Below are positions 1-64,000 of a stretch of DNA of 64,000 bases, one piece after another. The stretch is from the NCBI GenBank assembly GCA_015057585.1, contig SVEF01000013.1:27054-91053 (forward strand), given 5' to 3'. The position numbers and the translations under genes are program-made. Every line of letters begins with the position of its first letter. Positions within the stretch are counted from its first letter, which is position 1. The notes under the pieces were generated by a model. That model made no database searches. It worked only from the letters and a program-made list of their open reading frames with translations, and was not told the origin of the DNA. This DNA comes from Lachnospiraceae bacterium (GTDB taxonomy: Bacteria > Bacillota > Clostridia > Lachnospirales > Lachnospiraceae).

Positions 1-1
1 T

Positions 2-568
2 GCATTTGAGTATGCGAAGGCAAATAAAAAGACCAGAGTGACTGCAGTGACCAAGGCAAATATTATTAAGACAACCGATGGAAAGTTCTTAGATACGTTC
101 CGTGAGATTGCAAAGGAGTATCCGGAGATATTCGCAGACGACTGGTACATCGATATTATGACTGCGAAGTTAATCGATGAAAAGAGAAGACGTGATTTTC
201 AGGTAATGGTGCTTCCGAATCTGTATGGCGACATTATTACGGATGAAGCGGCAGAATTCCAGGGTGGCGTAGGTACTGCGGGCAGTGCCAATATCGGTAA
301 GAGATATGCGATGTTTGAAGCAATTCATGGTTCCGCGCCAAGAATGGTAACCGAAGGCAGAGATAAGTATGCAGATCCATGCAGTGTCATCCGTGCCGGC
401 GCAATGCTCCTTGCACACATCGGATATACAGAGCAGTCGGATAAATTATACCGTGCACTGGATGTTTGTACCGTAACGGAAAAGAAGTATGTGATTACTG
501 GTCGGGATACCGGCGTTACAGGTGCACAGTTTGCGGATTATATCATGGAAACCATCGAAAAAATGTAG
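2..568 (+). CDS. Isocitrate/isopropylmalate dehydrogenase family protein, C-terminal part (5' end lies outside the window)
   Basis: The frame is open from the window edge. Motifs NLYGDIITDEAAEFQGG...AIHGSAP...LLAHIGY are typical of the beta-decarboxylating dehydrogenase family. Confidence 0.7.
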   Translation, partial: AFEYAKANKKTRVTAVTKANIIKTTDGKFLDTFREIAKEYPEIFADDWYIDIMTAKLIDEKRRRDFQVMVLPNLYGDIITDEAAEFQGGVGTAGSANIGKRYAMFEAIHGSAPRMVTEGRDKYADPCSVIRAGAMLLAHIGYTEQSDKLYRALDVCTVTEKKYVITGRDTGVTGAQFADYIMETIEKM

Positions 569-592
569 TCTTAGAAAAGGCAAGGGAGAAAA

Positions 593-1273
593 ATGGAAGA
601 GAGTAAAGAGCGTTTTGACGTTCAAAAGGAAGTGACGGATAAATATTCTCTGCGTGGCAGGGTGTTCCACAAGATACGTGAGGATATTTTGTCCGGAAAA
701 TATACGGATAATGAAGAATTAAAGGAAGCAACCATCGGAAAAGAACTGGGTGTCAGCCGTACTCCGGTGCGGGAAGCATTAAGACAACTGGAATTGGAGG
801 GTCTTGTTACGATTATTCCAAACAAGGGAGCGTACGTAACCGGGATTTCCACAAAGGATATCCATGATATTTATGTGATTCGTTCTTACTTAGAAGGACT
901 TGCAGCCAGATGGGCATGTGAGCGGATTACGGAGCAGGAAATCGACGAGATTGAGGAAATCGTGTATCTTTCGGAGTTTCATGCAAAGAAAAAGCACTTT
1001 GACCAGATTGTAGAGCTGGATAACAAGTTCCATGAGAGCATGTACCGGGCTTCCGGCAGCAAGATTTTGGAGCATGAGCTGACGACATTCCATCATTATG
1101 TCGAGCGTATCCGGAAGAAATCGCTTCATAACGAAGAACGTGCGTTAAAATCCAACGAAGAGCATACGGCGATTTTGGAGGCAATCCGGAACCGCGACGG
1201 AGAACTTGCCGAGAAACTTGCGCACGAGCATATTATTCAGACGATTTTAAACATGAACAAACAAGGACTGTAA
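593..1273 (+). CDS. GntR-family transcriptional regulator (FadR/FCD-type C-terminal domain)
   Basis: The N-terminal winged HTH has LGVSRTPVREALRQLELEGLV, followed by an all-alpha C-terminal domain. A GGGAG RBS sits upstream. Confidence 0.75.
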   Translation: MEESKERFDVQKEVTDKYSLRGRVFHKIREDILSGKYTDNEELKEATIGKELGVSRTPVREALRQLELEGLVTIIPNKGAYVTGISTKDIHDIYVIRSYLEGLAARWACERITEQEIDEIEEIVYLSEFHAKKKHFDQIVELDNKFHESMYRASGSKILEHELTTFHHYVERIRKKSLHNEERALKSNEEHTAILEAIRNRDGELAEKLAHEHIIQTILNMNKQGL

Positions 1274-1275
1274 GA

Positions 1276-1305
1276 GTTTTAAGAGGGTGCCAAACGGCAT
1301 CCTCT
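1276..1305 (+). terminator. Rho-independent terminator after the GntR gene
   Basis: Hairpin AGAGGGTGCC-aaac-GGCATCCTCT followed by TTTTT. Confidence 0.6.
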
Positions 1306-1880
1306 TTTTCTCTGCATAGATTTCCCAAAAGACTACGAACAGTCCGCAAATCCTTACACATCACATTTCATCCGCTTTCTGCCGACTGTATTCCCTTTTT
1401 CCGTAACTCGCAGCCGGTGGCGGCAGTAGATATCAAACAGAATTGACCGTAAAAAGCGTTCAAGGAACGCTTTTCTAAAAAACGCAGATTGGCACCTCTG
1501 AACAAACGTGTTTGTTCGAGAGCGCCTTTCTGCGTTTTGAGAAAAAGTGCGTCGCACTTTTTTTAGGTCAATTCTGTAGAGACAGTTTCTTACTCCACCT
1601 TCTGCTCAGACAAACGGCAAAAAGGGAACAGTCGGTGAAAGCGTCTAAAAAGTTCTGTGAGGATTTTGCGGACTGCACGTAATGTCTTTTTGGAAATCCA
1701 TGCATCGAAATAAAAGGAGGATGCCGCTTTGGCACCCGGCTGAAAGCCTGACAACACAGATATCTTACAGTCCGCAAATGAACACGGGGCGGTCGGCTGT
1801 GCCGATTGCCCGATGAACAATCAGTTCATACAGCGACAACTGCTTTGGTGAACAGGTGAATTCAGCTATAGAGGTCGAAA

Positions 1881-1909
1881 TTGCAAGAAGGCTGGAAGGT
1901 GTGTTATAA
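1881..1909 (+). promoter_or_regulatory. Sigma-A-type promoter (TTGCAA, 17 nt spacer, extended -10 TGtTATAAT) for the downstream membrane-protein gene
   Basis: ttgcaagaaggctggaaggtgtgttataatg is visible directly, about 45 nt upstream of the ATG at 1949. Confidence 0.55.
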
Positions 1910-1948
1910 TGAAAATAAAATGACAAAAAATATAGGGGGGAAAAGAAA

Positions 1949-2578
1949 ATGGAATTTAAGTATCCGAAGTTAAAAAAAGGATTAAGTTTGTTTGCTATTG
2001 GATTTCTGTTGAAATCCATCGGGCATGTCCTACATTGGATGTGTAATTTTGCCGTTATCATGTGGGGGGAAAGTTTTGGAATGGACACTATCGGCGGAAT
2101 TGTTATGACGGTTGGTGATATTTTGGTGCTGGTTGGATTGTTTACTGCAGCAAAAGAAAGAAGAAATTACTTGACAGTATTTTTTATGATACTTGGTGGA
2201 TATGCTATATCATTTTGGCACGGGTTATTTTCTGGATTAAATCTTAGGTTATATGCGAATCCAATTGGAATTGTTTCAAAAGTAGTTACATTTACCTATA
2301 TTTGCATAGCGTGTGTGGAAACATCGAGGGTACTGAAAGAAGAAGGGATAACAAAGCTTACCAAACTGTGTTTGCCGGTTTACATCGGTTACGGTATTTT
2401 CTATGGATATTCGGTATTTATGTTGCTGATATCCATGTTTATAAATACGAATCAGACGATATTTGGTATTTTGGGCATTGGTGCGTATGCTGGTGCATTT
2501 GTCGGCGGAGTTACCTGCAACCTGTTTTTCTTTTTAGCCGTTAGTCGTATAAAGAAATTAAATCTGGAAAGTAAATGA
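1949..2578 (+). CDS. Hypothetical integral membrane protein (5-6 TM helices)
   Basis: Hydrophobic helices throughout. An RBS GGGGGGAAAAG precedes it and a terminator hairpin at 2593-2620 follows. Confidence 0.5.
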   Translation: MEFKYPKLKKGLSLFAIGFLLKSIGHVLHWMCNFAVIMWGESFGMDTIGGIVMTVGDILVLVGLFTAAKERRNYLTVFFMILGGYAISFWHGLFSGLNLRLYANPIGIVSKVVTFTYICIACVETSRVLKEEGITKLTKLCLPVYIGYGIFYGYSVFMLLISMFINTNQTIFGILGIGAYAGAFVGGVTCNLFFFLAVSRIKKLNLESK

Positions 2579-2725
2579 ATATCAAACCATCGAGGCGGTC
2601 GAAAGACCGCCTTATTTTTCTCGAGTTTACCGGTAGTAGGGATAGGCAGATAAAGATAACATCTTAGGACTGGTATTTGGCGGAAATTTCTGATATACAT
2701 AGTAATAGATAAAAGAGGGGGAGTG

Positions 2726-3109
2726 ATGGTTACGAAACTTGAAGAAATCGCAAAAGTATTACAGTGTTGTATTGATGATTTTCCATATGCGGATCCGCAA
2801 CGGTTCTTTTGCCTGCATGGTGAAAAGGTAAGTTGTCTGATGCAATTTGTGGAATGTTCGGAAGATGACTCCTACTTCATTTTATTTGGACTATGGAAAC
2901 AGGAGGAGCATCCGGAGGAAATCACAGAGGTTTCCCAGTGTGATTTTGTCGGACATGTCATGATGAGTGGAAAAAAATCTCCGACCGGCGGATTTTACCC
3001 GGAGAAGATGGGGCGGTGGCGCGTCCGTGCTGATATAAAAAAGATGCTGAAACTTGTGATTATACCGATATTACAAAAAGGAGAAATCAACTTTCCAAAT
3101 TTGAAATAA
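2726..3109 (+). CDS. Hypothetical protein
   Basis: ORF with a GGGGGAG RBS. I recognise no domain. Confidence 0.4.
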   Translation: MVTKLEEIAKVLQCCIDDFPYADPQRFFCLHGEKVSCLMQFVECSEDDSYFILFGLWKQEEHPEEITEVSQCDFVGHVMMSGKKSPTGGFYPEKMGRWRVRADIKKMLKLVIIPILQKGEINFPNLK

Positions 3110-3112
3110 GAC

Positions 3113-3146
3113 AAGGCGGTCAGAGAAAATGACCGCCTTGTTTCAT
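3113..3146. terminator. Bidirectional terminator between convergent genes
   Basis: Hairpin CAAGGCGGTCA-gagaaaa-TGACCGCCTTG flanked by T/A runs. Confidence 0.6.
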
Positions 3147-3155
3147 ATCTGTATG

Positions 3156-5867
3156 TTATTCTCTCGGAATCTTTATGATGACCACACTGATGGCAGGAAC
3201 CTCATAGGTGAAGTTTTCGTAAACATCTATCGTGCTTGTGACCGGAGCAACATTTAATTTTGTCGCACTGTTTGTAGAATCTAAGGTTGGTCCTGTCAGG
3301 GTAGTAACTTCACCCGTGTAGGAAATAACACCAAAATTCATCAGGTCAATTTCCAGTTCAATCGGAGCATCGGTTACGTTGACAAGCTTGATGATGATGT
3401 TTCCTGCTTCGTCAAGGCCGGTTACCTGATATAAATCGTCTGCCTGCGGGATGTCATAGTTTACATACTGTACACCGTCGATGTAGCAGTCGATATGACT
3501 GCCGTTCACAACGATTTTTAATTCGTATGTGACGTTGGTTTCTACGGTAAAGCCGCTGACGGTTCCGTCTGTTTGTCCGCTCTTTACATTGTTCACAATG
3601 CTCTCTAAACAGGAGACGGTATTTGCCCATCCGCCGATGTTCCAGTGGTAACAGTTCCGGGCATCCTGTACGGCAAACGGAATGAGGAAACCCTCGGCAC
3701 CGCCGGTTTTGGTAGCCTTTAAGGTAAGGGTATAATTGGTCCAGGTGGTATCACCGATGTAAGTGACATCACCGTTGACAGAGTTGGACGGCCAGCCGGC
3801 AAAGGACTGGGTCATCACGCCGTTTCCGATGGAAAAATCACCGGCTACGGTCTGCCAATCGGACAGGGAAGCATCGGTGAAATCCTCGGAGAACAATACT
3901 TCTCCGGTGTCATTCGAAACTACCTTAATATCATCAAAGATGGCAGAGGTCTGCCAGGTGCCGACACCGATTTTTCCGGTGAGGTCTTCAATTTCATGGA
4001 CATTGCCGGTTAAGGTGGAAGAAACAACACGGTCGGACTTCATGGAACCGAATAACTGCTGTACGTAGTAGTTCGGGGAAGCCCAGGTGGTAGAACTGTT
4101 AAACCAGATTAAGTCAGGTGTCCAATGGTTTTTTGTCAGGTTACTGAACAGAGGAGCGTATGCTGCCAGATGGACAATATCGCCGTTTCTCTCCAATGCT
4201 GTCATGTAAGCTGCTTCGGCAAGGGCGGCACGTAACGTATTGGAACGTGCGGCATATTCGCCTAAGAATACCGGAACACTGTCACGGTCATAAGTATCGT
4301 AACGCTTTGCGTGGGTTAAGAACCAATCCGGCTCTCTGTAATAGTGCTCGTCCACGAGGTCGGCATAACCGGTGCCGTGTTCACGGATTTTATCCCATGC
4401 CCAGGTGTTTTCGGACTGTGGACCGTTGGAGACAATCAGTTCAATGCCGCCGTAAAGTTCAGGATTTTCCTCGGCTGCCTGACGGAACGCGGCTAAAAAT
4501 TCTTCGTAGCGTTCAAAGTAAATCTCATCCCACTGCTCATTGCCGATGCCGACGTAAGTGAGTGCAAACGGCTCCTCGTGTCCCATGGCAATTCGTACGG
4601 AACCCCAGTGGGTCGAAGCATCGCCGCGGCAGAACTCCACTAAATCAAGAGCATCCTGTATGTACTGTTCAAATGCGGCAGAGCCGATGGCAGGACCGGA
4701 TGCATCTCCCTGTGCCTGACAGGAGAGTCCGCAGTTTAAAATCGGAACAGGCTCGCAGCCTAAATCTTCACATAATACGAAAAATTCATAAAAGCCAAAG
4801 CCGTAGGTCATGTAATACGGATTGTTGGCGTCTGCGTATTGTCCCCAAAGGTTAAAACCGAGAGGACGGGTAGCAACATCACCCACCGTTTCGACACCGT
4901 TGATGGTCATCTTCATGCCGTTGCCGACAGAATCCTTCCAGCTGTAGGCATTTTCTAATGTGTTTCCTTCAATGATACAGCCGCCCGGGAAACGTAAAAA
5001 TCCCGGCTTAATATCGGCAAGCATCTGCACCATGTCGGCACGCAGGCCGTTTTCACGTCCTTTGTAGGTATCCTTCGGAAACAGGGAAACCATATCCATG
5101 TGCAGGGTGCCTTCGTCAATCAGCACCGCAAGATAAACGCGCTTTGCCAGGGTTTCTGTTGCGGTGATTGTAACTTCATATTTCCACCATTCATCGGTAA
5201 TTCCGCTGATGGTTGCTTCGCCATAGACTTTGGAACCGCTGTTGTTCTGCAGGCGGATTGTTACGTTGCCCAAATTGCCTTCCGGTGCTTTTAAGAAAGC
5301 AGTAAAACTGTATTCCTTTCCTTCTTCAATTGCCAGACCGGTAAGCCAGCCGGAGTTTCGGATACCGGAGTCCGGGGCATTGGCGGTCATACTCAGGTAG
5401 TGTGGGTTATTGGCATTTAAGTAACTGCCGTCTGTACTTCCGTCCATCAGCTCATGGCTGATATCACCTACGTCGTTCCAAGCATGGAAGTAGCCGTTTC
5501 TGGCATAGGTTTCTTCATATTCAAAGGAGCGGTTTTTGATCATTTCCGCATACATGCCGCCATCTACAGCGTGATTGATGTCTTCTAAAAACAGGCCGTA
5601 TAAGATGTCGCTGATTTCATAGGTCTGTGCTCCGTCCGCAGTCAGTTTAAAACCAACTTCTTCGACTACAGGTGCAGTTGGCACCGGAGTTTCGGTCGGG
5701 GCCGGAGTGTTTGTCGGAGCCGGAACATCCGTAGCCGGTACATCCGTTGGAACGGTAGCCGGTACAGTGACCGTCGGAGAAGGATCCGGGTTCTCCGATG
5801 GATTGTTACCGCATCCGGTGATAGCAACCAGAAGCAGTACGGTAAGAATAGATACTAATTTTTTCAA
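3156..5867 (-). CDS. Large extracellular GH51-type alpha-L-arabinofuranosidase lipoprotein with extra N- and C-terminal beta-sandwich (CBM-like) domains
   Basis: FLRFPGGCIIEGN and GIGNEQW motifs resemble the GH51 RFPGG and GNE signatures. The lipobox LLLVAITGC is followed by a Pro/Thr-rich linker. The likely true start is TTG at 5867 (GAGAGGG RBS 8 nt upstream); the track ORF extends to 5975. Confidence 0.7.
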   Translation of the reverse strand: MKKLVSILTVLLLVAITGCGNNPSENPDPSPTVTVPATVPTDVPATDVPAPTNTPAPTETPVPTAPVVEEVGFKLTADGAQTYEISDILYGLFLEDINHAVDGGMYAEMIKNRSFEYEETYARNGYFHAWNDVGDISHELMDGSTDGSYLNANNPHYLSMTANAPDSGIRNSGWLTGLAIEEGKEYSFTAFLKAPEGNLGNVTIRLQNNSGSKVYGEATISGITDEWWKYEVTITATETLAKRVYLAVLIDEGTLHMDMVSLFPKDTYKGRENGLRADMVQMLADIKPGFLRFPGGCIIEGNTLENAYSWKDSVGNGMKMTINGVETVGDVATRPLGFNLWGQYADANNPYYMTYGFGFYEFFVLCEDLGCEPVPILNCGLSCQAQGDASGPAIGSAAFEQYIQDALDLVEFCRGDASTHWGSVRIAMGHEEPFALTYVGIGNEQWDEIYFERYEEFLAAFRQAAEENPELYGGIELIVSNGPQSENTWAWDKIREHGTGYADLVDEHYYREPDWFLTHAKRYDTYDRDSVPVFLGEYAARSNTLRAALAEAAYMTALERNGDIVHLAAYAPLFSNLTKNHWTPDLIWFNSSTTWASPNYYVQQLFGSMKSDRVVSSTLTGNVHEIEDLTGKIGVGTWQTSAIFDDIKVVSNDTGEVLFSEDFTDASLSDWQTVAGDFSIGNGVMTQSFAGWPSNSVNGDVTYIGDTTWTNYTLTLKATKTGGAEGFLIPFAVQDARNCYHWNIGGWANTVSCLESIVNNVKSGQTDGTVSGFTVETNVTYELKIVVNGSHIDCYIDGVQYVNYDIPQADDLYQVTGLDEAGNIIIKLVNVTDAPIELEIDLMNFGVISYTGEVTTLTGPTLDSTNSATKLNVAPVTSTIDVYENFTYEVPAISVVIIKIPRE

Positions 5868-5988
5868 TGTTGCAACCCTCTCAATCTTAATATTGTATAA
5901 AAGATTATAGAGGTTTGGGAAAAAAGTGTCAATCCGAAAGGGAAAGATTATTCTACAGTGAAGAAAAACTTGCAAGAGGGAAACTGCA

Positions 5989-6939
5989 ATGCTATACTAT
6001 AATGAAGTATGGGAGAAGGAGGAAACAATAGAGAATATGAAAAAAATAGGAAAAGTAATCGGCTGTTTTTTGCCGACAATTGCGGCGTTTGCTACGCAGG
6101 TGTTGGCCGCTTCCGTGATTTCCACAATTTATGTAGTCATTCTTACCTTTTGGGGAGTGAATCAGGGAATTACAGATGACACGGAATTATATGATGCAAT
6201 GATGCAAAAATTGGCGGAGGGCAACTTTCTTTTAATTGTCACGGCAATTGCGACGTTTTATACGTTGATTATCGGATTTTTCTGGTATCGGGGACTTCGG
6301 CCGAAGACAGACTTTAAGTTGAAAGAAGTCATCAATGCAAAATTGCTTGCTGCCATGTTTTTGCTGGGAGTATCGTTGCAACTTTTGATTTCCATGTGCT
6401 TAAATGCGGTGTTCCCGCTTTTGCCGAATGCAACGACAACGGAATATTCGGAACTGATAGAAAGTCTCATCGGAGGAAACATCTGGCTGTCTTTACTTGT
6501 TACGGTGGTGTTGGCACCACTTGCAGAGGAACTTTTGTTCCGGGGAGTGACACTGAAAAAAGCGCAGAAGTTTATGCCGTTTATGGCGGCCAATCTTTTG
6601 CAGGCACTTTTGTTTGGAATTTATCACGGAAATCTGATTCAGGGAACATATGCGTTTGTTCTTGGTCTGATTCTTGGTTTTACAGCGGAATATTTCCATT
6701 CCATCTGGGCATCGGTTCTGTTGCATGCGTTTGTCAACGGTTCGGCGGAATTGCTCGGTCTCTTGCCGGAGAGCATGACTTCGACTCTTGCCGGGGTAAT
6801 TGCCCTGTCGGTTGTTGGTGTTATACTCTTGTTTGTAGCGGCAAAACTTTATCCGGGAGCCCGCCGCGTGCCGGAAACTGTATGTCCGGAACCTAAAGAG
6901 ACTGACGCGGAGTTTACGGAAAATTCATTTGACGAATAA
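5989..6939 (+). CDS. CPBP-family (CAAX-type) intramembrane metalloprotease
   Basis: Motifs EELLFRG, FGIYHGN and HAFVN within a polytopic membrane protein. An alternative start at 6037 (MKKIGK, AGGAGG upstream) is possible. Confidence 0.7.
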   Translation: MLYYNEVWEKEETIENMKKIGKVIGCFLPTIAAFATQVLAASVISTIYVVILTFWGVNQGITDDTELYDAMMQKLAEGNFLLIVTAIATFYTLIIGFFWYRGLRPKTDFKLKEVINAKLLAAMFLLGVSLQLLISMCLNAVFPLLPNATTTEYSELIESLIGGNIWLSLLVTVVLAPLAEELLFRGVTLKKAQKFMPFMAANLLQALLFGIYHGNLIQGTYAFVLGLILGFTAEYFHSIWASVLLHAFVNGSAELLGLLPESMTSTLAGVIALSVVGVILLFVAAKLYPGARRVPETVCPEPKETDAEFTENSFDE

Positions 6940-6955
6940 GTGAGAGAACTTTATA

Positions 6956-7930
6956 ATGACAAACAGGAAGGAGGCGGTTCCTTTGCTCGAAATTTTTAAG
7001 ACAACAGAGGGCAGTGTGCTCGAAAAACAGGAGAGTGTGACCAAAGACTGTTGGATCGCCATGACAGCACCGACAGCACAGGAGATTAAAGAAATTTCCC
7101 GTGCCTGCCATTTGGAAGAAGACGTACTTAGAGCGGCGCTCGATGAAGAAGAGCGTGCACGTATCGAAACCGAGGAGGATTACACACTCATTGTCATTGA
7201 TATTCCCGCGGTAGAAAAAGAGATGGTGGAGAAGCAGGAAAAGGACAGATACATCACCATGCCGTTATCCATTATCAGCATTAAAGATGTGATTATCACC
7301 GTATGTCTGGTGGATACACCGGTATTACAGCATATTAAGATGGGTCGGATGAAAGGATTTTCCACACATAAAAAGACACGTTTGATTTTGCAGATTTTTT
7401 ACCGCGTAGCGACGCAGTTTTTGCAGAATCTTCGTTCCATCAACCGTCAGAGTGAGATGATTGAAGATAAGCTTCATGTCTCGCAGAAAAACAAGGAATT
7501 GTTTGAACTGTTGGAACTGCAGAAGAGCCTTGTGTATTTCACTACCTCGCTCCGTTCCAATGAGGCGGTGTTTGAAAAAATGTTAAAAAACGAAAAGGTA
7601 AAGCGTTATCCGGATGATGAGGATTTGCTGGAGGACGTCATTATTGAGAATAAACAGGCGATGGAGATGGCAAACATATACAGTGGAATCGTAGGCAGCA
7701 TGGTAGATACTTTTGCTTCGGTTATCAGCAACAACCAGAATCTTGTTATGAAGTTTCTGGCCACCGTGACAATTGTAATGTCAATACCGACCATGATTGC
7801 CAGTTTCTACGGAATGAATGTGCCACTTCCGGGACATGATAATCCTTATGGATTTTATATTGTTCTCGGTTTTGCACTTTTGCTTGCCGGTGTTGTGGCA
7901 CTGATTTTCCACAAAAAGGATGTATTTTAG
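6956..7930 (+). CDS. corA: CorA-family magnesium/cobalt transporter
   Basis: C-terminal two TM helices with a YGMNV (GMN) motif and a soluble N-terminal domain. A TTG at 6983 with an AGGAGG RBS is an alternative start. Confidence 0.75.
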   Translation: MTNRKEAVPLLEIFKTTEGSVLEKQESVTKDCWIAMTAPTAQEIKEISRACHLEEDVLRAALDEEERARIETEEDYTLIVIDIPAVEKEMVEKQEKDRYITMPLSIISIKDVIITVCLVDTPVLQHIKMGRMKGFSTHKKTRLILQIFYRVATQFLQNLRSINRQSEMIEDKLHVSQKNKELFELLELQKSLVYFTTSLRSNEAVFEKMLKNEKVKRYPDDEDLLEDVIIENKQAMEMANIYSGIVGSMVDTFASVISNNQNLVMKFLATVTIVMSIPTMIASFYGMNVPLPGHDNPYGFYIVLGFALLLAGVVALIFHKKDVF

Positions 7931-7951
7931 TTCAAGTAAAGGAAGAAAGTA

Positions 7952-8953
7952 ATGGGAAAGTTTTGGTATAAGATGGAATACAAATATGGCAAATATGCCA
8001 TCCGGAATCTGCCGCTGATTTTAATCATATGTTACGGAATCGGCTATGTGATAGAACTTACGATGCCGGAACTGGCAGGGTTTCTGACACTGAATCCGTA
8101 CTATATTTTGAAGGGGCAAATCTGGAGACTGGTTTCCTGGGTGTTGATTCCGCCGGAATCCTTTAGTTTCCTTACCATTATCGTATTATATTTTTACTAT
8201 TCCATCGGTAAGGATTTGGAAAACACATGGGGAGCATTCCGTTTTAACGTCTACATGATTTCCGGTGTATTGTTTACGATTTTGGGAAGTTTTGTCCTTT
8301 ACGGAATTGCAAAGGTACAGTTTGCAGATGTCATAGAAGCTTACGGCGCGGAAACGGTATTTACCAACATGGCAACGGTTTCCAGACTGACGGAAAGCGG
8401 TGCGGCAGAGCATGTGCTGCTACCGGCGGTGTGGTTTGCCGGAATCAGTACGTATTACATCAATCTTGCCTTATTGCTTGCGTTTGCAGCAACGTATCCG
8501 GATGTCCGTTTTTATCTGATGGGACTGTTACCGATTCGTGCGAAAATTCTTGGCATTTTGTACGGTGTCATGGTGGCATATGAGTTTATTTTAGGAACTA
8601 TGGCAAGCAGGATTATTATCTTGGCATCTCTGTTGAATTTTATTATTTTCTTTTTTACGACCAGAGGATACGCCAGAGTTTCTCCAAGTGAAATTAAGCG
8701 GAAACAGGAGTATAAAAAGAAAGTACGCGAAGCAAAGAGAATGGGAAATGAAACCACATATCAGGGTAGAACCGTGATTACCAGACATAAATGTGCCATT
8801 TGCGGCAGAACGGAGTTGGATGATGAAAATTTAGAATTCCGTTATTGCTCCAAATGTGAGGGTAACTATGAATATTGTTCGGACCATTTGTATACACATG
8901 AGCATGTGCGTAAAATTGTGCCGGGCAAAACTCCACCTTTTGAGGAAAAATAA
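7952..8953 (+). CDS. Polytopic membrane protein with a C-terminal Cys4 zinc-ribbon
   Basis: About 7 TM helices, then CAIC...CSKC...C..H.H near the C-terminus. Confidence 0.45.
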   Translation: MGKFWYKMEYKYGKYAIRNLPLILIICYGIGYVIELTMPELAGFLTLNPYYILKGQIWRLVSWVLIPPESFSFLTIIVLYFYYSIGKDLENTWGAFRFNVYMISGVLFTILGSFVLYGIAKVQFADVIEAYGAETVFTNMATVSRLTESGAAEHVLLPAVWFAGISTYYINLALLLAFAATYPDVRFYLMGLLPIRAKILGILYGVMVAYEFILGTMASRIIILASLLNFIIFFFTTRGYARVSPSEIKRKQEYKKKVREAKRMGNETTYQGRTVITRHKCAICGRTELDDENLEFRYCSKCEGNYEYCSDHLYTHEHVRKIVPGKTPPFEEK

Positions 8954-10147
8954 GTGAGACAGATTCTGTTGCTTCTGCAGGCACAGGCTGCAGAATGGAA
9001 AAACAGAAAAAAGACACTGATGTGGATCGGAATCGTGCTTATTATTTGTATGATAAGCACTTTTTCGTATGTAAAGAACCGGGAAAATGAAGAGCCTGCT
9101 ATGGCAGGAAAGTTAACCCTTGGGGTGGCAAATGAGGATGGTTCCGAATATTCCGAATTGTTGATTTCGTATTTTGTAGGTAATGAGAATTTTTCTTCTT
9201 TTGTTGATGTGACAGAGGGAACAGAAGAGGAATTGCGCAGGTTACTGGAAACAGGAAAGCTGGATGCATATCTGTTCATTCCGGAACAGTTTGCACAGAG
9301 TCTGATTGTTATGGAACATGTGCCGGTCCGGGCAGTCGTATCCATGCGTCAGCCAACGAAGGCGCTTTTGTTTCGGCAGGTGTTAGAGGCCTACGAAACG
9401 TATATCAGGCATGTGGAAGTACAGTGTACGGTATTGTATGACCGTATGAAACTGGTGGGATTTTCGGCCTCTGAGTTGAACAAAGCCAATATGGACATTT
9501 CGTTGGATTTGATTTTTACAGCTTTGGGAAAAGATGATTTTTTCAGAATCCGTCAGGTCGAAAGAAAGCAGGAGATTACTCTGGCGGAGCATTATTTCTT
9601 TACCTTATTGTTTTGTGCGGGAGCATTTTTGTTTCTCCCGGCAGGAAACCGGATTTTAAAATGGAAACAGACCGGAATGGTTTCCAGATTTAAGACGATG
9701 AGAATTTCTATGGGGGCGGTGATTGCTGCGGCAGCACTTCCATATCTTGCGGGAATTTTTGTGGCAACCGGAAGTATGCTTTACTTAAGAAGAAGTTTCG
9801 ATGTACGGAATTTTCTTTGTGCGGTGCTGTTGTTTGTAGCGGTGTTGTTGGTAGCCTTAGGACTTGGTGCGGCCCTGCAAAAGAGAAAGGATTATCTGTT
9901 TGCTTACAGTATGGTTCTCTGCGTGATTACCGTGCTTGGCGGCGGAATTGTTCCAAAGCAGTACCTGCCGGATTTGTTTGCACGGATTGCTATGCTGCTT
10001 CCGAATGAGAGGTTTGTTTTACTGATGACCGGAAATGAAACGCAGATAGGGAAGGTGTGTCTGGTTTGTGCGGTAATAACAACCGGCTGTTTCTTCTTTG
10101 GTACCACTTGTTTGGTACGGCGGGGGGAGGCGAAAGAGGATGCGTAA
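8954..10147 (+). CDS. ABC-2-type transporter permease-like membrane protein (paralog 1)
   Basis: N-terminal TM helix, a large extracytoplasmic domain (LTLGVANEDGSEY...AYLFIPEQF) and a C-terminal 5-TM bundle. This is typical ABC-2 topology. Confidence 0.55.
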   Translation: MRQILLLLQAQAAEWKNRKKTLMWIGIVLIICMISTFSYVKNRENEEPAMAGKLTLGVANEDGSEYSELLISYFVGNENFSSFVDVTEGTEEELRRLLETGKLDAYLFIPEQFAQSLIVMEHVPVRAVVSMRQPTKALLFRQVLEAYETYIRHVEVQCTVLYDRMKLVGFSASELNKANMDISLDLIFTALGKDDFFRIRQVERKQEITLAEHYFFTLLFCAGAFLFLPAGNRILKWKQTGMVSRFKTMRISMGAVIAAAALPYLAGIFVATGSMLYLRRSFDVRNFLCAVLLFVAVLLVALGLGAALQKRKDYLFAYSMVLCVITVLGGGIVPKQYLPDLFARIAMLLPNERFVLLMTGNETQIGKVCLVCAVITTGCFFFGTTCLVRRGEAKEDA

Positions 10148-11246
10148 GTGGTGCATGGATTGCAGTCAGATGTTTTTACATACAGGACGGCTTTTGCTCC
10201 GTGGAAAAGAGACCTGGATTTTACTTTTGGCCGGCATGTGTATTCTCTGCGTCATGTTAACAGGCATGGATGAGGTAAAAGTAGAAAAAAGCCAAGTGGC
10301 GGTCGGTGTGACGGATGAAGACGGCACGGACTATTCTGCCCGCGTAATCTCACGTCTTCAGAAACTGGATGGGTACGAAGTGATTACCGGGGAACGTGAA
10401 GACTTAAAGGAGCAACTGGCGGAAGGGCGACTTTCAGCTGTCTGTGTCCTGAGAGAAGGCTATCAGGAAAAGATTTTAGCAGGGGAAAAGGATGATTTGG
10501 TTCTTTTGTATGAAACAGAAGAGAGAACGCTTTTACTTTCCGATGTTCTGGCGGGAGCCATGATACCGGAAATCTGTGGTTCCAAAGGATATCTTTTATT
10601 TCGGGAATATCTTCTTGCAAGAGGAGATATGGTCACAGAAACACCGGAGGAATATGCGGCGTGGGCGCAGGTGTATTTTTCGGATGACATGTTTAACTTT
10701 GCTTTCGATGTGGAATATTTATCAGCAACGGGAGAAATAGGACAGAAGCCGGGGAATGAAGTGATTTACCAGCAGGCGATTTTTGCAATTTTTGCTCTTA
10801 TGTCAGGAATGTTTGCGGTCTATGCCTGTATGCCGTATCACAGGTTGTTGCACGGACGTATGGCAGGAAAGATGAAAACGCTGCCGCTGGTTAAAGGCGC
10901 GGCGGCGATAGGAAACGGCTTAGCGGTTCTTTGCCTGACCGGGGGATTTGCAGTGTTGTTTTTATCTGTTTTTGTGATAAGAAACGGAAGGGGATTTACC
11001 GATTTTTCGGCATTCCTTGTTTGCACTTTGCAGTATCTGTGTGTTATAGTATGTATTATGCTTTTGTGTGCGAGGGGTATTCCTTCGCGGCAGGGGTATC
11101 AGGTCGGAATGATGGCAGTGGTACTTCTTTTGGGCGCCTTTGGTGTGGTTAGTATCGCGGAAGGGCTGCTGATTCCGGAAGGAATGGGCACATGTATACC
11201 GAATGCACGTTATGTCCGACAAATGATGGAATTATATCAGAACTAA
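10140..11246 (+). CDS. ABC-2-type transporter permease-like membrane protein (paralog 2)
   Basis: Same architecture (VAVGVTDEDGTDY...). ATG at 10140 overlaps the upstream stop by 8 nt, with a GGGGGAGG RBS. No ATPase gene is adjacent. Confidence 0.55.
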   Translation: MRKWCMDCSQMFLHTGRLLLRGKETWILLLAGMCILCVMLTGMDEVKVEKSQVAVGVTDEDGTDYSARVISRLQKLDGYEVITGEREDLKEQLAEGRLSAVCVLREGYQEKILAGEKDDLVLLYETEERTLLLSDVLAGAMIPEICGSKGYLLFREYLLARGDMVTETPEEYAAWAQVYFSDDMFNFAFDVEYLSATGEIGQKPGNEVIYQQAIFAIFALMSGMFAVYACMPYHRLLHGRMAGKMKTLPLVKGAAAIGNGLAVLCLTGGFAVLFLSVFVIRNGRGFTDFSAFLVCTLQYLCVIVCIMLLCARGIPSRQGYQVGMMAVVLLLGAFGVVSIAEGLLIPEGMGTCIPNARYVRQMMELYQN

Positions 11247-11265
11247 TAGAAATGAGGATAAAAGG

Positions 11266-12645
11266 ATGGAAAAGACAAATAAGCAGCTGGCTTCCGATAT
11301 TAAGGCAATGCGGGCACCGGAGGTAGCCCTGCCGGAGCTCATGAGCCGTATGGCGTCTGCCTACGGACTGCTTTCTTTTTATAATCTCGCCATGGAGTTT
11401 TCCATGTTTGCGGAATCAAAGGAGGAAGGAAGAATCCGTCCGGACAAGCCGATGACAGAGCTTGAGGATACACTGCGCCGGATAATACAGGAAACGCTGC
11501 TCGCACCGTTTTCACCGGAGGGATATGAACAGGCAATTTTAGAGCTTTCGACTCTCCGCGACAAGGTGATTGCTCGGATGGAGATGCTGACGGCATATAC
11601 GGATTTGTTTATTTTATATGAATATGTGATGAACCGCTTAGAGGCGGTGTTTGAAGAGGCGGAGACGGAGATAATGGATTCTGATGCGGTAGCAAGGGAA
11701 ATCCTGCAGTGGATTTTTTCGGAATCCGAGCCGGCTGCGACAAACGGCAGAATCAGGATGATGCTGTCGTGTCTTCCGGTCCGTATGACAAAGGCAAAAT
11801 TCCTGGAACTCGTAGAGAATGCATTTTCTGTCTATGAGACCTCGGATGCAGGCTCGGTGGCTACCTTTGATTACATGCTCCGTTCTGCCGCAGGTATGTA
11901 TGCGCCAAAGGGAATGGCAAAGACCTACGGTAAACTGGACAAGGTGAAAAAGCTATTTGAAGGAAAGTCGCTTTCGGAGCTGACAAAGGAGGAATATACC
12001 GAACGCAAAGAGGCACTGGCAAAGGGAACGGAATACATTTTAAATGCAACGGAGTGCCTGTCGGCACTTCAGGCAACGGCAAATGCACTTTTGACAGTGC
12101 TGCTGACCAGACAGTATTTTACCCTGTCTGCCGAAAAGGTGGCAAAGCGTCCGGCGGATATTCTCACATCCATGATAGAGGGCGGCGAGGTACATGCCGA
12201 GGCATTGTTTGAAGGAATTGAGATGGATATGGAACGCCTGTCAGAGGAGGTAACGGTATTGGAACCTCTGATGAATCTTGTCAGCGAAAGCATGACAGGA
12301 CAGGTGGAAGGGCTGATGTTATCGACCGTGTACCACCGTATTCTTGTGGCACAGCGCTTGAATTCGGGTAGTGCCTATGCTTCTCTGACCGATGAAACGG
12401 AAAAAGAAAAGGCAGTTTCCGCGTCCAAGGTAAAGCAGGCCTTTTTAGAGGATATAAAGAAAGTGCTGGAGGACGGTTCCAGAGTACGGAACCGTGCCGT
12501 GATGGCTGAGGTATTAAAGGAGCTTCCGGTGTATTTTAACAATCATACGGAAGTGATGAATTATGTCAGAAATTCACTGGATTCCTGCAGGGATGAAGGC
12601 GAAAAGAAGATTTGTGTGGATTTACTGAGAAGTTATTATGAGTAG
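11266..12645 (+). CDS. Hypothetical all-alpha cytoplasmic protein
   Basis: Long ORF with an AAAGGA RBS. No recognisable motif. Confidence 0.45.
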   Translation: MEKTNKQLASDIKAMRAPEVALPELMSRMASAYGLLSFYNLAMEFSMFAESKEEGRIRPDKPMTELEDTLRRIIQETLLAPFSPEGYEQAILELSTLRDKVIARMEMLTAYTDLFILYEYVMNRLEAVFEEAETEIMDSDAVAREILQWIFSESEPAATNGRIRMMLSCLPVRMTKAKFLELVENAFSVYETSDAGSVATFDYMLRSAAGMYAPKGMAKTYGKLDKVKKLFEGKSLSELTKEEYTERKEALAKGTEYILNATECLSALQATANALLTVLLTRQYFTLSAEKVAKRPADILTSMIEGGEVHAEALFEGIEMDMERLSEEVTVLEPLMNLVSESMTGQVEGLMLSTVYHRILVAQRLNSGSAYASLTDETEKEKAVSASKVKQAFLEDIKKVLEDGSRVRNRAVMAEVLKELPVYFNNHTEVMNYVRNSLDSCRDEGEKKICVDLLRSYYE

Positions 12646-12710
12646 TGCCGGGCAGTGCTTTACTTCTTTGTAAAAGTCTGATAAGATAAGAAAGCGAAAG
12701 GAAGAGATTC

Positions 12711-13025
12711 ATGCTGGTCTGGTCGGAAAAGCTGTACATAAGTGAATCACTGCAAAGGAAAAGCGAGGCAATCAAAAAAAAGCTGTCCCGCAGGTTTTTT
12801 CTGCCCGATGTCTTTTTGATTACCGCACCGACCAACGAAGCCAATGTATTTGATGTCTTTGAAGCAAAGGAACTGAGATTTCCGTATCACAGGAAAAGAG
12901 AAATCGTAGTTTACGGATTGGCAAAGGATAAGGCAGAGGCGCTTTCGCTGGTGACAACAATGTTGGAAGAGATGTATCGTAAGACAGGGAACTTTTCCGG
13001 TAAGGAGTATTTTTCAGAGGTATGA
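12711..13025 (+). CDS. Hypothetical small protein
   Basis: ORF with a GGAAGAG RBS, overlapping the next gene by 4 nt. Confidence 0.4.
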   Translation: MLVWSEKLYISESLQRKSEAIKKKLSRRFFLPDVFLITAPTNEANVFDVFEAKELRFPYHRKREIVVYGLAKDKAEALSLVTTMLEEMYRKTGNFSGKEYFSEV

Positions 13026-13828
13026 TACAGGTATTGCTGCTTATTTTAAAAATTATAGGGATAGTGCTTGCAATACTGCTTATCACGGTGCTTGCATTGC
13101 TGGTTATCGTATTATTTGTTCCGGTCTTTTATAAGGTGAAGGTAAAGTATCTTCCGGACAGAAAGGAATGTATCGGAAGGGCAGGCTTTTTGTCTCCGCT
13201 TGTGGTATTTAAGTTCCGGTATTTTGAAAAGGAGTTTTCCTATCGAGGAAGAGCACTCTGGTATGTTTTTGCCGACTCTGGTAAAAATAAGGAGGAAACG
13301 CCGGAGACAGAAACGGAAAAGCCGGAGCAGGAGGAGGCGCCGGACGAAGAGGTCGGGGAAATTCTTGAAAAAATCAAACCGTTTTCTCCGGAAAAGAAAC
13401 CGAAGAAGCCGAAGAAGACAAAGCCCGGTTTTCTCGAAAAGGTCAAGCGTCTGTTCCGTCAGAAGGACGAGGCGTTACGGATTCTTTCAAAGGAAGAGAG
13501 CAAACAGGCGATTTCCTTTGCCTGGGGTAAATTAAAGAAAACGCTGCGTCATATCCTTCCGCGGAAGGTAAAGGGGTACCTTATTTATGGCAGCGGGGAC
13601 CCGGCGACTACAGGTCAGGTATTGGGACTCATCAGTGTGCTGTATGCAGCGATGGGACCGGTGCTTAAAATAGTTCCGGATTTTGAAAACAAACGTCTGG
13701 AATGCGATTTGGAATTTAAGGGAAGACTGCAGGTATTCACACTGCTTGTCATTCTCATAAAGGTATATTTTCATAAAGAATTAAAACAACTGATTGCCGA
13801 ATTAAAAGGAATCGGGGAAATAGAGTAG
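13022..13828 (+). CDS. DUF2953/YtfI-like sporulation membrane protein
   Basis: N-terminal TM helix, a KE/P-rich middle region, and a position directly upstream of the ytfJ homolog, matching the ytfI-ytfJ arrangement in Bacillus. Confidence 0.5.
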   Translation: MIQVLLLILKIIGIVLAILLITVLALLVIVLFVPVFYKVKVKYLPDRKECIGRAGFLSPLVVFKFRYFEKEFSYRGRALWYVFADSGKNKEETPETETEKPEQEEAPDEEVGEILEKIKPFSPEKKPKKPKKTKPGFLEKVKRLFRQKDEALRILSKEESKQAISFAWGKLKKTLRHILPRKVKGYLIYGSGDPATTGQVLGLISVLYAAMGPVLKIVPDFENKRLECDLEFKGRLQVFTLLVILIKVYFHKELKQLIAELKGIGEIE

Positions 13829-13842
13829 AGGAGGAAGCTGAT

Positions 13843-14235
13843 ATGGCAGATAACAAATTTGACAGTACGGTAGAAGCATTATTTAGAGGAATGGATGGCT
13901 TTTTGTCCACAAAGACAGTAGTGGGAGATGCGGTGAAATTTGATGACGGCACCATTATTCTTCCTCTTGTAGATGTTTCCTTTGGTGTCGGTGCGGGTGC
14001 ATGGGCAAAGGAAGCAGGCGGTGCGAGCACCGGCGGCGGTCTTGGCGGAAAGATTACACCGAGCTCCGTTGTGGTATTAAAGGACGGCCATGCAAAGCTT
14101 GTCAATGTAAAGAACCAGGATGCGGTGACGAAGGTGCTTGATATGGTGCCGGATTTGATTGACCGGTTCACAAATAAGTCCGGTCAGAAGGAGATGCAGC
14201 AGAAGGTTGACAGCGTTGTAGAAGACATGGAATAA
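13843..14235 (+). CDS. ytfJ: Sporulation protein YtfJ/GerW family
   Basis: VVGDAVKFDDGTIILPL...GGGLGGKITP...KDGHAKLV matches the conserved YtfJ pattern. GAGGAGG RBS. Confidence 0.7.
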   Translation: MADNKFDSTVEALFRGMDGFLSTKTVVGDAVKFDDGTIILPLVDVSFGVGAGAWAKEAGGASTGGGLGGKITPSSVVVLKDGHAKLVNVKNQDAVTKVLDMVPDLIDRFTNKSGQKEMQQKVDSVVEDME

Positions 14236-14346
14236 AAGAAGGAAAAATTTATTAAATATTTTTCTTGCATTATTTGATGTTTTCTGTTAGAATAATCATG
14301 TTTGTGGGCCATAGCCTTAAATTATTACCTAAGGAGGTGCAATAAA

Positions 14347-14544
14347 ATGGCTAAATGTGCAGTTTGTGATAAGGGTGCTTTATTCGGAAGAACCATCAGC
14401 ATTACCAGAAGCCAGGTTTCCGGTAGAGCAAATAAGATGTGGAAGTCCAACGTTAAGTCTGTCAGAGTAAAGACAGAAGGCGGTGCTAAGAAGATGTACG
14501 TATGTACAGCTTGCTTAAGATCCGGTAAAGTAGAGCGTGCGTAA
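14347..14544 (+). CDS. rpmB: 50S ribosomal protein L28
   Basis: MAKCAVCDKGALFGRTISITRSQVSGRANKMWKSNVKSVRV...YVCTACLRSGK. AAGGAGGTG RBS. The track ORF begins further upstream at 14302. Confidence 0.85.
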   Translation: MAKCAVCDKGALFGRTISITRSQVSGRANKMWKSNVKSVRVKTEGGAKKMYVCTACLRSGKVERA

Positions 14545-14610
14545 TTAAGGAAACACCTTAATTAAATCAGCAGCAGAATTTGAATTGAGCAAAAAGGCTT
14601 GATTGAAAAT

Positions 14611-14648
14611 GGGTGTCAGCATTGCTTGACACCCATTCTTTATTTTAC
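14611..14648 (+). terminator. Rho-independent terminator after rpmB
   Basis: Hairpin GGGTGTCA-gcattgct-TGACACCC followed by ATTCTTTATTTT. Confidence 0.7.
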
Positions 14649-14934
14649 TTACAAAACAGGTGATATCCGCATACCAGACAGAGCAGGATGATGCAGAGAG
14701 CGCAGAGTCCGTTTTTGATGAACAGCATGAGAATCATGCCGAAGGCAATCCAAAACAGACTGAATCCGATGAGGCGTTTCATGACGATGCTCCGATGGTG
14801 TGTTTGATACTAATATATGAGAAAATCAAATAAAATTTCAAAAAAGGTTCCATTTTTTGAAAGAACAAGGTATACTGTTTCTATAGTGCCCGTAATTTGG
14901 GTTGGATTCCAAAAAGCAGATTGGAGGTAAAACT

Positions 14935-15306
14935 ATGAATAGTGCGACAAGTGGAATGATGAATACAAACCTTGGAAATGTTCAGATTGATAACGATGTG
15001 ATTGCAAAATACGCAGGCTCTTCCGCGGTGGAATGTTTCGGTATTGTCGGTATGGCAGCCGTAAATGTAAAGGAAGGCTTTGCGAAATTATTAAAGAGAG
15101 AAAATATCAGACACGGTGTAGGAGTGACCGTATCTTCCGATAATAGAATTACGATTGACCTTCATGTGATTGTTTCCTACGGTGTCAGCATCTCTGCGGT
15201 TACGGATAATTTAATCAGTAACGTGAAATATAAAGTGGAAGAGTTCGCCGGGCTTTCGGTGGAACGCATCAATGTGTACGTAGAAGGCGTGCGCGTGATT
15301 GACTAG
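14935..15306 (+). CDS. Asp23/Gls24 (alkaline shock protein) family protein
   Basis: AVECFGIVGMA...ITIDLHVIVSYGVSI...VNVYVEGV. GGAGGT RBS. It sits in the yloU position upstream of yloV-recG. Confidence 0.75.
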   Translation: MNSATSGMMNTNLGNVQIDNDVIAKYAGSSAVECFGIVGMAAVNVKEGFAKLLKRENIRHGVGVTVSSDNRITIDLHVIVSYGVSISAVTDNLISNVKYKVEEFAGLSVERINVYVEGVRVID

Positions 15307-15336
15307 TCCGCAGGAAGAGAATAGGAGGAAAAATTC

Positions 15337-17022
15337 GTGGCGAATATTACAATAGATGCAAATATGCTATGCAAGGCATTTTTAGCCGGTGCAAAACGGT
15401 TGGATGCAAAAAAAGAATATATCAATGAACTGAATGTATTTCCGGTTCCGGATGGTGATACAGGTACCAATATGACCCTGACTATCATGGCAGCGGCAAA
15501 GGACGTCAGCGCGATGTCAAATCCAAAGATGAAGGATGTGGCAAAGGCGATTTCTTCCGGTTCCCTGCGTGGTGCCAGAGGAAACAGCGGTGTTATTTTA
15601 TCCCAGTTACTTCGCGGACTTTGTAAAGTAGTGGGAGAATATGAGGAAATTACCATTCCGGTTTTGGCAGAAGGCTTCCAGCGTGCGGTAGAAACGGCAT
15701 ATAAGGCAGTTATGAAGCCAAAGGAAGGTACGATTTTAACCGTGGCAAAGGGCGGTGCTGAGCGTGCTTCCCAGTTGGTTGGCGAGACAGAGGACATTGT
15801 TTATTTTGCGGAAGAAGTAATTAAGCATATGGAAGAAGTACTTGCTTATACTCCGGAATTACTTCCGGTATTAAAGGAAGCAGGCGTTGTGGACTCCGGC
15901 GGACAGGGACTTCTTGAAATTGTAAAGGGTGCTTTTGATGCACTTTGCGGAAAAGAAGTAGACTTTGATATTCCGGTAGAAAAGCCGGTGGTAAAAGCAG
16001 TCGGAGCGGCAGCAGATGATATTTCCACAGCAGATATTAAGTTTGGTTATTGTACAGAATTTATTATTATGCTGGAAAAAGAATACACGATGGATACAGA
16101 ACTTCAGTTCAAGGCGTATTTAGAGTCCATCGGTGACTCCATTGTTGTGGTGTCGGATGATGATATCGTAAAGGTGCATGTGCATACCAATGATCCGGGT
16201 CTGGCTATCCAGAGAGCGCTGACCTATGGCTCCCTGACCAGAATGAAGATTGACAACATGCGCGAAGAACACAACGAACGCGTAATTTCCGGTAGCAGTG
16301 AGGCGGCAGCGCCTGCACAGGTACAGGAAGAGGCTCCGGTAAAGAAGCCGGAAGAGCCTAGAAAGAAGGATGGTTTTGTTGCGGTATCCGTAGGTGCCGG
16401 TATCAATGAAATCTTCACGGCACTTGGTGCAGATTGCATTATCGAGGGCGGTCAGACGATGAACCCTAGTACGGAGGATGTGTTAAACGCGATTGAATCC
16501 GTAAATGCAGATAATGTTTACATCCTTCCGAACAATAAGAATATTATTTTGGCAGCAGAGCAGGCAAAGAGCCTGACGGAAGATAAAAATGTAGTGGTAA
16601 TTCCTTCTAAGACCGTGCCACAGGGGATTGCAGCCCTGATTAACTATGGTTATGACATGGACCCGGAAGCAAATGCAGAGCAGATGACGACGGAGATGAA
16701 GAAGGTAAAGACCGGTCAGGTAACGTATGCAGTGCGTGACACCAGTATTGATGGAATGGAAATCAAGCAGGGCAATATTATGGGGCTTGATGACAGTACC
16801 ATCCGTGCGGTAGGTGAAACGGTAGAGGATACGGCATATGAACTGTTGACTAACATGATGGATGAAAATTCGGAGCTGATTACTCTGTACTATGGTGAGG
16901 AAACAAGCGAAGAAGAAGCAGGTGCCCTTGCAACACGTATTACGGAGGCATATCCGGATGCAGAAGTAGAAGTGCATTCCGGAAATCAGCCGATTTATTA
17001 TTACATTATTTCTGTTGAATAA
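15337..17022 (+). CDS. yloV: DAK2-domain fusion protein YloV
   Basis: N-terminal Dak2-like domain (PDGDTGTNM) and a C-terminal DegV-like domain. GTG start with an AGGAGG RBS. Order is conserved with recG. Confidence 0.75.
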   Translation: MANITIDANMLCKAFLAGAKRLDAKKEYINELNVFPVPDGDTGTNMTLTIMAAAKDVSAMSNPKMKDVAKAISSGSLRGARGNSGVILSQLLRGLCKVVGEYEEITIPVLAEGFQRAVETAYKAVMKPKEGTILTVAKGGAERASQLVGETEDIVYFAEEVIKHMEEVLAYTPELLPVLKEAGVVDSGGQGLLEIVKGAFDALCGKEVDFDIPVEKPVVKAVGAAADDISTADIKFGYCTEFIIMLEKEYTMDTELQFKAYLESIGDSIVVVSDDDIVKVHVHTNDPGLAIQRALTYGSLTRMKIDNMREEHNERVISGSSEAAAPAQVQEEAPVKKPEEPRKKDGFVAVSVGAGINEIFTALGADCIIEGGQTMNPSTEDVLNAIESVNADNVYILPNNKNIILAAEQAKSLTEDKNVVVIPSKTVPQGIAALINYGYDMDPEANAEQMTTEMKKVKTGQVTYAVRDTSIDGMEIKQGNIMGLDDSTIRAVGETVEDTAYELLTNMMDENSELITLYYGEETSEEEAGALATRITEAYPDAEVEVHSGNQPIYYYIISVE

Positions 17023-17096
17023 ATACCAAAGGGTCTGTAGGTGAACACTTGCAGGCCTTTTTTGCATATGGGCAAACCGGGAAAGGAGAGAACGTC

Positions 17097-19142
17097 ATGC
17101 GACTGGGAGATTCTGTGGATTCCGTAAAGGGAATCGGGGAAAAGACAAGAGCGTTATTCGAAAAATTGGATATTAGTACAGTGGGGCAACTGTTGACCTG
17201 GTATCCGAGAGATTATGAGACGTTTCGGGAACCCGGAGCGATAGGAGCGTTAAAAGAGGGCGAAACAGGGGTCATAGAAGCTTCGGTTTCAAAAATTACG
17301 GAATCGAGGACAAAGAGCCGGATGACGGTGCTTTCCTGCGAAGCAAAGGACCCTTCCGGAACCATTCTTTTGACGTGGTTTAACCAGCCGTATTTGAAAA
17401 AAAGTCTCAGTATGGGATACCGGTATGTATTTCGCGGAAAAGTGACCAGAAAAAACGGGCGTCTCAGGATGGAACAGCCAAAGATTTATAAACGGGAAGA
17501 GTACCGGCAGTTACAAAATGTTTTGCAACCGGTATATTCCCTGACAAAAGGACTGACGAACAATCTGGTATCAAAGTCCATGAAGCAGGCATTGACATTA
17601 GCGGGTGAGTTGCCGGAGTATATCCCGGCAGAAATCAGAAAACAGTACGGAGTGGCAAAGCGAAAACATACTCTGGAGGAAATCCATTTTCCAAAGAGCA
17701 GGGAAACGATGTTAGAAGCACGAAAATCCCTGGTGTTTGAGGAGTTTTTTCTGTTTTCTGTATTTCTGAGGGAACTGGCAGGACAGAAGGACGAGAGAAT
17801 CAGTGATATTGTAATGGAAAAGGCAGAAGCGTGTACCGCTTTGATGGCTTCACTTCCATATGACCTGACCGGCGATCAAATGAAAGTTTGGAAAGAAATC
17901 GAAACTGATTTGACAGGCGGCAGACTGATGGTGCGCCTGGTACAGGGCGATGTAGGTTCGGGAAAGACAATTCTTGCTTTATTGGCTCTCTTGATGACGG
18001 TGAAGAATGGCTACCAGGGATGTCTTATGGTACCGACCGAAGTATTGGCAAAGCAGCATTATGAATCGGCAGTGAAGATGCTTGGAAACTACGGAGTACG
18101 TGTGACATTTTTAGTAGGCTCCATGACAGCAAAGGAAAAGAGAGTGGCCTACGAAAAAATGGCGGCACATGAGACAGATGTTGTCATCGGAACCCATGCA
18201 CTCATTCAGGAGAAAGCGGAGTATGCGAAACTCGGATTGGTTATTACGGATGAACAGCATCGGTTTGGTGTAAAACAACGGGAACGTCTGGCGGGAAAAG
18301 GCAGTCAGCCGCACATTCTTGTTATGAGTGCGACACCGATTCCGAGAACGCTTGCAATGATGTTATACGGGGATATGGACATTTCTGTGATTAAGGAACT
18401 TCCTGCGGAACGTCTTCCGATCAAGAACTGTGTTGTAGGCACAGAATACAGGGAAACGGCTTACCGTTTTATCGAAAAAGAAGTGGCGGCGGGCCGACAG
18501 GCCTATATTATCTGTGCGATGGTAGAAGAGAGCGAGACATCGGAGCTGGAAAATGTTGTGGACTATACGGAACAGCTGAAGGAACGGTTTGGCGGACGGA
18601 TTTCGGTAGCAGCACTTCACGGTAAGATGAAGCCGGAAGAAAAGAATGAAATTATGGAACGTTTTGCATGTGGGGACATACAGGTGTTGGTTTCCACGAC
18701 CGTAGTTGAAGTGGGAGTCAATGTGCCGAATGCTACGGTGATGATGGTAGAAAATGCGGAGCGGTTCGGACTGGCACAGCTGCATCAGCTGCGCGGCCGT
18801 GTCGGACGAGGCGGGCATCAGTCCTATTGTATTATTGTCAGCAGTGTGACGGATGAGGATACAATGGAGCGTCTGAATATTTTAAAAAATTCCAATGACG
18901 GATTCTTTATAGCGTCGGAAGATCTGCGTCTCAGGGGACCGGGAGATTTGTTCGGAATCCGGCAAAGCGGTGATATGTCTTTTAAAATTGGTGACATTTA
19001 TCAGGATGCAGAACTGTTAAAGGAAGCAAATGAGGCAGTAAATGCCCTGACGGCGGCAAAGCGGGCAGAAATAATGGAGTCAATGTGCCAAAATGGTGCA
19101 AAAGAGGTCTTTATTTTTTTAGACGCTTATAGTACAATCTGA
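17097..19142 (+). CDS. recG: ATP-dependent DNA helicase RecG
   Basis: Wedge domain plus helicase motifs GSGKT, DEQHRFG, SATPIPRT and QLRGRVGRG. The ATG at 17097 has a GGAAAGGAGAG RBS; the track ORF begins at 17049. Confidence 0.9.
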   Translation: MRLGDSVDSVKGIGEKTRALFEKLDISTVGQLLTWYPRDYETFREPGAIGALKEGETGVIEASVSKITESRTKSRMTVLSCEAKDPSGTILLTWFNQPYLKKSLSMGYRYVFRGKVTRKNGRLRMEQPKIYKREEYRQLQNVLQPVYSLTKGLTNNLVSKSMKQALTLAGELPEYIPAEIRKQYGVAKRKHTLEEIHFPKSRETMLEARKSLVFEEFFLFSVFLRELAGQKDERISDIVMEKAEACTALMASLPYDLTGDQMKVWKEIETDLTGGRLMVRLVQGDVGSGKTILALLALLMTVKNGYQGCLMVPTEVLAKQHYESAVKMLGNYGVRVTFLVGSMTAKEKRVAYEKMAAHETDVVIGTHALIQEKAEYAKLGLVITDEQHRFGVKQRERLAGKGSQPHILVMSATPIPRTLAMMLYGDMDISVIKELPAERLPIKNCVVGTEYRETAYRFIEKEVAAGRQAYIICAMVEESETSELENVVDYTEQLKERFGGRISVAALHGKMKPEEKNEIMERFACGDIQVLVSTTVVEVGVNVPNATVMMVENAERFGLAQLHQLRGRVGRGGHQSYCIIVSSVTDEDTMERLNILKNSNDGFFIASEDLRLRGPGDLFGIRQSGDMSFKIGDIYQDAELLKEANEAVNALTAAKRAEIMESMCQNGAKEVFIFLDAYSTI

Positions 19143-19174
19143 TTAGGTATGCTTTTTAGAAGGGAGAGTTTGCC

Positions 19175-20785
19175 ATGCAGGCATTTTCCAATCAACAACT
19201 GAATCATATCGCATCGCAAAATTACCGCACGTTGCTTCGGTTTTGTACGGTACTTGAGGAGGAGGGTTACTGGGAGCAGGCAGAGCAGGTACTGCACTTA
19301 AAGTCCGAGAAAGTACTTGAGATTTACGTGCAGTCGCTTTTGGTGTGCTTTTCTGTCTATTGCAGACATTTTACAGCGCAGGAGAAGGAGTTTATCGCCT
19401 CTCTTTCGGAGAAGAATGAACTGGCCTTTACCGAAGAACGTGAGGACGAAAAGATTGCGCTTGCGGCAGAGCGTTTCCAGAATCATCCGCCGATCTTATA
19501 CCAGCTTTTGTCCCTTCGGGATTTGGAGCACGGCTCCGGTATGGCGGGGCTGTTTTTTGACGGCGTATTAAATATTATGCTTTGCCTGTCCTATTTGGAC
19601 GGAAAGAGAGAAGCCATTGCGACAAAGTATCTTGGCATTTATTTTGACAGAATCAGCATGTTTTTGCAAAATTCCAAACATCCGGGACAAGCCGTGGACA
19701 GCAAATATATTTTTAAGAAATTGTGTAACGGTGAACTGGAAAAGAGTAATGATGAGATCGTAAAGGCAGACGGAAACTTTGAATTATATAAAAGACGGCA
19801 TCTGTTTTACCGTTCCGAACAGATGGAAAGCGTGCAGACGGCTACGGTAAAGCCGATGCAGCCGGCAGAAGCACAGTTATTATCAGAAGCGGAAGAAAGC
19901 CGTGAGGAAGAAGTACAGGTGCAGACAAAGGAACAGGCTGTTTTGGACGCCGTCCAGTCGGCACATCTGGATGCCTTGGTAGAGGAACTGAATGCACTGG
20001 TCGGATTAAAAGAAGTAAAGACGGAAATCCGTTCGTTGATCAATCTGATTAAGGTGCGTAAGATGAGAGAGAAATATTGTCTTCCGGAGATTGAAATGTC
20101 GTATCACATGGTATTTACGGGAAATCCGGGTACCGGAAAGACGACCCTTGCACGTCTGGTTGGCAAAATATATAAAGAACTTGGGATCTTGACACACGGG
20201 GAAATGACAGAGACAGACCGCTCCGGACTGGTTGCCGGATATGTCGGACAGACGGCACTTAAGGTAAAAGAAGTGGTGGAAAAGGCCATTGGTGGTGTGC
20301 TGTTTATTGATGAAGCATATGCGCTTGCCTCCGCCGGAAGTAATGATTTCGGAGGGGAAGCAATAGATACCTTGGTAAAACTGATGGAAGACCACAGGGA
20401 AAATCTTGTGGTTATCGTAGCAGGGTATACCGAAGAAATGAAGCGGTTTTTGAAGTCTAACACGGGGCTTATGTCAAGATTTAACCGTTTTATCCCATTC
20501 CCGGATTATTCGACCGGAGAACTGGTGGAGATTTTAGCGGGAATGGCAAAAAAGGCAGGACTGGTACTGGAAGAAGGCCTGTCCGATAAAATAACTGCTT
20601 ATCTGGAGAAGATGACGGAAAAAGAACGTTATGAATTTGGTAATGCAAGAGGAATACGAAATCTGTTTGAAACGATGGTCGTGAATCAGGCTAACCGTAT
20701 CGTAACGATGGAAAACTGTTCGGTGGAGCAGTTGACATTGATTAAAGGAGAAGACATTTCATGGCTGGAAGAGAAAACGCAGTAA
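19175..20785 (+). CDS. SpoVK/CbxX-family AAA+ ATPase with a 280-aa N-terminal domain of unknown function
   Basis: Walker A GNPGTGKTT and Walker B LFIDEAY, plus the SpoVK-type arrangement VGLKEVKTEIRSLINL. Confidence 0.7.
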   Translation: MQAFSNQQLNHIASQNYRTLLRFCTVLEEEGYWEQAEQVLHLKSEKVLEIYVQSLLVCFSVYCRHFTAQEKEFIASLSEKNELAFTEEREDEKIALAAERFQNHPPILYQLLSLRDLEHGSGMAGLFFDGVLNIMLCLSYLDGKREAIATKYLGIYFDRISMFLQNSKHPGQAVDSKYIFKKLCNGELEKSNDEIVKADGNFELYKRRHLFYRSEQMESVQTATVKPMQPAEAQLLSEAEESREEEVQVQTKEQAVLDAVQSAHLDALVEELNALVGLKEVKTEIRSLINLIKVRKMREKYCLPEIEMSYHMVFTGNPGTGKTTLARLVGKIYKELGILTHGEMTETDRSGLVAGYVGQTALKVKEVVEKAIGGVLFIDEAYALASAGSNDFGGEAIDTLVKLMEDHRENLVVIVAGYTEEMKRFLKSNTGLMSRFNRFIPFPDYSTGELVEILAGMAKKAGLVLEEGLSDKITAYLEKMTEKERYEFGNARGIRNLFETMVVNQANRIVTMENCSVEQLTLIKGEDISWLEEKTQ

Positions 20786-21714
20786 TTTCCATTATCATGC
20801 CGGTATACAACGAGGGAGAACATATCAAGACCTCGGTCGGCAAGGTGGAGCAGTTGCTGAAGGAACATCAGATAGAGTATGAATTTGTGCTGGTGGACGA
20901 TGGTTCCAGGGACAATTCCTGGGCACAGATTTCGGAGCTTGCAAGAGAAAATAAAAAGGTGGTTTCGGTGCGTCTTTCCCGGAATTTTGGAAAAGAAGCA
21001 GCACTTTGTGCGGGCCTTGATGCAGCACGCGGGGATGCAGTGATTGTTATGGACTCGGATTTGCAACACCCGATGGAACTGATTCCGGAGATGGTGGCAG
21101 CCTGGAGGGATGAGCACTATGACGTGGTAGAAGGCGTAAAGTCTTCCAGAGGAAAAGAAGGGCTCATCTATAAGTGTTGTGCGAAGGGATTTTATTCGAT
21201 TTTACTTAAAATGACGGGAATCGATTTGAGAAACGCATCGGATTATAAACTGCTCGACCGAAAGGTAGTGGAAGCGATGCAGACGATGCCGGAAAAGGTG
21301 ACTTTTTTCCGTGGCATGTCGGCATGGGTAGGCTTTGAGCGGAAGAGACTGCCGTTTGAAGTGAAGGAACGTGTCATGGGCACAACCAAATGGTCCGTCA
21401 GACGTCTGGCAGGACTTGCTTTTTCTGCAATTACGTCGTATACTTCGGCACCGCTTCAGCTGGTTACGATTCTTGGAGTGCTGATGTTTTTGGTATCCAT
21501 TGTGCTGGGAGCGCAGACTCTCATCCGTTATCTGATGGGAAATGCGATGGAAGGATTTACGACAGTCATTCTGTTGCAGCTCTTTATCGGAAGTTTACTG
21601 ATGATCAGTCTTGGTATTATCGGTATGTACCTGATGAAAATCTATCATGAAATCAAGGGCAGACCGCGTTATCTGGTGGCTAGAAAAATTAAGGACGGAG
21701 AAGAAGAATGTTAG
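20761..21714 (+). CDS. GT2 polyprenol-phosphate sugar transferase (GtrB/CsbB-like) with C-terminal TM helices
   Basis: ISIIMPVYNE...VLVDDGS...DSDLQHP and two C-terminal TM helices. Overlaps the upstream gene by 25 nt. Confidence 0.7.
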   Translation: MAGRENAVISIIMPVYNEGEHIKTSVGKVEQLLKEHQIEYEFVLVDDGSRDNSWAQISELARENKKVVSVRLSRNFGKEAALCAGLDAARGDAVIVMDSDLQHPMELIPEMVAAWRDEHYDVVEGVKSSRGKEGLIYKCCAKGFYSILLKMTGIDLRNASDYKLLDRKVVEAMQTMPEKVTFFRGMSAWVGFERKRLPFEVKERVMGTTKWSVRRLAGLAFSAITSYTSAPLQLVTILGVLMFLVSIVLGAQTLIRYLMGNAMEGFTTVILLQLFIGSLLMISLGIIGMYLMKIYHEIKGRPRYLVARKIKDGEEEC

Positions 21715-23771
21715 GAGTGCTTTTTATTCTATTATGCGTGATGCTCGGACGCATTTTGTGTGATTATTTTTTGAAGAATCTGGACCGGGTGATTGCAAAG
21801 ACCGAGGTTCCGGCCTTTTTGGTAAAACTTCCGGCGTGGTACCTGACCGGTACGTTGATTGTTACCTGGCTGGTTTATCTGGTTTCGTATCTGTTCCAAA
21901 ATACAAAGAAACCATTATTCTTCGGAAACCTGATTGTCCTTTTGATGGTTGCAGCGGTTATCGCGGTTGTTTTGGTTTTGGAACACAAAAATCAGAAAAG
22001 AACGTTTCAGGCAGAAGAACTGATTGCATTTTTTGACGGCAGGGCAAAAGAGAAAAAGGGAAGTTTGATTCCGTTTTACTTTGCACTGCTTGCATTTGCA
22101 TTTGTAACATACCTGATGTTTTTAACTTTGAAATGGAAGGACGGAAGTCTTTTTGTCGGACATTCGGTATTCAGTGACTTTGCGCCGCATCTTGGGATGA
22201 TTCGTTCATTTTCGGCAAGTAATAACTTCCCGACACAGTATGCACATTTTGCCGGCGAAGACGTAAAATATCATTTCATGTTCCAGTTTATGGTGGGAAA
22301 TCTTGAGTATTTAGGCATGCGGATTGATTTTGCGTTTAACCTGCCGAGTATTTTCGGTATGGCAGCGGTGTATCTGCTTTTGTTTGTACTGGTAGTCCGG
22401 ATTACCAAAAGCAGATTGTGCGGATATCTGACCGCATTGTTTTTTACCTTCCGCAGTTCGTTTTCGGTATTCCGTTTTATGGCGGAGCAGGCCGGAGATA
22501 ATGTATGGAAGGCGTTGAAGGAAAATACGGAGTTTCTTGGTTACACGGATAAGGAAAACTGGGGGCTTTGGAATTTAAATGTGTATTGTAACCAGAGACA
22601 TTTGGCATTTGCGCTGGCTTTCTTGCTTTTGGCAGTTATCATCTTCTATCCTTATGTGGAGAAGATGGCAAAGAAGTTAAACGAAGTGGCAAAAGGAGAG
22701 GATGCCCTGGTATACCGTGTGGAACAGGTGCGGACGTTGTTCTTCTCTAAAAATGCATTTGGAGTGTATAACCTTCGCACGGCGATTGCCATGGGTGTAT
22801 TTTTGGGAGCGTTGGCATTCTGGAACGGCTCGGTTGTTATTGCGACACTTGCCATGCTCTTTTTTATGGCGGCGGTTTCGGATTACCGTCTGGACTATCT
22901 GATTACGGCATTGATTGCGCTTGGAATGTCGTTGCTTCAGTCATCACTGTTCATTACGGGAGCGGCGGTGTCTCCGGAGTTCTTTTTCGGATTTTTGGCA
23001 GAAAATAAGACCTTTTGGGGTGTAGTGATTTACACGGTAGAGCTGACCGGAATTGTGCTGTTTGCAGCGCTTGCCGGTGCATGTCTGATGAAGGGTGTCA
23101 AAAGATACATGCTGTTTGTATTTTTTGTACCGTACATTCTGGCCTTTACCCTGAATCTGATTAAAACAGACATTCCGTCTTATTATATTGCGGTAAATCA
23201 CAAATGGATTATGATGTCACTGATGCTGGTTTCTATGTTTGCAGCTTGGCTGATAGTGGAACTGATTCGTTCGGGCGACTGGATGAAACGGGGAATTGCA
23301 GTCCTGCTTGTTGTGATGCTGACAGCAACCGGAGCCTACGAACTGACGACCGTAGTAAAAAGAAACGAGGGATATCTGGTATTTGCAAAGGATGACCCTG
23401 TGACAAACTGGGTGATGGAGAATGCAACGTGTGACGATATGTTTCTGACACCACCATATGCTTTGAACAATGTGGTAATGGGCGGCGCTATGCTGTATTA
23501 CGGACATTCGTATTATGCGGCATCGGCAGGCTATGATACGTATGAGCGTCATGTAGAGGTTGCCAGAATGTACGAAGCATCTTCTTCGGAAGAGTTGAGA
23601 CAGTTGGTAGAGGAAAACAAAATCCGCTATATCATAGTGGATTTTGACTGCAGGACAAGTTCGGATTATGATGTGCGCGAAGACGTGATTGAAAGCACAT
23701 TCGAAGTGGTATTTGAACAGGATTCCGGAGACTGGGCGTTCCGGATTTTCGATACACAGAAAGTAAAATAA
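21708..23771 (+). CDS. Large polytopic membrane protein, putative GT-C-type glycosyltransferase (YfhO-like partner of the GT2)
   Basis: More than 12 TM helices plus a C-terminal soluble domain. Translationally coupled to the GtrB-like gene. Confidence 0.45.
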   Translation: MLGVLFILLCVMLGRILCDYFLKNLDRVIAKTEVPAFLVKLPAWYLTGTLIVTWLVYLVSYLFQNTKKPLFFGNLIVLLMVAAVIAVVLVLEHKNQKRTFQAEELIAFFDGRAKEKKGSLIPFYFALLAFAFVTYLMFLTLKWKDGSLFVGHSVFSDFAPHLGMIRSFSASNNFPTQYAHFAGEDVKYHFMFQFMVGNLEYLGMRIDFAFNLPSIFGMAAVYLLLFVLVVRITKSRLCGYLTALFFTFRSSFSVFRFMAEQAGDNVWKALKENTEFLGYTDKENWGLWNLNVYCNQRHLAFALAFLLLAVIIFYPYVEKMAKKLNEVAKGEDALVYRVEQVRTLFFSKNAFGVYNLRTAIAMGVFLGALAFWNGSVVIATLAMLFFMAAVSDYRLDYLITALIALGMSLLQSSLFITGAAVSPEFFFGFLAENKTFWGVVIYTVELTGIVLFAALAGACLMKGVKRYMLFVFFVPYILAFTLNLIKTDIPSYYIAVNHKWIMMSLMLVSMFAAWLIVELIRSGDWMKRGIAVLLVVMLTATGAYELTTVVKRNEGYLVFAKDDPVTNWVMENATCDDMFLTPPYALNNVVMGGAMLYYGHSYYAASAGYDTYERHVEVARMYEASSSEELRQLVEENKIRYIIVDFDCRTSSDYDVREDVIESTFEVVFEQDSGDWAFRIFDTQKVK

Positions 23772-23786
23772 AGGAGACAGGAGAAT

Positions 23787-24884
23787 ATGGGAATGAAGTA
23801 TGAATATGTCATTGTCGGTGCGGGAATTGCCGGACTTACGATGGCAGAACGTATTGCAAATGTACTTAACAAAAAGGTCCTTGTAATTGAAAAGAGAAAC
23901 CACATCGGGGGAAACATTTTTGATTCCTATAATGAAGACGGGATTCTGATTCACAATTACGGACCGCATATCTTCCATACCAATGATAAGGGCGTCTATG
24001 ATTACCTGAGTCAGTTTACGGCATGGAGAGACTTCTGGCACAGAGTGCTGACCTGCGTGGACGGCAACATGATTCCGATGCCGATTACGCTAGAGACGAT
24101 TAACCAGCTTTATAATACCAACTTTACCGGCGAAGAAATGGAAGCGTTCTTAAAGGAAAGGGCAGAGGACATTCCGGAGGTAAAGACCAGTAAGGATGTT
24201 GTTTTAAGCAAAGCCGGTGAAGAGATTTATCAAAAGTTTTTTGAAAACTATACGAAGAAGCAGTGGGGGCTTGACCCGGCACTCATTGATACTGCGGTAA
24301 TTTCCAGGATTCCGGTGCGCTTTAACCGGGATACCAGATATTTTGCCGACAAGTATCAGGGAATGCCAAAGCACGGCTATACGAAGATGTGTGAAGCGAT
24401 GGTGGCAAATCCAAACATCAAGTTGCTATTAAACACAGACTATAAAGAAGTCATTGACGATATCGAGTATGATAAGTTAATTTACACCGGACCGACCGAT
24501 TATTTCTATGATTATAAATATGGAAAGATGGCGTACCGCAGTCTCGACTTTGTCTTCGAAACGTATGACGAGGAGGAGTATCAACCGGCACCGGTGGTCA
24601 ACTATCCAAACGATTACGATTATACACGTATTACGGAGTTCAAGAAATTGACAGGGCAGAAGCATGCCAAAACTACAATTATGAAGGAATTCCCAAAGAG
24701 CGAGGGAGAACCATATTATCCGTATCCGACAAAGGAATATAAGGAGCAGTTTGCAAAATACCGTGAGGAAATGGATAAGGAAACCAAAGTGTTTTTCTTG
24801 GGACGTCTGGCAGAGTACCGCTATTACAATATCGATGCCGTAGTCAGAAGTGCACTTGATTTGTTTGAAAGAATCAGTAAATAA
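23787..24884 (+). CDS. glf: UDP-galactopyranose mutase
   Basis: FAD-binding YVIVGAGIAGL...GPHIFHTND and the Glf core. Confidence 0.85.
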   Translation: MGMKYEYVIVGAGIAGLTMAERIANVLNKKVLVIEKRNHIGGNIFDSYNEDGILIHNYGPHIFHTNDKGVYDYLSQFTAWRDFWHRVLTCVDGNMIPMPITLETINQLYNTNFTGEEMEAFLKERAEDIPEVKTSKDVVLSKAGEEIYQKFFENYTKKQWGLDPALIDTAVISRIPVRFNRDTRYFADKYQGMPKHGYTKMCEAMVANPNIKLLLNTDYKEVIDDIEYDKLIYTGPTDYFYDYKYGKMAYRSLDFVFETYDEEEYQPAPVVNYPNDYDYTRITEFKKLTGQKHAKTTIMKEFPKSEGEPYYPYPTKEYKEQFAKYREEMDKETKVFFLGRLAEYRYYNIDAVVRSALDLFERISK

Positions 24885-24896
24885 AGGAGAATCGGA

Positions 24897-25613
24897 ATGG
24901 ATAAGTTATATATTGTGATTCCGGCTTATAATGAGCAGGATAATATTGATGAAGTGGTAAAAGACTGGTATCCGGTTGTGGAAAAGGCAGGTCCGGCCAG
25001 CCGTCTTGTGATTATCGATGACGGAAGTAAGGATGAGACCTATGAAAAACTCCTGGCACTGGCGAAGGACCGCCCGCAGATGGAGCCGGTACATAAGGAA
25101 AACGGTGGACATGGTGCGACAGTGCTGTTCGGTTACAATTATGCGATTGAAAAAGGGGCAGATTATATCTTCCAGACTGACTCTGACGGACAGACCCTTC
25201 CTTCCGAGTTTGATGCATTCTGGAATCTGAGGGAAGATTATGACATGGTAATCGGTCACAGAAAGGGCCGTCAGGACGGATTTTCCAGAGTCTTTGTAAC
25301 GAAGGTATTAAAGGCTGTCTGCTTGATTTGTTTCCATGTCAATGTCCAGGATGCCAATACCCCGTTCCGCCTGATGAAGGCAGAAAGCCTGAAAAAGGAA
25401 ATCGCCTATATTCCGAAGGACTATAACCTGGCAAATGTCATTGTATCCGTGTTGTTTATTAAGAAGGGTTACAAGGTAAAATATCTGCCGATTACATTCC
25501 GTCCGAGACAGGGTGGTGTGAATTCCATTAACTTTAAGAAGATTACGAAAATCGGACAGAAGGCATTAAAGGATTTCATCCGGATTAATAAAATTATTAA
25601 GGCATCAGAATAG
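24897..25613 (+). CDS. GT2 glycosyltransferase (soluble GtrB-like catalytic domain)
   Basis: LYIVIPAYNE...IIDDGSKD...QTDSDGQ. Confidence 0.65.
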   Translation: MDKLYIVIPAYNEQDNIDEVVKDWYPVVEKAGPASRLVIIDDGSKDETYEKLLALAKDRPQMEPVHKENGGHGATVLFGYNYAIEKGADYIFQTDSDGQTLPSEFDAFWNLREDYDMVIGHRKGRQDGFSRVFVTKVLKAVCLICFHVNVQDANTPFRLMKAESLKKEIAYIPKDYNLANVIVSVLFIKKGYKVKYLPITFRPRQGGVNSINFKKITKIGQKALKDFIRINKIIKASE

Positions 25614-25628
25614 TTTGGGAGACAGAGT

Positions 25629-28049
25629 ATGAGTACAAAGCAAAACAAAAGAACGCAGGATATTTCCCTGCCGGTTCTTGAAATTATTATTTTACTGGTG
25701 GCATATGTAACGATCTGTATGCTCGGTTATTTTTTTCTGGGAGCAGAGTTTAAGGCAGTGATGCAATGGTGGGGCACACTGGTTCTCTTGGGACTTTCCT
25801 GTCTTCCTCTTTCGGGGCTCCTGTTTTCCGGGTTCCATGACGGCGGCTGGATGTTTTCCAAAACCATCGGCCTGGCGCTTTCCGGCTGGCTTCTCTGGGT
25901 ATTGTCGTCAATGCATATTTTAAAGTTCACAAAGATGAGTACAATTGTTGTTGTACTTTTCGTATTTTTATTAAATTATGCAGGCATGGCGCTGGCAAAG
26001 AGATCAGATAAAGCATCTGCATGGTTGCAGAAAGTACGTGCAAAATCGCAGACGGATGCTTCGCAAAAACTGGTGCTGGCATTGACGTTTGAATTGTTGT
26101 TCCTTGTGATCTTTATTGTAGCAAGCTACATCAAATGTTACAATCCGCAGGCTTACGGCACAGAAAAGTTCATGGATTACGGTTTTATGACTTCCATGAT
26201 GCGTAGTGACTATATGCCACCGGAAGATTTATGGTATTCCGGTACGACATTAAATTACTATTATCTGGGACAGTATTTTGCTACTTTTGTAACCAAACTT
26301 TCCGGAGTTACGGTAAATGACGGCTACAATCTGGCGCTGATTATGTTGTGCGCATTCTGTTTCATGCTGGTTTACTCCATCCTTTATGAAGTAATGCAGG
26401 TGACCATCCGATTGCGCAATGAAAAGAAAAAGGATGCTGTGGCTGCAGATACAAAGAACTACTGGCTGATTTCAGAGCCGGTTGCGGTTATAATTTCCCA
26501 TGTAGCAGGTATTGTGGGCGGTGTTGCAACAACATTTGCGGGTAATATGCATTATACCGTGTTTGCAAAGGTGGTTCCAGCCGTGCAGAGCATGCTTGGA
26601 CTGGAAGTAGACAATTACTGGTTCCCGGATGCGACACGATATATCGGTTATCATCCGGAGACCAACGATAAGACAATTCATGAATTTCCGTCGTATTCGT
26701 TTGTACTCGGTGATTTGCATGCGCATGTAACAAATATTATGTTTGTACTTACCGTAGTTGGTATTTTGCTTGCGTGGCTGTTGTATCGGGAAGAAAAGAT
26801 GGCAGCGGTCAAAGAAGGAAAACTGATGCCTGCCTGCAAGAAGTGGACGGATGCACTTGATTTGACAGAAATTTTTCATCCGGCGATTTTAATGGTTGGC
26901 TTTTTTATCGGTCTGTTCCAGATGACAAACTTCTGGGATTTCCCGATTTATTATGTGGTTTCGGGTGCAATTATTTTATTCAGTAATGCCGTGATTCACA
27001 GGTTCAAAAAGGAAAGTCTGATACTGACGGCAGCCCATGGTATTTTGGTAGTTGTTCTTGCAATGCTGGTATCGTTGCCGTTTACCATGAACTTTGAATC
27101 CATGTCCAGAGGAATTGCATTGTGTACTGACCATACACCGTTTTATCAGTTAATGATTCTCTGGGGACTGCCGCTTGCAGTGCTTGTGATGTATCTGGTT
27201 TCGCTGATTTACGAAAAGTCAGAGGAGAAGCTGTTTAACCATAAGAAGGGCTCCCTGCCGCTTCTGTTCCAGTTTATCAATAACCTGACCTTGCCGGAAC
27301 TGTTTATTCTGACCATCGGTCTTTGTGCAGCAGGGCTTGTATTGATGCCGGAAATTATTTATGTGGTAGATATTTATGGCGGACACAAGCGTGCCAATAC
27401 CATGTTCAAGTTGACTTATCAGGCGTTTATTTTATTCGGTGTTATGATGGGTTATGTAATTACCAAGTTTCTTCTCATGGCAAAGAATGTGAAGCAGGCA
27501 GTTGGCGGACTCATTACCGGATTTTTACTGCTTGGCACCGTAGGTTACATCGGTACTTCCGTAAACTCCTGGTTTGGTGATATCAAAGATACGACAAGAT
27601 TCCAGGGGCTGGATGCGGCTGCGTTTGTGTGGAATGAAAATGAACACGATGCGGAAGCAATCGATTGGATTAACGAAAATATTGAAGGGTCCGTGGTTAT
27701 GCTGGAGGCAAACGGTGACAGTTATACGTATGCAAACCGCGTTTCCGTTCTGACCGGTCTTCCGACCGTAATGGGTTGGTTTACGCATGAATGGCTGTGG
27801 AAAGACAGTAACGAAAAGGGCTATGAAAGAGCCAATGAACGTGCGGAGATTGTAAAGAGGATGTATACGTCGACGGATGCCGGAGAGATTCGGAAACTGA
27901 TGGAAGAGTACAACGTTTCTTACGTTTACGTCGGAGATCAGGAAAGAATCAAGTTCGCGGATACCGGAATTAATGAGGCTGCCATTTTGGCACTCGGAGA
28001 AATTGTATTCCAAAACGACGGTGTTTATATTGTAAAGGTTGCAAAATAA
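25629..28049 (+). CDS. Large polytopic membrane protein (806 aa), putative GT-C-like glycosyltransferase or polymer-modifying enzyme
   Basis: About 15 TM helices with a C-terminal extracytoplasmic domain. Forms a second GT2 plus giant-membrane-protein module. Confidence 0.4.
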   Translation: MSTKQNKRTQDISLPVLEIIILLVAYVTICMLGYFFLGAEFKAVMQWWGTLVLLGLSCLPLSGLLFSGFHDGGWMFSKTIGLALSGWLLWVLSSMHILKFTKMSTIVVVLFVFLLNYAGMALAKRSDKASAWLQKVRAKSQTDASQKLVLALTFELLFLVIFIVASYIKCYNPQAYGTEKFMDYGFMTSMMRSDYMPPEDLWYSGTTLNYYYLGQYFATFVTKLSGVTVNDGYNLALIMLCAFCFMLVYSILYEVMQVTIRLRNEKKKDAVAADTKNYWLISEPVAVIISHVAGIVGGVATTFAGNMHYTVFAKVVPAVQSMLGLEVDNYWFPDATRYIGYHPETNDKTIHEFPSYSFVLGDLHAHVTNIMFVLTVVGILLAWLLYREEKMAAVKEGKLMPACKKWTDALDLTEIFHPAILMVGFFIGLFQMTNFWDFPIYYVVSGAIILFSNAVIHRFKKESLILTAAHGILVVVLAMLVSLPFTMNFESMSRGIALCTDHTPFYQLMILWGLPLAVLVMYLVSLIYEKSEEKLFNHKKGSLPLLFQFINNLTLPELFILTIGLCAAGLVLMPEIIYVVDIYGGHKRANTMFKLTYQAFILFGVMMGYVITKFLLMAKNVKQAVGGLITGFLLLGTVGYIGTSVNSWFGDIKDTTRFQGLDAAAFVWNENEHDAEAIDWINENIEGSVVMLEANGDSYTYANRVSVLTGLPTVMGWFTHEWLWKDSNEKGYERANERAEIVKRMYTSTDAGEIRKLMEEYNVSYVYVGDQERIKFADTGINEAAILALGEIVFQNDGVYIVKVAK

Positions 28050-28061
28050 ATAGACATAAGA

Positions 28062-28108
28062 AAACCGCTGTATGAAATCCATTTAAGATTTTCATACAGC
28101 GGTTTTTG
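28062..28108. terminator. Bidirectional terminator between convergent genes
   Basis: Long perfect hairpin AACCGCTGTATGAAA...TTTCATACAGCGGTT followed by TTTTTG. Confidence 0.7.
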
Positions 28109-28116
28109 TCTGTTGG

Positions 28117-29040
28117 TTAGGAGGCAGTGTCCTCGTAGTAGGCCTTGATGGAAATGTCCTGACCGTAATCTCCGAAGTACTGTCCGAATAATGTCATACC
28201 GCCGCAGTTCGCTGTGTCTTTCGGGACAGAGAACTTTAAAGTAATGGAACTGTTATAATCGATGTTTAAGTCATCGATGGTATGATCGGATATTTTATGG
28301 GTTCCGTCAATGAAAGAACCTTCTTTGTTAATGATTAAAGTCTTTAATAAACCATACTGGTTTAACAGGTCCGGCCACCAGGACGGGGAAATCATGCCCT
28401 TTCTTGCACCGTAATCGCCCGGGCTGATCCATTTTCCTAAAGAAACCCCATTAATTTCAAAGTAAATATCACTCGGATAATCCTCGTTTACTTCCGGGCA
28501 TTCGGAAGAAATTTCAAAGGAAATCTGAAGCTCGGTCAATTTTTGTCCGGCATGGAGACGGTTTGGTAAGTCATACGTGATGCTGCCCCAGCCAATCCAA
28601 AGGATACCGGCACGGAAACGTTCCGGATAGGAGAACATTTTTGGGTTGTCCAGTTCGCCGATGATGCTGACAGGAGAAGCAAGACCGCAGGTTGGGTGGG
28701 CGTCAATTGCGATGTAGTGTCCGACCGAAATGTCATCCTTGTAGCAAGGACGTTCTGCACCTTGCGGAGCCAAATCTACAATGAGCTTATTATAGACCGG
28801 CTGTACCACTTTGCGGATGCCGCGTTTGCCGGAGGTGGTTTTGATGGTAACGAGTCCGGCTGCCTCTAATTTGCTTACATGCAAAGAGATGGCGCTGTTG
28901 GTTAATTCAAGGGTTTCCGCGAGGTCATTCAAACTTAAGTTGTTGTTTTCGTAAATCAATTCCATAATGCGCAGACGCATTGGCGTGCTGAGCGCTTTGA
29001 AGACTTCTTCTGCGTCTTTTAAGGAACGGAGATAATACAT
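28117..29040 (-). CDS. ArsR-type HTH transcriptional regulator with a ~210-aa C-terminal domain; likely regulator of the arabinan locus
   Basis: PMRLRIMELI...LSLNDLAETLELTNSAISLHVSKLEAAGLV. True start at 29040 (AAGGAG RBS); the track ORF runs to 29142. Divergent from the GH51 gene. Confidence 0.65.
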   Translation of the reverse strand: MYYLRSLKDAEEVFKALSTPMRLRIMELIYENNNLSLNDLAETLELTNSAISLHVSKLEAAGLVTIKTTSGKRGIRKVVQPVYNKLIVDLAPQGAERPCYKDDISVGHYIAIDAHPTCGLASPVSIIGELDNPKMFSYPERFRAGILWIGWGSITYDLPNRLHAGQKLTELQISFEISSECPEVNEDYPSDIYFEINGVSLGKWISPGDYGARKGMISPSWWPDLLNQYGLLKTLIINKEGSFIDGTHKISDHTIDDLNIDYNSSITLKFSVPKDTANCGGMTLFGQYFGDYGQDISIKAYYEDTAS

Positions 29041-29280
29041 AGAAACAGCTCCTTTCTTAAAGGTATATTTAAAAGTGAAATAGTGAAGCTTTTGTTTTAA
29101 AACATATATTTTGATTATATTTGAAAATATTGTTTTAGTCAAGAGTGGAGCAGTAAGGTTTTGAGTGAAAATGGCTTTTGGGCAAATTGCACAAAAAGCA
29201 GCATTGATTTTTTACACTTTGACGGAAAATTAACAAAAAAAGGTGTTGATTTTCTTTGAAAAATGGTATATGTTAAGAGT

Positions 29281-29320
29281 ATAGTCAAGTAAAAACGCTA
29301 ATAGTTAAGTAAAAAGTGAA
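29281..29320. promoter_or_regulatory. Tandem 20-bp direct repeat, candidate operator upstream of abfA
   Basis: ATAGTCAAGTAAAAACGCTA / ATAGTTAAGTAAAAAGTGAA, about 100 nt upstream of the abfA start. A related TAGTCAAG also occurs at about 29137. Confidence 0.4.
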
Positions 29321-29422
29321 ACACAAACAAAAATTCAGGTGAAAATTTGCCAGTATTTCGTAAATGAATGAAATTGATTTTGTTTGTTTTGTACAAAAAA
29401 GGAATGGAGGACACGGAAAATT

Positions 29423-30928
29423 ATGTTCAAATTGTTTGTTAACACAAAAAATCAGGTGGGGCACATCAATCCGGAACTGCAGGGACATTTTTCAGAGCAC
29501 CTGGGCAGATGTATTTATGAAGGACTTTATGTTGGAGAGAATTCAGAAATCCCGAATACCAACGGAATGAGAAATGATGTGGTAGCAGCATTAAAAGAAA
29601 TGAAGATTCCGGTTCTTCGCTGGCCGGGCGGATGTTTTGCAGATGAATATCACTGGAAAGATGGTATCGGCCCGAAAGAGACAAGAAAGAAAATGATTAA
29701 CACACACTGGGGCGGTGTGGTAGAAGATAACAGCTTTGGTACCCATGAGTTCATGGAACTGTGCAGACAGCTTGGATGTAAGACTTATGTCAACGGAAAT
29801 TTAGGAAGCGGTACCGTGCAGGAGATGAGCGAGTGGGTGGAGTATATGACCTTTGACGGAGTTTCTCCGATGGCTTCGCTTCGTGAACAAAACGGAAGCA
29901 AGGATTCCTGGACCGTAGATTACTTTGGTGTAGGAAATGAAAACTGGGGTTGCGGCGGCAATATGACACCGACTCATTACGGAAATGAATATCGCAGATA
30001 TCAGACTTACGTAAGAAACTATCATCACGACCGTCCGATTTATAAAATCGCGTGCGGTGCAAATGTCGATGATTACAACTGGACAGATAAAGTGATGGAA
30101 ACCTGCTTTGCGGGGGCTCCTTGGATGCATGGCTTTATGGATGGAATTTCCCTTCACTATTATACGCATCCGGAAGGTTGGGAGATTAAGGGAAGTGCAA
30201 CCGACTTTGATGAAAAAGTATGGTATAAGACCTTAAAGAAGACCATGTATATGGAAGAACTGATTGAAAAGCATGGGGCTATCATGGATAAGTACGATAA
30301 GGATCACAAGGTTGGCATGATTGTGGATGAATGGGGTACCTGGTTTACCTGTGAACCGGGTACCAATCCGGGCTTCCTTTATCAGCAGAACACCATGCGT
30401 GATGCACTGGTTGCCGGAATTAACTTAAATATCTTTAACAAACACTGTAACAGAGTTAAGATGGCAAACATCGCACAGCTGGTGAATGTATTACAGTCGG
30501 TAATTCTGACCGAAGGTGAAAAGATGATTCTCACACCGACGTATCATGTATTTAAAATGTTCAGTGCACATCAGGATGCAGAACTTTTAGAAAGCCGCGT
30601 AGAGACAGAGACGATTGGTCTGGAAGATGAGTACATGGTTCCTAACGTAACGGAATCCGTATCTCTTGGCAAGGATGGAAAGGTTCATATTACGATGAAC
30701 AATCTTTCCGTTGAGAAAGCGTATGAGATTGAAGGTGAGCTCGCCGGCGCAGAAATTTTAGAAGTAGAGGGTACGATTCTTACCAATGAGATGCATGCGC
30801 ACAATACATTTGATGCGCCGGATACGGTACATACAACAGCATTTAACGATTGTAAGGTTGCGGACGGCAAACTGGTATTTACAATTCCTGCCTGCAGTGT
30901 ACTGCACCTTGCGGTTACGGTGAAATAA
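29423..30928 (+). CDS. abfA: Intracellular GH51 alpha-L-arabinofuranosidase
   Basis: VLRWPGGCFADEYHW and GVGNENWGCGG GH51 signatures. GGAGG RBS. About 500 aa with no signal peptide. Confidence 0.85.
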   Translation: MFKLFVNTKNQVGHINPELQGHFSEHLGRCIYEGLYVGENSEIPNTNGMRNDVVAALKEMKIPVLRWPGGCFADEYHWKDGIGPKETRKKMINTHWGGVVEDNSFGTHEFMELCRQLGCKTYVNGNLGSGTVQEMSEWVEYMTFDGVSPMASLREQNGSKDSWTVDYFGVGNENWGCGGNMTPTHYGNEYRRYQTYVRNYHHDRPIYKIACGANVDDYNWTDKVMETCFAGAPWMHGFMDGISLHYYTHPEGWEIKGSATDFDEKVWYKTLKKTMYMEELIEKHGAIMDKYDKDHKVGMIVDEWGTWFTCEPGTNPGFLYQQNTMRDALVAGINLNIFNKHCNRVKMANIAQLVNVLQSVILTEGEKMILTPTYHVFKMFSAHQDAELLESRVETETIGLEDEYMVPNVTESVSLGKDGKVHITMNNLSVEKAYEIEGELAGAEILEVEGTILTNEMHAHNTFDAPDTVHTTAFNDCKVADGKLVFTIPACSVLHLAVTVK

Positions 30929-30941
30929 AAGGAGGTTCTCC

Positions 30942-33899
30942 ATGTTAAGGAAAAGAGTAAGCAAAGTGCTGGCGCTGATGCTTGCCATGGCCATGGTACT
31001 GCCGTTTGCAGACCCCGCCGGTGCAATCAAAGCATCTGCTGAGACCACAGCACAGAATACGGGAAAAACAGAATATACCGTAGAACGCTTAAGTACCGGA
31101 TACTCCACGGTGAGTCAGTCCTACACTGCCAAGCAGTATACCGGAAAAGAAGTAGAATACCGGATGGATGATATATTGGCAGAGAAGTTCCGTAACCTGT
31201 TGACGGAAGAATCGAAGGGCTATGCAAATGCCGTAGCACAGATTGCAGCAGGCGATACCCTTGAGATGACTATTGAGGTGCCGGAGACAGCTCTCTACTG
31301 GATAGAATTTGATTATCTTTCTTATGATACTTCGATTCTTCCGATTGAACTGTCCTTAAAGGTAGATGGTGCGTTCCCGTTTTACGAAGCACGAAACTTA
31401 AAGTTTGAAACAACCTGGATTACCGACGGAAAAACCGATTTGGACCGCTACGGAAACGAAATTGTGACGTTGCCGGACAAGGATATGTCCTGGGAGAGTA
31501 AGTATCTGATGGATGCCAGTTACCGTTACAGTGAGCCGCTTTTGGTTTCTCTGAAAAAGGGCACTCATACACTTACGGTGGAGATGAGCGAAGGAACGGT
31601 ACTCTTAGGAAATATCCGGTTGGTTGCACCGGAGAGTATTTCAGAATATGAAGGTTCTAAAGCAGCAGAAGGTAAGGAACTGATTGAGATTGAAGCAGAG
31701 GACTTTTATCAGAGAAATGACTCCTCGATTCATGCGGTTGGAGAGTATGATTCTTCCTTAAGCCCGCTGTCGTCGAAGGAAAAGGTGTTAAATATTTTGG
31801 ACGGCGATTCTTTTAAGACAGCCGGACAAACGGTTACATATCAATTTGAAGTGACAAAAGCAGGATATTATAACATCGGAATGAATTATCGTCAGACCGA
31901 TAAAAATAATTTCCCGGTTTACATGGATTTTGCAGTGGACGGCAGTATCCCGAATACTGCATTTCAGTCGTATCCGGTGGCGTATACCACAAAATTTAGG
32001 AATATGACATTAAAGGATACGGATAAGAATCCTTTGAGTGTGTATCTGACGGAAGGAAAACACACGATATCGCTTACCATCAGTGCGGAATATTTACGAC
32101 ATGCACTGGAAGAAGTAGACGACATTATGAACGGCATCAATGATTTATCCTTAGAGGTAACCAAAGTTGCCGGTACAAATAAAGATAAGTACAGAGATTT
32201 GAAACTGACCCGGTACATTCCGGATGTACAGACCAGAATTTACGGTTGGGTAGACCGCCTGAACGCACTGGCAGAGGAAGCGGCAGCGCTGACCGGAGCA
32301 AAGAGTGGGGAAGATGTTGCGGCATTTGCATATCTGCTGATTGCTGCGAAGCAGTTAAAGACGTTGGGGGATGAGCCGGACGAATTGATTTACCGTGTGG
32401 CAGAATTGTCTACCAGTGTGAACTCCATCAATACCCAGATTGCCAACTTTGTAGATATTGTGAATAATAACAGGGTTTCCATTGACCGGATTTATGTTTA
32501 CCAGGAAGATGCAAAGCTTCCGAAGGGCTTAAACTTCTTCCAGTCCATCTGGATGGCAGTACAGCGTTTCTTCTATTCGTTCTTTGGCCAGTCCTATTCG
32601 GCAAGTAATACGAATGAAGAACACATACAGGTCTGGGTGAACCGTCCGCGTCAGTATGTAGAAATCATGCAGAAAATGATTGACGAGCAGTTTACACCGG
32701 CTACCGGAATTGAGGTGGATTTATCCCTCATGACCGATGCCAACAAACTGGTCCTTTCCAATGCTTCCGGAGACACACCGGACATTGCAACCGGTATCAA
32801 TTACGCAATTCCGTTTGAACTCGGTATCCGCGGTGCGCTGGTTGACCTAACAAAGTTTGATAATTACAAAGAAATTTTCGGCAGATACAGCGAAGGTATT
32901 TTAGTGTCCTCCATTATCGGAGACAGCCTGATTTCTCTTCCTGAAACCATGAATTTCTATGTTATGTTCTATCGGAGTGATGTGCTTGAGAAAATCGGAC
33001 TTGAGGTTCCGGAAACGTTAGATGAACTCGTTGCCATCCTTCCGGATTTACAGATGCGAGGTTTAAATGTATATTATCCGACCGCATCCATGCTTGCGAT
33101 GAGAAACTTCCACGGAACGACACCGATTCTGTTCCAGAATCAGGGTAAATTGTACGGACGTACCGCACTTGAGGTTGCGGTGGACAGCGAAGAGACGATT
33201 GAAGGGTTCACGCAGCTGACAGAACTGTTTACGATTTATAACATGCCGGTAGACGTACCAAACTTCTATCAGCATTTCAGAAACGGCGACCTGCCGATCG
33301 GTATCGCGGATTTCGGTGCTTATAACCTGATATTAAATGCAGCACCGGAAATTGCAAACTCCTGGGAAATTGCATTGATTCCGGGTGTTCAGGATGAGGA
33401 AACCGGTGAAATTTACCGTTACATGTCCGGCGGTGCGGAAAGTACGGTAATGTTTGCATCGAATGAGGAAAGAGAACAGCAGGCATGGGAGTTTATGTGC
33501 TGGTGGTCTTCGGCAGAGGTTCAGGCAGAATTCGGACAGATGTTGCAGATTATGTACGGAGATGAATACATCTGGCCGACGGCGAACTTAGAAGCATTCT
33601 CGATGCTGCCGTTTCCAACTTCGGATAAGAATGTCATCATGAAGCAGGCAGAAAATATTTTAGAGGCACCGAGATTACTCGGCAGTTACATGCTGGAACG
33701 TGAAATGAGTAATGCATTTAACGATGTTGTGGTAAACGGAAAAAATCTCCGTTCCAGAATCGATGATGTAGTAAAGGCAGTAGAGCGTGAAACAAAACGC
33801 AAACTGGAAGAGTTCGGATACATTGACAGTGAAGGAAACGTACTGAAGGAATACGAAGTGCCTTCCGTAGAAAAAGTCAGGGAAATCCTCGGCCGTTAG
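30942..33899 (+). CDS. Very large (985 aa) secreted solute-binding protein: N-terminal ~540-aa beta-sandwich/CBM-like region fused to a family-1 sugar ABC binding domain
   Basis: Signal peptide. The C-terminal half resembles SBP_bac_1 ([16 protein letters not shown]...). Followed directly by two permease genes. Confidence 0.6.
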
Positions 33900-33925
33900 T
33901 GGCTGCAATCAGAGAGGGGAAAGAA

Positions 33926-34843
33926 ATGAGCAAACCAAAAATGAGGTCAAGAGTGGCCAGAAAATCACAATTCAATAAAGCAGGATATGTGTTTCTGAGT
34001 CCTTATATGATACTGTTTGCAACCTTTATCCTGGCACCGGTAGTCATGGCGGTTATTTTATCCTTCACAAACTTTGATACCATCCAGTTTCCGAAGTTTG
34101 TCGGATTTTTAAACTACATCAACTTACTTACCAGTGATGAAGTGTTCATGCAGTATGTTTTGCCGAATACGGTAAAATATGCATTGATTGTCGGCGTTGG
34201 CGGGTATGTACTTGCATTTTTACTGGCCTGGGCGCTGGCGAATATGACAAAATGGCCGAGAACCATTTTTTCATTGATTTTATATTCTCCGAGTATGACT
34301 GCAGGTGTTGCAATGTCGGTACTTTGGAAGATTATGTTTACCGGTGACCAGACCGGATATATCAATAGCTGGCTGATGGATATCGGCATCATCAATGAGC
34401 CGATTATCTGGCTGACCAACGCGGATTATCTGCTTCCGATTGTTATTATCATCGGTCTTTGGAGCAGCATGGGTGTCGGTTTCTTATCCATTTTGGCAGG
34501 TCTGCTAAATGTGGATGAAACCCTGTACGAAGCAGCAGCAATTGACGGTGTCAAGAATCGTTTCCAGGAAATGATTTACGTAACGATTCCGAGTATGAAA
34601 CCACAGATGCTGTTCGCAGCGGTAATGCAGATTGTCGGAGCATTCCAAAACGGTTCCGTCAGTGCGATGCTTGCCGGTAATCCGACACCGGGGTATGCGG
34701 CACAGTTGATTGTAAACCATATTGAAGATTACGGATTTATCCGTTATGAAATGGGTTATGCAGCAGCGGTTTCCGTAGCACTTCTGTTGATTGTACAGGT
34801 ATTCTCAAAGATTAGTACAAAACTCTTTGGCGAAAAGGACTAG
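33926..34843 (+). CDS. Sugar ABC transporter permease (LplB/MalF-like)
   Basis: 6 TM helices with the EAA-like motif [18 protein letters not shown] at 33926 with an AGAGAGGGG RBS. Confidence 0.75.
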
Positions 34844-34861
34844 GAAAGGAGGAAATCACAA

Positions 34862-35734
34862 ATGGCAGCATATAAGGGACACAGAATGAACCCGGATAAA
34901 TTTGAAAAAGGTCAGATTAAGTTGTATTTGTTTGTAATTCCTCTGGTTCTTATCACGGGATTGCCGATTATATTCATATTTTTCCATGCATTTAAGCCAA
35001 TGGAAGAGTTGTTCGCATTCCCGCCAAAGTTCATTACAACAAATCCGACGTTGGATAACTTCAGAAAATTGTTTAAAGCTTCCCGTTCTGCGGGAATTCC
35101 GCTCAGCAAATATGTATTTAATACTTTGCTGATTACGGTGAGTGTGGTGTTCTCCTCCGTAGTTCTTTCTTCGGCAGCTGCGTATGCAATGTCAAAGTTA
35201 AAGTTCATCGGAAGAGACCTGTCATTTAAAATTAACCAGCTGGCAATCATGTTTGTGCCGGTTGCAGTTATGATTCCAAGATATCTGGTGGTTGAGGTGC
35301 TTGGGTTGACCGACACCTACTGGTCACAGATTTTACCGCTGATTCCGCTTCCGGTCGCAGTATTCCTGTTAAAACAGTTCGTGGATACGGTTCCGGATTC
35401 GCTGATCGAAGCAGCGTATATGGATGGAGCGACAGAACTTCACGTGTTCACTAAGATAATTATTCCGATGATTAAGCCGGCGCTGGCAACCGCAGTGGTG
35501 CTGGTGTTCCAACAGGTTTGGGGAGCGCTGGAAGCGTCGAATTATTACATTAACGATGAGGGGCTAAAATCCCTTGCATTCTATATGAACACGTTGTCCA
35601 ATGCATCCAACGGCGTTGCCGGTCAGGGTATGCAGGCGGCGGCATCGTTAATCCTGTTTATCCCGAATCTGATTGTGTTCTGTATTTTGCAGAAGAACGT
35701 TATGAACACCATGGCACATTCGGGTATTAAGTAG
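34862..35734 (+). CDS. Sugar ABC transporter permease (LplC/MalG-like)
   Basis: 6 TM helices with EAAYMDGATELHVF. GGAAAGGAGG RBS. Confidence 0.75.
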   Translation: MAAYKGHRMNPDKFEKGQIKLYLFVIPLVLITGLPIIFIFFHAFKPMEELFAFPPKFITTNPTLDNFRKLFKASRSAGIPLSKYVFNTLLITVSVVFSSVVLSSAAAYAMSKLKFIGRDLSFKINQLAIMFVPVAVMIPRYLVVEVLGLTDTYWSQILPLIPLPVAVFLLKQFVDTVPDSLIEAAYMDGATELHVFTKIIIPMIKPALATAVVLVFQQVWGALEASNYYINDEGLKSLAFYMNTLSNASNGVAGQGMQAAASLILFIPNLIVFCILQKNVMNTMAHSGIK

Positions 35735-35750
35735 AAAGAAGGAGCAGCAT

Positions 35751-37802
35751 ATGAAAACAAAGAGAAATCGACTTTTTGTCTCACTGGTTGCACTTCTTCT
35801 TACCGTGGGACTGGGTTCTACTACAATGACAGCCCTTGCCGAGGCTCCGTATAAGACGTATACGGTGGATGGATATGGTTCCGTAACGGAGACGCAGACT
35901 GCGTATCTTCCGTGCGGCACCATCAACAAAATCGGCGATACCTTATTAAAGGCACCGACGGATTTTACGATTCTGTCCGACGGCACCATGTATATCCTTG
36001 ACAGCGGAAATAAAAGAGTTCTGATTACGGATATTGAAGGTAACTATTACGGCGAGTTCGGAAAGGATTACCTGGTCGGACCGCGTGGCATGTATGTGAC
36101 AGAGGACCGAATCTGTTATGTGGCAGACCGTGATGCGAGAACGGTCTGGGTTTTTAACGAAAAGGGAGAATTGATGAACTCCTACGGAAGACCGGATGAA
36201 CCGTTATACGGTGATACGCTGGATTTCCTGCCGCTTAAGGTGGTGGCAAATGATTCGGGTACCATTTATGTTATCTGTGAACAGAATACCAATGGTATTG
36301 TACAAATCAGCCCGACGGAGGGCGGAACGTTCCTTGGATATTTTGGTACCAATGCGACGAATGCGAATCTCTGGACGATTATCTGGCGTTCTTTGCTGAC
36401 AGATGTTGCAAGGGCGAAGATGGTAGGTAATCTGCCTGCGACTCCGGATAATATGGCAATTGATGAAAAAGGCCTGATTTATACGGTAACCAGGGGTGAG
36501 GGTGAGGCATCCTTGAAACGTTTGAACATTGCCGGCGGCAACATGATTGAACCGGACGCCTATGACGAGGTTCCGGCAGCGGTTGCAGTAGGTAATCACG
36601 ATAACGTATATGTACTTTCCCAGCAGGGATACATTTACGAGTATAACAATGATGGCGAATTGTTGTTTGTCTTCAGCGGAAGCGATGACGGACAGCAGAG
36701 AATGGGCCTGAGCATTAAGGCAGAGGCAATTCAGGTGGCAAAGGACGATAAGATTTACGTTCTTGACTCGGATAAGAGACAGATTCTGATCTTTGAACCA
36801 ACCGAGTTTACCAATCATCTGCACAACGCTTTGTACCTGTTTTCCAAAGGTCTTTATACCGAAAGCAAGGAGCCGCTCTTAGAAGTGCTTCGTATGAATA
36901 ACCTGTTTGACTATGCCAACATGGCAATGGGTAAGACCTTATATAAAGAAGGCAATTACGAAGAAGCACTCCGGTATGCAAAGCTTGCCAAAGATGCTGA
37001 CGGATACTCGGATGCATTCTGGGAAATCCGGAATGAGTGGTTAAAGAAGAATCTGGCGACGACATTCATTCTTTTGATCCTGCTTTATGTGGCAGTGAGA
37101 GTGATTGGTGTGTTAGATAAGAAAAAGCACATTTTAGACCCGGCAAGAGGAGCGGTAAATAAAATCCGGCAGAAACGTCTGGTGAAAGAAATCGGATACC
37201 TGTTTTACTTTATGAGACATCCGATTGACGGATGTTACGGAATCCGGAAGGAGCACAAGGTTTCGCTTCTTAGTTCCAACATTCTTCTTGCGGTTGGTAT
37301 TGTATTTTATATTATTAACAAATATTTTGTTGGTTTCCTTCAGAAAAACGTAAGAGAAGGACAATACGACATTTTTTCGGATATCGGTTTTATCCTGCTG
37401 GTACTGTTTTTGGTAGTCGGATGTAACTACCTGATGTGTACCATTAACGATGGTGAAGGTAAGTTAAAGCACATTTACTGTTCCTTCATCTACAGCTTCG
37501 GTCCGTATTTTGTAATACAGCCGGTGTTGTTTGCGTTCTCCCATGTGGTGACGTTTAACGAAGTATTTTTCATTCAGTTCGGTAGTTTGTGTATGCTTGT
37601 CTGGATTGGCGTGTTGGTTTTCATTTCCATAAGGGAAATCAACAACTACACAGTCAAGGAGACAGTAAAGATTATCGGACTGACGGTATTTACGATTTTA
37701 ATCGTTTGTCTGCTGGCATTTATCATTTATGTGTTATGGTCACAGGTATTTGATTTTATCCAGTCGATTTGCGGAGAGGTGGTGTATAAGCTTGGCAACT
37801 AA
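35751..37802 (+). CDS. Secreted NHL-repeat beta-propeller plus TPR protein with a C-terminal multi-TM (Yip1-like) membrane domain
   Basis: Signal peptide. Six repeats of the YVxDxxNxRVxxF type, TPR-like helices (YKEGNYEEALRYAKLAKD), then about 5 TM helices. Confidence 0.45.
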   Translation: MKTKRNRLFVSLVALLLTVGLGSTTMTALAEAPYKTYTVDGYGSVTETQTAYLPCGTINKIGDTLLKAPTDFTILSDGTMYILDSGNKRVLITDIEGNYYGEFGKDYLVGPRGMYVTEDRICYVADRDARTVWVFNEKGELMNSYGRPDEPLYGDTLDFLPLKVVANDSGTIYVICEQNTNGIVQISPTEGGTFLGYFGTNATNANLWTIIWRSLLTDVARAKMVGNLPATPDNMAIDEKGLIYTVTRGEGEASLKRLNIAGGNMIEPDAYDEVPAAVAVGNHDNVYVLSQQGYIYEYNNDGELLFVFSGSDDGQQRMGLSIKAEAIQVAKDDKIYVLDSDKRQILIFEPTEFTNHLHNALYLFSKGLYTESKEPLLEVLRMNNLFDYANMAMGKTLYKEGNYEEALRYAKLAKDADGYSDAFWEIRNEWLKKNLATTFILLILLYVAVRVIGVLDKKKHILDPARGAVNKIRQKRLVKEIGYLFYFMRHPIDGCYGIRKEHKVSLLSSNILLAVGIVFYIINKYFVGFLQKNVREGQYDIFSDIGFILLVLFLVVGCNYLMCTINDGEGKLKHIYCSFIYSFGPYFVIQPVLFAFSHVVTFNEVFFIQFGSLCMLVWIGVLVFISIREINNYTVKETVKIIGLTVFTILIVCLLAFIIYVLWSQVFDFIQSICGEVVYKLGN

Positions 37803-37803
37803 A

Positions 37804-40029
37804 ATGAATAAAGTCCTTTGTTTTCTTTTAGTGCTGACACTTGGTCTTGTGCCTGCCCTGGCACAGGAAAAACCGGTGGCGGAAGCAGCAAAAACCTCTG
37901 CGGAAACAGAAATGGAGACAAATGAAAAAGGATCCTGGAATGACTGGAAGACAACCCATAAGTTTGTAGCGGAAAACGATAAAATCCGTTTGTATGTAAA
38001 CGAAGAGAGCCTGGCACTTGTGGTAGAGGACAAAAAGACCGGCGCATATATGGAATCTTCTCCAAGTTACAACGACGGAAAAAATAACAAGACCTGGACG
38101 GCGTATTTGAATTCTGCTTTGATTCTTACCATGATCCGCGGAAACGATGATACGAAGCAGGCAGATTTGATCCGTGATGCGGTGGATAAAAAGATTACCT
38201 ATACCGAAGACGGATTTGAAGCAAAGGTGTACTGGACCAAGTATAAGTTTGGTATGACTTTAAAGGTAACATTGACAGAACAGGGCGTGACTGCATGGGT
38301 TCCGGATGAATCCATTGTGGAGGATGGCGAGGAGTACATGATCGGTACCGTCAGCATCTACCCATGTATGGGACTTTCCTATCTGGATTATAACGAAGGA
38401 TACATATTAATTCCGGACGGAAACGGAGCACTCATTTACCTGACGGATAAAGAAGGACGCTTTAATACCGGATTTACTTCGGTGGTATACGGAAGCGATG
38501 CAGGTTTTTCGGATACGTCAAGTGCTAACCTCTTATGGAATAAGTACCAGATGATTACCAAGGCAAATCAGATTATTGCACCGGTTTGGGGAATTGCCCA
38601 TACCGACATCGGCATGGCATATCTGGCTGTGATTGAAGAAGGTGCGGGACGGGCTTCCATCGAAGCAAATCCGAACGGTGTAACACTGGATTATAACCGT
38701 GCGTATGCAAAGTTTACACTCCGTAAGCTTTACACACAGCCGACCAGTAACAATACCTCCTCCGGCTCTTTCCACCTGGTGGAAGAAGATCGTAGCCATT
38801 CGGATTTGAAACTCCAGTTTTTATTCTTGACCGGAGACGAAGCAAATTATGCCGGTATGGCAAACGCATACCGCGAGTATCTTCTGGACAACGGTACATT
38901 ACAGAAAACGGAAGATATTTTCCGGACGAGAGTAGACTTTCTCGGAACGGAGAGAGAAGAGTTTATTATCGGTACCAAAGCGGTTGTGATGACAACGGTG
39001 GATGATATCTACAGAATTTATGAAGATTTAAAGGAAGCAGGAGTAACGGATCTTCTTTCCGTTTATAAAGGCTGGCAAAAGGGCGGTTTATGGGATATTC
39101 CGATTACGTCTTACAAGGCGGATAAAAAAATCGGAGGAACCGGGAAACTGACGCAGTTGATCAAAGATGCCAAGGAACAGGGTATTTCGTTTTACCTTTA
39201 TAACGAGGCACTCCGCATCAATCCGGATGAACAGAATGCGACCTTTAACGTAGTAAAGAAAGTAAATAAAAAGAAATATGAAGAATATACCTACAAGGAT
39301 GTCTATGAGAAAATGGCGTATCTGACTCCGGACAGAAGCGGCACTCTGTTAAAGAAATTTGCAGACAGCTACTTAAAGCAGGGAGTGGACGGTGTTTGTA
39401 TTGCGGGCATCACGAATACCATGTTTTCTTACTCCTACGGAGGAAAGTTCTATTCCAGATTTGACTGTGCGGACAGTTATGCGGTCACTTTGGCAGGCTT
39501 ACGTGACAGGCTCTCCCTGGTGCTTGAGCAGCCGTCGGCATACCTTTGGTCAGACATGGAAGCGTTTCTTGATATGCCGATGTATGCGTCGGATTATATT
39601 TACGAGGACGAAAGCGTACCATTCCTTTCGATGGTATTAAAGGGGATTGTTCCGGTATATTCGGAATATGTAAATTTTGAAGCAAACAAAGAAGAGTTTT
39701 TCTTAAAACTGGTGGAAACAGGAACGTATCCGTCCTTCTATGTAACGGAGGCAAGTTCGGCAGACCTGATTTATACCAACTCTTCGGATATATACAGCTC
39801 GCAGTATGATGTGTACAAGAATGAAATTGTAGAGTATACACAGAAACTGAAAGAAGTAAATAAGGCAGTAGAGGGTGCTGTAATTGAGAATCACGAGATA
39901 CTGGAAAACGGGGTACGCGTGGTATCTTACAGTAACGGCGTCCGGATTTATTTGAATTACAGCAGAAACAGCCAGACAGTGGATGGCCATAGCTTAGAAA
40001 GTATGTCCTATAAGGTGGTGAGCGAATGA
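37804..40029 (+). CDS. Large secreted hypothetical protein (741 aa), possibly a carbohydrate-active enzyme
   Basis: Signal peptide MNKVLCFLLVLTLGLVPALA. It sits between two transporter modules in the glycan locus. The family is unrecognised. The start has a weak RBS, which suggests translational coupling. Confidence 0.4.
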   Translation: MNKVLCFLLVLTLGLVPALAQEKPVAEAAKTSAETEMETNEKGSWNDWKTTHKFVAENDKIRLYVNEESLALVVEDKKTGAYMESSPSYNDGKNNKTWTAYLNSALILTMIRGNDDTKQADLIRDAVDKKITYTEDGFEAKVYWTKYKFGMTLKVTLTEQGVTAWVPDESIVEDGEEYMIGTVSIYPCMGLSYLDYNEGYILIPDGNGALIYLTDKEGRFNTGFTSVVYGSDAGFSDTSSANLLWNKYQMITKANQIIAPVWGIAHTDIGMAYLAVIEEGAGRASIEANPNGVTLDYNRAYAKFTLRKLYTQPTSNNTSSGSFHLVEEDRSHSDLKLQFLFLTGDEANYAGMANAYREYLLDNGTLQKTEDIFRTRVDFLGTEREEFIIGTKAVVMTTVDDIYRIYEDLKEAGVTDLLSVYKGWQKGGLWDIPITSYKADKKIGGTGKLTQLIKDAKEQGISFYLYNEALRINPDEQNATFNVVKKVNKKKYEEYTYKDVYEKMAYLTPDRSGTLLKKFADSYLKQGVDGVCIAGITNTMFSYSYGGKFYSRFDCADSYAVTLAGLRDRLSLVLEQPSAYLWSDMEAFLDMPMYASDYIYEDESVPFLSMVLKGIVPVYSEYVNFEANKEEFFLKLVETGTYPSFYVTEASSADLIYTNSSDIYSSQYDVYKNEIVEYTQKLKEVNKAVEGAVIENHEILENGVRVVSYSNGVRIYLNYSRNSQTVDGHSLESMSYKVVSE

Positions 40030-41072
40030 GTAGAAAAACTGAAAAACAGCCAAAGCCGAAGATTAAAATCGGCAAGCTCGAAAAACGGGAAGCCAGGGCC
40101 GGTTATTTCTTCGTCGCTCCGTGGATTATCGGCACGATACTTTTTCTGCTGATTCCGCTGGGACAGTCCTTTTACTATATGTGGTTTAATATCCGCATTA
40201 CGCCGAAGGGCTATGCATTCAATTACATCGGAGCACAGAATTTCTCGCAGATTTGGTTAGAAAATCCGGAGTTTCCGCAGCAATTGGTAACCTACATCTG
40301 GCAGACGCTTCTCGAAGTGCCGATCATTGTAGTATTCGCACTCATGATTGCCATGATGTTAAACGGAAAGATCAAGTGCAGGGCATTGTTCCGTCTGATC
40401 TTTTTCCTGCCGGTTATTATTGTATCCGGTCCGGTTATGAATATGTTGGTCAGTGAAGGCGCGGCAGCAATTCCGGCGATGAATATCCAATCCATCATTT
40501 CGGCGTTTGACCGTGTGCTTCCGACTTCGATAGCACAGTCTGTCGGAGAAATGTTTGCCAACATGATTATGATTTTATGGTATTCCGGCGTCCAGATTTT
40601 GATTTTCCTTTCTGCATTGCAGAAAGTGGACCCGGCACTGTATGAAGCAGCAAAAATTGACGGCGGTTCCAGTTGGGAATGTTTCTGGAAGATCACACTT
40701 CCGACCATGAAACCGATGTTGTTACTTAACGCAGTCTATACCGTAATCTTCTTATCCGGTAATGAGCAGAACACATTGATTACGATGATTGAGTCGGCAA
40801 TGTTTTCGGGAACCGTGGAAAAGGGTTACGGATATGCATCCGCAATGGCATGGATGTATGCAGTAGTCATTACATTGATTGCAGCGTTGTTCTTCCTGTT
40901 GCTTGGTTCTAAAAAGGACGTCTATGACCGCAAGGCAAAGAAGTTCAAACAGGAACAGAAGAAGGAAGAACGTATGAGAAGAAGGGTAAGAAGGAGGGGA
41001 GAACGTCATGCAAAGAAAGTCGCGCGCCACTCACGCAGATACACGACCTATGACGGTAGCGGAGACTATTAA
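40026..41072 (+). CDS. Sugar ABC transporter permease (MalF-like) with an unusual Lys/Arg-rich C-terminal tail
   Basis: 6 TM helices with EAAKIDGGSSWECFWKI, and a tail KKFKQEQKKEERMRRRVRRRGERHAKKVARHSRR. Confidence 0.7.
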   Translation: MSRKTEKQPKPKIKIGKLEKREARAGYFFVAPWIIGTILFLLIPLGQSFYYMWFNIRITPKGYAFNYIGAQNFSQIWLENPEFPQQLVTYIWQTLLEVPIIVVFALMIAMMLNGKIKCRALFRLIFFLPVIIVSGPVMNMLVSEGAAAIPAMNIQSIISAFDRVLPTSIAQSVGEMFANMIMILWYSGVQILIFLSALQKVDPALYEAAKIDGGSSWECFWKITLPTMKPMLLLNAVYTVIFLSGNEQNTLITMIESAMFSGTVEKGYGYASAMAWMYAVVITLIAALFFLLLGSKKDVYDRKAKKFKQEQKKEERMRRRVRRRGERHAKKVARHSRRYTTYDGSGDY

Positions 41073-42009
41073 GTCGAAGCTTACCAGGGAAAAATTACAT
41101 AAGTTTGTGTTCGGTACGAGAGAGAAGCAGGGACTTGGACAGCAACTCGTTGTATACGGTCTCTTAATCTGTATCGGATTCATCTATCTTTACCCGATTT
41201 TAAGCATGGCAAGTACCAGTTTTATGAACCGGGATGACCTGTTGGACAGTTCGGTAAAATGGTTGCCAAGTACGTTCTATTTGCAAAATTACATTGATGC
41301 GGCTAAGTCTATGGACTTTTGGAAAACGTTACTGAAAGGGGTCGTAATTGCGGGAGCGCCGACATTGTGTAACGTAATTATCTGCATGTGTGTCGGCTAC
41401 GGCTTTGCCAGGTATAAGTTTAAAGGAAAAAATCTGCTCATGGGACTTTTGATTTTTGCTTATATCTTACCGAGCCAGGTAACGATGATACCGACTTACG
41501 TGCTCTATAACGATATGAAGATTTTAGGCACACTCTGGACCTTTGTTTTGCCTGCAATCTTCGGAAACGGACTGAACGCACCGATTTTTATCCTGATTTT
41601 TTATCAGTTTTTTAAGCAGGTACCAAAGGTGCTGATGGAAGCGGCCTACATTGATGGGGCAGGACATTTTAAAGCGTTCTATAAAATCGCGATTCCGTCT
41701 GCCATCCCTGCGATAGTGACCGTCGTGTTATTCTCGTTTGTCTGGTACTGGAACGAATCGTACTTAACAGAAATGTATGTACAGGGACTTTCCACGAAGA
41801 GTATCTGGACAAATCTGGTCATCCAGTTAAAGAATTTCGATTCCGCATTTAATTCCAAAGCGGTAGTCGGAGATACGGCAACATCACTAAATGAGTCGGT
41901 ACGAATGGCGGCAACGTCACTCAGTATTTTACCGCTTCTGCTTGTTTATCTGGTATTACAGAAGCAGTTTGTGGAAAGTATCGACCGCGCCGGTATTACC
42001 GGTGAATAA
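41008..42009 (+). CDS. Sugar ABC transporter permease (MalG-like)
   Basis: 6 TM helices with EAAYIDGAGHFKAFYKI. An AAGGAGGGG RBS sits 9 nt upstream. Overlaps the upstream gene by 65 nt. Confidence 0.7.
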   Translation: MQRKSRATHADTRPMTVAETIKSKLTREKLHKFVFGTREKQGLGQQLVVYGLLICIGFIYLYPILSMASTSFMNRDDLLDSSVKWLPSTFYLQNYIDAAKSMDFWKTLLKGVVIAGAPTLCNVIICMCVGYGFARYKFKGKNLLMGLLIFAYILPSQVTMIPTYVLYNDMKILGTLWTFVLPAIFGNGLNAPIFILIFYQFFKQVPKVLMEAAYIDGAGHFKAFYKIAIPSAIPAIVTVVLFSFVWYWNESYLTEMYVQGLSTKSIWTNLVIQLKNFDSAFNSKAVVGDTATSLNESVRMAATSLSILPLLLVYLVLQKQFVESIDRAGITGE

Positions 42010-42086
42010 TAATCCAGTTCTAAATTTTACACCGGGACGAAGTAAGTGGTGTAAAGTTCAGATAAAAAGTTTTAAGGAGGAAAACC

Positions 42087-43691
42087 ATGAAAAGAAAAAA
42101 TTATTTTAAGAAATTGTTTGTTTCCATGGCACTTGTAATGTCTATGCTGGTGAGCATGACAGCTTGTGGCGGAAACAACGAGACACCTGGCGGACAGGAA
42201 GGGGAAGTCACACCGGGTGGTGATGAGAGTACACTGGGACCTCAGTATACTCCGTTTGGTGACTACAAGGTTACCACAGAGGACATCACATTAACCATCT
42301 GGCACTACGAGGATGAGACGACTGCAACAAAGCTTTGTGAAGCTTTCATGAATTTGTATCCGAACATTACTGTAGAGCATAAGATTATTTCTGACATGAG
42401 TACGGACCTTTCCGCAGCAGCTGCTGCACAGACGATGCCGGATGTATTTGAAGGTACTGACTCCGATACTGCTCTTGCAAACGGCTGGTGGGGCGACATT
42501 ACCGAGTACTGGAATGCAGACCCGGATACCAAGAACTTACTGTATACCATTGATGAATACGGCATTGGTTGTTTTGATACCGGCAGAAGATTTGCCGCTC
42601 CGGTACTTTACTGGCCAAGTGCTACCTTCATTGACCGTAACGTAATCGAAACCTTAAACCTTGACATGCCGGATACCGACTGGACCTGGGATGAAATGAT
42701 CCAGTTAATCAAGGATGCAACCAAGTACGATCCGGATATGATGTACTACGGACTCGGCTGGTACAACAGACTGGATTCCTTATACGGAATTGCAGCATGT
42801 ACCAATGCAGAAAGAGCCATCAAGGGTGAATTTGGTTACAACGGTGAAGATTTCGATCTTCAGTACTGGGCAATCGGTGAGCAGCAGTTCTCTGACCTTC
42901 AGTTAGCAGGTTACGTAGCTCCGACTTCCGGCTCCGATGCAATGGAAGACTGGACCGGCGATTACGACGGTTGGTTTGGTGCAACCGGACACGTTGCTGT
43001 ATTCTCCGAAGCATTCTGGACTTATCAGAACATTTGGGCACAGGAAGGCTATCAGGAAGATTTAGGTCTTGATATTGTTCCTTACGTTACTCCAAACGTA
43101 GTAGATGAAAAGGAACACAACGTTATTTCCACCATGTATATGGGCGGTATCTCCAGCTCCACAGAGCATCCTCTGGAAGCTTACCTCTTACTCAGATTCT
43201 TCAGCTGGGGTGTTGATGGCTGGAATGCGCGTATGAGCATCTATGAAGATCCTGCCAACGTAAATGCATCCGGCGTGAAGTTACAGCATTCTTCCATGCC
43301 GGTGCCGATTACTTTGGACGAAGGAGTATGGGCAAGATACAAAGCATTATTCCCACAGGACGAAGAACACAAGCCATACTGGGATGATTTCTTTGACAGT
43401 ATCACCAGACCGGTTCCTTACGGCTGGTACAGCATCGCAGGTTACTGGAACTTCTGTGACCAGTACTTCAACTCCATCGGTATTCACACCCTGGTAGATA
43501 CCGGTAAGGCAAAGGCGGCCGATTATGTAGATGAGGCAACCAGACAGGCAAACTACTATCATGCAAGTGCAATGCTTGCTTACTTCGGACCAAACAGTCC
43601 GTATGCAACAGTAGTTGGTTATAAGGATATTTTAAGTGCAGAGGAAATTGCAAAGTACCAGGCAGTGGTAGATGCATTCACAGCACAGTAA
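42087..43691 (+). CDS. Extracellular solute-binding lipoprotein of a sugar ABC transporter
   Basis: Lipobox MTACGGN and an SBP-like fold of about 500 aa. AAGGAGG RBS. Confidence 0.7.
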   Translation: MKRKNYFKKLFVSMALVMSMLVSMTACGGNNETPGGQEGEVTPGGDESTLGPQYTPFGDYKVTTEDITLTIWHYEDETTATKLCEAFMNLYPNITVEHKIISDMSTDLSAAAAAQTMPDVFEGTDSDTALANGWWGDITEYWNADPDTKNLLYTIDEYGIGCFDTGRRFAAPVLYWPSATFIDRNVIETLNLDMPDTDWTWDEMIQLIKDATKYDPDMMYYGLGWYNRLDSLYGIAACTNAERAIKGEFGYNGEDFDLQYWAIGEQQFSDLQLAGYVAPTSGSDAMEDWTGDYDGWFGATGHVAVFSEAFWTYQNIWAQEGYQEDLGLDIVPYVTPNVVDEKEHNVISTMYMGGISSSTEHPLEAYLLLRFFSWGVDGWNARMSIYEDPANVNASGVKLQHSSMPVPITLDEGVWARYKALFPQDEEHKPYWDDFFDSITRPVPYGWYSIAGYWNFCDQYFNSIGIHTLVDTGKAKAADYVDEATRQANYYHASAMLAYFGPNSPYATVVGYKDILSAEEIAKYQAVVDAFTAQ

Positions 43692-43716
43692 ATATAAATA
43701 AGAGGAGGATATTATC

Positions 43717-46203
43717 ATGAGAAAGAAACTGTTCAGCTTAGTATTAGTATTAAGTTTGGCAGTTGGCATGCTTGCAGGTTGCGGTAACGGAGGCGAACAG
43801 ACTCCGGATCCGACACCGACAGCAGAGCCAACCAAGGAACCGACCAAGGCTCCAGATCCAACAAAGGCACCGGACCCAACAAAGGCTCCTGACCCAACAG
43901 AGGCTCCTGTAGGAGAAGCTCTTCCGGAAGCAAAGTATTACTATCCATTTGAAGATGCAACCGGTCTTACCGTAAAGGTAAATGATTTCACAGGTACAAC
44001 AACAGACACCAGAATTATCAATACCGAAAAGACTATGTACTTTACCAACGGTGTAAAGGGACAGTGTGCATGGTTTGACGGTACCTATGGTGCAGAACTT
44101 GATATTGAACCGCTGGATTCCGATACCTGGACGCTTTCCTTCTGGATTAACGCACAGAGATATTCCACTTACGGTGCAACCGTTCAGTTCGGTTCTGATT
44201 TATACAGTGAAAACACATCGGCAAGATGGTTAAATATCACCAGATCTGAATTTGACGGCGTAACGTTCCCTACTTTCTGGTCCAGAAATGAAGCAGAAAA
44301 CATCTGGCCATGGTTCAACTATGCGGCAGAGACAGAAGCAGGTAAGAAGGAATGGGCACATATTACACTCGTTTCCGATGAAAACGATTGGACAGAAGAC
44401 GGTATCTATATTGATGCAGATCTTTATATCAACGGTGAATACGTAGATAAGGTTTGTCAGTTAACACCTGGACTTTTCGGTGCAGATGAGACCTTCCATT
44501 TCTTACTTGGTATCAACTGCTGGGATGCAATTTACAAGGGCGCTATGGATGAATTATATATCTTTGACCAGGCATTAACCGCTGGTCAGGTAGCAACCTT
44601 ATATGCAGACGGCAATACAAGTGAACAGCCTGTTAACCCGGCCGGCGAGCAGGAAGGCAGAGATCACAGTGATGTAACAACTGCAGGCTATGTCATCGGT
44701 TCTGTAGACTGTTCCACAGCGGCAGGTACTGCTTACACAGATACAAAGGCAGTTCCGGCAGGTGCAACCGTAGAACTTGAGTTCACAAACTATACAAAGG
44801 GTGAAACCTTTGAGGATGTATTCAACCTGATTTTACAGAATGTTGGCAACGCACACAGCACAGCAGACAATGCAGCGTATGCAGAGTATGCAGTAGTAAG
44901 CTCCGCATTGCCTAACAACAGTGCATTGGAAGGTTACTTAGTAAGAAATACATTTAACCAGTTCAATCCAAAGACTTTCGGTGATAACACAGACAGAGCA
45001 AAGTATGTAGTAACCGTTAAGAACAACGGTACAACCGTAGATGTTTTAATGACAGCAAACTGTGCAGACGGTGTAACCCGTTACTTAGAGTACGTTGGTA
45101 TTCCTGTAACAGGTGATGTATTCGTAGCATTAACCGTAGCCGGCGGCTTCCTTGATTATCTCCCGGATATCATGGCAAAGGGAACTTTAGTTGGTAATTC
45201 AGATTTGTCCTCCGGTTGGTGGGGAGCTCACTCTGTGCCTGTTCAGGTTCCGGTAGGTGAAACAGTAACAACACGCCTGATTAACTATAGTGCAGGTAAC
45301 GCCGTATATCAGAACTGGGTAGCAGTTCTTCAGAATGTACCGGCAGCACACAGTGCGGCTGATGATGCAGCATATGTAGAATATGCAGTATTACGTTCCG
45401 ACAACTATGGTTGGGGAGCAATCGGTTACGAAAACAATCCAAACCGTGTGAACGAATTCTCCTGGACATGGGATCTTGGCAATGCTACTGATGCAGCAGC
45501 TTTCATTGAATTCATGAAGGAAGCTACTGTTGATGTGGCTGTAACCAACCATGGTACAACTGCAGATGTAGTGGCTACTATCACAGGTAAGAATGGCGAA
45601 GTTCATACTATGAAGTATTTAAATCTTACCATTACAGGTGATTTATACTACTGCTTCACAACAGACAGTTCCTGCTTGGATATCCTTGGTACATATAAGG
45701 GTACTGCAGTAGGTGCGATGGATTGCTCCACTGCTTTCTGGGGAGCACATTCCGAACCAATCGCAGTTCCAAACGGTGAAACTGTAACTGCCAAGTTAAT
45801 CAACCATACCAATGGTGTTGCAAACTGGAATAACTTCGTTGTTATTTTACAGAATGTACCAACCGGTCACGGCACGGCAGAAAATCCAAACTACGCAGAG
45901 TACGGTGTATTCCGTGCGGATAACTATGCTTGGTGCGGAGCGCTCAATACCGGCGGAAACTTAGCTGACCTTGGATGGCAGTTAGAGTGCAACTGGGATT
46001 GGACCACATTCCTTGCAGATATGGAAGGTGCGTTGGTAGAAGTAGCAGTAACCAATCACGGAACAACTGCAGACATCGTTGCAACAGCAACAACCGTTGA
46101 TGGCAAGGTATTCACACAGAAGTATGCTAACATTGCAGTTGGTGGTGAATTATACTTCTGCTTTACCGTAGACGGCTGCTGGCTGGATGTTCTTACAAAG
46201 TAA
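43717..46203 (+). CDS. Cell-surface lipoprotein: Pro/Thr-rich linker, LamG/ConA-like lectin domain and three tandem ~180-aa repeats of an unrecognised domain
   Basis: Lipobox LAGCGNGG, and the linker PTKAPDPTKAPDPTKAPDPTEAP. The repeats share WWGAHS.P..VP.GETVT..LIN...G.......V.ILQNV...H......YAEY ... VAVTNHGTTAD.VAT. Confidence 0.5.
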   Translation: MRKKLFSLVLVLSLAVGMLAGCGNGGEQTPDPTPTAEPTKEPTKAPDPTKAPDPTKAPDPTEAPVGEALPEAKYYYPFEDATGLTVKVNDFTGTTTDTRIINTEKTMYFTNGVKGQCAWFDGTYGAELDIEPLDSDTWTLSFWINAQRYSTYGATVQFGSDLYSENTSARWLNITRSEFDGVTFPTFWSRNEAENIWPWFNYAAETEAGKKEWAHITLVSDENDWTEDGIYIDADLYINGEYVDKVCQLTPGLFGADETFHFLLGINCWDAIYKGAMDELYIFDQALTAGQVATLYADGNTSEQPVNPAGEQEGRDHSDVTTAGYVIGSVDCSTAAGTAYTDTKAVPAGATVELEFTNYTKGETFEDVFNLILQNVGNAHSTADNAAYAEYAVVSSALPNNSALEGYLVRNTFNQFNPKTFGDNTDRAKYVVTVKNNGTTVDVLMTANCADGVTRYLEYVGIPVTGDVFVALTVAGGFLDYLPDIMAKGTLVGNSDLSSGWWGAHSVPVQVPVGETVTTRLINYSAGNAVYQNWVAVLQNVPAAHSAADDAAYVEYAVLRSDNYGWGAIGYENNPNRVNEFSWTWDLGNATDAAAFIEFMKEATVDVAVTNHGTTADVVATITGKNGEVHTMKYLNLTITGDLYYCFTTDSSCLDILGTYKGTAVGAMDCSTAFWGAHSEPIAVPNGETVTAKLINHTNGVANWNNFVVILQNVPTGHGTAENPNYAEYGVFRADNYAWCGALNTGGNLADLGWQLECNWDWTTFLADMEGALVEVAVTNHGTTADIVATATTVDGKVFTQKYANIAVGGELYFCFTVDGCWLDVLTK

Positions 46204-46243
46204 ATCCGGTCAAAACGGAAAATAGAGAATTTTAATTAAAAAG

Positions 46244-46278
46244 GCACTCCGGATTGCTCATTTCGCAATCCGGAGTGT
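46244..46278. terminator. Terminator hairpin after the lipoprotein gene
   Basis: CACTCCGGATTGC-tcatttc-GCAATCCGGAGTG. Confidence 0.5.
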
Positions 46279-46379
46279 AAAATTAAAAATTAAATCCAGA
46301 TATAATAAACTTATTTGTATATAATTTTGCGTAAACTTATTATATGTGTGTTTAATTGGAATCATAGGAGGAAATGACA

Positions 46380-47363
46380 ATGAATGAGTTGCGAAGAAAC
46401 GGTGTTTTAACGGAGTACAATGTTCCTTTTATTGAGCAGAGAGCTGATCCATATGTATACCGTCATACAGACGGCACATATTATTTTACCGCATCGGTTC
46501 CTGCGTATGATAAAATTGTTTTAAGAAAATCAGAGACGTTGCTCGGACTGAGAGAAGCAGAAGAGACGGTAGTCTGGACAAAGCATGAGTCCGGTGAAAT
46601 GAGCCGACATATTTGGGCGCCGGAACTTCACTTTTTGTTCGGAAAGTGGTATATTTATTTTGCAGCGGGAGAACAGGACGATATGTGGAAAATCCGTCCG
46701 TTCGTTTTAGAATGCCAGAGTGAGGATCCGATGAAAGGCCCTTGGGTCGAAAAAGGAAAGATGAAACGGAGCAATGATGACATTTATTCGTTTGAAGCCT
46801 TTTCGCTGGATGCAACCATTCTGGAGCATAAGGGTGAGTATTATTATGTGTGGGCAGAAAAGGTGAGCGTCGGTATTCAGATTTCCAATCTCTATATTGC
46901 AAGAATGGAGTCTGCTACGAAGCTTGCGACGGCGCAGGTACTTTTAACCACACCGGACTACGATTGGGAAAGAGTAGATATCTGGGTCAACGAAGGGCCG
47001 GCATTTGTTAAAAAAGACGGACGTATTTTTATGGCATATTCGGCAAGTGCGACCGGTGAGTGCTATTGTATGGGTCTGATGAGTATCGGTGAGGATGAGG
47101 ATTTACTGGATCCGAAGCTTTGGAAGAAGGAACGTTACCCGGTACTTCGTTCCGACCGCAGAAAGGGCTTTTACGGTCCGGGACACAATTGCTTTACCAA
47201 GGATGAAAACGGCAGGGACATTTGTGTATTCCATGCAAGGACATACCTTGAAATCGAAGGGGATCCGTTGTACGATCCAAACCGTCACGCCATGTTAATG
47301 GAAGTGAAATGGAACGAACAGGGATATCCTGTATTTGATTATGAAAACATGGTAAAATTTTAA
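46380..47363 (+). CDS. GH43-family glycoside hydrolase (intracellular arabinofuranosidase/xylosidase-like)
   Basis: RADPYVYRHTDGTYYF...WAPELHF...5-bladed propeller pattern with no signal peptide. ATG at 46380 with an AGGAGG RBS. Confidence 0.7.
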   Translation: MNELRRNGVLTEYNVPFIEQRADPYVYRHTDGTYYFTASVPAYDKIVLRKSETLLGLREAEETVVWTKHESGEMSRHIWAPELHFLFGKWYIYFAAGEQDDMWKIRPFVLECQSEDPMKGPWVEKGKMKRSNDDIYSFEAFSLDATILEHKGEYYYVWAEKVSVGIQISNLYIARMESATKLATAQVLLTTPDYDWERVDIWVNEGPAFVKKDGRIFMAYSASATGECYCMGLMSIGEDEDLLDPKLWKKERYPVLRSDRRKGFYGPGHNCFTKDENGRDICVFHARTYLEIEGDPLYDPNRHAMLMEVKWNEQGYPVFDYENMVKF

Positions 47364-47405
47364 GGTTTACCATAAAAATAAGCGATAAGCAGAAAGAGGT
47401 AATTT

Positions 47406-49445
47406 ATGAAAAGAAAATGGTTATGTTTCAGCATGATGATGGTGCTGAGTGTATTTCTTGCAGCATGCGGGAACGCCGGTACGGGAGAGGGGACTCCTAC
47501 GCCTGCTCCAACAGATGGTGCTACCGTGCCGGAGGAACCGACAACGGCTCCGACGGAAGCTCCGGAGGTTACGGAACCGGCAGCAGAAGGTGCATCTCAT
47601 GCCGTATCCGCTTCGAATGTGACAATTACAATGTCGACGGATAAAAAGGAATACCAGGCAGGAGAGACGATCCATTATACGATTAAGATAGAAAATAACC
47701 GTGCGTATTGGGACATTCTTTCTTTTAGCTTTGAATACAGTAACTCTGAGAATTTAACCACAACGGATGGTGCTGCGCTTCCGAATAAGGTAGAAAAGAT
47801 TTTATCCGGGGAAAGCTATGAAATTACCGGAACGCTGATGGGCGGTACGGGAGATACCAAGGGAGTAGCAACAGGCTCTAATGTGGCAGATGCAGAGAAG
47901 GTTGCATTGCGTCCGTATGTAAAGGTAACTTATGCGGGAGAAGAGGTGACGCTCCGTGCAGTTATGGAAATTCCGATGCTGCAGCAGAGAGTAAGAGTGA
48001 AGGTATCCCAGCAGGACACACCAAAGCGGATTACCTGTCATGACCCGTCCATCTTTAAGGACAAGGATGGTACCTATTACATATTCGGTACCCATATTAC
48101 CGGAGGCTATACCAGTGATTTGAGAAACTGGACCAATTTGGAAGCAACCTTCCGTGCAACGCTGTTTTCCCAGAGCGTAAAGGATGAAATCCGGGCTTGG
48201 AACAAGGATTCGACCGTATCCAACTGGTACGATTATCTTTGGGCACCGGATATCATTTACAATGAAACGATGGGCAAGTATTGCATTTACTTAAGTGCAA
48301 ACGGTGATAACTGGGTATCCAATATTGTGCTTTTGACGTCGGATAACGTGAGAGGACCGTATGAGTATGCGGGAAGTGTTGTATACGGCGGCTTTGATGA
48401 AAATACATGGAGCCAGATGGACGGCGAACAAGCAACCGGGGAGAGCGAGCTTCCGGAGCGTTATTATAAGTTCGGTCTGAAAAACGGCAGATGGGGCATC
48501 AAGTGGCCAAACTGCATTGACCCGTGTGTGTTCTACGATGAAGAGGGCAAGCTTTGGATGTCATACGGCTCCTGGTCCGGCGGTATCTTTATTCTGGAAT
48601 TGGATGAGGAAACAGGACTTCGAGATTACAATGTGACATATGAATGCAATGACCATTCGGATGCATATTTTGGTAAGAAAATTTCCGGTGGTGCGTATAC
48701 CTCCGGTGAGGCTTCTTATATCGAGCATATCGGCGACTATTACTGGCTGTTTGTTTCCTACGGTTACCTGGAAGCAGACTCCGGTTATAATGTAAGAGTT
48801 TACCGCAGTGAGAATCCGGACGGACCTTATGTAGATGCACTCGGCAATGATGCATTTTTAGATAAGGGTGGAAATAACTACAATATGGCGAACAAGGGTG
48901 TCCGTTTGTTCGGCGGCTATAAGTGGAGAACCTTCACATATGCCGATGTTGCCCAGGGACATAATTCGGCATTTGTCGACGATGACGGAAGAGCCTATAT
49001 GATTTACCATACCAGAACCAGCAACGGTACGGAAGGACATACGGTTAAAGTGCTGCAGCTGTTTCTGAATAAGGAAGGCTGGCTGTGTGCAGCGCCGTAC
49101 ACGACAAATGGGGAAAAACTGGAACCGGAGCGGCTGAAAACGGAAGAATATGCAGGTCAGTATGAAGTGATTTTACATGAACTGGAAATTGATTACGAAA
49201 ATCTGGATTCCCATAAGCCGGTGTTTGTGCAGCTGAATGCAGACGGAACCATTACCGGTGAAATGACAGGTACCTGGGCATTGGAAGCGGGAACCTCGTA
49301 TATTACGCTGGTGATTGACGGCGTGACCTACAGTGGTGTGGCTCTTCATATGAATGTAGAAAATACAAAGATGGAGACATCGGTATTTACGGCACTCGGA
49401 AAAGAAAACCAGTTAACCATCTGGGGGAGCAAGATGATTGAATAA
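47406..49445 (+). CDS. Extracellular GH43-family lipoprotein (endo-arabinanase/arabinofuranosidase-like) with an N-terminal Ig-like domain
   Basis: Lipobox LAACGNAG, and HDPSIFKDKDGTYYIFGTH...WAPDIIY GH43 motifs. Confidence 0.7.
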   Translation: MKRKWLCFSMMMVLSVFLAACGNAGTGEGTPTPAPTDGATVPEEPTTAPTEAPEVTEPAAEGASHAVSASNVTITMSTDKKEYQAGETIHYTIKIENNRAYWDILSFSFEYSNSENLTTTDGAALPNKVEKILSGESYEITGTLMGGTGDTKGVATGSNVADAEKVALRPYVKVTYAGEEVTLRAVMEIPMLQQRVRVKVSQQDTPKRITCHDPSIFKDKDGTYYIFGTHITGGYTSDLRNWTNLEATFRATLFSQSVKDEIRAWNKDSTVSNWYDYLWAPDIIYNETMGKYCIYLSANGDNWVSNIVLLTSDNVRGPYEYAGSVVYGGFDENTWSQMDGEQATGESELPERYYKFGLKNGRWGIKWPNCIDPCVFYDEEGKLWMSYGSWSGGIFILELDEETGLRDYNVTYECNDHSDAYFGKKISGGAYTSGEASYIEHIGDYYWLFVSYGYLEADSGYNVRVYRSENPDGPYVDALGNDAFLDKGGNNYNMANKGVRLFGGYKWRTFTYADVAQGHNSAFVDDDGRAYMIYHTRTSNGTEGHTVKVLQLFLNKEGWLCAAPYTTNGEKLEPERLKTEEYAGQYEVILHELEIDYENLDSHKPVFVQLNADGTITGEMTGTWALEAGTSYITLVIDGVTYSGVALHMNVENTKMETSVFTALGKENQLTIWGSKMIE

Positions 49446-49521
49446 ATGTAAGGCGGTGCGGTGCAGCAGGCATCGCGCCGTTTTTTATGTGATATTTTGG
49501 AGAAGAGGAGATACATAAAAG

Positions 49522-50856
49522 ATGAAGAAACCGGGTTTTTATTTGAATCTGCATGACAGAGAAAAAAATGTTCCGTTTGAATCGCATGACCCGTCTATGA
49601 TGTATGACGTAAAGAGCGGGTTTTATTATTCCTATTCCACGGATGCAGCCATTACGTCTGAATACCGGCAGGGAATTCCGGTGCGCAGAAGCCGGGATTT
49701 GGTTTCTTTTGAGTTTGTGGGATATGCATTATCCGAAGAGGCAGTCAGAGAAGGACGTGATAACGGAGAGGGGAACCGGCCGACCGGAGGCTTTTGGGCT
49801 CCTTATGCTGAGTGTGTTGAAGGAGAGTACCGGCTGTATTATTCAGCAACAAAGGCATTCGGAAGTTCGGAATCCAGAATCTGGCTTGCGGTAGCAAACC
49901 ATCCGGAGGGACCGTTTGAAAACCGTGGGGTTGTGGTAGATACGTGGGGAACCACGGATGCAGAGCCAAACGCGATTGACCCTCATGTGGTAGACTGTCC
50001 GGACGGAAGGAAGTTTCTGGTGTATGGCTCTTTTTTTGGCGGGATTTACTTAAAAGAACTTTCGGTACAGACAGGACTTTGTATGGACGGTGATATCCAT
50101 GCGCTTGGATGCAGAATTGCCGTGAAGCCGGAAAATTCTTATATAGACGGTCCGGAGGGTGCGGCAGTTATGTACCATCCGGAAAAGAAATTATATTATC
50201 TGTTTTTATCCTACGGATGGTTGGGAGATGATTATGATATCCGTGTCGGAGTCAGCCCGAAGGTGGACGGTCCGTATCTGGACAGAGAGGGAAAATCCCT
50301 GAATGGGGAGAGTCTCGGGCAAAAGGTGGCAGGAAGCTACCGCTTTCCGGCGGAGAAGCCTTACGCGGCAGAAGGAGAGAATTGGAAATTTGCAGGCTTT
50401 CGCGGTCCGGGACACGGCGTGCCATTTTACGCACCGGAAGCAGACCGGTTTTTCTTTGTCCATCATATCAGGGACGGGGCAGAATCGCTTTGTCATAAAC
50501 CAAAGAATCCGTGGAAAAAGCCTTCGTACCGGATGCATTATATGGTCGTCCGTGCCATGTATTTTGCAGGGGACTGGCCGGTATTATGCCCGGAACCGTA
50601 TGCGGAGGAAGATGCGGCGGCACTTCTTGCGACAGAAGCAGGACAAGAGATGCTGTCTGAGATAAAAGAGTGGGAATGGCTGACCTGTTCGAATACCTGC
50701 AATGAAATTGCGGTTTCAAAACAGGGAAATTTGCCGGAATTGCCGGTAGACGGCGTTATCGGAATCTGTTATGATTATGAAAACAGCAGACCGGTGAAGT
50801 TTTTATCGGCCTACACTCATAAAAACGAAATTTTATGGGCCAAAGCGATAGTGTAA
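49522..50856 (+). CDS. GH43-family glycoside hydrolase (intracellular)
   Basis: HDPSMMYDVKSGFYYSYSTD...FWAPYAE...DPHVV propeller motifs. Confidence 0.7.
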   Translation: MKKPGFYLNLHDREKNVPFESHDPSMMYDVKSGFYYSYSTDAAITSEYRQGIPVRRSRDLVSFEFVGYALSEEAVREGRDNGEGNRPTGGFWAPYAECVEGEYRLYYSATKAFGSSESRIWLAVANHPEGPFENRGVVVDTWGTTDAEPNAIDPHVVDCPDGRKFLVYGSFFGGIYLKELSVQTGLCMDGDIHALGCRIAVKPENSYIDGPEGAAVMYHPEKKLYYLFLSYGWLGDDYDIRVGVSPKVDGPYLDREGKSLNGESLGQKVAGSYRFPAEKPYAAEGENWKFAGFRGPGHGVPFYAPEADRFFFVHHIRDGAESLCHKPKNPWKKPSYRMHYMVVRAMYFAGDWPVLCPEPYAEEDAAALLATEAGQEMLSEIKEWEWLTCSNTCNEIAVSKQGNLPELPVDGVIGICYDYENSRPVKFLSAYTHKNEILWAKAIV

Positions 50857-50873
50857 GAATAAGGGGAAGCAGA

Positions 50874-51107
50874 ATGAAAAACTATACCAAATTGGATATT
50901 GTAAAAGATATCATTTTCTTTTTTATCACAGTAGCGGTGGCATATGGATATATTCTGTTACTGCTTTTGATACTTAGTTTTATGACGAGCAGATATCTTC
51001 CGATGAAGTTTGACGATATGCTGGTATATTCCGGCATAGGGACGTTTATCATCGGAGTCTGGTATATTGTAAAAAAGGTAAAGAAATATCAAAATAAGAC
51101 GGAGTAG
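50874..51107 (+). CDS. Small membrane protein (2 TM helices)
   Basis: ATG with an AAGGGGAAG RBS and two hydrophobic helices. The track ORF begins at 50835. Confidence 0.4.
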   Translation: MKNYTKLDIVKDIIFFFITVAVAYGYILLLLLILSFMTSRYLPMKFDDMLVYSGIGTFIIGVWYIVKKVKKYQNKTE

Positions 51108-52030
51108 TGAAAAGAATGGAAGTAAAAGCAGTGCAAAACAACAGAATCGGATGGCTGGATGCATGGAAAGGGTTTGCAACACTTTTGGTGGTGCTCGGAC
51201 ACATTGCGGATGGATATCTGGATGCAGGGATGTTTCCCGGGTATACGGGAGTCTTACAGACAGGCTATGATATTATTTACTCGTTCCATATGCCGTTGTT
51301 TTTTGTCTTAAGCGGATATGCCTTTTACGTTGCTTATGCAAAAAACAGAGAAGTAAAGAAACGGAGCATGTGGCTGCAGATAGGAAATATTGCCGTGGTT
51401 TATATTCTTTTCAGTGTATTGCAATGGTGCTTTAAGATGGTATTTGCCGGACAGGTGAACACGACATACACATGGAAACATTTATGGATGATTCCGGTAA
51501 GGACCATGGCTCCGTACTGGTATCTGTATGTTTTGGTATTGCTGTATATGGTTACATGGTTTATAGAGCGGGTAAAACAGCCGGAATGGCTGAAAGTGTT
51601 TTTTTTTCTCGGTTTATATTTTTTAAGTGATTTGTTGCCGGATAGTATATTATTTGAAATAAAGAGAACTTTATATTATAGTTTCTTCTTTTATTTTGGA
51701 ATTTATCTTGCAAAAGCAGTGGCACCGGTTTTGGCAGAGAAACTGGAACCGCTCATAAAACATTACCGGAAAATACCGAAACCGGGCGTGCTTCGGTGGA
51801 TTGGCACTTACAGCCTGGAGATTTATGTCACTCATTGTTTTATTACTGCGGCAAACCGGAGGATTTTACCGGCAATCGGTATTACAAACTTCTATTGTAA
51901 TATAGTAACTAATTTTATTATGGCGGTTCTTTTGCCGGTAGCGGCAGCCTGTATATTGAAACATTTACGGTTGCATTCGTGGATTTTCCGACCGGTAACG
52001 TCATTAACAAAACATACCAGTGTAAGGTGA
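51107..52030 (+). CDS. Acyltransferase family 3 membrane protein (OatA-like O-acyltransferase)
   Basis: N-terminal GWLDAWKGFATLLVVLGH motif and about 9 TM helices. Confidence 0.65.
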   Translation: MKRMEVKAVQNNRIGWLDAWKGFATLLVVLGHIADGYLDAGMFPGYTGVLQTGYDIIYSFHMPLFFVLSGYAFYVAYAKNREVKKRSMWLQIGNIAVVYILFSVLQWCFKMVFAGQVNTTYTWKHLWMIPVRTMAPYWYLYVLVLLYMVTWFIERVKQPEWLKVFFFLGLYFLSDLLPDSILFEIKRTLYYSFFFYFGIYLAKAVAPVLAEKLEPLIKHYRKIPKPGVLRWIGTYSLEIYVTHCFITAANRRILPAIGITNFYCNIVTNFIMAVLLPVAAACILKHLRLHSWIFRPVTSLTKHTSVR

Positions 52031-52093
52031 GCAAAACTGCAAATACTACTAGCGTAACATCAAAAACAAATTTTATTTTTGGAGGTAAGAGTT

Positions 52094-52258
52094 ATGTCTA
52101 GAAGTAGAAACAGAGTCGAAGTTCCTGAAGCAAAGAGCGCTATGGATCAGTTCAAGATGGAAGTTGCATCTGAACTCGGTGTGCCTTTAACAAACGGTTA
52201 CAATGGTAACCTTACAAGTGCACAGAACGGTTCTGTCGGCGGCGAGATGTACCGTTAG
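52094..52258 (+). CDS. Small acid-soluble spore protein, alpha/beta type (54 aa; absent from the ORF track)
   Basis: MSRSRNRVEVPEAKSAMDQFKMEVASELGVPLTNGYNGNLTSAQNGSVGGEMYR carries the conserved SASP alpha/beta core (EIASELGV ... TSRQNGSVGGEM). The GGAGGTAAG RBS sits 3 nt upstream. Confidence 0.85.
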   Translation: MSRSRNRVEVPEAKSAMDQFKMEVASELGVPLTNGYNGNLTSAQNGSVGGEMYR

Positions 52259-52364
52259 ATTTAAAAGCCTTTATTTATGCGGTTTGTAGCAGTTTTGTTT
52301 TATGTTTTTACACCAAATTTACACCAATTTTTTAAAAGCGTAAAAGAGTATTGCAACTTCCTAA

Positions 52365-52396
52365 AAGCCTATAATTTTTATAGGCTTATATTTTTT
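52365..52396 (+). terminator. Terminator hairpin at the left edge of the AT-rich island
   Basis: AAGCCTATAA-ttt-TTATAGGCTT followed by ATATTTTTT, immediately preceding motif copy 1. Confidence 0.55.
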
Positions 52397-52397
52397 A

Positions 52398-52434
52398 CTC
52401 ATAAACTTAAACACACAATTATCTAATATATAAG
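52398..52434 (+). repeat. Island motif copy 1 (CTCATAAACTTAAACACACAATTATCTAATATATAAG)
   Basis: Member of a 9-copy family with consensus CAYAnrAMTTAAACAnnnnnnnnATCTAATAnrTAGr. Confidence 0.8.
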
Positions 52435-52471
52435 TCAATGTAGTGTATTTTCATATATGGAAGGTTTTTAC

Positions 52472-53029
52472 ATGAATCGCGCATCTCAATTAAAAAAATT
52501 ACTTCAAGCAAAAGAATCTCTAATCCTTTCTAAAAAATCAGATAACCCGTCCTACAGTAGTAAAGATAAATATCATGCAACTTTAAATAATTTTTTACAT
52601 CAAGAAATTCCCTTTATCCGAGATATTATTGACATTATGAACGTTGCACCAAATAATGGTGACGACTTTAGGAATACTCCATATCAGAGAACGCCTATTT
52701 CAGTCATAAACGAAGCTGGTAGCTTTTTTGTAGGATACCTTGGAAAAGGACATCGGATTGATGAGAAATTTGGATTTGCAGTGGGGTTTGATTTTGAAAC
52801 CTCAAAACCTATCGTTAAGAATTTCATTCGAGATAATCGTTGCAGTTATAAAACCTGTCCTCTCGAAGAGTCTTCTAAAACACTCCAAAAAGATTTGGAA
52901 GACTTTATAGAAATGTTTCAAACTTTTAAAGTCGATTTTTATGCCTGTTATGAAAACTTAATGTTAGCTCTTTCTGATGAAATCGATTTGCTTAAAAATG
53001 AATGTACCCCACCCGTAATGAATGTGTAG
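52472..53029 (+). CDS. Hypothetical protein (island cassette 1)
   Basis: AT-rich ORF. ATG at 52472 with GGAAGG 7 nt upstream; the track ORF begins at 52457. Confidence 0.45.
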   Translation: MNRASQLKKLLQAKESLILSKKSDNPSYSSKDKYHATLNNFLHQEIPFIRDIIDIMNVAPNNGDDFRNTPYQRTPISVINEAGSFFVGYLGKGHRIDEKFGFAVGFDFETSKPIVKNFIRDNRCSYKTCPLEESSKTLQKDLEDFIEMFQTFKVDFYACYENLMLALSDEIDLLKNECTPPVMNV

Positions 53030-53214
53030 CCTTGCCGAATTGTTGAAATACCTGTCGATATAAAATTGTTTACATTTTTCCTTTTGAGTGATACTCTCTA
53101 TATAAGGAAAAAGGAGGCTAATAAACAACAATACCCAGTCGAAAAAATCCCCTTTTGTAGGGGACAGACTCCTAAAGATGAATAACAAAAATGATTATGA
53201 ATTAGGAGGTTATT

Positions 53215-53430
53215 ATGGCTAGAGGTAAAAGAAATCTTCCTTTAGAAACACAGCTAGAACAAATTACTCAAAACATTGCAGCTATGGAGGAAAATTTAGT
53301 AGAATTAAAGAAAGCTAAAAATGAAATTGAAGAACAAATCAGAATGAATCAGTTGGCTGAATTAAATGATTTAATTTCTGAAAAAGGATTGAGTTTTGAA
53401 CAAGTGAAAGAGTTATTAAATAAGGAGTAG
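53215..53430 (+). CDS. Small coiled-coil protein (71 aa)
   Basis: AGGAGG RBS. Heptad-rich (LEQITQNIAAMEENLVELKKAKNEIEEQI). Terminator at 53425-53452. Confidence 0.45.
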   Translation: MARGKRNLPLETQLEQITQNIAAMEENLVELKKAKNEIEEQIRMNQLAELNDLISEKGLSFEQVKELLNKE

Positions 53431-53457
53431 TCCCAAGTGACTACTCTTTTTGTTTTA

Positions 53458-53495
53458 CTCACAGACTTAAACAAAATTCTATCTAATAGATAGAG
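53458..53495 (+). repeat. Island motif copy 2
   Basis: CTCACAGACTTAAACAAAATTCTATCTAATAGATAGAG, directly after the terminator. Confidence 0.8.
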
Positions 53496-53518
53496 ACATA
53501 AAATGCAACTCTGGAATA

Positions 53519-53548
53519 TTAGACAATAAGGTAATTTTATTGTATAAT
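53519..53548 (+). promoter_or_regulatory. Sigma-A-type promoter (TTAGAC, 18 nt spacer, extended -10 TGtATAAT) for the HipA-like gene
   Basis: ttagacaataaggtaattttattgtataat, about 25 nt downstream of motif copy 2. Confidence 0.5.
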
Positions 53549-53594
53549 TGAGTTGTAATCCATTTGAAAACATATATCAACAAGGAGAATGTTT

Positions 53595-54800
53595 ATGAAT
53601 GTAAAAAATTTAACACTCATGATGAAAGATACCCCAGTTTTATCCGTAAATTTAGACGAAGGGGAATATATTGTTCTGAATGAAAACTTGCTTCCTTTTG
53701 ATATGAAAGGCCGATTACGCAAACAACCAGAATTAACCGGGAATGTAAGTTATGACGCAAAACAATTAGCAATTTCCGCTATCAAAAATTATGAACAGTT
53801 ACTTGCTTTTTTATCGCATAGAGTATTACCAATTAGTAGAGAAAACGCAAAAAAAATTTATCAGTTATTTGGGGTAGAACAATTACAGGATGAAGTTTCA
53901 AAAGCTAAAATAGCAATCTTGTGCAGAGCCGTGTCTTTGCAAGATAATTACTGGGTGAAATTAGAAGATGAAAAAATAACTTGGAACGACGTTAATCTTA
54001 GAACAAACAGCCTCAGCGAAATTGTTACTCAAGTCTCCTTGCACGGAAGTTCATTATCCCTATCCGGTATGGTTCATACTCCAGAACTTACTGGACAAGG
54101 AGCTTATGCTAAAGCTTGGATAAGAGAAGAGGATGGATTATATCTACACAAAAGAGGGGCGAATGGTTCTTGGGAATCGAAAATTGAAGTTATGGTTTCA
54201 AATTTATTAGATTTTTGTAATGTCCCACATTTGAAATACGAGTCTTCTTCTTCTGTAGATATACAAACTCAAGAGTCCGTTTATACCTGTAAATGTAAAT
54301 GTATGACTACAGAAGATATTTCCATCCTTTCCGGAATGGATTTTACTTCTTGGTGTAATGTTAGAGGTGTAGACCCTTATAAAGAAGCTTTAAAAATTGA
54401 CCCGGAAATGATATATAAAATGTGGATAGTTGACTATTTGATTTCAAATCGAGATAGACATGGATTAAATTGGGGCTTTTTTTATGATTGTAATACTATG
54501 GAGATTTTAGGATGCCACCCTCTCTACGACCACAATAATGCTTTTGATAATGCCTTGATGTATGATAAAGACGCAACTTATTTATACGACCAAAGGATGA
54601 CTATGAGAGAAGCTGCAAAGCGAGCTATGGAACACGTTGATTTTCACTTTACGAAAGAAATCACCAGAGACGATTTTCTTACCGAAAGACAATATAAATC
54701 TTTTATGGACCGAACCCAAGAGCTTGGTATAAAAATTAAATCATCAATGTCAGAGGCCGAATCAGAAGGAATTGTTCCATCGACATTAACGTTTTCGTAA
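53595..54800 (+). CDS. HipA-like Ser/Thr kinase domain protein
   Basis: C-terminal WIVDYLISNRDRHGLNWGFFYD matches the HipA catalytic loop (D-x-H-x-x-N). ATG at 53595 with AAGGAGA 7 nt upstream. Confidence 0.5.
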   Translation: MNVKNLTLMMKDTPVLSVNLDEGEYIVLNENLLPFDMKGRLRKQPELTGNVSYDAKQLAISAIKNYEQLLAFLSHRVLPISRENAKKIYQLFGVEQLQDEVSKAKIAILCRAVSLQDNYWVKLEDEKITWNDVNLRTNSLSEIVTQVSLHGSSLSLSGMVHTPELTGQGAYAKAWIREEDGLYLHKRGANGSWESKIEVMVSNLLDFCNVPHLKYESSSSVDIQTQESVYTCKCKCMTTEDISILSGMDFTSWCNVRGVDPYKEALKIDPEMIYKMWIVDYLISNRDRHGLNWGFFYDCNTMEILGCHPLYDHNNAFDNALMYDKDATYLYDQRMTMREAAKRAMEHVDFHFTKEITRDDFLTERQYKSFMDRTQELGIKIKSSMSEAESEGIVPSTLTFS

Positions 54801-54820
54801 TAATTTAAGAGGTGTTTATA

Positions 54821-55291
54821 ATGATAGCAGGATTTCGAAATGAATATTATTTTTTAAGTAATTTCTATATTTGCAATATCAATTATAACGGTAAAACTTA
54901 TCAAAGTGCTGAGGCTGCATTTCAAGCTCAAAAGTCATTGGATGAAAATATTCAGTGGCAATTTACCGGATTGTCTCCAAGAGATGCCAGAACCCAAGGA
55001 AAAAGAGTTCCACTCAGACCGGATTGGGAAGAGGTGAAAGAAGACATTATGAAAGAAATTCTTATCATCAAATTCTCCAAGCCGGAATTGAAAGAAAAAT
55101 TACTTGAAACCGGAGATGAGTTTTTAGAAGAAACAAATGGATGGCATGATAACCATTGGGGGAATTGTAACTGTGAACGATGCCGGAATATTCCGGGTAA
55201 AAACATGCTTGGTAATTTATTGATGGATGTTCGTAAGAATTTTCAAGAGGAAATATTCAGGAATGAGAACCCTCCATATATGCAATGTTAA
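54821..55291 (+). CDS. NADAR (YbiA/DUF1768) family protein
   Basis: FLSNFY...YQSAEAAFQAQK...W...HWG pattern. ATG at 54821 with an AAGAGGTG RBS. Confidence 0.6.
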   Translation: MIAGFRNEYYFLSNFYICNINYNGKTYQSAEAAFQAQKSLDENIQWQFTGLSPRDARTQGKRVPLRPDWEEVKEDIMKEILIIKFSKPELKEKLLETGDEFLEETNGWHDNHWGNCNCERCRNIPGKNMLGNLLMDVRKNFQEEIFRNENPPYMQC

Positions 55292-55334
55292 TAAATATTT
55301 TTTTGTAATCATTTTATTTAAAATATTTCTTAAT

Positions 55335-55375
55335 ACACATGAACTTAAACAGAAGGCCATCTAATAAGTAGAAAC
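55335..55375 (+). repeat. Island motif copy 3
   Basis: ACACATGAACTTAAACAGAAGGCCATCTAATAAGTAGAAAC. Confidence 0.8.
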
Positions 55376-55458
55376 TGATATTATTTAAAGAAATGAGCTA
55401 TTACCTCATGTTAAAAGAAATTATGTTTGGCAACTGCACCTAAAGGAGAATATGTTTT

Positions 55459-55878
55459 ATGAAAAGTTCGCCTGTTATTCTTGACAATATGGTCTATTAC
55501 AATGGAGCAGAACAATATAAAAACGAAAAATGGGTATTCTTTTCAAACTATCCCCACAGTCATAGTGTTGAAACCGACATTACAATTATACATTCCGGTT
55601 TGATTTGTAGAGTCAATCCCACAACTACTGACCGATTTGGAAAGACTTTACCGGATAACTTTGCGGTAGAACTTCCTGCCGACCTTGGATTGTATGAACA
55701 ATCAGATGCTGTCAACAAAAAATTCGATTTGTGTACTGAACTCAGAGAAGAGTATGAAAAACGATTTTACGAACAAGGTATTGTCCCTGAAGGGTATTTT
55801 AGTTGGGAAAGACCTTGTTATCTTGGATGTGAAAAAGAATATGGTTTAAAAAAGCCGGAAAAAACCAACAAAGCGTAA
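55459..55878 (+). CDS. Hypothetical protein (139 aa)
   Basis: AAAGGAGAA RBS 8 nt upstream. No recognisable domain. Confidence 0.4.
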   Translation: MKSSPVILDNMVYYNGAEQYKNEKWVFFSNYPHSHSVETDITIIHSGLICRVNPTTTDRFGKTLPDNFAVELPADLGLYEQSDAVNKKFDLCTELREEYEKRFYEQGIVPEGYFSWERPCYLGCEKEYGLKKPEKTNKA

Positions 55879-55901
55879 TCACAAATGCAGGAGTTTGTCT
55901 T

Positions 55902-57326
55902 ATGAATAAACACGATTTGGTCTATGAAAAAATGCGAGGAGCATACATTAACCTAATGAACTATCACTCTTATAGTGTTCAAGAATTATATCTAACTTTA
56001 GAAAAAATTTTTGACGAATGTTATAAACAAGGTCTTGTGAAAGAAGGCTACGAGTTTATTTGCGATGTAGGGTGCAATGTAGCGTTACGATTTGTGTTTT
56101 ATAAGGATATTACCGAACTTTATTCGACAAATCTTAAACAAAAAGACGAACCCGAGGGCTGTCTTGTATCGAGGGATATGCCTTTACGCTATGCGGCAAA
56201 TAAAGAAACTTCTACACTTCTTGGGTACGAAAGAGCTCTTAAAGATATGGGGTTACATATAGCAAAAACGGCCGAACGGTCATTTTTTGTAGCATTAAAC
56301 AAATTAAAACCCGGAGTTGTTGTTGCTTTTACGGAAGGCAAAATGTATGTTTGCCGTGAAAATAAAGACTTAAAAATAACACTAGACCGTGTTTTTGACG
56401 GGGACATTAAAAATATCAACCCATCTGCATTCGTTAAAACAGAAACCATTGAATTGGATTTAACGGACTCTATTAGCGTTCAGCGATTTTACAATCAAAA
56501 TGCCAAAAATCTCACATGGTCTTGTGAAGTAGAGTACGCTGTTCTTAGTGACTGTATCAAAGAACTGGAAGGTTTGAAACGAGGAATTTCTCGATTCCAA
56601 TCAAAAGCTTTTCAAGTTGGACCGGTATCGTTCGTCGGGAAAAAATCTGTTTGGTCTAATCATGTAAAATGGTATGACAATACCGGTGCTCAAATTACAG
56701 ATGAACAACTTTCTTACCTAATCGGATTGCTTCATACACAACCAATTACAACAAAATATATCAGAAAAGAGCCGACATTCGAGAAGATTGCTTCTGATGA
56801 AGAATTTCGATTAAAAATCGAACGTTTACTAGACGACAAACAATATGACCTTGCATATCAAGAAATGTTAAAATATTCAAAAACACATACAAACGATTTA
56901 ATCATAAAAACAGATGGCTTTTTAAGAAATAATAAGAACGAATATATTGCCGGGTCTATTGTTTTTAGAGATGGACAAGCATTTCAACTATCTTATGAAG
57001 ATAACGATTTATCTAAAGATGTTGTAAAAACGTCTGAATTAAATAAATCGGATTTTATCGCACTTTGTCAATGTAAATATACCGAAACTTATGAACGGGT
57101 TTTTGCTAAAGCTGCAGAAGAAATTGAAAAAGAATATCATTTAAAATTAGAAGATATGACGGCAACGCAAAAACGAATTGTTAAGCAACAAGTAGAAAAA
57201 GAAATGGATAAAACCTCTGGCATTATATTAAAAAAAGAAAACATAATGTCAGGAACGACTGATGCTTCCGACATTATAAACGAAATGTCAGAAGACAACT
57301 CCATCAATATTTTGTTACAACGTTGA
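55902..57326 (+). CDS. Hypothetical protein (474 aa)
   Basis: Long AT-rich ORF with a GCAGGAG RBS. No recognisable domain. Confidence 0.4.
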   Translation: MNKHDLVYEKMRGAYINLMNYHSYSVQELYLTLEKIFDECYKQGLVKEGYEFICDVGCNVALRFVFYKDITELYSTNLKQKDEPEGCLVSRDMPLRYAANKETSTLLGYERALKDMGLHIAKTAERSFFVALNKLKPGVVVAFTEGKMYVCRENKDLKITLDRVFDGDIKNINPSAFVKTETIELDLTDSISVQRFYNQNAKNLTWSCEVEYAVLSDCIKELEGLKRGISRFQSKAFQVGPVSFVGKKSVWSNHVKWYDNTGAQITDEQLSYLIGLLHTQPITTKYIRKEPTFEKIASDEEFRLKIERLLDDKQYDLAYQEMLKYSKTHTNDLIIKTDGFLRNNKNEYIAGSIVFRDGQAFQLSYEDNDLSKDVVKTSELNKSDFIALCQCKYTETYERVFAKAAEEIEKEYHLKLEDMTATQKRIVKQQVEKEMDKTSGIILKKENIMSGTTDASDIINEMSEDNSINILLQR

Positions 57327-57344
57327 TAGAAAGGATATTTTTTA

Positions 57345-57872
57345 ATGACAGCTTCTTTTTATATTTCTTTTATTTTAGTCGCACTTGTTATTGCTACTTT
57401 ATTTGCAATTTATAGCGGCTATAAAACATCAGTAATAAAAAATAGAAACAACTATATATACATTACTTCTCCACTTATTGAACTATTCGGCCCTTTTGAT
57501 AAGGATATCTGTAATTATTGCTTGTATTTTGTAGATGCTGAATATATTCAAATTGAACACGATGATGAATATTTTTATAAGTCTGTAGAAAAAAATAGAG
57601 AATCACTAACTCAGTGTATTTTAGGATATCAGCAGATTTATGAACGATTAAAATCTGGAGAAACGATGGAACACTTATTTTATGACCCGGATTTATCTCA
57701 AATTGCTCACTCTTGTTTTGACGTCGGACCGAGAATCTTTGGAACCGTTATTAACAACAAAATTGTATTAAATAATGGCCGACATCGTTATGTTATTGCC
57801 AAAGAACTGGGAATAAAATTACCTGTATATATAGCGTCCGAGACGGTAATTAATATTGATTTAAACAAATAA
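57345..57872 (+). CDS. Membrane-anchored protein with a ParB/Srx-like nuclease-fold domain
   Basis: N-terminal TM helix. C-terminal LNNGRHRYVIAKELGIKLPVYI resembles the ParB N-terminal DGxHR motif. Confidence 0.4.
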   Translation: MTASFYISFILVALVIATLFAIYSGYKTSVIKNRNNYIYITSPLIELFGPFDKDICNYCLYFVDAEYIQIEHDDEYFYKSVEKNRESLTQCILGYQQIYERLKSGETMEHLFYDPDLSQIAHSCFDVGPRIFGTVINNKIVLNNGRHRYVIAKELGIKLPVYIASETVINIDLNK

Positions 57873-57936
57873 ACAACCACATAAAAACAAATGACAAAGA
57901 GGGTATTCATAGATACTCTCTTTTTTTTTGTTTGTT

Positions 57937-57974
57937 TCACACAGAATTAAACATATTTTTAACTAATATATAAA
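57937..57974 (+). repeat. Island motif copy 4
   Basis: CACACAGAATTAAACATATTTTTAACTAATATATAAAT, directly after the terminator at 57897-57929. Confidence 0.75.
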
Positions 57975-58035
57975 TAAAGACTATACAAAAGAACGAAGGA
58001 AGGGGAGATTACTCCCCTATTCCCCTCAATAAAAC

Positions 58036-58239
58036 TCAAAATAACGACAATATCGTTAAGCCTGTACTGACAGCGGCTCCGGACAACATGACATTACAGA
58101 ATCGTTTGGCTCTGGAAATTAGTTCGTTTCGTTGGACGAAAATTCCCACCAGAAACACAAATAAACTCAACATAGCCAGAAAAACAAATACTCCGGCAGC
58201 AAACAAAAATATAAATGTAGTTGACTTCATCCTTATCAC
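58036..58239 (-). CDS. Small hydrophobic protein (two TM helices) on the opposite strand
   Basis: AAAGGAGGTGATAAGG RBS on the minus strand. Hairpin AGGGGAGATTACTCCCCT at 57998-58015 acts as its terminator. Confidence 0.45.
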   Translation of the reverse strand: MIRMKSTTFIFLFAAGVFVFLAMLSLFVFLVGIFVQRNELISRAKRFCNVMLSGAAVSTGLTILSLF

Positions 58240-58334
58240 CTCCTTTAAAATAATTATCTGTTCAGAAGCTAGGTCTAAGTCAAGCTGATTTTTTTTATTT
58301 TTTTAGTTGTATTTTTAATAAATAAAATTCTATT

Positions 58335-58372
58335 ACACATAGAATTAAACAGATTTTTAACCAATATGTAGG
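58335..58372 (+). repeat. Island motif copy 5 (diverged 3' half)
   Basis: ACACATAGAATTAAACAGATTTTTAACCAATATGTAGG. Confidence 0.7.
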
Positions 58373-58490
58373 TAAACACAACTTGTTGTCAATCTTTACA
58401 AATTTTAATAATTTTATATTTTTCGACTTATAATACGTAGGAATATAGTCTCGTTTTGTCTGACATTTTAATAAAAGTATGTGTTTTTTA

Positions 58491-58519
58491 TTGACATATT
58501 GAATAATATGATTTATAAT
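58491..58519 (+). promoter_or_regulatory. Consensus sigma-A promoter TTGACA, 17 nt spacer, TATAAT
   Basis: ttgacatattgaataatatgatttataat, which lies inside the track ORF 58481.. and implies the true start is downstream. Confidence 0.55.
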
Positions 58520-58585
58520 GAAACCTGCACTATTATGGATTTTTGTGTCCTATTGGTGACAACACACAAATGGAGAAAATTTAAG

Positions 58586-59080
58586 ATGAATTCAAAAGAT
58601 GATTTTGAGCGATATTCAAGCCTGTATTACTATCAATTATACAAAAGTGCTTATGCTCACAAAAAATTTATATACGGCGCTATCACAACCATAGTAATTC
58701 TTGGAGCACTCGTTCCTTTTGCGGCCCAATTCATTTTGCCGTTTTTCTTTCCTGAATGTAAAATTGCCGGGGCAGAAATTTGGAACCAATATGTAAGTAT
58801 TGTGTTGGGAGTTGTTGCTACTTTAATGAGTATCATATCATTAAAGCTTAGTTTTGACAATATGACCCAATCTTTTGAATCTGAACGAAGAACACGAGAG
58901 TTATTCGCAAAATTAGAAGGACACTTAATTGATATTGAACATAATCAAAACAACTTATTAACAAAAACAGATATTATGTCTCTTTTGAAAAATGGATATC
59001 ATTTTGAAGAAGAGAATGATATAATTTCCCAATGGAACTCACCAAAAGCAACAAGTAAGAGTGAAAGCAATGATATTTAG
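58586..59080 (+). CDS. Hypothetical membrane protein (164 aa, 2 TM helices)
   Basis: ATG at 58586 with a TGGAGAAAAT RBS, downstream of the promoter. Confidence 0.45.
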   Translation: MNSKDDFERYSSLYYYQLYKSAYAHKKFIYGAITTIVILGALVPFAAQFILPFFFPECKIAGAEIWNQYVSIVLGVVATLMSIISLKLSFDNMTQSFESERRTRELFAKLEGHLIDIEHNQNNLLTKTDIMSLLKNGYHFEEENDIISQWNSPKATSKSESNDI

Positions 59081-59094
59081 GAGGTTATGATTTT

Positions 59095-59601
59095 ATGTGT
59101 GTGCAAAATGTAAATGCAACGATTTCATTATTTTCAGACGTAAGAAATGCAGAAGTTCAAGGAGCTCAAGAATTCATAAGACCATTTGATATCATTGTTT
59201 CAAAAACAATCAATGACAACAAATATATTGGAGGTTTTTATATAGTAATAGATATTGTATTATTATCTACCACAAATGAAGGAAAAAAAGAAGACAATGT
59301 TGTTTATAACAAACAAAAAATAGATGTTATTGTTAGATTGACAAAATCTAGTAAAGACTTTCAAAAAAGATTATCTTCAGATATAGATGAATTTACAATA
59401 GATACCTCTAATGAAAACATTATAAAAAGAAATGCATGTGTTGAATATGTTGGATATAAGAAAATTAAAAAAATTGATATTGATGGGATTAAATTAAGTC
59501 CAGAAGCAGGAACAGGAGATTATATTTTCAAAGTATTAGTAAAACGACCATGTGATAACGAGTACCAAGTACAATCTGTTTATAATTTACGAATAGAATA
59601 A
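59095..59601 (+). CDS. Hypothetical protein (168 aa)
   Basis: AGGAGG RBS. Terminator hairpin at 59626-59657. Confidence 0.4.
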   Translation: MCVQNVNATISLFSDVRNAEVQGAQEFIRPFDIIVSKTINDNKYIGGFYIVIDIVLLSTTNEGKKEDNVVYNKQKIDVIVRLTKSSKDFQKRLSSDIDEFTIDTSNENIIKRNACVEYVGYKKIKKIDIDGIKLSPEAGTGDYIFKVLVKRPCDNEYQVQSVYNLRIE

Positions 59602-59921
59602 TAATGAAAAAAAAGAGAGTCAGGGAAATAAATTCCCCGACTCTTTTTATATTATAAATATTGTTTTAATCAATCCACTTAAGGGTTCCATAATGGCTAT
59701 AACTATTGTTGTTGATGTCATTTAAATAAGACGCCTTTATTATAGGCGTCTTTTTTATTCTACCAAAAAAAATGTAAAAACTATCTAAAAGTGTCGTATG
59801 GTGTCGTGTTTTATAATTTGTATTTTTTGCCAGATTCCTTTAACATATAATAGTTACGTTTGGTTATATATGTTGAGGAACTTTTATATTGCTCTTTTTT
59901 TTGTTGTCCTAATAACACCAA

Positions 59922-59961
59922 ACACATGAACTTAAACATAATATTATTTAATATATAGAAA
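59922..59961 (+). repeat. Island motif copy 6 (5' half conserved, 3' half diverged)
   Basis: ACACATGAACTTAAACATAATATTATTTAATATATAGAAA. Sits in tandem with copy 7, 30 nt downstream. Confidence 0.65.
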
Positions 59962-59991
59962 TGAAAGCCAAAATTCTTTCTATTTTTAATT

Positions 59992-60031
59992 ACACATAAA
60001 CTTAAACAGAGAGTTATCTAATAAGTAGAAC
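59992..60031 (+). repeat. Island motif copy 7
   Basis: ACACATAAACTTAAACAGAGAGTTATCTAATAAGTAGAAC, followed by an extended -10 TGGTATACT at 60071-60079. Confidence 0.8.
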
Positions 60032-60107
60032 AAATAATTAAAACGACCAGTATACGAAAACGACAAAATATGGTATACTGAATAAAGATTTGAAAGGAGA
60101 ATACCCT

Positions 60108-61631
60108 ATGAAGAATTTTATTAAAGCACATACAAAATTATGGATTGGTTGTATCGTGGGTGGTATTGCAGTTATAGGAATTATGCTTTTCGTGGTTCCT
60201 CAATTTGTGGAGCAGCCTGATGTAACTCCTACGCCAACTATAGCTCCAACTAATACACAGGCTCCAACAGTAACTATAGAGCCTACAACCGAACCGACTT
60301 CTGAACCAACTGTAAATCCAACAAACACTATAACACCTACAGAAATTCCTGTGGTAACTGTAGAGCCAACTGTAGAACCAACTAAGGCTCCTACCAACAC
60401 ACCTATAGTAACCCCAACATTCACTCCGGTTCCTACACCAACGTTGAGTCCTACTCCGAGTCCTACACCTTTTATTCCTCCTACACCAGTACCTACAAAC
60501 ACACCGACTCCTACACCGAGTCCTACACCTACTAATACTCCTACTCCTACTGTTACTAATACTCCTACACCAAGTCCTACTAATACTCCTACACCAACAC
60601 CAACAGTAGTACCAAGCACATTACGTGCAAATGTACAGATGGGCGATAATGTATATTTTAAATACTATGATGATGGAACATTAGTAGTTACCGGTACGGG
60701 TAGTACATGGGATTTTGCAAACAACGATGATATGTTAAATGTTTTTAGCAAAAACTCTGGTATTGATAAAACTTCTCTTGTGAAAAACAATTACTTAATG
60801 AAAGAAACAACCGTGATTATCATCAATGAGGGAGTTACTCGAATTGGCGATTGTGTTTTTATTACAAACTATCAAAATACAACAGACGTTTATTTACCTA
60901 GTTCTCTCAAATCTGTTGGAAAGTATGGTTTCTACAGAGTTGGTTACATTTATAAAAATACAACTTGGCATAATCTCAATCTTGATAAATTAACATTTAT
61001 GGACACTTCTTTCGGTAAAACCAATGCACTTGATGGTTATACAAAGGAAGAAATTGAAAAAGTTCAGGTAACACCAACACCTACACCAAGTCCAACGGTA
61101 ACACCTACTCCAAACCCGGCAAAACCAAGAGAAATCTTTGTTGTAAAGGGTAGTAGCGAAATAGTAATGACCTATATTGACAACGGAACTTTAGTAGTTA
61201 CCGGTACGGGGACTTTAAATGAATGTTTGAATTTCACTCGTTATTGTCAGCGAAATAATATTCCTCTTACATCTGAAGTGTTAAAGCATTTAGTAATTGA
61301 AGAAGGATTTACTGATTTATATGAAATGTGTCTTGATTATACACATTATAGTGGTCTCCCGGTACTTTTCGAAACAATTACTCTACCAAAGTCTTTAACC
61401 AAAGTGTACAATAGAAAAGACCATTCTTCTTATGGAGCTGGTGGTCAATATTGTGGTTGCATTAAAGTTGGTGGAAAGTTAATTGCTTATGATAAAAATG
61501 GCAATAAATTTCAATTTACTGTAACAAAACTGCCATCAGAAAAACATTATGGAGCTATTGTTCATGAAATTTTCAACTGGCTTAATGATGGAACTTATAG
61601 TCAATACGGTACGCTTAAGTGGATTGATTAA
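60108..61631 (+). CDS. Membrane-anchored surface protein: N-terminal TM helix, ~150-aa Pro/Thr-rich linker and two BspA-like leucine-rich-repeat-type domains
   Basis: PTPTPSPTPTNTPTPT linkers. Domains have the pattern TVIIINEGVTRIGDCVFITNYQNTTDVYLPSSLKSVGKYGF. ATG at 60108 with an AAAGGAGAA RBS. Confidence 0.5.
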   Translation: MKNFIKAHTKLWIGCIVGGIAVIGIMLFVVPQFVEQPDVTPTPTIAPTNTQAPTVTIEPTTEPTSEPTVNPTNTITPTEIPVVTVEPTVEPTKAPTNTPIVTPTFTPVPTPTLSPTPSPTPFIPPTPVPTNTPTPTPSPTPTNTPTPTVTNTPTPSPTNTPTPTPTVVPSTLRANVQMGDNVYFKYYDDGTLVVTGTGSTWDFANNDDMLNVFSKNSGIDKTSLVKNNYLMKETTVIIINEGVTRIGDCVFITNYQNTTDVYLPSSLKSVGKYGFYRVGYIYKNTTWHNLNLDKLTFMDTSFGKTNALDGYTKEEIEKVQVTPTPTPSPTVTPTPNPAKPREIFVVKGSSEIVMTYIDNGTLVVTGTGTLNECLNFTRYCQRNNIPLTSEVLKHLVIEEGFTDLYEMCLDYTHYSGLPVLFETITLPKSLTKVYNRKDHSSYGAGGQYCGCIKVGGKLIAYDKNGNKFQFTVTKLPSEKHYGAIVHEIFNWLNDGTYSQYGTLKWID

Positions 61632-61701
61632 CAACCAAATAAACTTTCCTTTTATAGAGGGAATAGAGAAGGTAGGATTTTTATATCCTACCTTTTTTTC
61701 T

Positions 61702-61740
61702 TCACATAAAATTAAACAGACAGTCATCTAATATATAGGG
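61702..61740 (+). repeat. Island motif copy 8
   Basis: TCACATAAAATTAAACAGACAGTCATCTAATATATAGGG, directly after the terminator at 61670-61700. The downstream reading frame is open from the last base of the motif. Confidence 0.8.
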
Positions 61741-63666
61741 CTTACTTTTGCCTCAGCTCCGGCTACCGGAACTTTAACTCAATCTGTAACAGTTCAACTG
61801 ACTATCGTAAGTCAAGAATATAAAGTTTCTTTAGATGCAAATAACGGAAAAAATAATGCAAATTATGACTCAGACGGCCCGTTTTCTGTGTTTTATAAAG
61901 AAACCACCAACAATAATATTTCTCAGTACACTCCATCAAGAACAGGATATATCTTTTCCGGATGGATGAATTCAATAAATGACAATGACGGTGTGTATGT
62001 TTATGACAAAAATGGCATCTTTGTTAATAATACAGGCTATTGGACAAATGACATATGGACTGCATTAAGCGGAGCCATGCTTTATGCACAATGGTCTCCT
62101 AGAACTTATCTTGTCACGTTCGATGCAAATGGTGGTATTTGTGCGGAACAAACCAAAAGTGTAACTTTTGAAGCAACTTATGGTACACTTCCTACACCAA
62201 CAAGAACAGGATATGTTTTTTCAGGATGGTATACTGCAAAAACAGGTGGAACTCTTGTTACAAGTTCTACAACTGTTTCAACAGCTTCAGACCACACTTT
62301 GTATGCACAGTGGACCCCATCTCCATATACGGTTTCTTTAGACCAGCAGGGTGGTTGGAATGGAACTATTAGCGTTATTGCGGATTACGAACAACCTATG
62401 CCAACTCCAATTACGTTGCCGGAAAAACAATTTACTGTTACTTTTGATGGAACCGGAGGTACTCCGGAGGTTCCTTCGTTACAAGCTGTTTGTACATTTT
62501 TAGGATATTTTGCATCAAGAGGTGGCGTCGGAACTCAGTATTACACAAGTACAGGAGCTTCTGCCCATATTTGGGATGTACCTCAAAATTCAACAATATA
62601 TGCAAACTGGCAAACCTCAGAAATTGTTTTACCAAATGCATCTCGAGATGGATATTCGTTTTCCGGATGGTTTTCTGATAGAGTTAATACCGACTTTATT
62701 GGAAATGCCGGAGAATATTATCAGGTAAATGATAATACAACTCTTTATGCATCGTGGACCGCAAACACATATAATGTCTTTTTTGACGCAAATACAGGAT
62801 ATTGTTATTTAGAAAAAAAAGAAGTTTTATATGACGACCGTTATGGCGAACTTCCTTTAGCAACCGTTAGAAAAGACGGAACATTCTTCGACGTTGATGG
62901 AGAATGGGTAAGACCTCAAGATTCAATCCTTTATGCTCACTGGTCGGCTAATACTTACATCGTTGGCGGTATGGACCTTGACGACACGCTTACTTCCAGA
63001 GATGAAATCAATGCAAAGATGGTTATTGTGCTTGATGAAGCAACAGACCAGTGGGGTATTAAAGTAACTCGTGTAGAAATCAAAAACATTATGCCTCCTC
63101 GTGATATTCAGGAAGCGATGGACAAGCAGATGAAAGCAGAACGCGAAAAGAGACAAACCTTACTGGAAGCTCAGGCACACAGAGAAGCTTCTGTAACAAG
63201 AGCAGAAGGTGACAAACAAGCAGCAATTCTTAAAGCCGAAGCGGAAAGAGATGCGGCTATTGCAAGAGCTACCGGTGAAGCAGAAAGTATTAGACTCGTT
63301 TACGAAGCCGAAGCGAATGGTCTTAAGTTGCTCGCAGAAGCCGGTGTAAATGAAACGGTACTTGCTTTAAAGAAAGTAGAAGCCTTAAAAGAACTCGGTC
63401 ATGGACAGGCAACCAAGATTGTGGTTCCTACAGAAATTGCAAGTTTAGCAGCAGATATGACGATTAAGGGAGAGCTTCTTGACATTGCGGATAAAGCAAA
63501 CATCACTCCAGAAATTCCAATCGTACAAAATCAGGACGATTGTTGTGATGACGACAATCGCACCACAACAACAAAAGATTTAAAAGAACAACAGAAACAA
63601 AACTTCAAATCTATGTCAAAAGAAGAGCGAACAGAACTTTTGGATAAAGTACTACATCGTAAGTAA
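61732..63666 (+). pseudogene. Chimeric, 5'-truncated ORF: Listeria-Bacteroides (Flg_new-type) surface repeats without start codon or signal peptide, fused in frame at about 62950 to the C-terminal half of an SPFH/band-7 domain protein
   Basis: The frame is open from 61732 with no ATG/GTG/TTG until the GTG at 61888. Repeats show YxVxFDANGG...GYxFSGW...LYAxW. From GGMDLDDTLTSRDEINAKMVIVLDEATDQWGIKVTRVEIKNI...AEREKR the sequence is a stomatin/HflK-like SPFH C-terminus. GC rises at the junction. Confidence 0.5.
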
Positions 63667-63673
63667 TTGACAA

Positions 63674-63704
63674 AACCCCCTCTAACATGAGGGGGCTTTT
63701 TTTT
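63674..63704 (+). terminator. Rho-independent terminator
   Basis: CCCCCTC-taacat-GAGGGGG followed by CTTTTTTTT. Confidence 0.7.
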
Positions 63705-63705
63705 A

Positions 63706-63744
63706 CTCATAAAATTAAACAAATTTTTATCTAATAGATAGATA
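63706..63744 (+). repeat. Island motif copy 9
   Basis: CTCATAAAATTAAACAAATTTTTATCTAATAGATAGATA, about 40 nt upstream of the next ATG. Confidence 0.8.
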
Positions 63745-63784
63745 CCTAATTACAAGAAATTTCAAACAGTATAGGAAAAATAAT

Positions 63785-64000
63785 ATGGAAAAGTGCGGTG
63801 TTTTTTTAGCAAGAATGCAACCGGTTCATAATGCTCATCTACATATGGTACGAAGAGCTCTAAAAGAATGTGATAAAGTTTTAGTTGTCCTTACGGAATA
63901 CAAAACAAAGCTTAACGAACTCCATGATTTAATCAAAGAAAATCCCTTTCGTAGAGGATATGAAGCAAATGTAAATTATGGTAAAGGCTATTATAAGCTT
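63785..64000 (+). CDS. Nucleotidyltransferase of the NadM/NMN-adenylyltransferase-like cytidylyltransferase family, N-terminal part (continues beyond the window)
   Basis: GVFLARMQPVHNAHLHMVRRALKECDKVLVVL matches the G-R-F-Q-P-x-H-x-G-H (H/T)xGH motif region of the archaeal-type NMNAT/cytidylyltransferase fold. AGGAAAAA RBS. Confidence 0.45.
   Translation, partial: MEKCGVFLARMQPVHNAHLHMVRRALKECDKVLVVLTEYKTKLNELHDLIKENPFRRGYEANVNYGKGYYKL

Follow-up and report, generated by a model that had tools for sequence, protein, structure and literature searches.

The window, that is, the whole 64,000-nt stretch of DNA that was analysed, ends in an AT-rich block, and positions 52250-64000 are the left part of an island (Table 1). 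The 1-kb segments from 1 to 52 kb have a mean GC of 0.446 (sd 0.023, minimum 0.381), whereas the 12 segments past 52 kb average 0.337 (range 0.264-0.398), and the maximum-likelihood position of a single change point was 51592, with a log-likelihood gain of 245. GC3 is 0.484 ± 0.039 in the core (minimum 0.357) and 0.13-0.31 in the island genes, each of which lies below the lowest core gene, and codon frequencies correlate with 0.57 between core and island compared to 0.88 between the two halves of the core. The last three genes before the junction, for a small membrane protein, an acyltransferase and a SASP, are core-like (GC3 0.43-0.45). The abrupt switch at about 52.3 kb that the first-pass annotation had described is thus borne out by sliding-window GC (0.446 to 0.336) and by codon usage (GC3 0.48 to 0.25). 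Non-coding DNA makes up 19% of the island, as against 8% of the core, and terminator-like sites are enriched (19 vs 7.5 ± 2.3 expected). As also annotated, the window contains no tRNA, and family scans of it named no integrase or phage structural protein. Proteins of the island are present in the NCBI metagenome-assembled genome as MBE5951818, MBE5951824 and MBE5951829. The right boundary had been placed beyond 64 kb, which is consistent with a motif copy at 63706, with AT-richness up to the window end and with a sister variant in which the AT-richness extends 19.5 kb or more beyond the SASP gene. A right boundary at the stretch of core-like GC at 62.96-63.5 kb was rejected; this stretch is part of a fragmentary SPFH gene of foreign origin.

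Table 1 Features at the island's left end (window positions).
Feature	Position	Strand	Remarks
alpha/beta-type SASP gene, 3'-truncated	52094-52258	+	Pfam SASP 1.1e-22, profile positions 1-48 of 59
Intrinsic terminator hairpin	52365-52387	+	T-run abuts motif copy 1
Motif copy 1	52398-52433	+	38 nt before p185 start codon
p185, orphan	52472-53029	+	called on independent contigs
p71, small coiled-coil-like protein	53215-53430	+	terminator follows
Terminator after p71	53422-53449
Motif copy 2	53458-53493	+	followed by strong sigma-A-type promoter TAGACA-17-TATAAT, 53520-53548
HipA-like Ser/Thr kinase, 401 aa	53595-54800	+	first of two-gene unit
NADAR-domain protein	54821-55291	+	Pfam NADAR 9.8e-24; phrog_1017 7.7e-40
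Motif copy 3	55336-55371	+	upstream of p139-p474-p175 operon
p139	55459-55878	+	orphan; first of three-gene unit 55459-57872
p474	55902-57326	+	orphan; one homologue among 5.8e9 proteins
p175	57345-57872	+	orphan; annotated earlier as ParB-like
Terminator	57896-57923	+	T-run abuts motif copy 4
Motif copy 4	57938-57973	+	no + strand ORF after it; antisense into small hydrophobic ORF 58036-58239 (-)
Motif copy 5	58336-58371	+	followed by perfect sigma-A promoter 58491-58519
p164 and p168, two-gene unit	58586-59601	+	p164, 2-TM, weak DUF4231/SLATT-like match; p168, orphan
Bidirectional terminator	59616-59644		adjoins inverted relic
Relic, last 16 codons of PT507-like gene	59669-59716	-	inverted; beside terminator 59616-59644
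Motif copy 6	59923-59958	+	first of tandem pair
Motif copy 7	59993-60028	+	second of tandem pair, 70 nt after copy 6
Membrane-anchored surface protein (PT507), 507 aa	60108-61631	+	Pro/Thr linkers, two BspA-LRR-like modules
Terminator	61670-61693	+	T-run abuts motif copy 8
Motif copy 8	61703-61738	+	3' edge 61738|61739 is divergence point of variants A vs B/C
Flg_new (Listeria-Bacteroides-repeat) surface-protein gene, internal fragment	61739-62957	+	frame open up to motif
SPFH/Band-7 gene, C-terminal 236 codons	62958-63666	+	fused in frame to Flg_new fragment
Terminator	63676-63695	+	T-run abuts motif copy 9
Motif copy 9	63706-63741	+	within 62958-63890 fragment
NMNAT/cytidylyltransferase-like stub ORF	63785-64000	+	first 36 codons, joined at ~63890 to unrelated coding sequence

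The left junction is located at 52249|52250 within the SASP gene, and not immediately downstream of it as first annotated. Homology of this gene to that of the nearest genome relative (L019; 75% amino acid identity in the flanking GH43) stops at 52249, with YR-stop in place of the last 16 codons; the alignment showed that the L019 SASP is full-length (68 aa). Synteny is kept in L019 across GH43-GH43-membrane protein-acyltransferase-SASP, after which rsmD, coaD and further normal-GC genes follow (a 220-aa ORF, a 452-aa membrane protein and a 415-aa minus-strand ORF). No homologue of any island protein was found in L019. As core genes follow the intact SASP gene there, this relative does not carry the syntenic block of similar GC that would mark an old inherited region, in agreement with the annotated acquisition. 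Since L019 is only 75% identical at the protein level, a loss of the island in its lineage is conceivable. Within the species, all 23 contigs read share the same neighbouring genes, including the 54-aa SASP (itself recorded on 21 contigs), and all carry the island; an island-free strain was not found among them. The SASP|island junction occurred in these 23 contigs, which stem from assemblies by ENA/MEGAHIT, JGI and Logan. A search for att-like repeats of the left junction found none. The block is a genuine island, acquired by horizontal transfer and variable between strains, in the chromosome of an uncultured gut Lachnospiraceae, an organism that goat-gut enrichment cultures contain.

The proteins encoded there matched few known families. 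p185 remained unmatched in Pfam, PHROGs, PADLOC and NCBIfam. The proposed HipA-like kinase stayed below the Pfam cut-off (HipA_C, 1.6e-4), but the assignment is backed by PADLOC (PDC-M03A, 3.6e-11), by DxHxxN and YD motifs in the sequence, and by tblastn matches to plasmid and phage loci (23-29% identity), among them one annotated as 'HipA domain-containing protein'. The calls of a NADAR protein and of surface proteins with PT linkers were confirmed, as was the Flg_new repeat protein, whereas the homology behind the 'NadM-like nucleotidyltransferase' is confined to its first 36 residues. The ParB-like nuclease domain attributed to p175 found no support, neither in Pfam at E<=10 nor among PDB sequences nor from an AF2 model (pLDDT 43). 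The suggested defence-type content corresponds to weak matches to candidate families, but no known defence system was recognised. When eight island proteins were concatenated into one tblastn query, only the HipA-like kinase matched phages or plasmids, and DNA similarity was detected neither to 50,697 phage nor to 72,556 plasmid records. Neither the 11.7 kb of the island within the window nor another 10 kb from structural variant A (see below) was found to encode a sigma factor, an RNA polymerase or an obvious DNA-binding regulator, and 20 kb of the island contain no integrase or recombinase and no phage structural, lysis, replication or conjugation gene.

The organising feature of the island, missed in the first-pass annotation, is a shared motif. 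Nine copies of 36-42 nt follow the pattern CnCA-N5-TTAAACAnA-N5-AnYYAATAnRTAR, with a total information of ~56 bits. Nine exact matches were observed where 0 were expected, all of them within the island, on the + strand and in its intergenic 19%. The copies reach PWM scores of 43-53 bits, compared to a maximum of -1.6 over the rest of the 64 kb, both strands included; variant A has one or two additional copies. The motif was found neither in GTDB representatives nor in 2.9 M IMG/VR contigs, where a relaxed pattern gave at most one match per viral contig, and the one match among JGI contigs is likely due to chance. In 5 of the 9 copies the motif starts 8-14 nt past a terminator stem. All copies point along the island coding strand, and 8 of 9 (all except copy 4) have a + strand gene downstream. 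The same motif with a terminator, in the same spacing, also precedes the sole known homologues of p474 (39%) and p139 (42%), which lie together on an unrelated 3-kb contig (L027). There, about 36 of 43 motif positions are identical while the surrounding intergenic DNA is unalignable, in line with selection on the motif, and motif copy 3 is likely the orthologue of this copy.

The motif lies only 38 nt from the ATG of p185 and 43 nt from that of the NMNAT stub, which in both cases makes it the sole candidate promoter after the preceding terminator; in front of p185, no space is left for another one. Inspection of the copies revealed no consistent sigma-A -10/-35 within the motif. In two units, strong sigma-A-type promoters lie downstream of it (53520 and 58491), so the motif is not needed to transcribe these units and could be an operator or other site. 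The cassettes, initially regarded as independent, have one motif in common and look like a single regulon. The statement that each gene has its own terminator does not hold throughout, and several units are operons of two or three genes (HipA-like kinase and NADAR; p139, p474 and p175; p164 and p168).

Part of the island is gene wreckage and not functional cassettes, namely the Flg_new-SPFH fusion, the NMNAT stub and the inverted relic. The Flg_new fragment lacks a signal peptide. The SPFH fragment has core-like GC but a GC3 of 0.32, and its closest full-length relatives, 74-78% identical, reside on large phage- or plasmid-like contigs. The junction between the two fragments was present in 8 contigs from at least 5 samples. 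The island is polymorphic within the species, and at least three structural variants (A, B and C) coexist, which match the window up to 61738 or 62957 and are unrelated beyond. A and B/C share 15.8 kb at 100% identity and part at 61738|61739, where B and C join motif copy 8 to the middle of the Flg_new coding sequence. Variant B was recovered in independent assemblies from at least 4 JGI samples and one Logan run, and its contigs all break at 63.92-64.02 kb. Variant A encodes a UvrD-like helicase.

Our findings make it, on balance, probable that the acquired, strain-variable island is a moron-like promoter-gene-terminator array under one dedicated factor. The donor may have been a phage-like or other mobile element. 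Against this reading stand the copy at 57938, which has no + strand gene downstream, and one variant breakpoint that coincides with a motif 3' edge, as a recombination site would also give.

A compatible reading, which specifies the donor and which we regard as possible although doubtful, takes the block as the accessory (moron or cargo) arm of a larger integrated element (prophage, ICE or phage-plasmid) that would have its integrase and core genes to the right of the window and the motif as its own early or late promoter. Phage early regions and morons typically show such a promoter-gene-terminator layout with all genes in one orientation, the NADAR and HipA-like proteins match PHROG families, and the closest relatives of the SPFH fragment are found on large contigs that carry tRNAs and orphan ORFs running in one direction (L035, 273 kb; L113, 48 kb; L039, 6.3 kb). 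L035 and L113 carry dUTPase and dCMP deaminase genes, L113 in addition ThyX and a primase Zn-ribbon, and a homologue of the NMNAT stub adjoins ThyX. However, the SPFH-bearing contigs are devoid of the motif, and its absence from IMG/VR, the lack of DNA similarity to phage and plasmid records, the missing att-like repeat and the 20 kb free of phage or conjugation genes all argue against such an element.

Rather unlikely is a role of the motif as operator or silencer, by which a dimeric repressor or a xenogeneic-silencing protein would keep the foreign genes off and transcription would start from ordinary sigma-A promoters nearby. Strong promoters of this type do occur, 27 nt past motif copy 2 and 120 nt past copy 5, and extended -10-like sequences follow the motif before PT507 and on L027, but motif and sigma-A promoter are anywhere from 19 to 143 nt apart, a variability uncommon for operators, and the 38-43 nt before p185 and the NMNAT stub hold no sigma-A promoter. 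A weak dyad in the 3' half of the motif (TCTA-N5-TAGA; 80% of arm positions complementary over 11 copies) would suit a dimeric repressor, but it is short and AT-rich and could be chance, and the strict one-way orientation of an asymmetric motif of 42 nt is more easily reconciled with a promoter than with a symmetric operator.

It appears improbable that the motif marks cassette boundaries as a recombination site or as the end of a mobile element, similar to integrons or Xer/dif modules, with cassettes being swapped by a recombinase encoded past 64 kb. The divergence of A and B/C exactly at the last base of copy 8, the position of the motif at unit boundaries and the tandem copies 70 nt apart, which resemble an empty cassette, would be expected from such a site. 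Yet only one of five mapped junctions falls at the motif: those at 52249, 62957 and ~63890 lie elsewhere, the inverted relic abuts a terminator, and one copy is internal to the 62958-63890 fragment. The motif also lacks a conserved hairpin or imperfect palindrome (0 to -4.5 kcal/mol when folded as single-stranded DNA, z below -2 in only 2 of 9 copies) and, by inspection, shows neither an RYYYAAC/GTTRRRY core pair nor 11-6-11 Xer architecture; no integrase or recombinase is encoded in 20 kb, and the units have terminators and leaders of their own, unlike integron cassettes. An old, vertically inherited low-GC region or an assembly chimera is disfavoured and would be very surprising: the window stems from a metagenome-assembled genome, every contig of the species that reaches the site carries the island and variant-B contigs always break at ~64.0 kb, but all island genes have a GC3 under that of the lowest core gene, the SASP gene has lost its 3' end compared to L019, where core genes follow, and both the SASP|island and the Flg_new|SPFH junctions recur across assemblies and samples.

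Among known systems, phage morons or lysogenic-conversion cassettes share with the island units that lie between a promoter-like element and an intrinsic terminator, an AT-rich, host-deviating composition, and unrelated accessory cargo that varies between strains. Morons normally possess ordinary host-type promoters, whereas at least 9-11 consecutive units are joined here by one non-sigma-A motif, with no phage backbone detected within 20 kb. Phages may encode their own sigma factors, as exemplified by SPO1 gp28 and gp33/34. The island resembles phage early-promoter arrays read by a phage RNA polymerase or sigma factor, such as those of T7-like phages, in its long conserved AT-rich motif before each co-oriented operon and in the terminators between units. 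It differs from them in being chromosomal, in encoding no RNA polymerase or sigma factor and in the absence of its motif from IMG/VR. Jumbo phages with conserved early-promoter arrays and their own RNA polymerase are reviewed in PMC7598289, which also quotes the AR9 late consensus A(-11)ACA-N6-U-A/G(+1). The island sub-motif AACA-N6-(T/C)A is similar to the latter, but this is a low-information resemblance in only 8 of 11 copies, and AR9 requires uracil-containing DNA.

Integrons and sedentary chromosomal integrons likewise consist of co-oriented, unrelated and mostly orphan genes with a repeated element between them; cassettes differ between strains, and one variant breakpoint here lies at the repeat edge. 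In contrast to integrons, the island has no IntI and no attC (no hairpin, no R''/R' cores), its units bring along a promoter-like element, leaders and terminators of their own, and most rearrangement junctions are off the repeat. With defence islands and variable-region hot spots it has in common AT-richness, strain variability, the HipA-like kinase, NADAR and 2-TM proteins and the UvrD-like helicase of variant A, but PADLOC named no known system, giving only weak candidate matches (PDC-M03A, PDC-M42C), and the NADAR protein scored 52 bits against an NCBIfam anti-phage model with a cut-off of 240. Frpo elements are structured single-stranded DNA hairpins of a few hundred nt. Leading-region anti-defence islands of conjugative elements, with repeated single-strand promoters of this type, also place a repeated regulatory element before each of their co-oriented small accessory genes, whereas the island motif is unstructured and 36-42 nt long, and no relaxase, oriT or T4SS was seen.

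In the moron-like array, each unit would consist of a terminator T-run, the 36-42-nt motif, a 5' leader, one to three genes and a terminator. The motif would act as a promoter, or as a promoter together with an activator site, not recognised by the housekeeping sigma factor, and a putative dedicated sigma factor, RNA polymerase or activator would read it and thereby turn the island into one regulon. The cargo under its control would be mostly lineage-specific orphans, along with the HipA-like kinase/NADAR pair, the 2-TM protein pair and surface proteins. Illegitimate recombination and deletion may drive a rapid turnover of the island, with truncated or fused genes and three or more coexisting variants as the outcome. 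The presence of the motif at every unit start suggests that one putative factor switches on the whole island.

At the right end of the window, base composition and codon usage change together. In 1-kb windows, GC is 0.446 ± 0.023 over 1-52 kb and 0.337 ± 0.037 over 52-64 kb (overall, 0.446 in the core left of the junction and 0.336 in the island, window 52250-64000), and a two-segment likelihood model (log-likelihood gain 245) places the GC change point at 51.6 kb. Third codon positions show a sharper break than the 1-kb windows: GC3 is 0.484 ± 0.039 in the core (minimum 0.357) and 0.246 in the island, where 11 of 11 genes (0.13-0.31) fall below the core minimum; the three genes immediately left of the junction have values of 0.43-0.45. 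Codon frequencies correlate at 0.57 between core and island, compared to 0.88 between the two halves of the core. The non-coding share is 19% in the island versus 8% in the core, and terminator-like sites are 2.5 times commoner in the island than in shuffled sequence. The sliding-window GC and codon-usage checks thus bear out the abrupt AT-rich switch described in the first-pass annotation. A GC dip of 0.36-0.41 also occurs left of the junction, at 50750-52250, where GC3 is core-like. L019, the nearest genome relative, has a matching dip (0.38-0.42) at the equivalent site, and this stretch therefore reflects membrane-protein composition rather than the island.

When the GTDB representative genomes were scanned with the flanking GH43 protein, no close relative was found among them. 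The best match (75% amino-acid identity) came from L019, an uncultured Lachnospiraceae MAG, which retains the order GH43-GH43-small membrane protein-acyltransferase-SASP and gave no matches to the island proteins. Its SASP is an intact 68-aa protein ending ...GGEMVRKMIKRQEESMAGKQ, followed by rsmD and coaD (names read from the translations), a 220-aa ORF, a 452-aa membrane protein and a 415-aa minus-strand ORF, all of normal GC (500-nt GC mostly 0.35-0.46). In the nucleotide alignment, homology ends after ...GGCGGCGAGATG at window position 52249, and beyond it the window SASP gene reads YR-stop. The junction therefore lies inside the SASP gene, with 16 conserved C-terminal codons lost, and not downstream of it as originally proposed. 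Of the 23 conspecific contigs extending to the site, every one has the island, and no island-free conspecific was found. Genomic islands are recognized by absence from the related syntenic site and by deviant composition and codon usage; the latter applies here, and the former holds in L019, a relative only about 75% identical at the protein level, in which SASP is followed by rsmD-coaD and the block is missing. The initial reading as an acquired accessory island was in this respect largely right; a syntenic copy of the block in relatives, which would have refuted it, was not seen. A search for an att-like direct repeat of the left junction, suggested at the same time, returned only chance 11-13-mers. 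Mobility genes, a tRNA target and flanking direct repeats count as further criteria for islands; ARAGORN detected no tRNA in the window, and no integrase or transposase domain was found there or in the 10 kb followed of variant A, a strain form of the island; family scans and ARAGORN likewise agree with the earlier statement that the window holds no integrase, tRNA or phage structural gene.

Repeat finding revealed a nine-member family of intergenic direct repeats in the window. The refined pattern CnCA-N5-TTAAACAnA-N5-AnYYAATAnRTAR gives nine matches in the window versus 0.00 expected. A PWM built from the nine copies scores them at 43-53 bits, compared to less than 0 bits for the next best site on either strand of the 64 kb, and the motif holds about 56 bits of information over 42 positions. 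All nine copies are intergenic and on the plus strand, and all lie between 52.4 and 63.75 kb; two form a tandem pair 70 nt apart. Five of the nine, as well as the copy on L027 (an unrelated 3-kb contig), start 8-14 nt past the stem of an intrinsic terminator, right after the T-run. Eight copies are followed by a plus-strand start codon 38-227 nt downstream; the exception, copy 4 (57938), faces a small hydrophobic minus-strand ORF. The first-pass annotation had described independently terminated, unrelated cassettes; the nine copies of one motif indicate instead an array punctuated by the motif, most likely a single regulon. The ORF facing copy 4 (64-67 aa) is strongly hydrophobic, lies antisense to the expected copy 4 transcript and weakly matches MatE (E=0.0066); a transporter-gene relic is one possibility, a type-I-toxin-like peptide with an antisense RNA another.

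Table. Units of the motif-delimited array, gene order in variant A and further mapped features (window coordinates unless stated)
Feature	Position	Remark
Unit: p185		motif-delimited array
Unit: p71		motif-delimited array
Unit: HipA-like + NADAR		motif-delimited array
Unit: p139 + p474 + p175	p175, 57345-57872	motif-delimited array
Unit: antisense to 64-aa ORF	copy 4, 57938-57973; ORF, 58036-58239(-)	motif-delimited array
Unit: p164 + p168		motif-delimited array
Unit: PT-linker surface protein	60108-61631(+)	motif-delimited array
Unit: Flg_new-SPFH fusion	61966-63666	motif-delimited array; GenBank 'hypothetical protein' MBE5951829.1
Unit: NMNAT stub...	63785-64000	motif-delimited array; NMNAT-N-terminus-unknown fusion, in-frame at about 63890
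Variant A past 61738, 1		165-aa orphan
Variant A, 2	L022 12188-12763	retropepsin-like 191-aa protein
Variant A, 3		weaker motif copy
Variant A, 4		113-aa membrane protein
Variant A, 5	L022 13303-13935	M48-like 210-aa protein
Variant A, 6		further motif copy
Variant A, 7		1096-aa Flg_new protein
Variant A, 8		523-aa Cys-rich protein
Variant A, 9		two GNAT proteins
Variant A, 10		UvrD-like helicase, convergent
Sigma-A-type promoter	53520-53548	TAGACA-17-TATAAT, 27 nt downstream of copy 2
Sigma-A-type promoter	58491-58519	TTGACA-17-TATAAT, 120 nt downstream of copy 5
Bidirectional terminator	59616-59644
Inverted relic	59669-59716(-)	16 codons
Intact PT507 3' end	61595-61631	37-nt inverted repeat with the relic

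Conservation of the motif beyond the species points to a function. For the island protein p474, a search of 5.8e9 clustered proteins yielded a single homologue (39% identity). It is encoded on L027, which stems from a different sequencing run, and is followed there by a p139 homologue at 42% identity. About 60 nt upstream of the p474 homologue, L027 carries a terminator and then TTTTACACAATTTCTTAAACAGAAACCCAGCTAATAAGTAGAG, which matches the motif pattern, and pairwise alignment of the intergenic regions of island and L027 left the motif as the sole conserved block. A motif that stays near-intact while the adjoining proteins have diverged to about 40% identity represents a phylogenetic footprint of function. 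In the large collections, the strict pattern gave no match in IMG/VR, the GTDB representative genomes or the JGI metagenome contigs. The relaxed pattern gave none in IMG/VR and one single-copy match in the JGI contigs, which is probably due to chance. The 27-nt motif core matched 72 times in IMG/VR, always singly, and none of these matches exceeded 25 bits on the PWM, versus 39-53 bits for true copies. The scan of the JGI metagenome contigs was not exhaustive, as it missed three JGI contigs known to carry 8-9 copies (Ga0187907_10003011, Ga0216347_10002967 and Ga0216341_10003092); the collection evidently lacks the locus-bearing samples, and its negative result is weak. Rfam gave no match at 50-64 kb (E<=1), and a literature search for the motif returned nothing relevant, the CapK/CapS paper among its results being unrelated.

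Judged from its sequence and placement, the motif is preferably read as a putative promoter. Ahead of p185 and of the NMNAT stub, the start codon lies 38-43 nt past the motif and a terminator lies upstream, which leaves no room for a promoter elsewhere. The promoter reading is also favoured by the orientation, which is always that of the island coding strand, and by the size, which is that of a complete promoter. Near-perfect sigma-A-type promoters occur downstream of copies 2 and 5, and the units following these copies may have tandem promoters. These two strong sigma-A promoters, together with a weak TCTA-N5-TAGA dyad in the 3' half of the motif, leave a role as operator or silencer as a serious rival.

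Across the 20 kb available, none of the genes codes for a sigma factor, a polymerase or a clear regulator. It appears improbable to us, though conceivable, that the motif serves an RNA polymerase or sigma factor supplied in trans by a mobile element or phage and that the island is silent until its arrival. The candidate supplier would be a large phage- or plasmid-like lineage, the apparent source of an SPFH fragment and perhaps of the NMNAT stub. The island would then act as an infection-triggered defence or toxin battery or as a satellite-like parasite of the incoming element, and recombination with incoming DNA, at times at the promoter edge, would replenish its cassettes.

Among promoter classes, the closest geometry is ECF-like: the motif reads TTAAAC-N16-nRTA, a weak resemblance to the sigma-W promoter, TGAAAC-N16-CGTA. 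Sigma-A promoters combine TTGACA-like and TATAAT-like hexamers 16-18 nt apart. The motif has its invariant blocks, TTAAAC and (C)TAATA, at a distance of 11 nt, the aligned copies revealed on inspection no hexamer in which A(-11) and T(-7) are conserved, and none of the sigma-70-type sites obtained in a scan coincides with a motif copy; on the spacing and the candidate -10 hexamers, a sigma-A promoter was rejected. TcdR-family (group 5 sigma) promoters have a -35 TTTACA and a -10 GTTATA/GTTAAT (PMC4031146). This type was also rejected, as TTTACA/TTTACT occurs in only 4 of 11 motif copies, the position-matched -10 is variable (ATTATC, TCTATC, GCCATC, TTTAAC, CCCAGC and others) and the strongly conserved blocks lie elsewhere. 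By inspection, the conserved blocks are not all accommodated by the consensus of sporulation sigma E/K/F/G, sigma-D (flagellar) or sigma-H/ComX, nor by sigma-54, T7-like or AR9 late promoters; the sub-motif AACA-N6-(T/C)A bears a weak likeness to the AR9 late consensus (PMC7598289).

We also followed the island in other strains by recovering the locus from ENA, JGI and Logan assemblies through exact-protein look-up. Variant A (L020, L022, L023) is 100% identical to the window from 45.9 kb to 61738, the final base of motif copy 8, and unrelated beyond. Followed for 10 kb past PT507, the surface protein with Pro/Thr linkers, it still has a GC of 0.27-0.40 at 19.5 kb past SASP, consistent with the earlier placement of the right boundary beyond 64 kb. 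Two of its motif-led cassettes encode peptidase-like proteins: the retropepsin-like aspartyl protease has a DTGA motif (Pfam Asp_protease_2, 1.7e-3), and the M48-like protein has an HExxH motif. Its two GNAT proteins are paralogous and have a common novel N-terminal domain. Variant C (L021) does not depart from the window before 62957, where its Flg_new gene carries on. Variant B comprises the window itself, L024, L029 and the bubble contigs L030-L033 (2.2-2.4 kb), which stem from one Logan run and at least four JGI samples; in it, the Flg_new fragment runs in frame at 62957 into the last 236 codons of an SPFH gene. In variants B and C, the Flg_new ORF is open right up to the motif, without start codon or signal peptide, and copy 8 therefore adjoins the interior of a gene. 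The NMNAT-like ORF follows its homologues as far as ...KVLVVL, past which the similarity is lost. Both variant B junctions (62957 and about 63890) keep the reading frame. All variant B contigs end at 63.92-64.02 kb. The span of L033, a k=31 Logan contig covering 61709-63919, implies that the assembly graph branches at about 61739 and about 63889; the B-specific segment thus amounts to 2.15 kb of stitched fragments. Further upstream, a bidirectional terminator is followed by a minus-strand relic, INNNSYSHYGTLKWID-stop, which is the inverted C-terminus of a PT507-like gene. Within the population the island is actively being reshaped, and some of its content is debris. Only one of the five mapped rearrangement junctions falls at a motif edge, which argues against the motif as a dedicated recombination site; Xer/dif and HUH-hairpin readings were rejected on structure and architecture.

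The fragments in variant B bear on where the foreign DNA came from. No full-length SPFH parent above 78% identity exists anywhere in the protein collection. Relatives at 74-78% identity lie on contigs of 6-273 kb (L035, 273 kb; L036; L039; L113), of which L035, L036 and L113 have a common synteny of dUTPase, dCMP deaminase, PspA, SPFH and PilZ. AP endonuclease and SmpB occur on L035 and L113 as well, the latter reaching as far as ThyX and a primase zinc ribbon; the neighbours on L039 differ (tRNA, AAA-domain ATPase, metallophosphoesterase). With genes all on one strand, many small orphan ORFs, scattered tRNAs, a GC of 0.35-0.42 and almost no PHROGs matches, these contigs have the look of jumbo phages or megaplasmids from an undescribed lineage in gut or rumen Firmicutes. 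One homologue of the NMNAT stub adjoins ThyX on an AT-rich contig. The motif is absent from the contexts of SPFH and NMNAT homologues (L035, L036, L037, L038, L039, L113), and L035 has no intergenic repeat of its own. Since the SPFH-relative contigs lack the motif, their link to the island, and hence derivation of the SPFH fragment, perhaps also of the NMNAT stub, from a large phage- or plasmid-like lineage, is suggestive only.

As to gene content, the NADAR assignment made in the first-pass annotation is solid in Pfam. HipBA toxin-antitoxins combine a HipA kinase fold, which bears catalytic Asp motifs, with an adjacent HipB-type HTH antitoxin. The HipA-like kinase stands in part: the motifs NRDRHGLN and PLYDH are visible and distant tblastn matches lead to annotated HipA-domain genes, but HipA_C (21.8 bits) and HipA_2 (20.5 bits) stay below the Pfam gathering thresholds. 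No HipB-type HTH antitoxin lies beside it, as the upstream p71 has no HTH match and the downstream gene is NADAR. A ParB-like nuclease domain in p175 could not be demonstrated in searches, and the structure prediction was unusable (pLDDT 43). Used as a concatenated tblastn query against the phage and plasmid collections, eight island proteins yielded matches for the HipA-like protein alone, and there was no nucleotide similarity to 50,697 phage or 72,556 plasmid records. PHROGs returned an unknown-function family (HipA-like), phrog_1017 (NADAR) and NMNAT/cytidylyltransferase families (stub), and nothing else.

Judged on the sequence available, the island does not qualify as an integron, a prophage, an ICE or any known defence system. 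The available sequence contains no structural, packaging or lysis genes and no integrase, the motif scan of IMG/VR did not recover the locus, and no Pfam domains for relaxase, T4SS/T4CP or oriT were found. Gene content had initially been likened to that of defence islands; PADLOC reported candidate families only (PDC-M03A, 3.6e-11, partial; PDC-M42C, 1.3e-8), NCBIfam DS32_2 reached 52 bits versus a cut-off of 240, and the full gene set of a known anti-phage system was not matched. Integron attC sites carry R''/L''-L'/R' boxes within imperfect palindromes and form hairpins as single strands. As single-stranded DNA the motif shows no conserved hairpin (0 to -4.5 kcal/mol; z < -2 in two of nine copies) and, by inspection, no RYYYAAC...GTTRRRY pair, and an attC reading was rejected. 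Neither the 52 kb upstream nor up to 20 kb of island holds an IntI with attI and Pc. Unlike integron cassettes, which are promoterless and single-ORF, the island units have 38-227-nt leaders and their own terminators, several hold two to three genes, and two have sigma-A promoters. We class the locus as a genomic island, or an array of morons, whose private promoter is predicted.

AT-rich accessory islands are common; at least nine transcription units sharing one long private motif of about 56 bits, which is also retained before homologues with only about 40% protein identity, are non-standard. As a compact marker, the motif can serve to find sister islands in newly assembled sequence, and the coexisting variants with their in-frame fusions form a natural record of island remodelling within one population. 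If the motif is a promoter, it would offer a direct handle on its regulator via pull-down or motif-guided genome scans, and it would show how a gut Lachnospiraceae could hold a block of foreign, possibly toxic or defence-related genes under a single switch.

Follow-up and report, generated by a model that had tools for sequence, protein, structure and literature searches.

A 38-nt motif that occurs nine times in a phage-related island of the 64 kb stretch of Lachnospiraceae DNA analysed here (the window) probably acts as the promoter, or core promoter, of a transcription system specific to that island, where it would be read by a factor other than host sigma-A. The nine copies gave the consensus ACACAnrAM-TTAAACA-N7-AwCTAATA-nr-TAG, and aCaCA-N5 immediately 5' of TTAAACA was the better form of its 5' block. 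All copies were intergenic, lay between 52.4 and 63.7 kb and were on the plus strand, with TTAAACA anchors at 52407, 53467, 55345, 57947, 58345, 59932, 60002, 61712 and 63715. A repeat search returned the identical nine copies (family D1), and the pattern TTAAACA-N7-AWYYAATA-NR-TA, with at most one mismatch, gave nine matches as compared with 0.00 expected from 100 shuffles. The first-pass annotation had reported nine copies in one orientation at these places, which anchors, pattern scan and repeat search bore out, but the 8-nt spacer that it gave proved to be 7 nt long, and its pattern as written matched no copy. A weight matrix of the kind suggested there, built on the nine copies (50 nt, about 41 bits), scored them at 40-54 bits and, when run over both strands of the 64 kb, returned the array copies only, with no other site reaching 12 bits and 0 copies in the 52 kb of host DNA. 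The island, the motif copies and an open reading frame joined to one of them are as follows.

52260..64000, plus strand: low-GC island, ORFan-rich and related to phage genes
52397..52434, plus strand: motif copy 1, ACTCATAAAC TTAAACA CACAATT ATCTAATA TATAA
53457..53494, plus strand: motif copy 2, ahead of the gene for the HipA-like kinase
55335..55372, plus strand: motif copy 3, heading a conserved 139-aa/474-aa gene pair
57937..57974, plus strand: motif copy 4, without a plus-strand gene downstream
58335..58372, plus strand: motif copy 5, with a start codon at 58586, 214 nt downstream
59922..59959, plus strand: motif copy 6, after which comes only a weak hairpin with a T-run (59956-59988)
59992..60029, plus strand: motif copy 7, upstream of an LRR_5/BspA-like surface protein gene (60108-61631)
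61702..61739, plus strand: motif copy 8, with a haplotype junction at its 3' edge
61741..63666, plus strand: chimeric ORF, joined directly to motif copy 8
63705..63742, plus strand: motif copy 9, with a cytidylyltransferase-like (NMNAT-type) gene whose start (63785) follows after 43 nt

The sequence common to the copies extended over 38-53 nt only, and the flanks were unique and lacked inverted repeats. No dyad symmetry or hairpin was found in the motif by fold analysis, no RNA fold was shared between the copies (MFE 0 to -6 kcal/mol, with a different structure in each), and Rfam covariance models gave 0 matches between 51500 and 64000 at E<=1. These results uphold the earlier description of the motif as non-palindromic and as neither a MITE nor a long repeat. 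A MITE/REP-type repeat was rejected for its missing terminal inverted repeats, the non-palindromic sequence and the unconserved flanks, while iterons, chi-like sites, nut/qut sites and transposon ends were ruled out by spacing, orientation and the absence of inverted repeats.

The island had a GC content of about 32%, as compared with 44%, and began at about 52.26 kb, just 3' of the host SASP gene; its neighbourhood consisted of 52 kb of ordinary Lachnospiraceae chromosomal genes, and in an alternative haplotype it continued for at least 30 kb. Its gene content included a HipA-like kinase, a NADAR protein, surface proteins and an NMNAT-like gene, together with relics of cassette turnover, namely an empty cassette (copies 6/7), an inverted 3' gene remnant and truncated genes. 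The helicase of the island had relatives in Bacillus, Listeria and Staphylococcus phages, and the phage matches of the HipA-like kinase were only 24-27% identical; megablast of the island and of the related sequence L020 against phages and plasmids, and tblastn of the 474-aa ORFan against phages, gave no match. This phage-related low-GC setting of the array was absent from the first-pass annotation.

Five of the nine copies (1, 2, 4, 8 and 9) were directly adjoined by a strong hairpin with a U-run and copy 7 by a weak one, while no adjoining terminator was present at copies 3, 5 and 6, which lowers an earlier count of seven out of nine to five or six. The strong terminators are as follows.

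52365..52396, plus strand: intrinsic terminator of the SASP gene (hairpin and T-run), adjoining copy 1
53422..53456, plus strand: intrinsic terminator, adjoining copy 2
57896..57936, plus strand: intrinsic terminator, adjoining copy 4
61671..61699, plus strand: intrinsic terminator (-21 kcal/mol), adjoining copy 8
63676..63704, plus strand: intrinsic terminator, adjoining copy 9

Since terminators adjoined five to six of the nine copies, transcription arriving from upstream would be cut off just before the motif. The hairpins were mutually unrelated in sequence and belonged to the upstream genes, and terminators next to the motif were also present in the related sequences L009, L014 and L020.

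Downstream of the motif, a same-strand start codon followed within 38-214 nt in seven of the nine copies. Copy 1 was separated from the start codon at 52472 by 38 nt, too short a distance for a second promoter, and TAG lay 17-43 nt from the start codon in the units of copy 1, copy 9, the UvrD gene, L014 5365 and L020 11090, five in all. At L014 5365 a ribosome-binding site came directly after TAG, suggesting that transcription starts at or before TAG. Between motif and gene, a sigma-A-like or extended -10 promoter was present at copies 2, 5 and 7 and at L014 4087, L009 and L020 5811, about half of the units. The strong ones followed copy 2 (53520-53548) and copy 5 (TTGACA-17-TATAAT at 58491-58519, ahead of the start codon), in keeping with the promoters that had been described before, and an extended -10, TGGTATACT, was located at 60071-60079 downstream of copy 7. 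None of the nine motif copies was overlapped by a sigma-70-type site, which, with the 0 copies in 52 kb of host DNA, indicates that the motif is not the housekeeping promoter, as the first-pass annotation had thought likely.

Three copies had an unusual downstream context. Copy 4 faced, in antisense, a small hydrophobic minus-strand ORF (58036-58239), and the stretch from copy 6 to copy 7 has the look of an 'empty cassette'; the absence of a sense gene after copy 4 and of any gene after copy 6 speaks against the promoter reading. The ORF at copy 8 was, as had been noticed before, open as far as the motif without a start codon; it proved to be an in-frame fusion of 5'-truncated Flg_new repeats (to 62957) with the C-terminal part of an SPFH/Band_7 domain. 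A suspected truncation of the NMNAT-like gene at 63785 was dropped, as its Pfam match spans residues 10-50 and the window simply ends.

The motif was also present in two diverged metagenomic relatives, where neighbouring proteins were 39-73% identical and the flanks could not be aligned. Motif blocks and their spacing were kept in L009, with a neighbouring protein 39-41% identical, and in L020/L021, with a HipA-like kinase 73% identical, while across the window and these relatives the N7 spacer and the flanks varied freely. In L009 the 474-aa/139-aa pair occurred in swapped order with the motif still heading the pair, and upstream of the HipA-like gene both the motif and a sigma-A promoter were kept in the window and in L020. 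The L014 5365 copy carried a 2-nt deletion, the left half of the motif being perfect. More distantly, a motif particular to the L030/L032 lineage and containing TTAARCA preceded genes there, including a sigma-like one, and contigs sharing the HipA-like and UvrD genes encoded sigma-70-family proteins. In the alternative haplotype a UvrD/DUF5710 helicase gene on the minus strand had an inverted motif copy 34 nt upstream, indicating that motif orientation follows the gene.

Outside these relatives the motif was rare. Species-representative genomes (596 Gb) contained no convincing match (scans gave 0, then 1), the lone match, in Bacillus sp. AFS001701, being probably due to chance because it had no adjacent terminator and read as coding sequence. 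IMG/VR likewise gave no convincing match, and four matches to a relaxed left-half pattern were attributed to chance because none of them reached 8 bits with the full matrix. Two scans of metagenome contigs gave no match and were uninformative since they missed even JGI contigs known to carry the island. A general promoter element, which the first-pass annotation had proposed to recognise by its presence upstream of ordinary housekeeping genes, is thus not indicated by either the 52 kb of host DNA or the 596 Gb of genomes.

Taken together, we infer promoter activity from the anatomy, orientation and conservation of the motif, and hold this reading with moderate confidence. A factor other than host sigma-A would recognise the blocks aCaCA, TTAAACA and AnCTAATA, most likely a sigma-like factor or activator encoded by the element and less likely an RNA polymerase of its own, and transcription would start inside the motif or at its 3' end, near TAG. 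Each gene or short operon would then be a moron-like module with its own expression signals, insulated by the intrinsic terminator with which most units close, immediately ahead of the following motif copy, and the ordinary sigma-A promoter of about half of the modules would place these under two regimes of expression. As a secondary and weaker proposal, the 38-nt conserved sequences may serve as short-homology joints for the loss, gain or swap of cassettes. Among the four roles suggested in the first-pass annotation, a promoter for a mobile-element factor fits best because several cassettes have no room for any other promoter, and it is supported by the orientation that follows the gene and by the operon-head position that is kept.

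Roughly 40 kb of the island, which excludes about 16 kb of the longest contig, showed no gene for a sigma factor, RNA polymerase, regulator or recombinase. Pfam families of sigma factors and regulators gave no match in nine island/L001 ORFs at E<=5 or in the other ORFs at E<=0.01, PHROGs and PADLOC gave no further regulator in the island, and tblastn with two sigma-like L032 proteins detected no homologue in the island, L014 or L020. Comparison by eye with known consensus sequences (in part from PMC7438776) found none that covers all conserved blocks among those for sigma-A, B, D, E, F, G, H and K, sigma-54, ECF factors (Escherichia coli sigma-E and Bacillus subtilis sigma-W), the TcdR family, T7/SP6 and yeast mitochondrial promoters. 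The two closest partial fits were set aside, since neither accounts for all conserved blocks: an SP6-like ending, TATAG-A, and an ECF-like TTAAAC-N16-nRTA, whose geometry would also place the start within the ribosome-binding site of L014 5365. The block layout mapped cleanly onto no sigma-70-family geometry, TTAAACA being only 11 nt from TAATAn, and if TAG marks the transcription start, TTAAACA would fall in the spacer.

An unlikely alternative is that the motif is not itself a promoter but an operator, at which a master repressor or activator encoded by the island would act on the sigma-A promoters of the cassettes or block read-through. The sigma-A-like and extended -10 promoters in about half of the units, and the joint conservation of motif and sigma-A promoter upstream of the HipA-like gene, would agree with such a role. 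Against it stand the length of the motif (38 nt), its asymmetry and its strict orientation by the gene, and a distance to the sigma-A promoters that ranges from ~6 to 200 nt; asymmetry and variable distance weaken the operator role proposed at first. Moreover, five units behind a terminator have no space for a second promoter and would thus have no promoter at all if the motif were an operator, and no HTH regulator was visible in the island, an Xre-type gene in L021 having no link to the motif.

Rather doubtful, too, is a bolder combination, in which a new transcription system, encoded by the element, whose block layout (aCaCA / TTAAACA / CTAATA / TAG) fits no known sigma-70-family or phage RNAP class would coincide with a precise joint for cassette exchange, forming a self-expressing integron-like array in the chromosome of a gut Firmicute.

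We also regard as doubtful, and grade lower still, a promoter of another geometry, in which the TTAAACA core would lie ~10 nt upstream of a start at the A of ATCTAATA, and ATCTAATA-nr-TAG would be a shared 5' leader (e.g. for processing, stability or translation control). The late promoters read by the nvRNAP of AR9, a Bacillus jumbo phage, have the consensus AACA-N6-TA/G, the last base being the transcription start (PMC5312081). AACA-N6-TA was present in seven of the nine window copies and in an extra variant-A copy, with CA in the other two. The ribosome-binding site of the L030/L032 lineage, only 27 nt after TTAAACA, requires a start close to TTAAACA, and the perfect left half kept at L014 5365 despite the deletion is also consistent with this geometry. 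However, AACA-N6-TA is low in information and could be a coincidence, and the conserved aCaCA block 10 nt upstream has no AR9 counterpart. Recognition by the AR9 enzyme needs uracil-containing DNA and split beta/beta' genes, whereas the related contigs encode sigma-70-family proteins, and neither split genes nor signs of uracil-DNA were seen in the parts covered. The putative leader had no conserved fold; the conserved 5' leader role suggested in the first-pass annotation may still apply to the 3' half of the motif.

It is improbable that the motif is a site-specific recombination or insertion site, cut at the TATAG| 3' edge and moving integron-like gene-plus-terminator cassettes. Co-existing haplotypes agreed at every base as far as 61738 (...ATCTAATATATAG) and were without relation from 61739 onward, at the 3' edge of copy 8, and in one metagenome the unitigs of variants A and B shared exactly 127 nt and diverged right after ...TATATAG. 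This divergence, the 5'-truncated gene joined straight to the edge of copy 8, the empty cassette between copies 6 and 7 and the one-directional array of unrelated ORFans would all suit such a site, and the junction gives one piece of support to the recombination role proposed earlier. Against that role, no recombinase was seen in the visible roughly 40 kb, and the motif has neither dyad symmetry nor a hairpin. Its orientation tracks gene direction, the inverted helicase unit included, and it keeps the operon-head position despite the changed internal gene order; many cassettes have promoters of their own, unlike those of integrons. As a joint for recombination the motif is the weaker part of our proposal, drawn from a single junction, and conservation ending at a promoter +1 would look alike. 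Short-homology recombination between promoter copies accounts equally well for the junction at copy 8, although exchange between two promoter copies would by itself be insufficient to explain the 5'-truncated gene that adjoins it.

We give hardly any credence to the copies being non-functional relics of an intergenic segment duplicated along with the cassettes, as their clustering in one island and the lack of an obvious downstream gene at copies 4 and 6 might suggest, given the block-wise conservation with a free N7 spacer and unalignable flanks, the persistence of the motif in relatives with proteins only 39-73% identical and the rules of strand and position kept throughout.

If the motif is a promoter, it could be used to search for an uncharacterised phage-related element of Lachnospiraceae and for the regulon of the sigma-like factor or polymerase that reads it. 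Lachnospiraceae abound in gut and rumen, and genetic tools for them are few; the 38-nt motif is a possible orthogonal promoter part. Promoter-terminator joints that express and shuffle ORFans, so far documented for T4-type phages of Gram-negative hosts, would then extend to Firmicute elements and beyond the sigma-A consensus, and accessory-gene turnover could be studied concretely at the haplotype junction of copy 8.

As compared with known systems, the motif differed from the housekeeping sigma-A promoter (TTGACA-17-TATAAT, genome-wide) in having no such hexamers and no copies in host DNA. Integron attC sites, which are imperfectly palindromic, work as single strands in folded form near intI, and integron cassettes usually have no promoters. 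The island resembled integrons in that unrelated single-gene cassettes follow one another in one direction with a recurring site between them, and in one junction at the edge of that site; unlike attC, the motif had no shared fold and, unlike integron cassettes, several units contained strong sigma-A-like promoters. A tyrosine recombinase (intI) with attI and Pc was not seen within the window and about 30 kb of the alternative haplotype. Phage sigma factors and activators (SPO1 gp28 and gp33/34; T4 MotA/AsiA) use a lineage-restricted promoter consensus that occurs in many copies and is unrelated to the host -35/-10, and in T4 middle promoters an upstream box lies 11-13 bp from a -10-like element, much as TTAAACA lies 10-11 nt from TAATAn. 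The helicase with phage relatives and the sigma-70-family proteins of related contigs are further likenesses to these promoter classes, while the island motif is unrelated in sequence, its cognate factor was not found and its copies lie in a bacterial chromosome. The inner part of the island motif fits the AR9 late-promoter pattern in sequence (AACA-N6-TA or CA), and the island motif is much longer, with its upstream aCaCA and downstream CTAATA..TAG blocks.

Promoter-early stem-loops (PeSLs) of the T4-type phages phi1 and RB49 combine a conserved promoter motif with a terminator stem-loop and occur in many copies in hyperplastic regions, each ahead of ORFans (Arbiol et al. 2010, PMC2839356; Comeau et al. 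2014, PMC4122927); because differences between close relatives map to the motifs, PeSL cassettes each bring their own promoter and terminator. The island likewise couples a terminator stem-loop to the motif (five of nine strong, a sixth weak), is ORFan-rich and has variants A and B that diverge at the motif, at one junction only. PeSLs, however, have a host sigma-70 consensus, whereas the island motif misfits sigma-A geometry; their stem-loop is within the conserved unit, whereas in the island the hairpins share no sequence and are those of the preceding gene; and they lie in T4-type virion genomes, whereas the array is in a Firmicute chromosomal island. Morons, reportedly described by Juhala et al. 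in 2000 and by Hendrix et al., are promoter-gene-terminator units of temperate phages; they have ordinary host promoters of unrelated sequence and occur singly. The island units are similar to them in being autonomous and single-gene, with a promoter and an intrinsic terminator of their own and a composition unlike the surroundings, but, in contrast to morons, they form an array that shares one specific 38-nt signal.

Reading of the 52.2–64 kb region anchored on TTAAACA identified nine copies of a 38-nt motif on one strand, with the consensus aCaCA-N5-TTAAACA-N7-A(t/a)CTAATA-nr-TA(g/a). The first-pass annotation had described nine same-strand copies, which we recovered, but with an 8-nt spacer; the spacer is 7 nt, and the 8-nt version matched none of the copies. 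A degenerate pattern matched 9/9 copies and no other site in the window, and when up to one mismatch was allowed there were 9 matches, compared with 0.00 expected from shuffled sequences. A weight matrix of 50 nt (~41 bits) scored the nine copies at 40–54 bits, while a scan of both strands of the window gave no further site of ≥12 bits. The annotation had also stated that these are not long direct repeats; in agreement with this, a repeat search returned the same nine-copy family (D1), with no longer common unit. No RNA fold common to the copies was found, nor any match to the motif in Rfam. The copies, with the distance from their TAG to the next start codon and any sigma-A-like promoter before the gene, are as follows.

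52397, plus strand: copy 1, 38 nt
53457, plus strand: copy 2, 101 nt, TAGACA-17-TATAAT between motif and gene
55335, plus strand: copy 3, 87 nt
57937, plus strand: copy 4
58335, plus strand: copy 5, 214 nt, TTGACA-17-TATAAT between motif and gene
59922, plus strand: copy 6
59992, plus strand: copy 7, 79 nt, TGGTATACT between motif and gene
61702, plus strand: copy 8
63705, plus strand: copy 9, 43 nt

Copies 1, 2, 4, 8 and 9 are directly abutted by a strong hairpin and U-run (−11 to −21 kcal/mol, z ≤ −3) and copy 7 by a weak one, and no such abutting structure is present at copies 3, 5 and 6. Copies 1 and 9 have neither a sigma-A-like promoter before the gene nor the space for one, and no sigma-70-type site overlapping the motif was found. 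The 71-aa coiled-coil gene at 53215–53430 has no motif and carries a sigma-A-like promoter of its own (TTTACA, 17 nt, TG-n-TACTCT, region 53040–53430), indicating that the motif is not used by every unit of the island. A small, very hydrophobic ORF of 64–67 aa lies on the minus strand at 58036–58239, with a strong ribosome-binding site and, on the same strand, a terminator hairpin of its own; whatever copy 4 would transcribe runs antisense to it, an arrangement that resembles, by analogy, a type I toxin-antitoxin pair.

The GC content falls from ~44% to ~32% at 52.2 kb. Ordinary chromosomal genes occupy 1–52 kb (isopropylmalate dehydrogenase, a GntR regulator, arabinofuranosidases, GH43 enzymes, ABC sugar-binding proteins, the sporulation protein YtfJ and Asp23), and position 52258 is the end of a small acid-soluble spore protein gene. 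ORFans make up most of the island genes; the others are a HipA-like kinase, a NADAR protein, an LRR_5/BspA-like surface protein, a Flg_new/Band_7 chimera and the start of an NMNAT-type gene; the NCBI source of the 474-aa island protein is a Lachnospiraceae MAG. In a Pfam search of 20 larger host ORFs and the island ORFs, no sigma-factor, RNA-polymerase or recombinase family was matched. Within the LRR_5/BspA-like protein, Pro/Thr-rich linker repeats with a period of 6–18 nt (60200–60620 and 61077–61113) lower the GC skew locally to −0.52.

To follow the motif outside the window, we turned to contigs carrying relatives of the island genes. A search of 5.8 billion proteins gave one other homologue cluster of the 474-aa ORFan, with 39% identity, and on its contig (L009) a terminator is directly followed by ACACAATTTC-TTAAACA-GAAACCC-AGCTAATA-AG-TAGA, 62 nt before the gene; an extended −10 (TGATATAAT) lies in that interval. 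When the motif was excluded, the intergenic regions of L009 and the window presented no extended similarity. The 139-aa/474-aa ORFan pair itself is conserved (55459–57326 in the window, 1177–2968 in L009, ~41% protein identity), and although the order of the two genes is reversed in L009, the motif heads the pair in both. The closest homologue of the HipA-like protein (73% identity) is encoded on phage-like contigs (L020/L021) with many small same-strand ORFs, an NAD-dependent ligase, a dNMP kinase and AbiEii, where variants of ACACAnAAAC-TTAAACA-N7-AGCTAATA precede the HipA-like kinase, the ligase and two more genes. L020 also contains a duplicated leader of ~180 nt (4393–4576 and 5846–6025, 79% identical), one copy preceding a PI3_PI4-kinase-like gene and the other a HipA-like kinase gene, and both copies end in an extended −10 (TGTTATAAT). 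Over 15 distinct instances, the invariant core was aCaCA-N5-TTAAACA followed at a fixed distance by A-CTAATA. The motif is a real, non-random, conserved signal.

Scans of sequence collections indicated that the motif is rare: neither 596 Gb of species-representative genomes nor IMG/VR contained a match to the strict pattern, and a pattern relaxed to fit L009 as well matched one site, in a Bacillus contig. That site lies in coding-like sequence with no terminator and was rejected, as were four IMG/VR matches to a left-half pattern, which failed the full matrix. Scans of metagenome collections missed contigs known to bear the motif, so their null result is uninformative.

Other haplotypes of the island were found by exact-protein look-ups, in many assemblies from one sample series. 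Goat-faecal enrichment consortia were the source of JGI samples 3300018475, 3300022753, 3300023371 and 3300024269, of ENA ERZ27248306 and ERZ27248351, and of SRR7032241. Variant A (L001, L010, L014) matches the window, which carries variant B, exactly through base 61738, where ...ATCTAATATATAG of copy 8 ends, and is unrelated to it from there on. Its downstream genes, of 30–38% GC throughout, encode proteins of 165, 191, 113 and 210 aa, a 1096-aa Flg_new protein, a 523-aa ORFan and two GNAT acetyltransferases, followed by a UvrD/DUF5710 helicase on the minus strand and further ORFans. A full additional motif precedes the 1096-aa gene. In another copy, which has a 2-nt deletion, TAG directly abuts the 113-aa gene's ribosome-binding site, suggesting that transcription would hardly start beyond TAG. 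An inverted copy precedes the minus-strand helicase gene by 34 nt, showing that motif orientation tracks the gene. In JGI sample 3300023371, unitigs of variant A (L015) and variant B (L005) have the same first base and 127 nt in common, which we take to be the assembler's k-mer length, and diverge right after TATATAG, so one community contains both variants.

On the variant B side, the sequence attached to copy 8 is a 5′-truncated Flg_new coding region. It belongs to a chimeric ORF (61741–63666) in which Flg_new repeats, lacking both the N-terminus and a start codon, read in frame at 62957 into the C-terminal ~40% of an SPFH/Band_7 domain plus its tail. In a third form (L003) the Flg_new gene runs on past 62957 with no switch to SPFH. 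Copies 6 and 7 (59922–60029) are 70 nt apart with only the weak hairpin and T-run between them, forming an 'empty cassette'. In addition, the 3′ end of the LRR_5 gene (61595–61631) recurs reversed at 59666–59702 as a 37-nt inverted repeat (86%) adjoining a minus-strand terminator (59644–59616), and looks like what remains of a deleted or inverted paralogue. The empty cassette, the inverted LRR remnant and the truncated and fused genes fit frequent cassette turnover. The variant B assemblies (L002, L004–L008) all break off in the NMNAT-like gene, no more than ~16 nt from window base 64010, which suggests another branch point or repeat just past the window.

Several features point to an element-lineage-specific promoter read by a protein: orientation with the gene, a place at the head of each unit behind a terminator, the presence of units too short for a second promoter, the block-wise conservation with a free spacer, and the absence from host DNA and other genomes. 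Judged from sequence, the motif is most likely a lineage-specific promoter heading autonomous cassettes in a phage-related island. Transcription might start near TAG, with CTAATA as a −10-like element; alternatively, an AR9-like AACA-N6-TA layout (PMC5312081) would place the start at the A of ATCTAATA and leave a conserved leader. An ECF-like TTAAAC-N16-nRTA layout would be less favoured, on account of the motif copy with the 2-nt deletion, at 5365 of the variant A contig L014. That the motif may act as a recombination joint is a secondary inference, its one basis being a single exact junction. A dedicated recombination site is a weaker explanation, since the motif has no symmetry, no recombinase was present among the ORFs scanned, and motif orientation is not independent of gene orientation.

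As for the protein that would read this promoter, more distant HipA-like contexts (L022–L024, L029–L033) are phage-like contigs of 25–37% GC that between them encode SmpB, Thg1, RlaP, a CCA-adding enzyme and UvrD; sigma-70-family proteins are encoded on several of these contigs, and none has the window's motif. L032 carries two paralogous small sigma-70-like genes (70–1728, 181 and 187 aa), which adjoin a UvrD gene with a match to a Hint (intein-type) domain. L030 and L032 have a common motif of their own, AAAATTTTAA(A/G)CATAT-nn-AAATAG, which precedes several genes, including a sigma-like one. The relatives of the island helicase (32–34% identical) are mainly from Bacillus, Listeria and Staphylococcus phages and uncultured gut phages. 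These observations make it plausible that the window's motif is read by an element-encoded sigma-like factor; the visible parts of the window island, L014 and L020 yielded no gene of this kind.

In function, the arrangement resembles the promoter-early stem-loop (PeSL) cassettes of T4-type phages, with a terminator and a conserved probable promoter before ORFans and a variant breakpoint at the motif, although the motif described here is of another sequence class and in another setting (PMC2839356).

What the first reader, a model, noticed from the sequence alone, without database searches (positions are those of the whole stretch)
54821..64000. Two NAD/ADP-ribose-metabolism genes in the island: NADAR and a NadM/NMNAT-like nucleotidyltransferase
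The NADAR protein is a YbiA-like family linked to ADP-ribose and N-glycoside processing. The partial gene at 63785 carries the GRFQPxHxGH-type signature (ARMQPVHNAH) of archaeal-type NMN adenylyltransferase-like enzymes. Both lie in an accessory island next to toxin-like genes (the HipA-like kinase and the ParB-like nuclease). The pairing could indicate an NAD+ or ADP-ribose salvage or repair function. Such functions are associated with countering NAD-depleting or ADP-ribosylating toxin and defence systems. This is a hypothesis built from domain assignments only.
Basis: inference. Interest (0 to 1): 0.55.

Follow-up and report, generated by a model that had tools for sequence, protein, structure and literature searches.

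The report
Orphan NADAR gene, dead NMNAT remnant
A low-GC island in a Lachnospiraceae genome carries one intact ADP-ribose-removing (NADAR) gene, but the supposed NAD-synthesis partner is only a 36-codon stump fused to another gene, so no two-gene NAD/ADP-ribose module exists here.

Summary
The gene at 54821-55291 is a bona fide NADAR protein. It matches Pfam NADAR at E=1e-23, keeps the catalytic Glu/Glu/Asp, and is the second gene of an operon behind a HipA/CtkA-fold kinase.

The "partial NadM/NMNAT gene" at 63785 does start with a NadM-type HxGH N-terminus. However, homology at both DNA and protein level stops at codon 36 (window 63893). From there the open frame continues as the N-terminus of an unrelated small-protein family (MTVKEYKE...). 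It is a deletion remnant, not a gene cut by the window end.

The remnant lies in a 2.15-kb strain-specific mosaic (61739-63893) that most metagenome copies of the island lack. It is 8.5 kb and several transcription units away from NADAR. A working NAD+/ADP-ribose salvage pair in this window is therefore not supported.

The association is real at the level of the element family. One related contig has an intact NadM-like gene, Macro+YAcAr, an ART-like gene, NADAR and HipA-like kinases together. Two others have NADAR overlapping a DUF3990 (ART-clan) gene.

The most likely role here is a stand-alone ("orphan") de-ADP-ribosylating antidote. This is an ordinary member of a known kind. The one unexplained extra is a 34-nt box repeated 9 times, only in the island.

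The parts
53595..54800 (+). HipA/CtkA-family Ser/Thr kinase-like gene (401 aa), first gene of the operon that contains NADAR
   Evidence: Pfam HipA_C and HipA_2 hits are below the gathering score. PADLOC PDC-M03A hits at E=3.6e-11. An AF2 model from a 46-sequence alignment has pLDDT 81.7. The Foldseek PDB top hits are CtkA, HipA and HipT, probability 1.0. The catalytic-loop residues D287, R288, H289, N292 and the residues D312 and K173 are invariant in 46 homologues.
54821..55291 (+). NADAR (YbiA-type) N-glycosidase / ADP-ribosyl-base hydrolase gene, 156 aa, intact
   Evidence: Pfam NADAR hits at E=9.8e-24, above the cut-off, and phrog_1017 at E=7.7e-40. E31, E104 and D110 are invariant in 42 homologues. 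They align to the catalytic E43, E125 and D130 of P. nicotianae NADAR (PMC11543638). There is a 20-nt gap after the kinase stop codon, an RBS and no terminator.
53460..53493 (+). Copy of the 34-nt box that heads the kinase-NADAR operon. The other copies are at 52400, 55338, 57940, 58338, 59925, 59995, 61705 and 63708.
   Evidence: The pattern CAYRRAMTTAAACA-N7-AWYYAATADRTAR gives 9 matches, all on the + strand and all in 52.4-63.7 kb, against 0 expected. A terminator-like hairpin lies at 53422-53449 just upstream, and a sigma-70-like TAGACA-17-TATAAT lies at 53520-53548 just downstream.
61739..63893 (+). Strain-specific mosaic segment (variant B). It is flanked by assembly-graph branch points and built from gene fragments.
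   Evidence: The window is 100% identical to L001-L003 up to 61738 and unrelated after that. Eight contigs carry this segment. The k=31 contig spans 61709-63919 and the contigs I infer to be k~127 span about 61612-64017. This places the branch points at 61738 and at about 63890.
61739..63666 (+). Chimeric ORF: a 5'-truncated Flg_new-repeat surface-protein fragment fused in frame to the C-terminal half of an SPFH/Band_7 protein. The junction is near 62950-62965.
   Evidence: Pfam Flg_new hits at E=9e-31. Band_7 matches profile positions 102-175 of 176 only. The frame is open from the first base after the junction at 61738.
63676..63695 (+). Terminator-like hairpin after the chimeric ORF, followed by box copy 63708-63741
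63785..63892 (+). Remnant of a NadM-type NMN-adenylyltransferase-like gene: 36 codons that include the HxGH motif
   Evidence: TIGR00125 scores 31.2 bits against a cut-off of 27.7, and the NMNAT models hit only residues 3-47. The remnant is 84-88% identical to L030 and L019 over residues 5-36, and homology ends at 63893. The full-length relative L030:1192-1839 (215 aa) matches NadM 2QJO at E=4.8e-12 over residues 4-166.
63893..64000 (+). 5' part of an unrelated gene (MTVKEYKE... family, function unknown) fused in frame to the remnant; it runs off the window
   Evidence: Residues 36-71 of the ORF match residues 3-38 of P0247 (76% identity, E=2.5e-8) and P0260 (58%, E=1.7e-5). Only this frame is open in 63894-64016.

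Best explanation
The window holds one working NAD/ADP-ribose-related gene, not two.

Shown: the gene at 54821-55291 encodes an intact YbiA-type NADAR enzyme. It lies in a low-GC block of cassette-like, same-strand transcription units in a Lachnospiraceae genome.

Inferred from a 20-nt gap and the absence of a terminator: NADAR is co-transcribed with a HipA/CtkA-fold kinase.

Inferred from family biochemistry: NADARs of several subfamilies hydrolyse the N-glycosidic bond between ADP-ribose and guanine in DNA. This one keeps the catalytic Glu31, Glu104 and Asp110. Its nearest relatives (63-68% identity) are either overlapped by a DUF3990 gene of the ADP-ribosyltransferase clan, or sit beside Macro+YAcAr and an ART-like gene.

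No ART gene is present here. I therefore read this NADAR as a stand-alone ('orphan') antidote. It would strip ADP-ribose from nucleic-acid bases modified by ART toxins of competing elements, defence systems or neighbours.

The ORF at 63785 is the 36-codon stump of a NadM-like nucleotidyltransferase. A deletion joined it in frame to about codon 4 of the next gene. It cannot make NAD+, because the rest of the Rossmann fold and the SxTxxR motif are gone. The stump sits in a 2.15-kb mosaic of gene fragments that only some strains carry.
For: NADAR identity and active site: with residue roles taken from PMC11543638 and PMC11125620.

Operon layout.

Kinase fold.

Nearest NADAR contexts:
- L029 and L035 have NADAR overlapping DUF3990. 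DUF3990 belongs to the Pfam ART clan (PMC7955679) and occurs as an Rhs toxin tip (PMC4524185).
- L030 has Macro+YAcAr, an ART-PolyVal/AcrIF11-like gene, a NadM-like gene and HipA-like genes.

No ART in the island.

Phage and orphan NADARs that neutralise DarT1: PMC11825919. A YbiA-type NADAR acting as antitoxin of the ART toxin YarT: PMC11125620.

Remnant status of the nucleotidyltransferase.

Assembly-graph branch points at 61738 and about 63890, seen in five independent assemblies with two k-mer sizes.

Absence of the remnant from variant A.
Against: - No enzyme assay exists for this clade, and in vivo specificity of NADARs is narrow and unpredictable (PMC11125620).
- The Glu-type active site is shared with housekeeping YbiA, and the TIGR02464 score (67.1) is only just under its cut-off of 73.7.
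- No cognate ART target is identified.
- The island's mobility is not demonstrated. No integrase was seen in the island by ORF listing and Pfam scans. No tRNA gene was found. No empty site was found.
- The sequence downstream of 64016 could not be obtained. The fused ORF is therefore incomplete, and a function for the chimera cannot be excluded.
Confidence: 0.6

Rival explanations
1. One reading: NADAR and an NMNAT-like enzyme work together in this island as an NAD+/ADP-ribose salvage or repair pair that counters NAD-depleting or ADP-ribosylating systems.
For: The N-terminus at 63785 is NadM-type. A relative of the island (L030) carries an intact NadM-like gene 5 kb from a 63%-identical NADAR, together with Macro+YAcAr and an ART-like gene. 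NADAR/NadM/NadV neighbourhoods in phages are described in PMC9503650. Both transcription units here are preceded by the same 34-nt box.
Against: Only 36 codons of the nucleotidyltransferase remain. The two genes are 8.5 kb apart in separate units. The remnant is absent from the majority variant. No Nampt/NadV, Nudix or Adps-type gene is in the island.
Confidence: 0.05
2. The HipA-like kinase and NADAR form a dedicated two-gene module. This could be a toxin-antidote pair or a defence system in which the two activities are mechanistically coupled.
For: The two genes are adjacent and probably co-transcribed. HipA-family genes lie within 2 kb of the NADAR gene in 3 of the 4 contexts of this NADAR clade: the window, L029 and L030. 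HipA kinases (DS-6/HipAD) and a NADAR protein family (DS-32) have each been validated in anti-phage defence (PMC13092281; NCBIfam NF053876). The kinase also hits the PADLOC candidate PDC-M03A.
Against: Order and spacing are not conserved. There are 0 genes between the two in the window, 2 in L030 and 4 in L029. L035 has no HipA gene in the 3.9 kb downstream. Three contexts of 63-73% identical kinases (L023-L028) have no NADAR. The match to DS32_2 is far below its cut-off, 52 against 240 bits. No biochemical link between Ser/Thr phosphorylation and N-glycoside hydrolysis is known.
Confidence: 0.15
3. The NADAR gene is a housekeeping YbiA-type N-glycosidase that removes reactive riboflavin-pathway intermediates.
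For: It has the YbiA-type glutamate (E104) rather than Asp or His. TIGR02464 hits at E=2e-18, only 6.6 bits below its cut-off. The island's left part is fixed in every contig sampled.
Against: The gene lies in a block about 12 points lower in G+C. There are no rib genes in the window neighbourhood. No homologue above 43% identity exists in 185,579 species-representative genomes. The best profile hit is a phage family, and 719 phage records encode relatives. The nearest relatives are paired with ART-clan genes.
Confidence: 0.12
4. The ORF at 63785 is an intact but mosaic or divergent NMNAT whose middle part simply no longer resembles known members.
For: The reading frame stays open for at least 77 codons. 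An 'NPF' tripeptide occurs 20 residues after the break. A few tblastn alignments to phage NadM genes stretch to residues 63-75 at E=2e-5 to 2e-3.
Against: The tail matches the extreme N-terminus of a different protein family at 58-76% identity. The conserved 'GS' after strand 2 is missing. Profile alignments end at residues 36-47. Assembly graphs branch at that very point.
Confidence: 0.03

Closest known systems
Stand-alone and phage 'orphan antitoxin' NADARs (AdfN; Johannesman et al. 2025, PMC11825919) and the YbiA-YarT pair (Cihlova et al. 2024, PMC11125620)
   Same: It is a single-domain NADAR of about 150 aa without an N-terminal extension. It keeps the catalytic residues and is carried in horizontally acquired DNA without a cognate ART next to it. 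Its close relatives are paired with a small ART-clan gene, as in YbiA-YarT.
   Different: It has Glu (YbiA-type) where T4 AdfN has His and DarG1-type NADARs have Asp. The partner in relatives is DUF3990, not DarT1 or YarT. The clade has a nearly invariant CxCxxC insert (C116, C118, C121) that E. coli YbiA lacks. The host is a Lachnospiraceae chromosome, not a phage genome. No activity has been tested.
E. coli YbiA / TIGR02464 riboflavin-intermediate N-glycosidase
   Same: It has the same fold family (2B3W, E=3.9e-16) and the same Glu-type active site.
   Different: It scores below the TIGR02464 cut-off. It has no riboflavin or LexA-operon synteny. It sits in a low-GC island, and its nearest relatives lie in conflict-type neighbourhoods.
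NadM-type NMN adenylyltransferase (Synechocystis slr0787 2QJO; Francisella NadM 2QJT) and phage NAD+ reconstitution genes (NadM/NadV neighbourhoods, PMC9503650)
   Same: The first 36 residues carry the GxFxPxHxxH-type motif. They are 84-88% identical to a 215-aa NadM-like protein family that has both the HxGH and SATKIR motifs.
   Different: Only the stump is present in the window, and there is no Nudix domain and no NadV. Even the intact relatives score below every curated NMNAT cut-off, so their substrate is unproven.
HipA / CtkA / HipT kinases
   Same: The predicted fold matches and the catalytic loop is invariant in the NADAR's operon partner.
   Different: No HipB- or HipS-like partner is present. 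The sequence is below the Pfam gathering scores. The family has an invariant CxCxC motif (C232, C234, C236).

Membership tests
NADAR superfamily (Pfam PF08719) | Profile match above the curated gathering score | tested here: met
   84.9 bits against a cut-off of 35.1, covering residues 10-144 of the 159-aa ORF from 54812.
NADAR superfamily | Catalytic residues equivalent to P. nicotianae E43, E125, D130 and W133 | tested here: met
   E31, E104, D110 and W113 align to them. E31, E104 and D110 are invariant in 42 homologues. Residue roles come from PMC11543638.
YbiA subfamily of NADAR | Glutamate (not Asp or His) in the last strand | tested here: met
   E104 sits in 'FLEETNGWHDNHWG'. The criterion comes from PMC11125620.
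Riboflavin-pathway YbiA (TIGR02464 equivalog domain) | Score above the curated cut-off, and riboflavin or housekeeping synteny | tested here: not met
   67.1 bits against a cut-off of 73.7. There are no rib genes nearby, and the gene lies in a low-GC island.
DarT1-associated NADAR (DarG1, BC4488 family) | Asp at the last-strand position, an N-terminal extension and an adjacent DarT1 gene | tested here: not met
   The position holds Glu. The protein begins directly at the YbiA core. No DarT/DUF4433 hit was found in the island ORFs.
T4 gp30.3 / AdfN-T4 type phage NADAR (PF08010) | His at the last-strand position and a PF08010 match | tested here: not met
   The position holds Glu. Only PF08719 was reported for this protein, although some 50-55% identical homologues carry PF08010.
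DS-32 NADAR anti-phage protein (NCBIfam NF053876) | Equivalog score above cut-off | tested here: not met
   52.2 bits against a cut-off of 240.
NadM / archaeal-type NMN adenylyltransferase | N-terminal (H/T)xGH nucleotide-binding motif | tested here: met
   The motif reads ARMQPVHNAH. TIGR00125 scores 31.2 bits against a cut-off of 27.7, and the best specific partial hits are NMNAT models.
NadM / archaeal-type NMN adenylyltransferase | Complete Rossmann-like domain of about 160-170 aa with the second SxTxxR motif | tested here: not met
   Homology ends at residue 36. The motif (SATKIR) is present in the intact relative L030:1192-1839 but is absent from the part of the window ORF that is available.
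NadM / archaeal-type NMN adenylyltransferase | Score above the curated family cut-off (NF002243, TIGR01527, NF0037xx) | tested here: not met
   The window fragment scores at most 26.6 bits. Even the intact relative reaches only 73 bits against cut-offs of 127-449.
Phage NAD+ reconstitution / salvage module (NadM or Nmnat with NadV/Nampt, Nudix) | Presence of the partner phosphoribosyltransferase and/or a Nudix domain | tested here: not met
   No such Pfam or NCBIfam hit was found in any island ORF.
HipA-family kinase (operon partner) | HipA/CtkA kinase fold with the catalytic DxHxxN loop and a Mg-binding Asp | tested here: met
   The Foldseek top hits are CtkA, HipA and HipT, probability 1.0. 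D287, H289, N292 and D312 are invariant. Pfam scores (21.8 and 20.5 bits) are below the gathering scores.
   There is no Pfam hit even at E<=10. The single-sequence AF2 model has pLDDT 42.9, so the fold test is inconclusive.

The most novel reading that the evidence does not exclude
The 34-nt boxes, often sitting just after a variable hairpin, may be the functional boundaries of a previously undescribed cassette system in Lachnospiraceae islands. They could be recombination substrates or targets of a dedicated regulator. Such a system would shuffle conflict genes (NADAR, HipA-like kinases, NadM-like, ART-clan toxins). Within it, the kinase-NADAR operon would be a new coupled kinase/de-ADP-ribosylase module rather than two independent cargo genes.
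Probability: 0.1. Interest if true: 0.6.

Novelty: new member of a known kind. Interest (0 to 1): 0.27.

Why it matters
As found, it matters little. It adds one more stand-alone NADAR in acquired DNA and corrects an over-reading of a truncated gene.

It is still a useful caution. An HxGH motif at a window edge looked like a cut-off gene, but it is a deletion stump fused to a neighbour.

There are two modest leads:
- A NADAR clade whose members are repeatedly overlapped by DUF3990 (ART-clan) genes. This would be a third NADAR-ART toxin-antidote family after DarT1-NADAR and YarT-YbiA, if tested.
- An island-specific 34-nt box array of unknown role.

Tried and rejected
Getting the downstream gene:
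- Exact-protein look-ups show that all 8 contigs carrying this variant end at 63919-64017.
- Exact DNA scans for the tail sequence found nothing in metagenome contigs or viral contigs.
- The source genome is not among the GTDB representatives with this NADAR; the best hit is 43% identical.

Looking for the island or box family elsewhere:
- The box pattern is absent from IMG/VR and from metagenome contigs. At this information content, zero there is about what chance predicts.
- Rfam has no match in the island.
- Phage and plasmid collections hold only homologues of the kinase below 30% identity.
- The nearest phage NADAR (Phass-1, 51% identity) has an uninformative neighbourhood.

Empty-site test for the island: the SASP look-up returned only island-bearing contigs.

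Other tests that led nowhere:
- A search for a hidden ART in the island found nothing. It used a YHG[ST]-type motif scan and BLASTP with the ART-like proteins of L029 and L030.
- ParB-like claim: no HMM hit, and the single-sequence AF2 model was unusable.
- Reading the box as a sigma-70 promoter fails. TTAAAC to TAATAT is only 11 nt apart, and better sigma-70-like sites lie downstream of some boxes.
- By eye the box gave no convincing match to sporulation-sigma or ECF consensus sequences. This is my own comparison, not a tool result.
Full report
**Setting**

The window has about 45% G+C and a strong positive GC skew up to about 52 kb. That stretch holds GH43 glycosidases, an acyltransferase and a SASP gene at 52094-52258. 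G+C then drops to 29-37% for the remaining 12 kb.

NCBI names the identical kinase and NADAR proteins as coming from a Lachnospiraceae MAG.

All clear genes in the low-GC block are on the + strand. No tRNA gene is present, and no integrase was seen in the ORF listing and Pfam scans.

**The NADAR gene**

ORF 54821-55291 has an RBS 6 nt upstream. Its profile and structure-database matches are:

| Library / target | Result |
|---|---|
| Pfam NADAR (PF08719) | 84.9 bits, cut-off 35.1 |
| phrog_1017 | E=7.7e-40 |
| E. coli YbiA (2B3W) | E=3.9e-16 |
| P. nicotianae NADAR (8BAU) | E=5.9e-9 |

The 8BAU alignment places E31, E104, D110 and W113 of this protein on the residues that Schuller et al. (PMC11543638) describe as contacting ADP-ribose. 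Those residues are E43, E125, D130 and W133. E31, E104 and D110 are invariant in an alignment with 41 homologues.

The glutamate at position 104 puts the protein in the YbiA subfamily. DarT1-linked NADARs have Asp at that position and T4 gp30.3-type NADARs have His (criterion from PMC11125620).

It is not a housekeeping YbiA by the available tests:
- TIGR02464 scores 67.1 bits against a cut-off of 73.7.
- There is no riboflavin synteny.
- No homologue above 43% identity exists in 185,579 species-representative genomes.
- 719 phage records encode relatives at 44-51% identity.

The stop codon of the upstream 401-aa gene is 20 nt before the NADAR start, with no terminator between them. The two genes therefore probably form one transcript.

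That upstream protein is a HipA/CtkA-type kinase:
- Its Pfam scores are sub-threshold.
- A model built from 46 sequences has pLDDT 81.7.
- The best PDB matches of that model are CtkA, HipA and HipT, probability 1.0.
- The catalytic loop D287-R-H-x-x-N292 and D312 are invariant.

**The 'NadM/NMNAT-like' gene**

The ORF at 63785 begins MEKCGVFLARMQPVHNAHLHMVRRALKECDKVLVVL. This stretch is nucleotidyltransferase-like. TIGR00125 scores above its cut-off, and the best specific partial hits are NMNAT models rather than TagD or CoaD.

It is 84-88% identical over residues 5-36 to genes in L019 and L030. The L030 gene is full length at 215 aa. It has both the HxGH and SATKIR motifs, and it matches NadM of Synechocystis (2QJO) over residues 4-166 at E=4.8e-12.

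In the window the similarity stops dead after codon 36. Five lines of evidence show this:
- At the DNA level the alignment to L019 ends at 63893.
- The homologues continue 'GSENK..LRNPYD', whereas the window has 'TEYKTKLNELHD'.
- In an exhaustive HMMER search of 1.84 billion representative proteins, all 49 nucleotidyltransferase hits cover only residues 1 to about 45. The two remaining hits, P0247 and P0260, align residues 36-71 of the query to their own residues 3-38 (MTVKEYKE.L..LH..IK.NPFRR.Y...).
- Only this frame is open downstream of the break.
- Independent assemblies branch at this position. A k=31 Logan contig spans 61709-63919. Four contigs that I infer to be about k=127 span about 61612 to 64002-64017. 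In both cases the contigs extend roughly one k-mer into shared sequence on either side of 61738 and of about 63890.

The ORF is therefore a 36-codon stump of a NadM-like gene fused in frame to about codon 4 of an unrelated gene of unknown function. It cannot be an adenylyltransferase.

**A rearranged, strain-specific segment**

The window is 100% identical to metagenome contigs L001-L003 from 44821 to 61738 and unrelated to them afterwards.

The majority form (variant A) continues with genes of 165, 191, 113 and 210 aa. These are followed by a 1096-aa Flg_new protein, a 523-aa Cys-rich protein, two acetyltransferases and UvrD. It is still at 33-35% G+C 10 kb further on. It contains no NadM-like or MTVKEYKE-like sequence in that stretch.

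The window's form (variant B) is seen in 8 contigs. It has a 2.15-kb mosaic instead, made up of:
- a 5'-truncated Flg_new gene whose frame is open from the first base after the junction;
- the C-terminal half of an SPFH/Band_7 gene, fused in frame to it (profile positions 102-175 of 176);
- a terminator;
- the stump.

The two 'NAD/ADP-ribose genes' are thus 8.5 kb apart, in different transcription units. One of them exists only as a fragment in a minority variant.

**What the relatives show**

The closest NADAR homologues have informative neighbours.

| Locus | NADAR identity | Neighbourhood |
|---|---|---|
| L029 | 68% | NADAR gene overlapped by a DUF3990 gene (E=5e-32); HipA_C kinase 1.6 kb downstream; a 1961-aa Flg_new protein |
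| L035 | 63% | NADAR gene overlapped by a DUF3990 gene (split into two ORFs, E=3e-14 and 2e-11); MNT-HEPN pair |
| L030 | 63% | Intact NadM-like gene, YopX, ART-PolyVal/AcrIF11-like protein, Macro+YAcAr fusion next to NADAR, a kinase 51.5% identical to the window's, and a second HipA_C kinase |

DUF3990 belongs to the Pfam ART clan (PMC7955679). It also occurs as an Rhs toxin tip (PMC4524185).

This matches known themes. Macro, SLOG and NADAR co-occur in phages, and NADAR lies near NadM/NadV (PMC9503650). NADAR acts as antidote of ART toxins in DarT1-NADAR (PMC11543638) and YarT-YbiA (PMC11125620). Phages carry orphan NADARs as counter-defence (PMC11825919).

By contrast, three contexts of 63-73% identical kinases contain no NADAR. 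The kinase-NADAR link is therefore recurrent (3 of 4 NADAR contexts) but loose.

The window's island contains no ART-like gene, so its NADAR is an orphan relative to its clade's usual partner.

**Mechanism proposed**

Shown:
- an intact NADAR with catalytic residues;
- the operon layout;
- the fold of the kinase;
- the truncation and fusion of the nucleotidyltransferase;
- the structural polymorphism of the island.

Inferred:
- The NADAR hydrolyses ADP-ribosyl-nucleobase linkages, with guanine N2 in ssDNA as the family's demonstrated substrate.
- It protects the host or element against ART toxins made elsewhere.
- The stump is functionless as an enzyme, although its promoter region, RBS and first 36 codons now head the neighbouring gene.

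I put about 0.6 on this package. It combines about 0.9 that no functional NMNAT is present with about 0.55 on the antidote role.

**Unexplained extra**

A 34-nt box, CAYRRAMTTAAACA-N7-AWYYAATADRTAR, occurs 9 times. All copies are on the + strand, all lie between 52.4 and 63.7 kb, and none lies in the other 52 kb (0 expected by chance).

- Seven of the 13 aligned copies, which include copies in L002, L029 and L030, sit 10-16 nt after a hairpin plus T-run.
- Each copy precedes a gene or operon by 38-214 nt.
- Two pairs of copies have no + strand gene between them.
- The A/B breakpoint is the last base of one copy (61738). The simplest explanation is homologous recombination between copies.
- The box is not a clean sigma-70 promoter, and better sigma-70-like sites lie downstream of some copies.
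- Outside this species it was found only in the loci holding the closest NADAR relatives.
- It was not found in IMG/VR or the metagenome collection or in Rfam.

**Verdict**

The result is an ordinary stand-alone NADAR in acquired DNA plus a pseudogene-like stump.

Noticed in passing
window 52400-52433, 53460-53493, 55338-55371, 57940-57973, 58338-58371, 59925-59958, 59995-60028, 61705-61738, 63708-63741: A 34-nt box (CAYRRAMTTAAACA-N7-AWYYAATADRTAR) occurs 9 times, only on the + strand and only in the low-GC island. It usually lies 10-16 nt after a terminator-like hairpin and ahead of each gene or operon. It also occurs in L002, L029 and L030. Its role (promoter, operator or recombination substrate) is unknown.
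   Followed up: partly
window 61739-63666: Chimeric ORF: a 5'-truncated Flg_new-repeat protein is fused in frame to the C-terminal half of an SPFH/Band_7 protein. The frame opens at the first base after the variant A/B breakpoint, which is the last base of a box copy.
   Followed up: partly
window 61738 onward, compared with L001-L003: There are two structural variants of the island in metagenomes. The majority form has four small genes (one with a retropepsin-like DTGA motif, one with an HExxH motif), a 1096-aa Flg_new protein and a 523-aa Cys-rich protein. The window has a 2.15-kb mosaic there instead.
   Followed up: partly
window 55166-55183 (NADAR residues C116, C118, C121): This NADAR clade has a nearly invariant CxCxxC insert next to the active-site WHDNxWG segment. 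E. coli YbiA lacks it. It may be a small metal-binding knuckle.
   Followed up: no
window 54288-54302 (kinase residues C232, C234, C236): An invariant CxCxC motif is present in all 46 aligned members of this HipA-like kinase family.
   Followed up: no
L029:7001-8285 and L035:1513-2710: NADAR genes 63-68% identical to the window's are overlapped at their 3' end by DUF3990 (ART-clan) genes. This is a candidate NADAR-ART toxin-antidote family not covered by the DarT1-NADAR and YarT-YbiA papers I read.
   Followed up: partly
window 59666-59702 (-) versus 61595-61631 (+): A 37-nt inverted repeat is 86% complementary. The last codons of the 507-aa LRR_5/PT-rich surface-protein gene recur in reverse orientation about 400 nt upstream of that gene's start, next to a minus-strand terminator at 59644-59616. 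It looks like the 3' remnant of an inverted paralogue.
   Followed up: no
window 58586-59080: A 164-aa two-TM protein has weak DUF4231 and SLATT_4 similarity (E=0.005 and 0.15). It is followed by a 168-aa protein with no profile hit. This might be a conflict-system membrane effector, but the hits are below threshold.
   Followed up: no
It has no ParBc or any other Pfam hit even at E<=10.
   Followed up: yes
L018:73-2296: A NadM-like homologue (P0002, frameshifted in a Logan assembly) lies next to a 499-aa ThyX-domain gene, a phage-like nucleotide-metabolism context.
   Followed up: no
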